Notes: a model not told the origin generated them from the sequence alone. 32,000 nucleotides of DNA from Trichodesmium erythraeum IMS101 (GCF_000014265.1 NC_008312.1:3360001-3392000), one strand, 5' to 3'. Shown: positions 1 to 32,000, counted from the first letter of the stretch. Translations and numbers: made by a program.

Positions 1-1132
1 CCATTTGTACAGTCATTCTAATTGCAGTTTCTTCAACATCAGCAACCTCTACTTTTTGCATCCATTTTTCTACTAATTTTCTCCCATTAGAATCTATAGT
101 TAATTCAGTGCCACAAATACAACGTTGTTTTTCTAATAACTGTTGAACAAACTGCCGATTAATTCCTGTAAGTAACTCACCTTTTTCCTTTAAATGACTA
201 AATAATTCTCGAAATTCTACTATTGCTTCTGATAAAAAAACCATATAACCACGAGTTGATATAGCTCTTTTTAAACTCTGATTTGCTTGTACTATTTGTT
301 CTTTTATTTCCCCAATACGAACCTTTAATTTGTCTCTTTGTTGAGGCAATCCTTCTGCACCTTTAAAATCTAACAAACGACTATTAATTTCTTTTTTAAA
401 TTTTCCATGATGTTGTAATTCTTGATCTATTTCTTGTTGGCGTTTTGATAATTTATAAATTTCCTGTTCAATTTTACTTTTTTCTTTCAAGAACTTTTTA
501 GTCTCTGGATTCCCAATCAATCTTAAATCAGTTTCTAGGGATTTTTTAGCTTCCCCTAAATGTCTAACAGAACGATTTAATACTTCAATTCCTAATAATT
601 CCTTAGTAGCTTCTGCAATTTCACTTTTTTGGTTATCCCTAACAATATATTCAATTCTTTCACCGTCAAAAAAGAAATATCGATGTAAACTTTCTGGCAG
701 AATTCTACCAATAATATCATCAGGATGTTCTGGTGGTGGAGACCAACGTCCATCATCTCCAGCTATCTGCATATATAGCTCACTTTTGCCATGTTCAATT
801 TTATTTTCTTCGTTTCTATAAGCTCGACATAAACGCTTTGCTTGATAACGTTTATGATTATGTTCAAATATAATTTCTACCCAACAAGCAATAGCTTTAC
901 CCGCTTTTGCTTCTGTAATTGCTCGTTTATTTACCAATTGAGTTTCTGCAGCAAAAGCTGCACTAAATTTCTCATAAAGTACCCAGGTAAAAGCATTCAT
1001 GATAGTAGTTTTACCGGCACCATTGTTGCCATGAATAATTGTCGTATTTTGTTTCCCTGAAGCACAAATTATTTCTGGAGTTTTGCCATAAAACTGGCGA
1101 AAGTTACACAATATAATTGACACTAATTTCAT
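1..1132 (-). CDS. DndD/Rad50-like SMC-fold ATPase, N-terminal ~377 codons (gene continues beyond the left edge of the window)
   Basis: The minus-strand translation from ATG 1132..1130 stays open to position 1. It is partial, which is why it is absent from the ORF track. It reads MKLVSIILCNFRQFYGKTPEII..TIIHGNNGAGKTTIMNAFTWVLY (Walker A, ~1004..1030), then ..LHRYFFFDGERIEYI.., then ~150 aa of Lys/Glu-rich heptad coiled coil, then a Cys hook-like RCICGTEL. The plus-strand ORF 842..1060 is its antisense shadow. Confidence 0.75.
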   Translation of the reverse strand, partial: MKLVSIILCNFRQFYGKTPEIICASGKQNTTIIHGNNGAGKTTIMNAFTWVLYEKFSAAFAAETQLVNKRAITEAKAGKAIACWVEIIFEHNHKRYQAKRLCRAYRNEENKIEHGKSELYMQIAGDDGRWSPPPEHPDDIIGRILPESLHRYFFFDGERIEYIVRDNQKSEIAEATKELLGIEVLNRSVRHLGEAKKSLETDLRLIGNPETKKFLKEKSKIEQEIYKLSKRQQEIDQELQHHGKFKKEINSRLLDFKGAEGLPQQRDKLKVRIGEIKEQIVQANQSLKRAISTRGYMVFLSEAIVEFRELFSHLKEKGELLTGINRQFVQQLLEKQRCICGTELTIDSNGRKLVEKWMQKVEVADVEETAIRMTVQM

Positions 1133-1374
1133 TGTACTGCTTCCTTAATAATTTTGAGAATATCATCATTAATTCGAGGAGTTTTTTTATAAAGCCTGTC
1201 TTTTTCTAGTTGTAATACTCGGCCAATGATATACTTTACTTCTGGAGGTGCAGTAGTAATTGGTTCTTGAATATTATTTAGCTTACTTTGACTTTGAGCA
1301 TTGTATGTTGAATGCTTCTCTGAAAAAATATTTGATATGTTTATGATTCCTTTGTCTGAGTATTTTGAAGTCAT
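1129..1374 (-). CDS. Small hypothetical protein (81 aa from the ATG; 96 aa if TTG at 1419 is used), translationally coupled to the downstream ATPase
   Basis: This is the ORF-track frame 1129..1419. The first ATG at 1374 gives MTSKYSDKG...DDILKIIKEAVQ. Its TGA (1131..1129) overlaps the ATG (1132..1130) of the ATPase gene in an ATGA junction. I recognise no family for it. Confidence 0.45.
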   Translation of the reverse strand: MTSKYSDKGIINISNIFSEKHSTYNAQSQSKLNNIQEPITTAPPEVKYIIGRVLQLEKDRLYKKTPRINDDILKIIKEAVQ

Positions 1375-2589
1375 TTGAATTTTAATAATAAGTAATACCT
1401 CATGTTCTTTATGTACCAAATTTTTATCAAAGATGGCTACATATCATGCTCAAAAACTAAATCACACAATTTTTTAAAATATTTAGTGTAGCCTAAGTTA
1501 GGAGTTATATATGTGTAGCAATATTCACAATAAAATTCCTTTCATTCTCACAAGCCTAACTGCAAAAATCACTACTTGTACACTACTACCCCTAAATTAA
1601 TGAAATTGGAATCATTATACTGGGTTGCTAAGTATTAGTGGTAAGTATTACAGCACTTTTCAGATTTATGAGCCATACCTTCATAACCAAAAGAAAATCC
1701 TGTAGAGGCATTTTCCTGTAGAATACTATGTAAACATATTGAACAAAAAAAGGGCCATTTACTCTTATTCAAATCTACTGAAATGAAAACTGCTGTATGT
1801 ATATAAGTGGTAGGTATTATGTACATTGTTTTCAACAACAAATTTGGCTAAGGTTAAGAAATAGTATTTATAGGGTTAATTTAATTGAATACATTCAAGT
1901 TTTGTTAACAGATTTTAATTTGTATTGGCATAAAAAAGCTGGCTTCCTAATATACTAAAATCTTAATTGTAAAATTTTAGTAGCGGGAAAAATCAGGTGA
2001 TAACTGAATAAATACAGCAAAAAACAAGCACTTAGAAAAGTTGATAGGTTTTATCCTTTATCAAATATTTACTTTAACTATGTTTATCTATCGGGTTTTT
2101 AACTATTGTCTATAATTTGGTATGATATACAATTATCTCCTATTATCTATTTATTTTATGTTACTAGTATATAGAAAAATAGCTAACATCAGAAAAAATA
2201 CATTGGATAAACTGACTACTTATCTGGTTCTTAAACAAACAGATAGTAATATAAAATTTGAATGTATGATTTAAATGTATCAGGAATAATATCGAATCAT
2301 AACCCACTCCCAAGAGGGAAAATATTGCTCTATTTACCCTGTTTGCAGCGCAAATTTGCCCGGCACCCGAAATTTATACCTTTGAACCCATTCCGTCAAT
2401 TTTCCATAGCCTGCTTTTCAATGGAGAACTCTAGGACTTCAAAGGGAAACTTTTAATTGCAGTCTGGCTGACAAAACAAAGCAAGCTACTTTTACCTATG
2501 ATTCTAATATGTCAGTAATTTCTAGACGGTTGGCAGAGCTTGAGTCAGAAAACCTGATGGCTAATTGTTATTTACTCTTAATGCTTATT

Positions 2590-2911
2590 CTGGTGGAGTT
2601 AATTTACTAATCTTTACTCCGCCAGCCTACGATAATAGTTGCAATGATCCCATTCTTGTTAGTAGGTTAGGTATGGTTTTCTTGAGCTAACTATCAAACT
2701 GTGATATGTAGCTGATAGCTCCTTATTATCAACTATTGAAACTAAGGGTCAGGCTTATTCAGTAGTCTTAGCTTTCAACAACAACGATCATAATTATTGA
2801 ATTTTGGGAATAGTAAGAATACTTTTTCCCAGTATGAATTCACTAGTCTTCGTTCCTGATGGTACTACTATCATTAGTGGTAGCGACGATCATAGAATCA
2901 GATTTTACTAA
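2590..2911 (+). pseudogene. Decayed WD40-repeat gene fragment (about three blades, several in-frame stops)
   Basis: One plus-strand frame reads ..GFLELTIKL* YVADSSLLSTIETKGQAYSVVLAFNNNDHNY*ILGIVRILFPSMNSLVFVPDGTTIISGSDDHRIRFY*. The last blade (2831..2911) matches the canonical WD40 pattern xSVxFSPDGxxIxSGSxDxTIxLW. The upstream blades are progressively degraded. Confidence 0.45.
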
Positions 2912-3038
2912 GTATCATAGCTTGTTGCTCTCAGGAAATAGTTACCCCACAACAACCTTTAGAAGATATATAATTTTACTCCCCACAACATTGTACTAAA
3001 ATAAGAACGGCTATAACCAATACTAAAAAAATTACCCA

Positions 3039-3776
3039 ATGACACAATCAAATTTGCCAAAACAACAAAATTCTCCCATTATCTCTATCTTACTCTGGCT
3101 ATTATCAGCAACATATATCTACATTCTCCTACTTTCACCCCAAGATCAACTACTTCCTAACGGACCAATTTGGGCGGTTCAACCTGAAACTATTAAAGAA
3201 GTCATTGAGGTATCTATCAATTTTTTCTTCATTCTTCCCATCTTTAATGTTATTGGTATAAAATATATGGAAGCACCGATCGTACATCCTTGGTTAGAAA
3301 GTTTATTCAACTTTGCTGAAGCTTGGATATTTATGTTTCTTCCCCTCCTGCTTGTCGATCGCCGTGGTGGAGAACTTCCAAAAATCTTGATTTGGAGTAT
3401 GGCAATGTTCCTTACCAATACTTTCTTACTACCATACATGGCTTGGCGCAGCACTGCAACTGAACTTCCTATAGAGGAACAAATGAGTAAAGGTTTACTG
3501 GCGAAAATATTCGGTGTTGTCGGATTAATTATAGGCAGCATCGCTATAGTCTGGGGAATTTTCGCTAGACCAGAATTTGGCGATATCGCTACTAGGGGAA
3601 AATTTTTTATACAAAACTTTCAGAGCGATCGCCTCACCATTGCCTTTTGTGTAGATGTAATTTTATTTGCCATTTTTCAAGCAGTATTAATAGGAAATAT
3701 TGAACCGCCAGAAAGTGGCAAACGTTGGTTAAGATTTATACCATTTTGGGGATTAGCTGTTTGGCTAATTTTGTAG
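3039..3776 (+). CDS. Conserved hypothetical integral membrane protein (245 aa)
   Basis: ATG-initiated ORF with about 6-7 hydrophobic helices: IISILLWLLSATYIYILLL, FFFILPIFNVIGI, AWIFMFLPLLLV, ILIWSMAMFLTNTFLLPYMAW, IFGVVGLIIGSIAIVWGIFA, IAFCVDVILFAIFQAVLIG, FIPFWGLAVWLIL. No family name recognised. Confidence 0.7.
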   Translation: MTQSNLPKQQNSPIISILLWLLSATYIYILLLSPQDQLLPNGPIWAVQPETIKEVIEVSINFFFILPIFNVIGIKYMEAPIVHPWLESLFNFAEAWIFMFLPLLLVDRRGGELPKILIWSMAMFLTNTFLLPYMAWRSTATELPIEEQMSKGLLAKIFGVVGLIIGSIAIVWGIFARPEFGDIATRGKFFIQNFQSDRLTIAFCVDVILFAIFQAVLIGNIEPPESGKRWLRFIPFWGLAVWLIL

Positions 3777-4274
3777 AAGTTTTGCTTCTATATTGTGTCT
3801 CCCATTTTTAGTAGATTTAGGAAGTAGGTACTTGGGCAAAAAAGAGGTACAGTTTAATATAAATCTCCATTCCTTCTTTTCTGCTGTTTTATAAAACTGA
3901 TACAAAGGATCACATAACGTTATCAATTGATGTTTACTTCCTGCTTCTACTGAGGCTGTCGGTAGTTACTCATGCACACACATTCACGGTCGAGCTGACC
4001 CCATTTCTATTTTTTGTTTTTATGATGAAAATTGGCAAAACCCAGAAGAAACTTGCCCGCCAGCATTACATCAGGCTAAAATTGATTAAATAGCTTGACA
4101 CAAAAGTAATTTTATGATAGCTATTCACAATATCTAGAGGCGCAATATAAAAAATATTAAGATGTAGAAAAATCAAAAGGAAATTTCTGAAAATCAAATT
4201 TAATTAGAGGTTGTGATAAGAGCAAAAATATAAATTTTACATTTGTTAAATTCTATTGTTAAATTCTATTATAC

Positions 4275-4371
4275 TAAATCCGGCTTTTAAAACCACTTTA
4301 TAATCTTCGTTTAATTCTCTTTAACTATAAAGTTAAAGTCTAAAATAACAGGTTTATAAAAACCGGATTTA
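4275..4371. repeat. Long imperfect palindrome (nested hairpin) upstream of the HAD gene
   Basis: The outer arms TAAATCCGGCTTTTAAAACC and GGTTTATAAAAACCGGATTTA are near reverse complements. At the centre is a perfect 8-bp stem, CTTTAACT (4319..4326) / AGTTAAAG (4331..4338), with a 4-nt loop. Confidence 0.5.
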
Positions 4372-4460
4372 ATATTATTTGGGGGGTTTTTTTCCCTAGC
4401 AGAAATGATAATGATATAATTTGAATTAGTAAATTGACATTCAAGCAGTTGAGATATATC

Positions 4461-4958
4461 ATGTGGGTTTTCCTAGATATTGATGGAGTATTAGTACCAG
4501 AGAAAAAGTTTGATAAACGAGTATTACAAAAAGACATAATCAAGTTCGATCCAGGTTGTTTAAATGAATTTGAAAATGTCTTGCGTCGTTATCCGAAGAC
4601 TAAAATAGTTATATCCTCATCCTGGCGAGAAATGTATTCTCTGCAGAAAATTTCTAGCTTATTTTCACCGGATATTGGTATGCGTGTTATTGGAGTAACT
4701 CCATATTTACACCCGATAGTTATTGAAACAAATCAACATATTCGGCAGCAAGGAGTTTTGGAATATCTCAGACAAAAAAATGAGAAAAATCCACAGTGGG
4801 TAGCTATTGATGACATTGCTGAGTTCTATGAGCCAGGTAGTCCAGTTATTGTTACCGATGCTTATCATGGTTTTAATCATAATTCTGCCCAAATGCTCGA
4901 TCGCTATCTTGCCTCGTTTTGTGAGAAAATAACATCAGGTAATACTATTGGACAATAG
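4461..4958 (+). CDS. Small stand-alone HAD-superfamily phosphatase-like protein
   Basis: ORF-track frame 4434..4958 (TTG start). The first ATG at 4461 gives MWVFLDIDGVLVP.., which puts HAD motif I (DxDG) at the N-terminus as expected. This is followed by ..KIVISSSWRE.. and ..WVAIDDI.. The LDIDGVL...SSSWR combination resembles the small HAD proteins that computational surveys have linked to RNA-repair and phage contexts. Confidence 0.7.
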   Translation: MWVFLDIDGVLVPEKKFDKRVLQKDIIKFDPGCLNEFENVLRRYPKTKIVISSSWREMYSLQKISSLFSPDIGMRVIGVTPYLHPIVIETNQHIRQQGVLEYLRQKNEKNPQWVAIDDIAEFYEPGSPVIVTDAYHGFNHNSAQMLDRYLASFCEKITSGNTIGQ

Positions 4959-4964
4959 TTAAGG

Positions 4965-5945
4965 ATGCAAACTAACCAAAAACTTATCTTGCCAAAAATA
5001 GGTTGTGGTACATGGGCATGGGGTAACCGACTCCTGTGGGGATATGACGAAAGTATGGATAATGAACTGCAGAATGTCTTTAGCCTCTGTGTTAGTAATG
5101 GGGTAACCTTATTTGATACGGGCGACTCCTATGGAACTGGTAGATTAAATGGACGTAGTGAAATGCTGTTGGGAAAATTTTCTCAAGGATATATGGGTGC
5201 ATATCAGGATAATATTTGCATTGCCACAAAACTTGCAGCTTATCCTTGGAGGTGGAGAGCTAAAGCAATGATTTCGGCTTGTGCAGCATCTGCTCAACGT
5301 CTAGGTAAAAATGTTGATTTGGTACAGATGCATTGGTCTACTGCTAATTATTTTCCCTGGCAAGAATGGGGACTTTTGGATGGTTTAGCCGATCTGTATG
5401 AACAAGGAAAAGTTAAGGGAGTGGGGTTATCGAATTACGGACCGAAACAACTGAAAAAAGTTTATAAAAGGTTTAGCGATCGCGGGGTCCCAATTGCTAC
5501 TTTACAGGTTCAATATTCTCTGTTATCAACCTACCCAGTGACAGAATTGGGAGTCAAAGAAGTATGTGATGAATTAGGTATTAAACTAATTGCATATAGC
5601 CCTTTAGCTTTGGGAATATTAACAGGAAAATATTCAGAAAAAGGTTCTTATCCTAAAGGAATTAGAGGTATTTTATTTAAGCAAATATTGCCAGGCATTC
5701 GCCCATTATTATTATGTTTAGAAGCTGTGGCAAAATCAAGAAATAAAACTATGTCACAAGTAGCAATTAACTGGTGTGTTTCTAAAGGTACAATTCCTAT
5801 TCCAGGAGCCAAAAATCAAGTTCAAGCACAAGAAAATATTGGTGCTTTGGGTTGGGAGTTAGACTCTGGTGAAGTTGCAGAATTAGATAAGGCTGCTGCG
5901 AGTACAGGCAAGAAAATGGTGCAAAATATTTTTCAAACTCAGTAA
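4965..5945 (+). CDS. Aldo/keto reductase family oxidoreductase (326 aa)
   Basis: The translation has GCGTWAWG near the N-terminus, then LFDTGDSYG (Asp/Tyr region), ..IATKL.. (Lys), ..VQMHW.. (His) and ..IPIPGAKN.. near the C-terminus. This is the standard AKR catalytic-tetrad order and cofactor loop. Confidence 0.9.
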   Translation: MQTNQKLILPKIGCGTWAWGNRLLWGYDESMDNELQNVFSLCVSNGVTLFDTGDSYGTGRLNGRSEMLLGKFSQGYMGAYQDNICIATKLAAYPWRWRAKAMISACAASAQRLGKNVDLVQMHWSTANYFPWQEWGLLDGLADLYEQGKVKGVGLSNYGPKQLKKVYKRFSDRGVPIATLQVQYSLLSTYPVTELGVKEVCDELGIKLIAYSPLALGILTGKYSEKGSYPKGIRGILFKQILPGIRPLLLCLEAVAKSRNKTMSQVAINWCVSKGTIPIPGAKNQVQAQENIGALGWELDSGEVAELDKAAASTGKKMVQNIFQTQ

Positions 5946-6082
5946 CTTCTTTCTGAAAATAATTAATAATAATAAAAATTATTTAGATGTATGTCTTTCC
6001 CCTATTCATCTCTAATATCCCGTGGCGTTTAAACTACATTTCTCTCTGCAAATTCGCTGTTCTTCAAGTTTTATAGTTCATG

Positions 6083-6300
6083 GGATGACAACCTAGTTGA
6101 AAGTAATAATAGACTGGGTCTTTTGGAGATTCTTTTGGGGATAATATCCAATTGGTAGCGATCGCTCGAAAGAATATAGCAATTGTTTCCAAAGTTATAC
6201 AATTTAGATGATGGTGGTAAATTAGCACTAGGAATTTAGGGAGCTCATACCAATTCTCAAAAAGAAATCAAAGATGAGATTTTTTCTGAGCAGAAAATTA
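6083..6300 (+). pseudogene. Relic of a paralogue of the downstream methyltransferase gene
   Basis: 6191..6300 (AAAGTTATACAATTTAGATGATGGTGGTAAATTAGCACTAGGAATTTAGGGAGCTCATA...AAAGATGAGATTTTTTCTGAGCAGAAAATTA) aligns at roughly 80% identity with 7051..7163 of the intact gene and contains a TAG where the intact copy has CAG. Weaker similarity extends back to ~6083 (GATGACAACCTAGTTGAAAG versus GATATGACAGAGTTTGAAAC at ~6911). Confidence 0.55.
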
Positions 6301-6642
6301 TATAAAATTACATCCCCTCTTAAAAAATAGCTCCTGTTTCAATTCTTTCTGTTTTCTGCCTCCTACTTTCTAGTCGCCTATTTCTCTCACTCTTTATATA
6401 GGATTATTGCTATGGTAAGGTAAGAGTGATAAGATAGATATTTTAAGGGCTAAAACCCTACTGCAAACTATATACTTTTGGTTGAATTATTTGCTATTAA
6501 AAGTTTAAGTCTATTGCAATTACTAGTTTGCTTAAACTAGTCTAGGAGAGCCAAAAAAACTACTGATAATCTATTTATTTAGGTTTTGATAAATATACCC
6601 ATAAATTGGGTTGAGTTAAACATAATTGATGAGAATAAAGAA

Positions 6643-7347
6643 ATGATTAATGAGTATGTTGAGATAGCTAATTACTATGACAACGTATTGACAAGTGGAT
6701 ACTATGACTTTGATTCTCTTAGCAATACTTTGTACAATTTACTTGGTGCTAGAAGAAAGATTTTAGATATTGGCGTAGGAACTGGGTTACTTACTGAAAA
6801 AATGCTTTCTTTGGCAAACTATAAGATTGTTGGTGTTGATTTTTCTTCCCGAATGTTGGAAATTGCTAAGAAAAGATTGGCAATTTCAGATGTTAAGTTG
6901 ATTTGTCAAGATATGACAGAGTTTGAAACTGAGGAAAAGTTTGAAGCTATAGTTTCTACGGGAGGTGTTATTGCTGCTGTGGAAGAAGAAGGAGAATATA
7001 GAATTTATAGTCATATAACTGATCCAGAACAAAATAAGCAGTTGCTGGCAAAGTTACACAGTCAGTTAGATGATGGTGGATTATTAGCACTAGCAATTCA
7101 GGGACCTCATAATAATTATAAAAAGGAAATTAAAGATGAGATTTTTTATGAGCAGAAAATCAAGAAAGAGGGAAGTTATGTGGATAAGTGGTATGTTTTT
7201 TCTCAAGCTAATGGAGAAGTTCTTAAGGAACAATTTTGCCGTTTTTATTTTTTTGATGGAAAACAAACTAACCAAACTTTAATTGATGCTGGATTTCAGC
7301 AAGGATATCAGATTATTGATGGTAAGTTTTTGGTTAGTTACAAATAG
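6643..7347 (+). CDS. Class I SAM-dependent methyltransferase
   Basis: ORF-track frame 6586..7347 (TTG start), first ATG at 6643. Motif I is ILDIGVGTGLLTEKM (GxGxG), the acidic motif II is IVGVDFSSRML, and a later motif is DGGLLALAI. Confidence 0.8.
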   Translation: MINEYVEIANYYDNVLTSGYYDFDSLSNTLYNLLGARRKILDIGVGTGLLTEKMLSLANYKIVGVDFSSRMLEIAKKRLAISDVKLICQDMTEFETEEKFEAIVSTGGVIAAVEEEGEYRIYSHITDPEQNKQLLAKLHSQLDDGGLLALAIQGPHNNYKKEIKDEIFYEQKIKKEGSYVDKWYVFSQANGEVLKEQFCRFYFFDGKQTNQTLIDAGFQQGYQIIDGKFLVSYK

Positions 7348-7933
7348 TCTGCTAATATCTATTTAAGATGTATATTAGAAAGTCATAATTTCAGTTATAA
7401 TTTATCTGAATTATGATTTCTGTGAGATGGTATCAGTACTACTAAAAATGAGCGATCGCTTTTGGTTTTGATGGATATTTTTTATTGGTTGATTTTCATG
7501 ATGATTGTCTTTTTTTCAGAGATTAATTAATCACAAAATCTGGGTATAGTTTGTTTTTTTTGATGGAGCTTGACTTTTTGCTTTACTATTACTCTTATTC
7601 GGAAATAAGTGGCTTTTTATTGTGGTAGATTTTAATTCTGATATTAGGGCTTGAATTTTGACATTTTCTGAAGCTCAAGATTTTTTTTCGGCGGCGACTT
7701 TTTTTTTGCTTTTGCTTGACTTTTGTTTCCCTTGACTGGTATTATTATCATAATGGAAGTGGTGACACATTTAAAAATTTTGCTTCTATTCCCATTATCT
7801 TAATTATAGCTGTCAAATGCAAGACTTGTCAACTACTTTTACCCTCTTTTTTCAGAAAAATTTTCGAGAATATATAAAGTTACAGAAAGACAAAATGATC
7901 TTCTATTTGCTCGAAAGAAATCTGCTGTAAATT

Positions 7934-8431
7934 TTAGATACTAATTAAATTTAAATCAATATCCAACTTACCTATCGAAGTCAATTTAGCATAGCGTCCG
8001 TGGAGAGTTTCGTCAAAATTATCTCCTACACTAGAAAAACTCAAACAAACTTGTAAAAAATCTGGGGGATAATAAACTAACTTCTCAGCCCATTCAATGG
8101 CGAGAATACCTAAAGGTACTTCTAAACCTTCCCAATAAATCTCTAAATTTAGGGCTTCTATCTCTGAACTTTCTAAACGATATAAATCAAAATGATAAAG
8201 AGGAATTCTGCCAGAAAAATATTCATTAATTAATGTGAATGTGGGGCTATCAATTGTTTCAGTTATTCCCAAACCTATCCCAAGACCTTGAACTAATGTG
8301 GTTTTACCAGTACCTAAATTTCCCTCCAATAAAATTACACCACCAGCAGGTAAAAATTTTCCTAAACTTTTACCAAGGTTATAAGTAGCTGCTGCATTTC
8401 CTAGTGACAAAAATACTTCTTGACTTTTCAT
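7934..8431 (-). CDS. tsaE: tRNA threonylcarbamoyladenosine (t6A) biosynthesis ATPase TsaE (YjeE family)
   Basis: 165 aa with P-loop LLEGNLGTGKTTLVQGL, then ..SPTFTLINEY.. and ..LYHFDLYRL.., the hallmark TsaE/YjeE motif series. Confidence 0.9.
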   Translation of the reverse strand: MKSQEVFLSLGNAAATYNLGKSLGKFLPAGGVILLEGNLGTGKTTLVQGLGIGLGITETIDSPTFTLINEYFSGRIPLYHFDLYRLESSEIEALNLEIYWEGLEVPLGILAIEWAEKLVYYPPDFLQVCLSFSSVGDNFDETLHGRYAKLTSIGKLDIDLNLISI

Positions 8432-8453
8432 TTAATTCTTAATTGGTAATTTC

Positions 8454-8477
8454 AGTTATTAGTTATTAGTTATTAGT
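8454..8477. repeat. Heptamer microsatellite (AGTTATT)x3 plus a partial unit
   Basis: Direct reading of AGTTATTAGTTATTAGTTATTAGT in the spacer between the caspase-FGE gene and tsaE. It is followed by a ~45-nt purine-rich tract. Confidence 0.9.
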
Positions 8478-8522
8478 GAAAAAAAAACAGGGTAAAGGGC
8501 AAAAGGGGGAAAGAGAAAAGGG

Positions 8523-10541
8523 TTAGAGAGTTATCCCGCCATCGCAGACAACACGAAAACCGATAAAGATGAAGTGGTCGTCGCGCCTAAGAGAGCCGCT
8601 GCGAAACGCAGAACGGCAATAACTAGGATAGGAGACCCAGGAACCGCCCCGTACTAAGGCCCCAATTTCGGTATAATATTTTTTATTACTAGCAACCCAA
8701 GGACTTCCATATGTAGGAGCATAATGATAACCATCACGGGAACAATTATCAGCACACCATTCCCATACATTTCCGTGCATATCATATAATCCAAAAGCAT
8801 TTGGTGGAAATTGACCTACAGGAGTAGTTTGGTTTCTATATTCTCCTTTGGGCCCATTCCCGTAATAGTTGCCATTATAGTTAACTAACTCAGATGTTAT
8901 AGTTTCTCCAAAGTAGAAAGGTGTAGTGGTTCCTGCACGGCAAGCATATTCCCACTCTGCTTCACTGGGTAGTCTATAATTCCTTCCTGTTAATTTCGAT
9001 AGTCTTTCACAGAACTCTACTGCTTGGTACCAGTTTACCTTCTCAACTGGTCTCTCCCATCTATCTATATCTTGATATGGTTCCTTAAAGTATGATGGCT
9101 CTGGGTCTAGGTCTAAATTTACTTTCAAGTTTGTCTGAGAAGCGATCGCTCTCCACTGTCCTTGAGTAACCGGATATTTGCCCATAAAAAAGGGAGAGAC
9201 AGTCACATCGTTTTGGGGGCGTTCATCATGATAGCTACCCTCTTCACTTTCAGGAGAACCCATGGTAAAGTTACCACCAGGAATAATTACCATTTCTAGT
9301 TCTAACTGTTGCGCAATAGTTTCCCTAAAGTATTGGGTAAGCTTAGTATCTTGCTTGATAATTTTTCCCCCTCCGTCAACTGTAGGTGTTGTATACTGAA
9401 AAACCTGAAAGTCTGAAGGAAAAGGAACCCATTCTCCCAAATTTTTGGGAGAAATAAACTTTTGTAGAATTTGCCTCTGCTGGTTATTCCGTTTGTTAAG
9501 TTCCCGACCGCGATCGCTCAAAAACTTCTGAAGTTGATTTATACTCAAACTCCCTTCACTCGACCGGAGTGCTTCGTGTAAAGCATAAGTAAAACTTCCC
9601 TGCTGAAGTTGCTCAACTTCATTAGCTTCTTTACTCAAGAAAACTATCAGTTCCTGCCCATCTTTAACAGAAAAAGAAAAACCGGAAAAGAAAGAAATTT
9701 CACCAGAGATATAGTTAGTATCTAAGAACAAAATTACTTTTCCTGCACCAGAAGAAAATAATTTTTCTACAAGAGAATTAACAGAAATAGCAGTTGTTCT
9801 GAAGTCATCCTTTTGACTATCTGCTGGGATGAGATAGTCTACATCTTCTATACACTCACCGTAGCCACTAAAGAAAAACCAAAAATTATCTTCTGCTGAG
9901 AGGAAAGGTTTCTCAAATTTCTCTGCCAAAAACCTCTTAAGTCTCACTGAAATTACTTCTGTAAATAAATCAACCTTGCTAAAGTTTTTCTGCTCAAACC
10001 AATTTTTTATTACCTCTGCATCTTTAACAGCATATCTTAGAGATGGTAGATAATTATATTGGTTAATGCCCATAGCGATCGCGTGATTATTTCTAACCTT
10101 AACTCCAGCAATAATTGAGTCATCTTGTTTATCCGCAACTACAGCCACATTCTCCAAACGCAACCTTTTGAGAGGTACGCCCCAACCATTAACCAAAGTT
10201 ACTCTAATCTCTCCTTCCATCTCCTTTTGAGCAGCAGTTAATAAAAATTTTGCCGGGCCGTAAGTCCCCCCAAAGCGATGTAAAACCACTGCAGGTTCGC
10301 CGATAATTTGAATCTTAAATAATGGAGTAGTATCTCCTTGACAATAGGTATCTACCCGAAAATAAATAGGATATTCTTCCTCCTCATAATTCCATTTTTC
10401 AAAATCCTCAGTTTGTTTAATATCAATTTCCATCAAATAAGTTTTACCCACTTCTGCCGAATGGGGATAGTTAATTATAGGTTGAATTGATATAGGTAGT
10501 TGTTGAGTTTCATTCATATTTTTGGGCAAGTCAGAATTCAA
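8523..10541 (-). CDS. Three-part protein: unknown N-terminal domain, catalytically dead caspase-like (C14 fold) domain, and C-terminal FGE/SUMF1-sulfatase-modifying-factor-like domain (672 aa)
   Basis: TTG start at 10541. Residues ~150-290 (nt ~9672..10094) follow the caspase/metacaspase pattern AIAMGINQYNYL..AVKDAE..FWFFFSGYGE..KVILFLDTNYISG. Tyr stands where the catalytic His belongs (SGHG -> SGYG, Y227), and there is no Cys in the DxCHSG position (DTNYISG). Residues ~415-668 (nt ~8538..9299) carry the classical FGE-sulfatase family motifs: MVIIPGGNFTMGSP..RPQNDVTVSPFFMGKYPVTQGQW..RLPSEAEWEYACRAG..GLYDMHGNVWEWC..RGGSWVSYPSYCRSAFR. Confidence 0.85.
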   Translation of the reverse strand: MNSDLPKNMNETQQLPISIQPIINYPHSAEVGKTYLMEIDIKQTEDFEKWNYEEEEYPIYFRVDTYCQGDTTPLFKIQIIGEPAVVLHRFGGTYGPAKFLLTAAQKEMEGEIRVTLVNGWGVPLKRLRLENVAVVADKQDDSIIAGVKVRNNHAIAMGINQYNYLPSLRYAVKDAEVIKNWFEQKNFSKVDLFTEVISVRLKRFLAEKFEKPFLSAEDNFWFFFSGYGECIEDVDYLIPADSQKDDFRTTAISVNSLVEKLFSSGAGKVILFLDTNYISGEISFFSGFSFSVKDGQELIVFLSKEANEVEQLQQGSFTYALHEALRSSEGSLSINQLQKFLSDRGRELNKRNNQQRQILQKFISPKNLGEWVPFPSDFQVFQYTTPTVDGGGKIIKQDTKLTQYFRETIAQQLELEMVIIPGGNFTMGSPESEEGSYHDERPQNDVTVSPFFMGKYPVTQGQWRAIASQTNLKVNLDLDPEPSYFKEPYQDIDRWERPVEKVNWYQAVEFCERLSKLTGRNYRLPSEAEWEYACRAGTTTPFYFGETITSELVNYNGNYYGNGPKGEYRNQTTPVGQFPPNAFGLYDMHGNVWEWCADNCSRDGYHYAPTYGSPWVASNKKYYTEIGALVRGGSWVSYPSYCRSAFRSGSLRRDDHFIFIGFRVVCDGGITL

Positions 10542-10638
10542 AAATGATAATAATTATGTGAGAATAACTATGTATATTATTAGTAAAAGTCATTAAAAAA
10601 ACAGATCACAAATAACAGATAATTAAAAAAGCTGATAT

Positions 10639-11970
10639 TTAAATACCTTCTTTTTTCAAAAGCTCCAATTTAGCCATAGGGTTCCCATAATAAATATACA
10701 TAAAGGTATAAATAAATAAATATTTATTCTCATCATTACCTTTCTGACGCTGATATTCATCAGCAGCTTTCCGTCGGAGATTTTTTAAAATTGTAGCGAC
10801 AGAAAGATGGGGATATTTTTGACATTCTTGAAAGAAATTACGAGAAATTTTAGCTGCATATGTATCATAAACTTCACATAATGTTCCTATGACTCCCTCA
10901 GCTCCTTTTTCTAAGAAAAATGTAGAAAACCCTATGGGATATTCTTGTCCTATTGTAGGGTTAGTATCAATAATTTTTAAAGTATCATTTTGTTGTAAAC
11001 GTCCAGAGTTACAAGCATTCATAAAAACAATTGAACCTTTTTTGAAAAAATTAAAATCATATTCATATAAATCATATACAGATATTTGTTGTGTCTCATC
11101 TTTTTCTCCTAGTTTACTTTGAGATAAATCCTTATCAAAAAAACCATGACTGGCGATAAAAACTAAACTAACCTCTGAATTAACTTGATCTAAATTAACT
11201 TTATCTAAATCATCAAAAAAATTTCGTACATTGTCATAAATAGTCGAATGAAAAACTTCTATAATCTCCTTTTCTTGCTCAACTTCGGGTAAATCTTTAG
11301 TATTTAGATAAGCTACTATTTTACCGCAACATTTTTTTTCTGTAACTTCTAAATTAATGAAGCCATTAACGTTATCTAAATCTTCTGGATTTGTAATATC
11401 TTGCCATCTGACTGTAACGAGAGAAGCTCCTAAATAATCATTATTTTTCAATTCCAACATTTCCCAAGGAATTTCAAAAGTTGTACGGTCATTAATAATT
11501 AAATAAGAGAAATTATGTTGTCTTTCTTGTAATTTTTCTTGTAATTTCAGTAGCCATCCCCTAATTTTTTTAGCCTGAGAATTTTTCTGAGAAAACATCC
11601 GCATTATACCGGGAGTTTCTTCTAGATTTAGATTGATAATGTTATCAAAAGATATTCTTGGAGCTGGAGTAGGGTCAGTATGTAATTGTTCGCCTATTTT
11701 TAACGAGCCGTGACGGCAGCGAATAATTATATTATCATTATTATTATTAGGAGATTCTACTTCTAAAAAAGCAAATTTCCAATCAAATTTTCCATCTAAT
11801 TTAATGCCAAAACTCTCAGAAAGTGAGCTTTTATTATTATCAGTCAACCCTTCAATTTTTTCCAGCTCTAATTCTTGATCATTGAGTAATTTATCCGGAG
11901 ATTCTCCTTGGGCAAATAATCTACTTGGATAAGGACTTTGTTGATTTTTTAGCTTTTGAATTGGATTCAT
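10639..11970 (-). CDS. CHAT-domain (caspase-superfamily) protease with an uncharacterised N-terminal region (443 aa)
   Basis: The CHAT pattern is present: ..TFEIPWEMLEL.., His in VSLVFIASHGFF (H275, nt 11146..11148) and Cys in SIVFMNACNSGR (C320, nt 11011..11013), then GAEGVIGTL. The first ~150 aa match no family I recognise. Confidence 0.85.
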   Translation of the reverse strand: MNPIQKLKNQQSPYPSRLFAQGESPDKLLNDQELELEKIEGLTDNNKSSLSESFGIKLDGKFDWKFAFLEVESPNNNNDNIIIRCRHGSLKIGEQLHTDPTPAPRISFDNIINLNLEETPGIMRMFSQKNSQAKKIRGWLLKLQEKLQERQHNFSYLIINDRTTFEIPWEMLELKNNDYLGASLVTVRWQDITNPEDLDNVNGFINLEVTEKKCCGKIVAYLNTKDLPEVEQEKEIIEVFHSTIYDNVRNFFDDLDKVNLDQVNSEVSLVFIASHGFFDKDLSQSKLGEKDETQQISVYDLYEYDFNFFKKGSIVFMNACNSGRLQQNDTLKIIDTNPTIGQEYPIGFSTFFLEKGAEGVIGTLCEVYDTYAAKISRNFFQECQKYPHLSVATILKNLRRKAADEYQRQKGNDENKYLFIYTFMYIYYGNPMAKLELLKKEGI

Positions 11971-11972
11971 TA

Positions 11973-12012
11973 AACTAATAACTAATAACTAATAACTAAT
12001 AACTAATAACTA
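11973..12012. repeat. Heptamer microsatellite (AACTAAT)x5 plus a partial unit; reverse complement of the AGTTATT family
   Basis: Direct reading of AACTAATAACTAATAACTAATAACTAATAACTAATAACTATAG, starting immediately upstream of the CHAT start codon (11970). Confidence 0.9.
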
Positions 12013-12237
12013 TAGCAACTTCCACAGTATTTTGAGTATATCAAACTTGCTGAGGTACAACTAGTAATATACACCTAATCTTGGTGAGGCACACCTATCC
12101 CGGGCAAGATGCCGGCACTAGAAACATTTAATTTTTAATATTTGTACTTTGTATACTTGGAATTTGCTGCAAAATTTAACCTTTGACTTAATTTTGACTT
12201 TCTTCTAGCCTTTTACTTTTTAGTTTTGATTTTTAAA

Positions 12238-14190
12238 TTAATTGTGACTTGTAATTTCCCAATTTTCCACAGGTGGAATAGACAAAATTTTTGCTCCTAA
12301 TGCTTTCGCTAATAGTAATGGTAAATCAGGATATTGTTTAGATTGAGGATTAAGAAATATAGTTTCTAAATTACCTAAATTACTAATTTTTCGAGCAACT
12401 TCCAAAGCATCTTCTACCCCTTTTTTCCCCACAGGAGGCTTAATTTTTCCTACATGACTTGCTTCCAAAGGAACATTACCTCTACCATCACTAACTACCA
12501 CTAATACCGCTTTTTGTACAGTATTTTTCCCATGTTGTAAAGCATGACGAAGAGTTTTCAAAGCCAAGTCAAAGCCATGTGCCAAAGGTGTAGCTTTACC
12601 TTTTTTAGTCTTTTCCAAGTCTAGTCCCATGGCAATTGTAGGTACCAGAATATTTTGACCAGATATTTTTTTAGCCCGTAATTCTACAGGATTAATTGTA
12701 ACATTTGACTGGTTATTATCTAATACGATAGAGTTCGGAGCAATACCAACTTGAATTAAACCAACACTTGCTCTTTGGCTGTAAGCCCAACTAAGATAGG
12801 GCAATAATTTTTCTTCCCATTGACAATATTCTAAACAAGTATAATCTAGTAAAAGCATGAACATCTGTTCCGCAACGGAAGCGCGACGATAACGATATAA
12901 ATCAGAGGGCAATATTTTCAATTTATGATAATTATTACCCTGTTTTTTCTGACGAATTTTCTGAAATTTAGCTGCTTCTAATAGACTCCTAACTATAGCT
13001 AAATCATTAGCGTTAGTAGTTTTTTCTAGCCCAAGAATTGTGCCACAATGAATAGTTTTAGATTGAGAAATACGGGTAGGTAATTTAAGGGAATCTATTT
13101 CTCTTTCTAATGAAGTAGTATCTTCTATATAAGGATTTTCTAAAAGTGTAATTTCTGGCAAATCAGTATCTGGAAAATAATTAGATACCTGTGATTGATA
13201 AACAGGAATTTCTGGTGGATTATTTGATAAAGATTCGTCTTTAATTTCTGATAATTCGGGTGATCTTCGTGGTTCAAAATCATTATCTTCTGTCTCTGGT
13301 TGTGGATTGAAACTCTTAAAATCAATAGAATTATTAATATTATTTCTTTCTAACTTCAATCCCATAATTTTAGCTACTTTATCCACATGCTTAACTGTGA
13401 CTGAATCTGCTGCTTCTAATTGAGCATAGGTACTTGCAAAACGAGCCAAAGCAATTTCTCGCCGATGATAAATATTTGACTCATAATTATAATTTAAAAT
13501 TGTCTCCAAAGCTGATGGTGTCATACTTGGTAAAGAGGAACGAATTTGTCTCAACCATTCCTGTAATTCTGGTTCAATTTTCCTTTCTTCAAACAATAAT
13601 TTTTGTGGTTTTTCCGGACTATTTAATAACTTTTGAATCTGAGTTACTCTCTTATCATTATTCTCAATTTGTTGTATATTGAGACGCAGGGCAAACCTAT
13701 CTAATAAATGAGGTGAAATCTTACCAATTTCCTCATTCTGACTCGAACAACCAACTAACCAACAAAAATTAGGTTGCCAATATTTATGTTGTCCGTGACG
13801 CTCTAAATGTGCGACATCTGCTCCCATCAATACAACACAAGCCCTCATAGCTGCTAAACTTAATTTAGTCAGATCTGGAATAATTACTAACTTAATTTCA
13901 TTCGTATTATCTGCACTACTAAATAATCCAAATTGCCAATTAAAAGCTTGTTTTTCCAACTCATCCCCTAGCCCAACTTGCCCCCATAAATTATCCTCTG
14001 ATTCAAAAGTTCCCAACTTCAACGGAACAACTTTTTCACATTCTGTTGTTACTTTAAGTAGAGACACTAAAATACCAGCAACTTGCTGCAAATTATTAAT
14101 AGAAATATCAAACAGCAAAATACTGCGTAACTTGGAATTAAGCGCTACACAACAAAGAGATTTCATTAAAGAGCTTTGAATATTTACCAT
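12238..14190 (-). CDS. Mg-chelatase subunit D (ChlD/BchD)-like protein: P-loop-less AAA+ domain, acidic/Pro-rich linker, C-terminal vWA domain (650 aa)
   Basis: The N-terminal part aligns to the ChlD AAA module (..KLVIIPDL.., ..ISPHLLDRFALRL.., lid ..IALARFASTYAQLEAADSVTVKHVDKVAKIM) but has no GxxGxGK(S/T). The linker is FNPQPETEDNDFEPRRSPELSEIKDESLSNNPPEIP. The vWA domain has GKATPLAHGFDLALKTL and AVLVVVSDGRGNVPL. The first MIDAS motif reads LLLDYTCLE (DxTxL instead of DxSxS). Confidence 0.8.
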   Translation of the reverse strand: MVNIQSSLMKSLCCVALNSKLRSILLFDISINNLQQVAGILVSLLKVTTECEKVVPLKLGTFESEDNLWGQVGLGDELEKQAFNWQFGLFSSADNTNEIKLVIIPDLTKLSLAAMRACVVLMGADVAHLERHGQHKYWQPNFCWLVGCSSQNEEIGKISPHLLDRFALRLNIQQIENNDKRVTQIQKLLNSPEKPQKLLFEERKIEPELQEWLRQIRSSLPSMTPSALETILNYNYESNIYHRREIALARFASTYAQLEAADSVTVKHVDKVAKIMGLKLERNNINNSIDFKSFNPQPETEDNDFEPRRSPELSEIKDESLSNNPPEIPVYQSQVSNYFPDTDLPEITLLENPYIEDTTSLEREIDSLKLPTRISQSKTIHCGTILGLEKTTNANDLAIVRSLLEAAKFQKIRQKKQGNNYHKLKILPSDLYRYRRASVAEQMFMLLLDYTCLEYCQWEEKLLPYLSWAYSQRASVGLIQVGIAPNSIVLDNNQSNVTINPVELRAKKISGQNILVPTIAMGLDLEKTKKGKATPLAHGFDLALKTLRHALQHGKNTVQKAVLVVVSDGRGNVPLEASHVGKIKPPVGKKGVEDALEVARKISNLGNLETIFLNPQSKQYPDLPLLLAKALGAKILSIPPVENWEITSHN

Positions 14191-14549
14191 AATTATGGAA
14201 TAGTAATTCTGTGATTAATTACCGGCTTTTTCTGTGACTTTTTGCCAAGGATATAATTAGGGTTTGCTAACTAAATGAGGACTTACCCACGGGCACTACA
14301 CGAGAGCAAAGGCGAATGCCAGAAAGTCTCTACATATAGTATTTTCAAGGTGAATTGGTGTAAGTCTTGTCAATATAATTTCCCGTTGCTCTGTAGGAAT
14401 GTTGCATGCAACCTCCCTACTTCTCATCCTGGGAGATAAGATGTTAGCAGTGGGTCTACTCCCAGGAGTGGTTAGGAGTGCTTCCACCAGTTCCCCTACC
14501 TAGAAGGAAAAAGCCTTATGCCCTAACATATATCGCGGTTCTGGGCAAG
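14191..14549. other. GC-richer, hairpin-rich ~360-bp spacer or insert between the ChlI-like and ChlD-like genes (candidate MITE or structured RNA)
   Basis: The spacer is unusually long for two genes that normally abut. It has a perfect 8-bp stem CCTGGGAG (14428..14435) / CTCCCAGG (14459..14466). It also has a nested hairpin GTAGG-AAT-GTTGCATGCAAC-CTC-CCTAC (14393..14420) containing a 12-nt palindrome. Composition is visibly GC-richer than the flanking genes. Confidence 0.3.
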
Positions 14550-15497
14550 TTATGTTAATATATTCTTTACCTTATTCTCATCTTCATCAGTCCAAGGAGG
14601 TTGGGTACTTTGGAGAAATTCAGGGCGACGGTGTTGCAAAACTAATTGAGCGACTGCTTGAATATGCTCAATATTTACCTGTTGAAAACCATGCAAAGCA
14701 GCATAGGCACGGGAAGCTAGGGCAATTACATAATCTGCTCTGTTTCCTTCTGCCTGAAAAGCCGCCGTCAACTCTACACAATATTCGATCGTATCCTTTG
14801 GTATTTTTATCTGACGAACATTATTTTTTGCATCCTCTAACTTTTGTTTGTATGCTTGATCCTTTTCCCTAGCTTTATCAATATATTCAGAAGATGTACC
14901 TTGAGAAAAGTCGAACATTGCCTGATCCCATTCCATAACTGTTTGTAAAATTTTCATCCGTTCTTGGCGGTCAGTTTGTGCCTTGATATCCACCATCAAG
15001 CCAAACCTATCTAATAACTGAGGACGCAAACCCCCCTCCTCAGGGTTCATGGTACTTACCAAAGTAAACGATACTGCCTCTTCCATTCGTTTTCCTTCTC
15101 GCTGCACCACTAAAACTCCCGTAGAAGTAACATCAAGAATAATATTGACAATATGATCGTCAAGTAAATTCACTTCATCAATATAAAGTAACTTATCATT
15201 AGCTTCTTTGAGCAAACCATCTTGCCATTTTGCTTCACTCTCCATTAACTGACTAATTTCCCAACCTCCCATCACCCTGTCTTCTGTAGCATTTATTGGT
15301 AAAGTTACAGGTAATTTTTGTCCATCATTACCGAAAACGCTCTCACTGCAGTTGACTTACCTGTTCCTCGCTATCCGCTTAACAAAACTCCCCCAATACG
15401 AGGAACAATATAAGCTAATTCTAATGTAAGTTTTAACTTTTCCTGACCAACAAGCAAAGTGTAAGGTAATATTTTTTTTTGCTATGGGATGTTCCAT
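14550..15497 (-). pseudogene. Mg-chelatase subunit I (ChlI/BchI)-like AAA+ ATPase, disrupted in the Walker A region
   Basis: The 241-aa ORF (14550..15275) covers ..DRVMGGWEIS..LLYIDEVNLLDDHIVNIILDV..FTLVSTMNPEEGGLRPQLLDRFGLMVDI.. (Walker B, sensor and BchI motifs). Upstream, my minus-strand translation finds ATG 15497..15495. It also finds the missing N-terminus, KKILPYTLLVGQEKLKLTLELAYIVPRIGGVLLSG*RGTGKSTAVRAFS, in a different frame, with TAG (15373..15371) inside the P-loop. Confidence 0.75.
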
Positions 15498-15623
15498 CGT
15501 CAAAAATTAAGGTAGTTAGAAACCAGCCAGTTTTAAGGGCTGGATGAAAACAACAGATATAGCTTAATGGAAAAACTAAGTCAAAAGAAAAAAAGAGTGA
15601 ACTTTCTTAATTTTTAAACATGA

Positions 15624-15665
15624 TACCTAATACCTAACACCTGAAACCTAAAACCTAAAACCTAA
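15624..15665. repeat. Heptamer microsatellite, six units of (T/A/C)ACCT(A/G)A
   Basis: Direct reading of TACCTAATACCTAACACCTGAAACCTAAAACCTAAAACCTAA in the spacer between the Trypco2-like gene and the ChlI-like gene. Confidence 0.85.
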
Positions 15666-15682
15666 CATCCTATATATAAATA

Positions 15683-16036
15683 TTACTCTTTTAATTTCCA
15701 TTTCATGGTAACTTCCATTTGCGCTTCTGCACCTGCTTTTGCCAACATTGGTACACCTGCCTCAGAATCTAAAGTAATTGACAATTTCATTTCAAATTCA
15801 TTAGGTTTAATATCATCGCTCATTTGGTTGACACTTTCTATGACTTTAGCAGCACAATTACGAGTTAAAGCCAAACCATCCCCAAATAAATCCTTTGCTG
15901 CCGCAATAACTTCTTTTCCCGAATTACCTCGAGACAAAGGCTTAGGATTATTTTGAACTTTAAAATCATCATTAACCTGAATATTGATTTCAATTTTTTC
16001 ATTGCCAAGTTGGCTAATGGTTTTAACAATTGCCAC
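15683..16036 (-). CDS. Small alpha/beta protein resembling the Trypco2 / CU044_2847-type family (117 aa)
   Basis: GTG start at 16036. The C-terminal half, ..PNEFEMKLSITLDSEAGVPMLAKAGAEAQMEVTMKWKLKE, matches from memory the characteristic pattern (EFGhKLxxEAGxxIAKxGxEAxhxVTLxW) of the small trypsin-co-occurring domain proteins seen in NTPase/protease conflict operons. The two overlapping ORFs (15705..15956 plus strand, 15865..16062 minus strand) are shadows. Confidence 0.6.
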   Translation of the reverse strand: MAIVKTISQLGNEKIEINIQVNDDFKVQNNPKPLSRGNSGKEVIAAAKDLFGDGLALTRNCAAKVIESVNQMSDDIKPNEFEMKLSITLDSEAGVPMLAKAGAEAQMEVTMKWKLKE

Positions 16037-16045
16037 AAATCATAT

Positions 16046-16066
16046 CCTCCAAAAATTAACATTATA
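16046..16066 (-). promoter_or_regulatory. Shine-Dalgarno GGAGG plus a possible -10 box for the Trypco2-like gene
   Basis: On the minus strand, GGAGG (plus-strand CCTCC 16046..16050) lies 9 nt upstream of the GTG start. TATAAT (plus-strand ATTATA 16061..16066) lies about 25 nt upstream. There is no convincing -35 element. Confidence 0.35.
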
Positions 16067-16184
16067 ACTGACCCACCTCCACAGCTCCCCTTTTACGGAT
16101 GGGATGGGGACTAGTAACCGGTGGCTATAATCTCTGATAGTCTCTAATAATCTCTAAATAATCTCCAGTTATTGATAATTTATC

Positions 16185-17561
16185 CTAACTTCCACTATAC
16201 CACTGAAATAAAACCTGAGCCAACATCGTAGAATCATGGCGAACAAAACCATTTTGTTCGTCCTCATACATAACATTAGTTAAAAGAATTTTCCGCCCCA
16301 AATTGTTAACTGCTTCTCGGTCAAGAAAAACCGGATGAGAATTTTCTTGAGCATACTTAATTAATGCTTGTGCCGAAGGACTTTTTCCCTGTACTAAAAC
16401 AGTATCAAATAATCTTTGACCACAAGCAACATCAATAGCACAAATATGGTCAGCCACACTATATCCAGTAGTTTCTCCAGGCTGAGTCATAATATTACAA
16501 ACATAAATACTAGGAATATTTCTACAAGCGATCGCCTCAGCAATTTCAGGTACTAATAAATTAGGAATAACGCTAGTATATAAACTACCAGGACCAATAA
16601 TAATATAGTCAGCTTCTTCTATAGCTTGCAAAACCTTAGGCAAAGCCGGAGGATGTTCAGGAGTACAGCCAATTTTAACAATTTTGCCCCCTGCTTCAGT
16701 AATATTAGACTCCCCCTCAATGTGTCGTCCATCAGCTAACTCTGCCCACAAATACACATCAGTAAGAGTAGCAGGCAAAACCTGACCTTGGACAGCTAAA
16801 ACCTTTGAACTAGCAGCAACAGCCCGTTCCAAATCTCCTGTCACCTCACTCATAGCTGTCAGAAACAAGTTGCCAAAACTATGCCCTACCAAACCATCAC
16901 CAGCCTTGAAGCGATACTGAAATAATTCAGTTAATAACTTTTCCTCGTTAGCTAAAGCCGCCAAACAATTCCGAATATCTCCTGGTGGGAGTACCCCTAT
17001 TTCTCGGCGCAACCTACCAGAAGAGCCACCATCATCAGCCACCGTAACAATAGCAGTAATATTTGCACTATAACTCTTGAGACCCCTTAATAAGTTGGAA
17101 AGACCAGTACCCCCACCAATAGCGACAATTTTGGGACCTTTATTTAATCGCCGATGAGTGAGTAACCGGTCTACAAGTTGTTCATCTCCTTCTGGCATTA
17201 ACGCTTGGGTAATAGTTTTTAAGCTGCGGTTTTGGCCTAGAAAGATTAATAGTAAGCCAACAACAATAATTATTGGGCCAGAAATGTACTTAGGGACTAT
17301 TGTTGTTACCCACCCTAAAAATTCCCTAATTGTTTGTAGGATGTAAAAAATAGGAGTCATTCCCGTCCATATTGCCAGCCCTAAACTAGTTAGTAGTACA
17401 CCAGCAGCACTTAAAAGTAACCACCGTTTGACAAATAATCCTGGGGCGAGCCATTTGAACCATTGACTAACTATTTGATAGTTACTTTTTTGAGGTTTTG
17501 TAATAGGGAAGTTTTTCTTCAGAAAGATACGTAGAGTTTTCTTAAATAAACTAGTTGACAT
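16185..17561 (-). CDS. yvcK: YvcK/CofD-like (UPF0052, gluconeogenesis factor family) protein with an N-terminal transmembrane extension (458 aa)
   Basis: Family motifs are [37 protein letters not shown], ..GHSFGNLFL.. and ..[18 protein letters not shown].. They are preceded by 2-3 hydrophobic helices ([31 protein letters not shown]). Confidence 0.9.
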
Positions 17562-17751
17562 AATAATTTTTATAAAAATATTTTTTACATAAAAAGAATT
17601 CTGGCATTATTATGACTCTTCAGGACCAACTTTGTTTTAGATGAAATCTAGCAAACTCAAAATATTTATAGGGAATAGAAAATATAAGGATGTTTTCAAG
17701 TATTTGCCTAGTCATTTATAATATAGTGGGAAAAAAGTCAATTTCTAATCT

Positions 17752-18537
17752 ATGAACAATGAACCTTTAATTCAACTCAAGGGAGTTAGTAAGTCATTCG
17801 GGCAAAACGTTGTGTTAGATGAAACAGACTTAACTATTTATCGTGGAGAGGCATTAGCTATTATTGGTCCATCAGGAACTGGTAAGTCTACAGTTCTGAG
17901 AATTATTGCTGGTTTATTAACTCCTGATGCTGGGGAAGTTTATGTGCAGGGAAAGAAACGGGTTAGATGGATAGATGATTTAAAAGATCCAATAACTATT
18001 GGTATGGTGTTTCAGAATGCAGCTTTGTTTGATTCTTTGACAGTAGAAGAAAATGTGGGTTTTCTTTTGTATCAACATTCTAAGTTGTTACGTCCCCAGA
18101 TTCAGGAATTGGTCAACCAGAAGTTGGAAATGGTGGGTTTGGGTAATATTGGCGATCGCTATCCGGCGGAGTTATCTGGTGGGATGCGTAAACGTGTTAG
18201 TTTTGCTAGAGCAATTATTACTAATCCAGAAAATCCCCATCATGATCCAGATGTATTATTATATGATGAACCTACCGCTGGCCTAGACCCTATCGCTTCT
18301 ACTGTGATTGAGGATATAGTTCGTCATATACAATATGTAGATGGTGGCTGTAATACTTATGTGATGGTGACTCATCAGCATAGTACTATTCGTCGTACAG
18401 CGGACAGAATTGTATTTCTTTACCAGGGTAAGGTGCAGTGGGAAGGTACTGCAGATGAAATTGATACTGTGGATAATGCTTTGGTCAAACAATTTTTTAC
18501 GGGTAGTGTAAATGGTCCAATTCAGGTGGTGGGTTAA
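17752..18537 (+). CDS. ABC transporter ATP-binding protein, MlaF/TGD3-like (lipid-trafficking Mla/MCE-type system)
   Basis: Walker A GPSGTGKST, signature LSGGMRKRVSFARA, Walker B LLYDEPTAGLD, H-loop VMVTHQ. The protein has the MlaF-type length, and an MlaD/MCE gene follows it. Confidence 0.88.
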   Translation: MNNEPLIQLKGVSKSFGQNVVLDETDLTIYRGEALAIIGPSGTGKSTVLRIIAGLLTPDAGEVYVQGKKRVRWIDDLKDPITIGMVFQNAALFDSLTVEENVGFLLYQHSKLLRPQIQELVNQKLEMVGLGNIGDRYPAELSGGMRKRVSFARAIITNPENPHHDPDVLLYDEPTAGLDPIASTVIEDIVRHIQYVDGGCNTYVMVTHQHSTIRRTADRIVFLYQGKVQWEGTADEIDTVDNALVKQFFTGSVNGPIQVVG

Positions 18538-18570
18538 TTAAGTTATTTCAGTTATCGGTTCTCGGTATCT

Positions 18571-18834
18571 CTGAGACTCAGCATCCAGGTTGAAATACAT
18601 AAGGCGAATATTTTTTTTTAACATTGAAATAGTAGGTTATTAACCTGATTTTTTTGCTCAGAAGTTAGGAAACCAAAAATTGTTTTAGTTATTAGTTATT
18701 AGTTATTAGTACTGAGTAGCCCTCAGCATCTAGATTGAAATACACAAGAGGAATATTTGTGTCCAAACCTTGAAAGGGCAGCTATTATCAGAATTTTTTG
18801 GTAAATTGAACTCAGAAGTCAGAAGTTGTTTTGG
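18571..18834. repeat. Imperfect tandem duplication (~125-140 bp x2) in the mlaF-like/mlaD-like spacer, with an (AGTTATT)x3 microsatellite (18687..18710) at the junction
   Basis: Unit 1 is CTGAGACTCAGCATCCAGGTTGAAATACATAAGGCGAATATTT...CTCAGAAGTTAGGAAACCAAAAATTGTTTTAG. Unit 2 is CTGAGTAGCCCTCAGCATCTAGATTGAAATACACAAGAGGAATATTT...CTCAGAAGTCAGAAGTTGTTTTGG. Each unit begins with a small CTGAG..CTCAG hairpin. Confidence 0.55.
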
Positions 18835-18981
18835 TCACAGGGATAACTAAGTCATCAGCTAAACATCAAAATTTTCACCTTGACACGAATAGAAAATAAA
18901 GATGGATATTATACCATAAGTTGATTGATTATCAAGTAAAATTTTTAGGTTTCAATACAATAAAAGTTGGTTGGGGAAATT

Positions 18982-20412
18982 ATGCGATCGCGAACAACTA
19001 GAGAAGGTTCAGTAGGTTTATTAACTTTATTCGGACTGGGTTTGTTTGGTGCTTTAATGCTTTGGCTCAAAGGAGTAGAATTAGGCAAACGTAGTTATAA
19101 ATTCATAGTTGAATTTGAAAGTGCATCTGGTATTGAGTTAGGTACATCAGTTAGATATCGAGGTATTGATGTTGGGCAAGTAGTAAAAATCAAACCAGGG
19201 TCAAATGGAGTAGATATTACCCTAGAAATTCAGCCAGAAGATTTAATTATTCCTCGTGATGTATACATTCAAGGCAATATATCTTCATTTATTGGAACTG
19301 CGCAAATAGATATTATTCCAAGAAATAGAATACCAGAATCAGAAATTTCTGCTACTGCCTTATCATCTAATTGCCCTGAAATAATTATCTGTAATAATGA
19401 CCGTTTACAAGGAGAGGCCGGAGTAGAAATGCAACAATTATTAAGGGCAGGAATACGTTTAATTGACCTCTATAGTGACCCAGAGTTATTTAATAATGTG
19501 AAGATAATTGCTGAAAATACAGCTAATGCATCTGCTGAAGCTTCTAAGTTAGCGAAACAACTCTCTGATTTATCAGAAACTATTAAAAAAGAAATGAAAG
19601 GTTTAAGTCAATATCTAAGAGAAGATATTGATAATATAACAGGAATTATCCGCACAGAAGTGGGTAGTTTAACTCAAACATTAGAAGGAGAAATTGGAGG
19701 CTTAACTCAAACATTAGAAGGAGAAATTAGTGGTTTAACTAATACAGTAGAGAAAGACTTAGATAGTTTGACTAAAACCTTAGAAAAAGAAGTGAATGAT
19801 ATTTCTAATCAAGTAACTACTGTGACTGAAACCATGAAAGAATCTACAAAAAAAGTTTCTTCTGCCGCAGTCGCTTCAGCAAATTCTGTAGAAGAAGTAG
19901 CTAATCAATTTAGTTTAACAGTTGAGCAGATTAATGAAATTGTTAATACAAATCGTTCGACTCTAGTTGCAACTTTAAATAATATCGAAAAAACAACTGA
20001 AGAATTAGTAGGACTAGTGGCAAGTTTAAGTCCGATGATTGGTGAGTTAGAAAGAGGAGAATTTATTAGTAATTTAGAGATATTATCAGAAAATGCAGTA
20101 GAAACTTCTGCGAATTTACGAGATATTTCTACTGATTTAAACAGCCCAACAAACATAATTATGTTGCAACAAACATTAGATTCAGCTAGAGCAACATTTG
20201 AAAATGTGCAGAAAATGTCATCAGATTTAGATGATATAACAGGGGATGAAAGATTTAGGAAAAGCCTCAAAAAAATTATTAATGGATTAGGTGATTTATT
20301 CTCTTCAACAAAGCAGTTAGAGAAGCAAACTCAGACGGCAAAAAATATTGAAAGTTTGTTGAAAGAGAGTAGCAGTTCAGAGATTAGTAAATTTACCAAA
20401 AGTTATGAGTAG
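18982..20412 (+). CDS. MlaD/MCE-domain protein with a long C-terminal coiled-coil extension (476 aa from the ATG)
   Basis: ORF-track frame starts at TTG 18967; the first ATG is at 18982 (MRSRTTREGSVGLLTLFGLGLFGALMLW = TM anchor). The MCE domain reads YKFIVEFESASGIELGTSVRYRGIDVGQVVKIKPGSNGVDITLEI. It is followed by ~300 aa of heptad/hendecad-like repeats rich in L, E, T and S. Confidence 0.85.
   Translation: MRSRTTREGSVGLLTLFGLGLFGALMLWLKGVELGKRSYKFIVEFESASGIELGTSVRYRGIDVGQVVKIKPGSNGVDITLEIQPEDLIIPRDVYIQGNISSFIGTAQIDIIPRNRIPESEISATALSSNCPEIIICNNDRLQGEAGVEMQQLLRAGIRLIDLYSDPELFNNVKIIAENTANASAEASKLAKQLSDLSETIKKEMKGLSQYLREDIDNITGIIRTEVGSLTQTLEGEIGGLTQTLEGEISGLTNTVEKDLDSLTKTLEKEVNDISNQVTTVTETMKESTKKVSSAAVASANSVEEVANQFSLTVEQINEIVNTNRSTLVATLNNIEKTTEELVGLVASLSPMIGELERGEFISNLEILSENAVETSANLRDISTDLNSPTNIIMLQQTLDSARATFENVQKMSSDLDDITGDERFRKSLKKIINGLGDLFSSTKQLEKQTQTAKNIESLLKESSSSEISKFTKSYE
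19663..19761 (+). repeat. In-frame 33-bp tandem repeat (2 near-identical units plus 1 diverged) inside the MlaD coiled coil
   Basis: The units are GGTAGTTTAACTCAAACATTAGAAGGAGAAATT, GGAGGCTTAACTCAAACATTAGAAGGAGAAATT and AGTGGTTTAACTAATACAGTAGAGAAAGACTTA. They encode GSLTQTLEGEI, GGLTQTLEGEI and SGLTNTVEKDL. Confidence 0.8.
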
Positions 20413-20509
20413 CTTTGAGGTTTTAGATGTGAATTTTTAGGTGGGGATAGAATGGAAATATTACTGTTTTTATTAACATAGTATTTCTATGCCGGAATGC
20501 TCCACAAAT

Positions 20510-20537
20510 AGCTATCAGCTATCAGCTATTAGCTATT
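20510..20537. repeat. Heptamer microsatellite (AGCTATC)x2 (AGCTATT)x2
   Basis: Direct reading of AGCTATCAGCTATCAGCTATTAGCTATT, about 100 nt downstream of the MlaD stop codon. Confidence 0.9.
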
Positions 20538-20814
20538 AGTTCTAGTCAAAACTATTGGTTGTAAAAGATTTCAATTTTATCAATGTCAAATGTACTTTTT
20601 TATAGTTTTATACTTTTTATCCTAGGAAAATAAAAGTGGAGGCGATCGCTTTATGACTCATAGTAAGGTCAATGAAGCAGAGGCTAAGACTAAAAAATTG
20701 CTAGAAAGGTAAAGGTTGCGATCGCTAGGCATTAACCCAGAAAAAATTGTTTGAGTTTTATTCCTCAAATAAGGAAGTTTTTATTCTTTGACATCCTCTA
20801 GTGGCTGTTAGTTC

Positions 20815-20945
20815 TGAGGGGGGTTATACCAAACCAAAGCTCCTACATGGGTTGAGTCTTTTGCACTTAGCACGCGCTTCGAGCTCTACAGGCTGCTATA
20901 CCTCCTCTGGGGGCAAGTTTTCCTTGTCTCCGTGTCTGTTTTTTT
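20815..20945 (+). ncRNA. Candidate small RNA (unknown family) ending at an intrinsic terminator
   Basis: This is a GC-richer island inside a 1.27-kb ORF-free, AT-rich region. A consensus -35-like TTGACA lies at 20788..20793, but only a weak -10 follows. A stem-loop plus T7 lies at 20909..20945. There is no ORF of 60 aa or more, and I recognise no known RNA family (not tmRNA, SRP, RNase P or 6S by eye). Confidence 0.2.
20909..20945 (+). terminator. Rho-independent terminator-like stem-loop followed by a T7 run
   Basis: GGGGGCAAG (20909..20917) pairs with CTTGTCTCC (20923..20931), giving 7 Watson-Crick and 2 G-U pairs around the loop TTTTC. After 7 nt comes TTTTTTT (20939..20945). Confidence 0.4.
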
Positions 20946-21762
20946 GTCTTGGACTGCCCACCTGCGACTAATTAATTGATAGAATAACAATATATGTATT
21001 CAAAAAAACAACTAAAAAGTCTCCTATTTATGCATCAAACTTTCAATCCAATTTTTAGGTAAAAAGTTTTGATAAAGTTGATTATTGATGGGAATTATTG
21101 CTTCTTGGAAAAGTCTATATATTAGAGGTTTGACTCTAGTAATTTGCAGTTAAATTTTTATTATCAACAACTCTTATAATCATTATTTAGCCTTAAAATA
21201 TATTCAATAATCTAATTTTAATCAGGTATCAATATTAGTAATAAAATAAAACTTGCGAATAATAATTATGGGAAATTGAGAAATTTGAATATTTATAAAT
21301 TATGGCTAAATTATTTAAAATTGAACTTAAGATATAAATCTATTTTAATAAATTAGCATTGAAATTATAAGAAGCTAAAATTTAACCAATATCGAATTTT
21401 GATACTACTAGTTTTATTTTGTTTATAGAGTAGCACAGCCAATTCTATTTTTAATTCCTATTCTGTAATTTTGGCAGCTTGCAAAATGTTTTTAAGAATA
21501 ACAAAAATAATTGTTTTTTTGTTGGGGCTGTAAAACTAAGTAACTACTATAATGATACAATAATAATTTAACAAAAAAAAATATTCTCCTTTTTAAAGAA
21601 GACAAAAAAATAAAATTCAGTTTATTGTTAATAGTACTGATAACTAATAACTAAAAAGGCCATAGTCTCTGGACAGTCGTGGGACAAGTAATAAATGCTG
21701 AGGAGGCGATCGCTTTTTGGTTCAAACTGGGAAAACTGGATAAGGTAGATGTTAAGAGTAGA

Positions 21763-22164
21763 ATGCTAATGCAAGGAACAGAGAAAGAGTACATGGAAGC
21801 CCGTAAGCAGCGAAGTAAAACATTGAGAAGAATAATGTCCTTAGTCGGGCTTATATCTTTTGGGAGTGCTGCTTTGTTTGGGATAGCGAATATGTTTAAA
21901 AGTGCTTTACAGGAGTCTCAAAAGGTAGAAACGGACACAGTTGTTTCGGTAGAGGAGCAGCTGCAGAAAATAGCTCGGGGATATGAGGGTGTTTTGGAGC
22001 GAGAACCTGAAAATGTGACCGCTTTGGAAGGGTTGGTTAAAGTAAGGTTGGAGATGGGGGATAGGAAAGGGGCGATCGCTCCTCTGGAAAAATTGGTGGG
22101 GTTGTATCCTCACAAAGATGATTATAAAGTTGTATTGGAGCAGCTAAAGTTGGAGGTTGACTAA
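21763..22164 (+). CDS. Small membrane-anchored TPR-like protein (133 aa from ATG 21763; ORF-track frame starts at GTG 21679)
   Basis: One hydrophobic helix (IMSLVGLISFGSAALFGIANMF) is followed by TPR-like helical hairpins (GYEGVLEREPENVTALEGLVKVRLEMGDRKGAIAPLEKLVGLYPHKDDY). The start codon is uncertain. Confidence 0.55.
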   Translation: MLMQGTEKEYMEARKQRSKTLRRIMSLVGLISFGSAALFGIANMFKSALQESQKVETDTVVSVEEQLQKIARGYEGVLEREPENVTALEGLVKVRLEMGDRKGAIAPLEKLVGLYPHKDDYKVVLEQLKLEVD

Positions 22165-22537
22165 CATTAAAGATAATAATTAACTAATTTCTGATGTCTA
22201 GGTAGTAAATTTGAAGAAAATTTTATGATTTATAAAAAAGATAAATCTGATTGGTTATATTTGCTATCATTGGTTCAGAAAAAGCTATTGATTATTCTAT
22301 AATTAGTATTTGTTAGTAGTTGGTTTTATGATACCTTCAACTTAAATAAATATTGGAGTCCCACACTATAATTTTAATTTAGTGTCGGGAATAATTTATA
22401 AACAACGATAATATTTATTGTATGTAGAATTTACCCACAGGCAATATATTTATATCATTACGATCCATAGGGAAGTCATCTCAAACTAATACTTTCCTAG
22501 TGGATGATTAAGGCCTGGGATAGTTATTTTTCATCAT

Positions 22538-25500
22538 TCACCACGAGGAATATTTTCGGACTATTTGTTGATAAAAATCTTCTAAGGCATTGACACAAGT
22601 TTGGTCATCAAATAGATAATTATGGCGTAAACTCATCCTCTGAGAAATGTCATTTCGCCAAGCAGTTTCTAAACCTAATTTAACAGCAATATGAATATAT
22701 TCTGCTTCATCTTTAGCAATAGTATCTATAACTCCCAACATTTTTAAGAAACTATCTGCATGACGACTGCGCATAAATTCTCCAGGACAAGTTACTATCG
22801 GTAAATTACAAGCGATCGCCTCTAAAGAAGTATTCCCACCAGACCAAGTAAAAGTATCTAGAAAAACATCTGAAAGTAGATTTAACATCAAATAATCTGA
22901 CCTTTCTGGAATCTTTAAATGAACACAATAATCTTCACTATTTAACCCTCTAGAATAAAAAGCTTTTTCTAAACGAGGTTTTAATAAAGTTCCTCTGAGA
23001 AAAACAAATTTTGCTTGGGGAACTCCTAAAGCTATTTCTGGGAAAATATAATCATATTGAGGCAAATATTTAAAAGGTGCTTGACAGCATAAATAAATAA
23101 CTCCATCTTCAGGTAATTGGAATTTTTTTTCGCCCCTAACGCTCTTTGGAAAAGGGGGAATAGTCTGTTTTTTTGTCAGGTTAGTAATGTCTTTAGGTTC
23201 AGGATAAGCCACCCCAATATTAGGTAGTTTAATTAAAGTTTCTGAGTAATGTTCTTGAGCATTTTCTGGCTCCATTAATTCACTGGATAGAAAATAATCA
23301 ATAGTTGGTAACCCTGTAGTTACTGGATGGCCCCAGGCAGTACATTGTATAGGTGCTAACCGCAAGGCTGCTATTTGCATTGTGGGTGGGTCCATACCTA
23401 TTTCGGGATAGACTAATATATGTAGTTTATCATTTAATATTTGTTGGCAAACTGCGGGTAAATTGCCTGGAATATGATGAAATTTATGGCTATATTGACG
23501 AAATTTTTCTGTTATTGGGTCAGGAGAATTACCAGTATAATAACAGTAAATTTCAAAATTTTTATGGTCAGCATAACGTAACCAACCTATTAACCACAAG
23601 CTGCCACTATAAGAATGTAAATAGTTGGAAATATAGCCAATGCGGATTTTATTTTCTACGGGTGGAATGGATAATGGTTGTATGTATTCTGGATAATTAG
23701 CTCCTAGAATTTTATGGAGAAAATTACCATAGATAATTTGAGATTTTTGAACATTATGAGCTTGATAAGCTAAGTAAAAATTAGTGAATCTGCTAGTACC
23801 TAAAAGAGCGTTTTTTCGCGATTCAGTATTTTCTAAATTGGTTGTTTTTATGAGGTTTTGTATTTCGGTTTCAAATCTTTGGCGATAAAAGCTGATTGAT
23901 TCTGGACTGTGGTAAATAATGGGAACTATTAAATGTTTTAGGAGTTTAAATGTGTAATCTTGGGGCAGGTTTTGTAAAGCTATTTCTGCTTGAGATATTG
24001 CTTGTTCAGTTCTCCCATTTTGTAATAGGGTCATAATTAAGTTAAAATGGAGCTGTCCTGAATTGGGGCAGGTTTGGGTACCCTCTTGGAGAATGTTTAT
24101 AGTTGCTTGTTTTTGGTCTAATTGTTGATAACATTCTGAGAGAAAAGAATAGACTTGAGTATCTGTTGGTTGAAGTTCTAGATATTTACGATATTCTAAA
24201 ATTGCTGTTTCATATTTTCCTAATTGTTGCAGTCTTCGTGCCCAATTTAATAATATTGGGGCAGGGTTATTTTTTGCTCGAAGAGCGATGTTGAGATTGT
24301 TAGCTATATCTGAATTTTCGGGATTGATTTCTAGGGCCTTTTCATAATTAGCGATCGCCAACTCAACTCGATTTTGTTCGAGCATTAAATTACCTAGATT
24401 AATATAACTTCCCCAATGGTTGGGGTTAATAGAAATGCTCTGGCGATAAATAGTTTCTGCTTGTTCAAATTCACTTTTTGTCTTGAGGAGATTGCCTAAA
24501 TTATTATAAGGATCTATGAAATTAATATCTAGTTTAATTGCTTGTTGGTGGGAGGCGATCGCTTGTTCAATTTGATTGATTTTTTCTAACCCTAAACCCT
24601 GGTAGTAATATCCATAACTTGATGGTTCTATTTCTAAAGATTTAGATATAGCTGAAATAGACTGTTGATAATTTTCTATTTGATAATAAAGCACTCCTAA
24701 TTGTAACCAAACCAGGGAATTATTAGGTTGCCATAATAATAACTCTTGATATTTTTTTTCTGCTAATTGCCATTGCTGTTGTTGGTGTAAATATATTGCT
24801 TCTTCATAGAACAACTGCCTGGATGATTCTGTCTCCCATTGTTGTAGATTAGAAATGGCTGTAATGACATTTTGTTGACGATTATTAATAATCCTAGAAG
24901 GTGGATAATTATGATTTCTTTCACTGTCAAAACTTAGGAGTTGAATCCCATTACCAAATAAGTGATTTATTTGTGCAAATTCTGGTAATTCTGATAATAT
25001 TTTATATTGAGGAAAACTAGCCATTAAATCCCAATAAGCTTGCTGTACTAGACTTTTATTAGAATTATTAATAACCACTAATGCTTTTTTAGATAAAAAA
25101 GGCTTAATTAACATTAATCCTAACAGTACGGAGCGATATTCAGGAGAGCCATTATAGAAATAGACACCAATATTATTTTCTGTTTCTATTTCTCGTAATT
25201 CTAATAAAAATTCTTCTAGATCTTGGTCACAAAAAAAGACCTGTGATTCAAGATTAAATTGCTGCAAATTTTCTAATAGTTCTTGTTGTAGTTCTCCAGT
25301 AGAATCAAAGTTAGAAAAGTTGTTAACTGCATAGGCCATTTTTTCGGTATGCTCAAATAATGCTCCGATTAAAGTGAGACCTTGAGTAGTGCCTATCTCG
25401 CAGTAAATCTCATCTGGTTCTGTGTGTTCTACAGCGCTGTTGAGTAGTTTCATGAGGTTGAGGGTGTTGACGTTGGGTTTAGGGGTGAGGGTTTTTGGCC

Positions 25501-25582
25501 ATTGGTCAGATGGTTGAAGGGAGTTATTGCCCCAGTTTTGGTAATTAGTGGGAAGTTGTTGGATGAATTTTTGGTAGTCCAT
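22538..25582 (-). CDS. Fusion protein: N-terminal class I methyltransferase-like domain, TPR array, C-terminal GT41 (SPINDLY/OGT-like) glycosyltransferase (1014 aa)
   Basis: The N-terminus has ..DEIYCEIGTTQGLTLIGAL..AYAVNNF..ALVVINN.. The middle has many 34-aa TPR units (e.g. AEKKYQELLLWQPNNSLVWLQLGVLYYQIENYQQSI). The C-terminus has the typical bacterial GT41 pattern: IRIGYISNYLHSYSGSLWL..CTAWGHPVTTGLPTIDYFLSS..DVFLDTFTWSGGNTSLEAIACNLPIVTCPGEFMRSRH. Confidence 0.85.
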   Translation of the reverse strand: MDYQKFIQQLPTNYQNWGNNSLQPSDQWPKTLTPKPNVNTLNLMKLLNSAVEHTEPDEIYCEIGTTQGLTLIGALFEHTEKMAYAVNNFSNFDSTGELQQELLENLQQFNLESQVFFCDQDLEEFLLELREIETENNIGVYFYNGSPEYRSVLLGLMLIKPFLSKKALVVINNSNKSLVQQAYWDLMASFPQYKILSELPEFAQINHLFGNGIQLLSFDSERNHNYPPSRIINNRQQNVITAISNLQQWETESSRQLFYEEAIYLHQQQQWQLAEKKYQELLLWQPNNSLVWLQLGVLYYQIENYQQSISAISKSLEIEPSSYGYYYQGLGLEKINQIEQAIASHQQAIKLDINFIDPYNNLGNLLKTKSEFEQAETIYRQSISINPNHWGSYINLGNLMLEQNRVELAIANYEKALEINPENSDIANNLNIALRAKNNPAPILLNWARRLQQLGKYETAILEYRKYLELQPTDTQVYSFLSECYQQLDQKQATINILQEGTQTCPNSGQLHFNLIMTLLQNGRTEQAISQAEIALQNLPQDYTFKLLKHLIVPIIYHSPESISFYRQRFETEIQNLIKTTNLENTESRKNALLGTSRFTNFYLAYQAHNVQKSQIIYGNFLHKILGANYPEYIQPLSIPPVENKIRIGYISNYLHSYSGSLWLIGWLRYADHKNFEIYCYYTGNSPDPITEKFRQYSHKFHHIPGNLPAVCQQILNDKLHILVYPEIGMDPPTMQIAALRLAPIQCTAWGHPVTTGLPTIDYFLSSELMEPENAQEHYSETLIKLPNIGVAYPEPKDITNLTKKQTIPPFPKSVRGEKKFQLPEDGVIYLCCQAPFKYLPQYDYIFPEIALGVPQAKFVFLRGTLLKPRLEKAFYSRGLNSEDYCVHLKIPERSDYLMLNLLSDVFLDTFTWSGGNTSLEAIACNLPIVTCPGEFMRSRHADSFLKMLGVIDTIAKDEAEYIHIAVKLGLETAWRNDISQRMSLRHNYLFDDQTCVNALEDFYQQIVRKYSSW

Positions 25583-25929
25583 TTTGGTATGTTGCTTCTT
25601 TGGGGTTATTATAGAGGTTGGTTGAGTGGGAGGCGATCGTTTTTGTGGGGAAATGGGGAATAATTGGGAATATCGAGTTTCTGAGATTCAAACACTGATT
25701 TTTAGGAGCTTGAATCTAACATAAAATAGTTAATAAAAAAGAATTTGATTATTTCTCAAAAAATCAATCTTAATTCTTTTATTTGACATCAGAGGGAGGA
25801 TTATAAAGTGGTGTTGGATTAGGTAAGGCTAAGGGTTAGAGAAAAAGGAGTGGATGGGAGCAATCTAACCTTTAAAGTTATTAGTAAGATTATTACCAAT
25901 AAAAATAAAGATTATTAAAGAAAGGAAAA

Positions 25930-28900
25930 ATGTCAGAGGATAAAGTATTGGAGGAATTAGAAAAAGCTTATAAATTATTTAGGCAAGGTAAATTTAAGGA
26001 AGCAGTGCAGTTATATAAAGAATTAATCACTAATAACCCTGACCTAGCCAGGAGTGGAATCAATATTAACCTAGCACATAGTATTATTTTATCTACAGAT
26101 TGGTCTGATGTTTCACAAAACTTACCACCTGGTATAAATTATCCAGAATCATCAGGCTGGATAAATTCCTTAATGACTGGTTTACCTATCAATTATGATT
26201 CAAAACCTATCCCCTGGTACACCTATCCAGCTATAGAGTTTATAGAAAATAAGATAGCATCAGATTTTCAGGTTTTTGAATATGGAAGCGGGCAATCAAC
26301 ATTGTGGTGGGCTGAAAGAACATTAAAGGTAATTTCGATTGAAAGTAATCGAAACTGGTTTTCTGATCTTCAGGAAAAAATCCCCAATAATGTAGAACTA
26401 AGCCTTAGTGAGAATGAAGAAGAATATGCAGCCAACATCAATAGATATCAAAATAACTACTTTGATGTAATTGTTATAGATGGTATTAATAGAAATAGGT
26501 GTGTAGAATTAAGTTTAAGCAAGCTCAAAGAAACAGGATTTATTATTTTTGACAATACAGATGATTATCAGTACGACTTGGGTGTAAGACTTTTAGAATT
26601 GAAAGGATATAAAAGAATAGATTTCTATGGAATGATTCCAGGGTACACTTACAAAAATTGTACGTCAGTTTTTTTTAAAGATAGTAAAGTTTTAGATAGG
26701 GGAGGATTACCTAGCGAGAAAGAGTCTTGCTTAGGACTTTCTTGTTTTCAAGTAACTAGCCCTAGATCTAAAAATAATTGTATGTTAAAAGAATCTAATA
26801 TTGCTGAATGTCAAGCTAAGTTTAATCTTAGTTATCACGTTCCTTTTGCCCGTATATGTCAAGATTTAGTAGGTTTTGAAGGTAAAGATGTTTTAGAAGT
26901 AGGTGGGAGTTTACCACCAGAATTTGTTTTTGATTATCTTCATGTTAAGTCTTGGTCAGCAATAGAAACTCCAGATTATGAAGAATCCCTCAAGGAAGCA
27001 GGAGGACTATCTCATACAGGAACAATTATTCCTAATATTAAAGATACTTCTAATTTAGGTTTTGATAATAGAAAACTAGAAAAATATAATTTCTTCTTAG
27101 AAAATATAGAAAATCTTCCCGAGGAATATTACGGAAAGTACGATCTAATTTTTTCTATTGCAACTTTCGAGCATATTCATAAATTACCAGCTGCTTTAGA
27201 TAAAATGTTTCTGGCTTTAAAACCAGGAGGCAAATTATTCTCTATGTTTTCGCCTATTTGGTCAGCCTACGATGGGCATTATTTGCCAAAAATAACTGAC
27301 CAAGCAGGCAAAGTTTTTAACTTTGGCAATTCGCCTATCCCACCTTGGGGACATTTGTTAATGAAGCCTGATGAACTATGTCATTATTTATATCAATATA
27401 CTGATCAAGAAACAGCAGAATTGATGGTTGATTATGTTTATAATTCACCTCATATTAATAGGTATTTTACAGAAGATTATCTAGAAATTGTTAAAAGGAG
27501 TAAATTTCAAAGTAAGCATATAGAATTAATATTTGAAAATCCTATTGATGAGAAAACTCAAGAGAGTTTAGAACAGTTATATCCAAATAAAAGAGAATTT
27601 TCCAACAATGGAATATTAGTTGTACTTGAAAAAAATAGTTCGGAAGATAATATGATGACTGAGCAAATAACTATGATACCAGCTTACCAAAGTACCAAAC
27701 AAGAACTCGCATCTAAAGTGTTCGACTCAATAACCAGTCCGAAAGTTAAAGAAAGAGTTTACTCTGTTATTAGCCTTTTAACTCAGGATCGTTGGTTATC
27801 CAATGATTTGAGAAATTATTCAAGTTCATCTGCTCAAACACAATCAAAATGGTTTGATTTAATTTCGTTTTTAAACTGGTGTGGGCATAATTTTAAACCT
27901 AAGAATTATCTAGAAGTAGGTGTGCGTCGGGGGCGTTCTATGGCCCAGGTTTTAGTAGAATCCCCCGATACTAATGCTTATGGTTTTGATATGTGGATAC
28001 CTGGGTATGCTGCTGAAGATAATCCCGGTCCTGAGTTTGTACGTTCAGAGTTAGAAAAGTTGGGAATCAAAAAACAGCCAACTTTAATTAGGGGTGACTC
28101 TCACGAAATGCTCCCATCTTTTTTTGCTAATTCAGATAATCCCCAAGAATTTGACCTAATTAATATAGATGGAGACCATACTTACTCCGGTGCCAAAATG
28201 GATTTGGATATCGCCTTTACTCATTTGGCATCTGGTGGAGTATTGGTTTTCGATGACATTGCTCACCATGCTCATCCTGAGTTGGGTGTTTTGTGGAACG
28301 AGTACAAGAGCAAATATCAAGATTATTTATTTATTGATGATCACTATGCCACAGGAACAGGAGTAGCTTTTAAGCCTCCTTTTTCTAAGTTATCACAAAT
28401 ACTTGCAACGTTACCCATTCATTTCTTTACCATTGTCCTTAACGGCCAACCATTTATTCGCTACCACATCGACATTTTCAAGCAACTTCCCTTTAAGTGG
28501 CATTGGCATATTATTGAAGGTGTAGCTGACTTAAAACACGACACTGGTTGGAGCTTGCAGTTAGGGGGAAAAATAACCGATGAAATTCATAAACAAGGTC
28601 GCAGCAAAGATGGTACATCGGAATATCTAGACGAACTTGCAGCCAAATACCCAGAAAATATAACTCTTTACCGCAAACCAGAAGGAGAATTTTGGGATGG
28701 CAAACGGGAAATGGTTAACGCGCCTTTGAGAAACATAAAAGAAGAATGTTTGCTGTGGCAGGTAGATGTTGATGAAATCTGGACTTTAGAACAGATTTGT
28801 AATAGTCGGAAATTGTTTATTAAAAATCCAGAGAAAACGGCGGCGTTTTATTGGTGTTGGTATTTTGTGGGAGAAAATCTGGTTATTAGTAGCCGCAACT

Positions 28901-31242
28901 GCTACACACAAAATCCCAAACAAGATTGGTTACGCACTTGGAGGTTTAAACCAGGATACCTTTGGGCAGCCCACGAACCCCCAGTATTAGTAGAAAATTT
29001 GCCAGATGATCAACAAAAAAATATTGCTGCTATTAATCCTTTTATGCACGCAGAAACAGAAAAAGAAGGTTTAATTTTCCAACACTTTGCTTATGTCACC
29101 CCAGAACAACTAAGCTTTAAAGAACAATACTATGGTTATAAGAATGCCGTCAGTCAATGGCAAACCTTACAGTCACAAACTAAGTTTCCAGTATATCTGC
29201 GGGATTATTTTGCCTGGGTAGGAGATAACACGATGGTCGATAGCACTGAGTCATTAGGCATAGTTCCACTGGTGCAAAAAGATGTAACTGGAGATAATTG
29301 GAAATTTTTGCAACCAGAATATTTACAACAACCAGTGAAGAGGGAAAGGCGATCGCCCACTATTCTTATTGATGGTGTATTTTTCCAACTTTATAGTACG
29401 GGTATTGCTCGTGTGTGGCGCTCTGTCTTAGCAGAATGGGCTAAAACTGAATTTGCTAATCACATAATATTACTTGATAGAGCAAATACAGCAAAAGTAC
29501 CAGGCATCAGATATAGAGCTTTACCAGCATATAGCTACAACAACACCGATGCCGACAAGCAAATACTCCAACAAGTCTGCGACGAAGAGGGAGCAGATTT
29601 ATTCATCTCCACTTACTACACAACTCCCATATCAACACCCTCAGTATTTATGGCTTATGATATGATTCCGGAAGTATTGGGGGCAAATTTCAACGAACCA
29701 ATGTGGCGAGAAAAACATCACGCTATTGGTCATGCTTCCTCCTACATTTCCATATCAGAAAGTACTGCTCGGGATTTGGTTAAGTTTTTCCCAGATATTA
29801 CACCAGATGATGTGACTGTAGCTCATTGCGGTGTTGCTCCCACTTTTACTCCAGCTACAACAGCAGAAATAAGTGTGTTTAAATATAAATACGGCATCAG
29901 CAAACCTTATTTTCTTTTGGTAGGTGCTGGAAGTAACTATAAAAACGCGATTTTATTTTTCCGAGCCTTTGCCCAACTCCACAGCAAACAAGGTTTTGAA
30001 ATAGTCTGCACAGGTAGCGGTGTCACCCTAGCTAACGAATACAGACAATATGCCTCTGGCAGTGTCGTACATTCACTCATACTCAGCGATGAAGAATTGA
30101 AAGTTGCTTATTCTGGTGCAATAGCTTTAGTTTATCCTTCTTTATACGAAGGTTTTGGAATGCCTGTTGCCGAAGCATTAGCTTGTGCTTGCCCGGTGAT
30201 TACTTGTGCCAATGCTTCTATTCCTGAAGTTGTCGGGGAAGCTGCTATATATGTTGATGGCAATGACGTAGATGGTTTGACGGATGCCCTGTGTGAAGTG
30301 CAAAAGCCAAAAGTGCGTAATTCTTTAATTGCTACTGGTTTAGAACAAGCGAAGAAATTCTCTTGGGGTAAAATGGCTGATATTATGAGTATTGCTTTAA
30401 TGAAAGCAACTTTAGGGCATTTAAATCTCAGGGATATTAATTTAATTATTTTCCCAGACTGGACGCAACCAGAAGAAACAGTGGGATGGGAATTCCAAGA
30501 GGTAATCAAAAATCTGGTGACTCATCCAGATAGAGCTAAGATGACTTTATTAATAGATAACAGCAATATTATTGCTGAAGATGCAGATTTAATTTTATCT
30601 AGCGTGGCAATGAACTTGTTAATGGAGGAAGAATTAGAGGTAGATGAGGGACCAGAAATTGTTTTAGTTGGGGAGTTGAGTCAAGTGCAGTGGTCTGCTT
30701 TAATACCTCAGTTACAAGGTAGGATTAAATTGGAACATGAGAATGGGGAAGCGATCGCTGTTGTTGATAAAGATCTCCCTGTTTATGAGATTCAAGGTAT
30801 AGAGCGATCGCGATCTCTTAGGCTAGAAACTGGTAGATGGGAACTTTTTAAACTAAGCGAAATTAATTTTGTTATATTCCCAGACTGGTCCCAACCAGAA
30901 GAAACAGTGGGATTGGAATTAAAAGAGGTAATCAAAAATCTGGTGACTCATCCAGATAGAGGTAAGATGACTTTATTAGTAGATAACAGCAATATTACTG
31001 CTGAAGATGCAGATTTAATTTTATCTAGCGTGGCAATGAACTTGTTAATGGAGGAAGAATTAGAGGTAGATGAGGGACCAGAAATTGTTTTAGTTGGGGA
31101 GTTGAGTCAAGTGCAGTGGTCTGCTTTAATACCTCAGTTGCAAGGTAGGATTAAATTGGAACATGAGAATGGGGAAGCGATCGCTTCTGCAAAAGCAAGT
31201 CATATTACTGCTCTAAGTCTGAATGATTTAGCTAATAGTTAA
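25930..31242 (+). CDS. 1770-aa multidomain glycan-modifying enzyme: three class I methyltransferase-like modules, a DxD glycosyltransferase-like module, a GT4 (group 1) glycosyltransferase, and two copies of a C-terminal ~108-aa domain
   Basis: MT-like module 1 (aa ~115-215): VFEYGSGQSTLWW..DVIVIDG..GFIIFDN. MT-like module 2 (aa ~320-440): VLEVGGSLPPE..YDLIFSIATFEHI..LKPGGKLF. MT-like module 3 (aa ~660-780): YLEVGVRRGRS..DLINIDGDHTYSG..LASGGVLVFDDI. GT-like module (aa ~825-1075) with QVDVDEIW. GT4 module (aa ~1143-1485) with ILIDGVFFQLYSTGIARVW and the E-x7-E motif in YPSLYEGFGMPVAEALACACPVI. The C-terminal repeats are listed as separate features. Confidence 0.85.
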   Translation: MSEDKVLEELEKAYKLFRQGKFKEAVQLYKELITNNPDLARSGININLAHSIILSTDWSDVSQNLPPGINYPESSGWINSLMTGLPINYDSKPIPWYTYPAIEFIENKIASDFQVFEYGSGQSTLWWAERTLKVISIESNRNWFSDLQEKIPNNVELSLSENEEEYAANINRYQNNYFDVIVIDGINRNRCVELSLSKLKETGFIIFDNTDDYQYDLGVRLLELKGYKRIDFYGMIPGYTYKNCTSVFFKDSKVLDRGGLPSEKESCLGLSCFQVTSPRSKNNCMLKESNIAECQAKFNLSYHVPFARICQDLVGFEGKDVLEVGGSLPPEFVFDYLHVKSWSAIETPDYEESLKEAGGLSHTGTIIPNIKDTSNLGFDNRKLEKYNFFLENIENLPEEYYGKYDLIFSIATFEHIHKLPAALDKMFLALKPGGKLFSMFSPIWSAYDGHYLPKITDQAGKVFNFGNSPIPPWGHLLMKPDELCHYLYQYTDQETAELMVDYVYNSPHINRYFTEDYLEIVKRSKFQSKHIELIFENPIDEKTQESLEQLYPNKREFSNNGILVVLEKNSSEDNMMTEQITMIPAYQSTKQELASKVFDSITSPKVKERVYSVISLLTQDRWLSNDLRNYSSSSAQTQSKWFDLISFLNWCGHNFKPKNYLEVGVRRGRSMAQVLVESPDTNAYGFDMWIPGYAAEDNPGPEFVRSELEKLGIKKQPTLIRGDSHEMLPSFFANSDNPQEFDLINIDGDHTYSGAKMDLDIAFTHLASGGVLVFDDIAHHAHPELGVLWNEYKSKYQDYLFIDDHYATGTGVAFKPPFSKLSQILATLPIHFFTIVLNGQPFIRYHIDIFKQLPFKWHWHIIEGVADLKHDTGWSLQLGGKITDEIHKQGRSKDGTSEYLDELAAKYPENITLYRKPEGEFWDGKREMVNAPLRNIKEECLLWQVDVDEIWTLEQICNSRKLFIKNPEKTAAFYWCWYFVGENLVISSRNCYTQNPKQDWLRTWRFKPGYLWAAHEPPVLVENLPDDQQKNIAAINPFMHAETEKEGLIFQHFAYVTPEQLSFKEQYYGYKNAVSQWQTLQSQTKFPVYLRDYFAWVGDNTMVDSTESLGIVPLVQKDVTGDNWKFLQPEYLQQPVKRERRSPTILIDGVFFQLYSTGIARVWRSVLAEWAKTEFANHIILLDRANTAKVPGIRYRALPAYSYNNTDADKQILQQVCDEEGADLFISTYYTTPISTPSVFMAYDMIPEVLGANFNEPMWREKHHAIGHASSYISISESTARDLVKFFPDITPDDVTVAHCGVAPTFTPATTAEISVFKYKYGISKPYFLLVGAGSNYKNAILFFRAFAQLHSKQGFEIVCTGSGVTLANEYRQYASGSVVHSLILSDEELKVAYSGAIALVYPSLYEGFGMPVAEALACACPVITCANASIPEVVGEAAIYVDGNDVDGLTDALCEVQKPKVRNSLIATGLEQAKKFSWGKMADIMSIALMKATLGHLNLRDINLIIFPDWTQPEETVGWEFQEVIKNLVTHPDRAKMTLLIDNSNIIAEDADLILSSVAMNLLMEEELEVDEGPEIVLVGELSQVQWSALIPQLQGRIKLEHENGEAIAVVDKDLPVYEIQGIERSRSLRLETGRWELFKLSEINFVIFPDWSQPEETVGLELKEVIKNLVTHPDRGKMTLLVDNSNITAEDADLILSSVAMNLLMEEELEVDEGPEIVLVGELSQVQWSALIPQLQGRIKLEHENGEAIASAKASHITALSLNDLANS
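30436..30759 (+). repeat. Copy 1 of the in-frame 324-bp duplication (aa 1503-1610 of the 1770-aa protein)
   Basis: Encodes INLIIFPDWTQPEETVGWEFQEVIKNLVTHPDRAKMTLLIDNSNIIAEDADLILSSVAMNLLMEEELEVDEGPEIVLVGELSQVQWSALIPQLQGRIKLEHENGEAIA. It ends at a HIP1 site (GCGATCGC). Confidence 0.95.
30862..31185 (+). repeat. Copy 2 of the in-frame 324-bp duplication (aa 1645-1752), 426 bp downstream of copy 1
   Basis: Encodes INFVIFPDWSQPEETVGLELKEVIKNLVTHPDRGKMTLLVDNSNITAEDADLILSSVAMNLLMEEELEVDEGPEIVLVGELSQVQWSALIPQLQGRIKLEHENGEAIA. By my reading there are about a dozen nucleotide differences in the first ~140 bp and a single one in the last ~185 bp. Confidence 0.95.
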
Positions 31243-31277
31243 AGTAAAAAAACTGAACAAAAGAGGAAATTTTAAGG

Positions 31278-32000
31278 ATGCCAATATTTGTTGATAACTT
31301 AAAGAAAAATAGAAAAATAGATGATATTCATTTAACCATAGCCATTGTAGGTTCTAGAAAGCTTGAACAGTTTGAAGAAGAATATATCAATCAAGGATGG
31401 GGTTTAATGTCCCCCAATCTGACCATATACGGTTTTGATGCTGATCAAGACGCGTGCAAGAAAATGAACACAAAGCTGCAAGAACAACAAATCAGCCATC
31501 AAGAAAAACACATACCCTTGGCTCTTTGGGATTCTGTAGAAACTGCTACTTTGCACATTACTAAATTCCCTGCTTGTAGTTCTTTGTACCCTCCAAGTCA
31601 GTCATATATTGATCGCTTTATTGGAAATTCCCCACTTATGGAATTAGCATCCACCCAAGAGATTCAAACAACAACTTTAGATGATTTTTGTCATTCTGAG
31701 GAAATCAGTGAAATTGATTTTATACAAATTGATACTCAAGGAGCAGAACTCAAAATTTTAGAAGGTGCTAAGGAAATTTTAAAAAGTGTTTTGTCACTAA
31801 ATGTAGAGGTAGAATTTACGAGTCTCTATGATAATCAACCTTTGTTTGGGGATGTTGACTTGTATCTGAGGAAAAAAGGCTTTACCCTATTTGATTTTGG
31901 AACTTTGTATCGAGATTCCCGTCGCAGAAGTTCCATATGTTCTCAAGAGCATCCCGGTCAATTAATATGGACAGATGCTTTTTACTTTCAGGATTTGATC
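31278..32000 (+). CDS. FkbM-family methyltransferase (partial, continues beyond the right edge)
   Basis: My translation from ATG 31278 (AAGAGGAAA/AAGGA purine-rich leader) is open to the end of the window. It reads MPIFVDNLKKNRKIDDIHLTIAIVGSRK...EISEIDFIQIDTQGAELKILEGAKEILKSVLSLNVEVEFTSLYDNQPLFGDVDLYLRKKGFTLFDF. The IDFIKIDxQGxEL..L.G segment is the FkbM (Methyltransf_21-type) hallmark. Confidence 0.8.
   Translation, partial: MPIFVDNLKKNRKIDDIHLTIAIVGSRKLEQFEEEYINQGWGLMSPNLTIYGFDADQDACKKMNTKLQEQQISHQEKHIPLALWDSVETATLHITKFPACSSLYPPSQSYIDRFIGNSPLMELASTQEIQTTTLDDFCHSEEISEIDFIQIDTQGAELKILEGAKEILKSVLSLNVEVEFTSLYDNQPLFGDVDLYLRKKGFTLFDFGTLYRDSRRRSSICSQEHPGQLIWTDAFYFQDLI

Follow-up and report, generated by a model that had tools for sequence, protein, structure and literature searches.

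A five-gene chelatase-type AAA+/vWA and CHAT protease cassette as a candidate conflict system of multicellular bacteria, with a copy in Trichodesmium erythraeum

[quoted passage not shown] We lean towards reading them as a single copy of a conflict cassette, conserved in multicellular bacteria, that acts in abortive infection or programmed death.

Conservation and genomic setting

The survey covered approximately 79 bacterial loci from four phyla (Cyanobacteria, Actinomycetota, Chloroflexota, and that of Sorangium), and the order Trypco1, ChlI-like, ChlD-like, CHAT, gene 5 was retained in 50 of the 61 fully informative loci (51 of 61 when L054, flagged solely for over-extended ORFs, was counted). 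The ChlI-like gene was adjacent in 72/74 informative loci, the CHAT gene lay directly downstream of the ChlD-like gene in 67/69 loci, Trypco1 was upstream in 55/68 informative loci, and a homologous gene 5 N-terminus was present in 66/67 loci. The gene-neighbourhood comparison suggested in the first-pass annotation bore out its expectation: the genes recur jointly, in a fixed order and in many genomes, and never beside CobN or ChlH. The dN/dS ratios across the cassette (0.14–0.53) point to genes that are under purifying selection and evolve fast. PADLOC matched no named system to the cassette, and no paper defining the five-gene architecture was found in a literature search; the original claim of novelty was nevertheless overstated, because related cyanobacterial loci containing a diversity-generating retroelement (DGR) with a "MoxR ATPase," vWA, peptidases, and Trypco adaptors had already been described in general terms.

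The five genes had been placed between a yvcK-family gene and tsaE, and the ORFs and Pfam matches agreed: a CofD/YvcK-family gene (16185–17561; PF01933, E-value 1e−118) and tsaE (7934–8431; PF02367, E-value 8e−33), both on the minus strand, flank the system and lie outside it. The cassette is placed among housekeeping genes, and it is syntenic across the genus Trichodesmium. Since the same CofD-adjacent slot is filled in a second Trichodesmium lineage (approximately 88% identity in the ChlD-like protein), an earlier reading of the locus as an AT-rich island is unsupported; the compositional signal itself is weak, with only the CHAT gene (GC content, 0.298) clearly below the window mean (0.345) and the ChlD-like gene (0.336) close to tsaE (0.331). 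No phage or mobile-element context was seen within the window, which counts against the conflict reading. The microsatellites and the insert described at the gene junctions are real, the insert being a 359-nt spacer between the ChlI-like and ChlD-like genes (14191–14549), which had no Rfam match and for which blastn returned Trichodesmium loci only. Outside Trichodesmium, ORF coordinates usually leave no such gap, the two genes being directly adjacent or sharing a few bases.

The motor, the protease, and the small protein

Profile-HMM searches of the five proteins upheld most of the domains first called, the exception being the Trypco2 name. The ChlI/BchI-like AAA+ ATPase gene (14550–15497, minus strand) matched TIGR02030 (1.6e−72), TIGR02442 (3e−89), and the Pfam families AAA_5, AAA_lid_2, and bpMoxR, and its best solved relatives were BchI (1G8P; 6e−56) and ChlI (6L8D); the homology claimed for it stands, but the gene is not a working one. 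Three-frame translation, comparison with the intact 315-aa allele L096, and a codon check identified a pseudogene with two frameshifts, namely an A inserted into the A-run near 15480 and a 1-nt deletion near 15321, together with TAG in place of CAG at 15373–15371, within the P-loop GQRGTGKST. The sole ORF still open encodes the C-terminal 241 aa (14550–15275). Intact alleles were found in approximately 99%-identical wild contigs, and close strains showed a graded series of zero, one, two, and three lesions. Relic cassettes occur elsewhere, which fits the turnover usual among defence genes. Because its ATPase is dead, the window copy cannot be the ATP-driven switch originally proposed. The remaining four genes are still open despite the broken ATPase, so they could have motor-independent roles.

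The ChlD/BchD-like protein (12238–14190, minus strand) matched TIGR02442 (9e−29) and TIGR02031 (1e−26), as well as the ChlI AAA domain (1e−6) and the BchD vWA domain (2X31; 5.5e−4); the Pfam search gave no match for it. Its layout was as first annotated, with an N-terminal AAA-like domain lacking a P-loop, an acidic/proline linker, and a C-terminal vWA domain. The AAA-like domain carries IIPDL at the Walker B position (13858–13884) and SPHLLDRF (13693–13716). The vWA metal site, with the motifs DYTCL (12832–12855), ATPLAHG (12574–12594), and SDGRGN (12475–12495), is non-canonical, reading D-x-T-x-L in the invariant columns of alignment A1, which counts against the proposed mechanism. The TIGRFAM profiles and the solved relatives (1G8P, 6L8D, and 2X31) also agreed with the assignment of the motor to the chelatase I/D type rather than to classical MoxR.

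The stand-alone CHAT (caspase-fold) protease (10639–11970, minus strand; PF12770, E-value 6e−16) has an intact His/Cys dyad, as had been noted: the codons of His275 (11146–11148) and Cys320 (11011–11013) were checked, and both residues were kept in at least 90% of 61 orthologues. The 117-aa protein with a GTG start (15683–16036, minus strand) had been called Trypco2-like and handled as an accessory; its family is instead Trypco1 (PF19493, E-value 1e−17; NCBIfam CU044_2847, 1e−14). Pepco (equivalent to Trypco1/2) was found experimentally to be a protease-activated pore-forming toxin tied to Ser or Cys proteases, and a tested homologue, whose C-terminal tail is cleaved by a serine protease, works in an anti-phage system (10.1101/2025.11.14.688446). 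Given this family membership, Trypco1 is the likely executioner of the cassette and, by analogy, a probable latent pore-forming effector. The window protein has no tail past its conserved core, and its activation must therefore differ in detail from that of the tested Pepco. Trypco1 is absent from approximately 19% of the loci, which counts against the pore-toxin reading of the cassette. Arg36 was kept in 58/59 orthologues.

Gene 5 and its hypervariable region

Gene 5 (8523–10541, minus strand) encodes an Ig-like N-domain, a dead caspase, and an FGE/C-type-lectin-fold domain; judged from orthologues and from where the gene is called in L002 and L097, its true start is likely the ATG at 10517. 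The conserved N-terminal all-beta (Ig-like/macroglobulin-like) domain (10137–10490, minus strand), which was missed in the first-pass annotation, contains invariant columns and the motifs YEEEEY and HRFGGTYGP; it has no Pfam match and was previously unannotated. An AlphaFold2 model of the domain had nine strands (pLDDT 88), with a best PDB TM-score of 0.61. Its homologue set comprised 456 cluster representatives, the position was N-terminal in 150/150 among the matches listed, and its dN/dS was 0.14. The modules after this domain vary and include nSTAND1, NACHT, NB-ARC with TPR, TIR, Roc-COR, CHAT or caspase, and FGE, which by sequence are those of immune receptors, and the Ig-like N-domain is the signature tying these variable sensors to the cassette. 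In the window, the caspase-fold domain (9519–10085, minus strand; PF00656, Peptidase_C14, E-value 2e−8) has lost both catalytic residues, because the inspected motifs read SGYG (9858–9869) and DTNYISG (9702–9722); counterparts elsewhere retain GHG and DCSHSG. As first described, it is fused to an FGE-sulfatase-like domain of the C-type lectin fold (8547–9296, minus strand; PF03781, E-value 3.9e−57), predicted to bind a ligand.

At its 3′ end, the FGE domain contains an 80-nt variable region (8562–8641, minus strand), followed by an invariant 3′ stretch, GGTTTTCGTGTTGTCTGCGATGG... Relative to the approximately 99%-identical strain L002, this region had 19 substitutions in 80 nt (16 of the 19 at codon positions 1–2), against approximately 0.8% elsewhere. 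Three alleles occurred in wild contigs of approximately 99%-identical strains, and contigs break at this site. Genes for the DGR accessory protein Avd and a reverse transcriptase adjoin the orthologous cassettes L001 and L004. By its substitution pattern, the 80-nt hypervariable stretch is the signature of a DGR target, the FGE tip being probably rewritten by a remote DGR, and it strongly backs the earlier suggestion that this domain is a ligand sensor. The link to DGRs had been overlooked, although it was already published for one such gene: the caspase-FGE gene Tery_2077 is among the 12 DGR targets of T. erythraeum IMS101, and the window gene resembles it.

Candidate mechanism, alternatives, and related systems

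In the proposed mechanism, the variable module of gene 5 would bind an invader-derived ligand, and the ChlD-like vWA domain would then engage the Ig-like N-domain, perhaps via the invariant acidic YEEEEY, much as ChlD engages ChlH in Mg-chelatase. The ChlI-like ring would hydrolyse ATP, remodel the complex, and license CHAT, which would clip Pepco, possibly at the invariant Arg36; a pre-assembled beta-barrel would become a membrane pore, and the infected cell would be killed. We infer both the order of these events and the contact between the vWA and N-domains.

The same components might instead serve host-programmed death or developmental proteolysis triggered by internal stress rather than invaders, as in Trichodesmium bloom collapse or trichome fragmentation, with the DGR-diversified lectin domain sensing self or environmental ligands. 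Programmed cell death and caspase-family genes have been discussed in Trichodesmium, and a role in tuning signalling, differentiation, or cell death has been put forward for cyanobacterial DGR targets; the housekeeping surroundings and genus-wide synteny of the cassette also favour this explanation. Nevertheless, we consider it unlikely: hypervariation of the binding site and NLR-like STAND/TIR modules fit fast-evolving non-self recognition, frequent decay and a patchy distribution are unusual for a core developmental pathway, and the tested Pepco homologue is anti-phage. Somewhat less credible still is a non-lethal signalling or regulatory complex, in which a regulator would be processed by CHAT and the AAA+/vWA pair, with Trypco1 as a mere adaptor. 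Some gene 5 variants do bear response-regulator, HTH, FHA, or histidine-kinase-like domains, regulatory tuning is the explanation preferred by Vallota-Eastman et al., and Trypco was originally described as a co-occurring adaptor-like domain; however, cleaved Pepco is toxic, the prevailing gene 5 modules are TIR, caspase, and STAND, and the phyletic pattern is that of predicted conflict systems.

The motor might also be that of a genuine Mg, Co, or Ni chelatase, with its large subunit elsewhere and unrelated neighbours. Both motor subunits are clearly homologous to those of Mg-chelatase ChlI-ChlD-ChlH (BchI-BchD-BchH), with the ChlD layout retained; among solved structures, BchI, ChlI, and BchD are the closest relatives, and several databases name homologues "magnesium chelatase subunit D." Even so, the scores are far below the equivalog cut-offs (ChlI, 245 versus 467 bits; ChlD, 94 versus 500 bits), and the genes are co-linear with CHAT, Trypco1, and the N-domain gene across phyla. 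Compared with Mg-chelatase, the pair further differs in its altered vWA metal site and in its client, presumably a protein belonging to an immune-like cassette. The absence of a ChlH/CobN-type subunit, first noted near the window genes, holds across the cassette loci: CobN was detected in none of the approximately 79, versus 6/6 archaeal ChlI/ChlD control loci in the same scan. This explanation is highly improbable and already close to refuted.

Among known systems, the cassette shares several features with the predicted MoxR-vWA ternary systems (VMAP, iSTAND, iSTAND2, and TERNS3; Kaur, Burroughs, Iyer, and Aravind, 2020 and 2021): an AAA+ of the MoxR/chelatase assemblage paired with a vWA protein, coupling to caspase/CHAT or trypsin, Trypco, STAND/TIR/FGS modules, and DGRs, and enrichment in multicellular Cyanobacteria, Actinomycetota, Chloroflexota, and myxobacteria. 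Those papers mention chelatase just as a sister subclade, whereas the cassette has a chelatase I/D motor, its vWA domain on a ChlD-like pseudo-ATPase without fused C-terminal effectors, its variable modules on a separate protein marked by the novel Ig-like N-domain, and the order Trypco1, AAA, ChlD-like, CHAT, sensor rather than VMAP, MoxR, vWA. VMAP-C, the sole MoxR-vWA third component checked, had no Pfam match in the cassette genes. Pepco-protease modules, such as Streptomyces subrutilus Pepco with Avs4-trypsin (Evans et al., bioRxiv 2025), likewise place a small Trypco-family protein (117 aa in the window) beside a protease gene in multicellular bacteria, with sensors that include FGE and STAND domains; in the cassette, however, CHAT stands alone, unfused to the sensor, and the genes of the AAA+/vWA motor separate the toxin gene from the protease gene. 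Loci of cyanobacterial DGR clade 5E and the T. erythraeum multi-target DGR likewise involve an FGE/C-type-lectin target that varies at its 3′ end, but in the window the reverse transcriptase, Avd, and template are remote and the DGR target is not the vWA protein; the searched passages of Dore et al. (2024), Vallota-Eastman et al. (2020), and Pfreundt et al. (2014) define neither a cassette of these five genes nor its N-domain or chelatase-type motor. Type III-E CRISPR Craspase (Csx29 TPR-CHAT) offers a parallel in which a sensor-licensed CHAT cleaves a dedicated substrate, as presumed here, and there was a weak NCBIfam match (3.5e−7, far under the cut-off); the cassette has no CRISPR component, its licensing presumably depending on AAA+/vWA rather than RNA-guided Cas7-11.

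On the best reading of its gene content, the cassette would belong among the NTPase-regulated conflict systems predicted for multicellular bacteria, as a distinct variant without a name of its own. In T. erythraeum, the window copy is most likely inactive or uncoupled, with intact alleles persisting in the population.

The five-gene cassette and its conservation

The coordinates proposed in the first-pass annotation for five minus-strand genes were right, as were most of its domain calls. In order of transcription, the cassette comprises genes for a Trypco1 protein (15683–16036), a ChlI-like AAA+ ATPase (14550–15497, a pseudogene), a ChlD-like protein (12238–14190), a CHAT protease (10639–11970), and a caspase-fold and FGE-sulfatase protein (gene 5; 8523–10541, with the start probably at the ATG at 10517). 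A CofD/YvcK-family gene (16185–17561) and tsaE (7934–8431), both also on the minus strand, form the flanks. The ChlD-like protein was 100% identical to one encoded in a T. erythraeum MAG, which assigns the window to this organism. The small first protein, previously called Trypco2-like, matched Trypco1 (PF19493, 1e−17; NCBIfam CU044_2847) and had no Trypco2 match. The suggestion that base composition marks the cassette as an island did not survive, because only the CHAT gene (GC 0.298) was distinctly poorer in GC than the window as a whole (mean 0.345); the ChlD-like gene (0.336) equaled tsaE (0.331). Furthermore, a Trichodesmium lineage with an approximately 88% identical ChlD-like protein has the cassette in this slot beside CofD as well.

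A survey with the ChlD-like profile, taking one genome per species, yielded 80 loci, whose ORFs were searched with the window proteins. The ChlI-like gene lay directly upstream of the ChlD-like gene in 72 of 74 informative loci and the CHAT gene directly downstream in 67 of 69, while a gene 5 homologue, scored by its first ~140 residues, was found in 66 of 67, and Trypco1 upstream of the ChlD-like gene in 55 of 68. All five genes occurred in the same order in 50 of 61 informative loci (51 when L054, a locus flagged solely for over-extended ORFs, is included). Judged from the scan matches, the hosts were mostly filamentous cyanobacteria, actinomycetes, Chloroflexota, and Sorangium, and dN/dS against relatives was 0.14–0.53. 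In the plasmid collection, ChlD-like homologues were confined to two large actinomycete replicons, so nothing pointed to mobility on plasmids. The idea that the representative genome of T. erythraeum lacks the cassette was considered and rejected, as the silence of the scan there may reflect masking.

Several loci differed in state or surroundings. A decayed Dolichospermum cassette (L106, 6932–9537) comprised a 253-aa protein without a Pfam match, CHAT, and a 178-aa stub of the N-terminal domain of gene 5, and adjoined a transposase-like gene; in a Leptolyngbya locus (L107, 9001–9375), the N-domain stub stood alone. In L003 (1–8016; ChlD-like protein 78% identical), the cassette adjoined genes for a TRADD-N and pentapeptide protein, a NERD/UvrD-like helicase, and a T5orf172 protein, a context that looks like a defense island, in contrast to the housekeeping flanks in Trichodesmium.

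Heptamer microsatellites, (AGTTATT/ACTAATA)n, occupied three intergenic spacers of the window (8454–8476, 11974–12010, and 18685–18710), two of which are cassette gene junctions, and a TTAGGT-like run lay at about 15624–15668, between Trypco1 and the ATPase pseudogene. The two motor genes, ChlI-like and ChlD-like, are separated by a 359-nt spacer (14191–14549) that is conserved within Trichodesmium only; in other genera there is usually no gap, the two genes abutting or sharing a few bases. No second copy of the spacer was found in the sequence data searched, and because Rfam had no match anywhere in the window, the spacer does not correspond to a known RNA. Elsewhere in the window, a 95-nt stretch (6204–6298) was 86% identical to 7066–7160; it represents either a fragment or a partial duplication of the methyltransferase gene at 6586–7347, lying just upstream of that gene. 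A 1,770-aa ORF (25930–31242) with two methyltransferase domains and a group-1 glycosyltransferase domain contained an internal 300-nt direct repeat (30420–30719 and 30846–31145, 94%), and its minus-strand neighbor (22538–25582) encoded a TPR and GT41 protein.

A chelatase-type motor that decays in Trichodesmium

The motor pair is homologous to the AAA+ domain of BchI/ChlI and the vWA domain of BchD. The nearest solved structures to the ChlI-like protein were BchI (1G8P, 6e−56) and ChlI (6L8D, 6e−54), and the structure-database search returned no MoxR-type structure at an E-value of 1e−3 or better. The ChlD-like protein, which lacks a P-loop and whose vWA domain carries a non-canonical metal site (D-Y-T-C-L, then conserved T534 and D568), aligned over its full length to TIGR02442 (9e−29) and had no match in Pfam; its family profile matched ChlI in the AAA domain and BchD in the vWA domain (2X31 chain A, 5.5e−4). 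This kinship would be expected of a true chelatase motor, yet that reading is nearly excluded. Both proteins fell below the NCBIfam equivalog cut-offs, scoring 244.6 bits against 466.95 for ChlI (TIGR02030) and 93.8 bits against 499.55 for ChlD (TIGR02031). Regular adjacency to a ChlH/CobN gene had been named in the first-pass annotation as part of what would overturn its claim; no CobN homologue was detected in the neighborhoods of any of the approximately 79 cassette loci, whereas all six archaeal matches from the scan, which served as a control, were ordinary ChlI/ChlD pairs with a CobN gene beside each. The presence of CobN beside the archaeal pairs and at no cassette locus favors a non-chelatase role, although a partner encoded at a distance is conceivable.

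The ChlI-like ATPase is a pseudogene in the window. When compared with the intact 315-aa allele of the wild contig L096, which encodes a ChlD-like protein 99% identical to that of the window, it carried three lesions: an A-run near 15480 with one A too many, a CAG-to-TAG change at 15373–15371 within the P-loop GQRGTGKST, and the loss of 1 nt near 15321. Close strains formed a graded series, with no lesion in four (L095, L096, L005, and L007), one in L002, two in L094, and three in the window.

The CHAT protease has the intact dyad expected of it, SHG (H275) and NACNSG (C320), both present in 90% or more of the 61 orthologues. The caspase-fold domain of gene 5 was likewise correctly recognized as dead, with SGYG and DTNYISG at the expected catalytic His and Cys positions; the catalytic residues of the embedded caspase or CHAT domain are kept in several loci and lost only in the Trichodesmium clade. 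At three loci (L016, L024, and L045), gene 5 adds to the stand-alone CHAT a caspase or CHAT domain whose catalytic motifs are likewise intact, which suggests a two-protease cascade; in L040, gene 5 has a possible Cys motif only. Single-sequence PDB searches with CHAT, the caspase domain, and Trypco1 gave chance-level matches only.

The encoding of a small Trypco-family protein with a Ser or Cys protease, here CHAT in the same cassette, is the arrangement of Pepco modules. Pepco becomes a pore-forming toxin upon cleavage by the linked protease, and in the tested Pepco this cleavage takes off a C-terminal tail to yield a toxic beta-barrel pore (Evans et al.). The window Trypco1 ends at the conserved core, with no C-terminal tail beyond it. 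Arg36 (15929–15931), invariant in 58 of 59 orthologues and located within a variable acidic/Pro-rich linker, may speculatively be an alternative candidate site of cleavage by a caspase-fold protease.

The sensor protein and its hypervariable end

The most conserved part of the cassette is the N-terminal ~125 residues of gene 5, with the motifs YPREA, YEEEEYP, and HRFGGTYGP. This domain had no match in Pfam, and its structure was modeled with confidence as an all-beta Ig-like or macroglobulin-like sandwich (pLDDT 88; best PDB TM-score 0.61). A search of a library of 1.84 billion returned 456 cluster representatives, and the domain was N-terminal in each of the 150 among the matches listed. Assignment to the published effector-associated domains (EADs) was rejected, given an all-beta fold and no Pfam EAD match. 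The modules that follow it vary by locus: caspase and nSTAND1; CHAT, STAND, and TPR; TIR, NB-ARC, and TPR; NACHT; Roc-COR; CHAT and FHA; or a response regulator, HTH, or dead caspase with FGE. An HTH_VMAP-M9 segment was present within gene 5 of one relative only, the Aphanizomenon locus L001.

Across the final 80 nt of the FGE domain (8562–8641), 19 substitutions separated the window from L002, a 99%-identical strain with approximately 0.8% divergence elsewhere, and 16 of the 19 fell at codon positions 1–2. Among wild contigs, this stretch occurred as three alleles that shared the same 3′ flank, and many metagenome contigs terminated exactly at it. Seven independent Trichodesmium metagenome contigs with the tsaE of the window (L099–L105) started at most ~1.1 kb upstream of tsaE, within or just beyond gene 5, which suggests that variation of gene 5 within the population broke the assemblies. 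A C-type-lectin/FGE fold with a 3′ hypervariable region followed by a conserved stretch is the architecture of a target of a diversity-generating retroelement (DGR). No reverse transcriptase (RT) or accessory protein (Avd) gene was present in the 32-kb window; orthologous cassettes are followed by bAvd and an RT (RVT_1) in L001 and by bAvd in L004 (ChlD-like protein 78% identical). According to Pfreundt et al. (2014), remote DGR targets are known in T. erythraeum, where at least 12 dispersed targets, for which a template repeat was reported, end in this domain type; one of them is Tery_2077, a caspase-domain (caspase-FGE) protein. In T. erythraeum, the template repeat adjoins the RT genes Tery_1728/1729. 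No template repeat was found within the window or in L001. A scan of viral contigs with A-free 17-mers gave chance matches only, an anchored-pattern scan of metagenome contigs returned template- and variable-region-like sequences of other cyanobacteria and none of Trichodesmium, and no Trichodesmium protein appeared among the 120 matches listed for the Aphanizomenon RT. An AAC-rich, template-repeat-like sequence of another cyanobacterium (L093, about 4337–4399, minus strand) shared the A-free core TTGCCGTTCTGCGTTTCGC with the variable region of the window, so this core seems to be conserved widely in the DGRs of cyanobacteria.

Relation to known conflict systems and a possible immune role

Predicted MoxR-vWA ternary systems (VMAP, iSTAND, FtsH, beta-propeller, iSTAND2, and TERNS3) include caspase or trypsin, Trypco, and FGS domains and DGR links and occur in multicellular bacteria; in these papers, chelatases appear only as a sister subclade (Kaur et al. 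2020, 2021). The cassette differs from them in gene order and third component, and in the ternary systems the variable modules lie on or next to the vWA protein. The VMAP system (Kaur et al. 2020) has VMAP-C as its third component, for which no cassette gene had a match, and the order VMAP, MoxR, vWA rather than Trypco1, AAA, ChlD-like, CHAT, sensor. Its vWA protein bears variable C-terminal effector domains, whereas in the cassette nothing follows the vWA domain of the ChlD-like protein, and the variable modules are on gene 5. Both are enriched in multicellular or filamentous bacteria, judging for the cassette from the host list of the scan. Membership in the beta-propeller system was rejected: the bpMoxR Pfam match was weak (3e−8), and the vWA-propeller fusion, membrane-spanning third component, and phyla of that system have no correspondence in the cassette. 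A full-text literature search did not find a chelatase-type motor combined with CHAT, and PADLOC gave no system-level match and holds no such model, in keeping with the first-pass annotation, which did not recognize the combination as a described system. The DGR loci of Dore et al. probably include loci like this one, although the passages searched do not define the cassette. The cassette is neither a VMAP/iSTAND member nor a chelatase, is also related to Pepco-protease modules, and fits best among the predicted NTPase-regulated conflict systems, as a new variant without a name.

At the level of sequence, the comparisons demonstrate the parts list, the conserved order, the intact protease, the hypervariable sensor tip, and the dead ATPase of the window copy. 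In Mg-chelatase, ChlH docks on ChlD. By analogy, once the variable module of gene 5 had bound a ligand, its Ig-like N-domain would dock on the ChlD-like vWA domain; ATP would then drive the licensing of CHAT, and cleavage of the Trypco1/Pepco protein would permeabilize the membrane. Tentatively, and at somewhat below even probability, we propose a distinct, unnamed immune pathway in which NLR-like or DGR-diversified receptors, through their Ig-like N-domain, have replaced the porphyrin-binding ChlH as client of a ChlI/ChlD motor, and ATP hydrolysis licenses a CHAT-to-Pepco death cascade after pathogen recognition. The same parts could possibly serve host-programmed death or development, or possibly a non-lethal signaling role, but both alternatives explain the NLR-like modules, the hypervariation, and the frequent decay less well than a conflict system does. 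The interpretation in the first-pass annotation, an ATP-driven switch that licenses CHAT proteolysis with the FGE-like domain as ligand sensor, was right in outline and missed the DGR link, the likely executioner, and the broken state of this copy.

The graded decay of the ATPase in near-identical wild Trichodesmium, a nitrogen fixer of global importance, provides a natural experiment on what such systems cost and how they turn over. If the immune pathway is real, a tetrapyrrole-chelatase motor would have been re-used as an immune switch, a new coupling of STAND/NLR-type and adaptive-like hypermutating sensors to an executioner, and the receptor-docking Ig-like domain would mark several hundred NLR-like proteins as clients of this chelatase-type switch. 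Furthermore, a hypermutating DGR receptor would be tied to a defined downstream pathway of motor, protease, and pore, and the “antigen sensor” idea for cellular DGRs would become directly testable.
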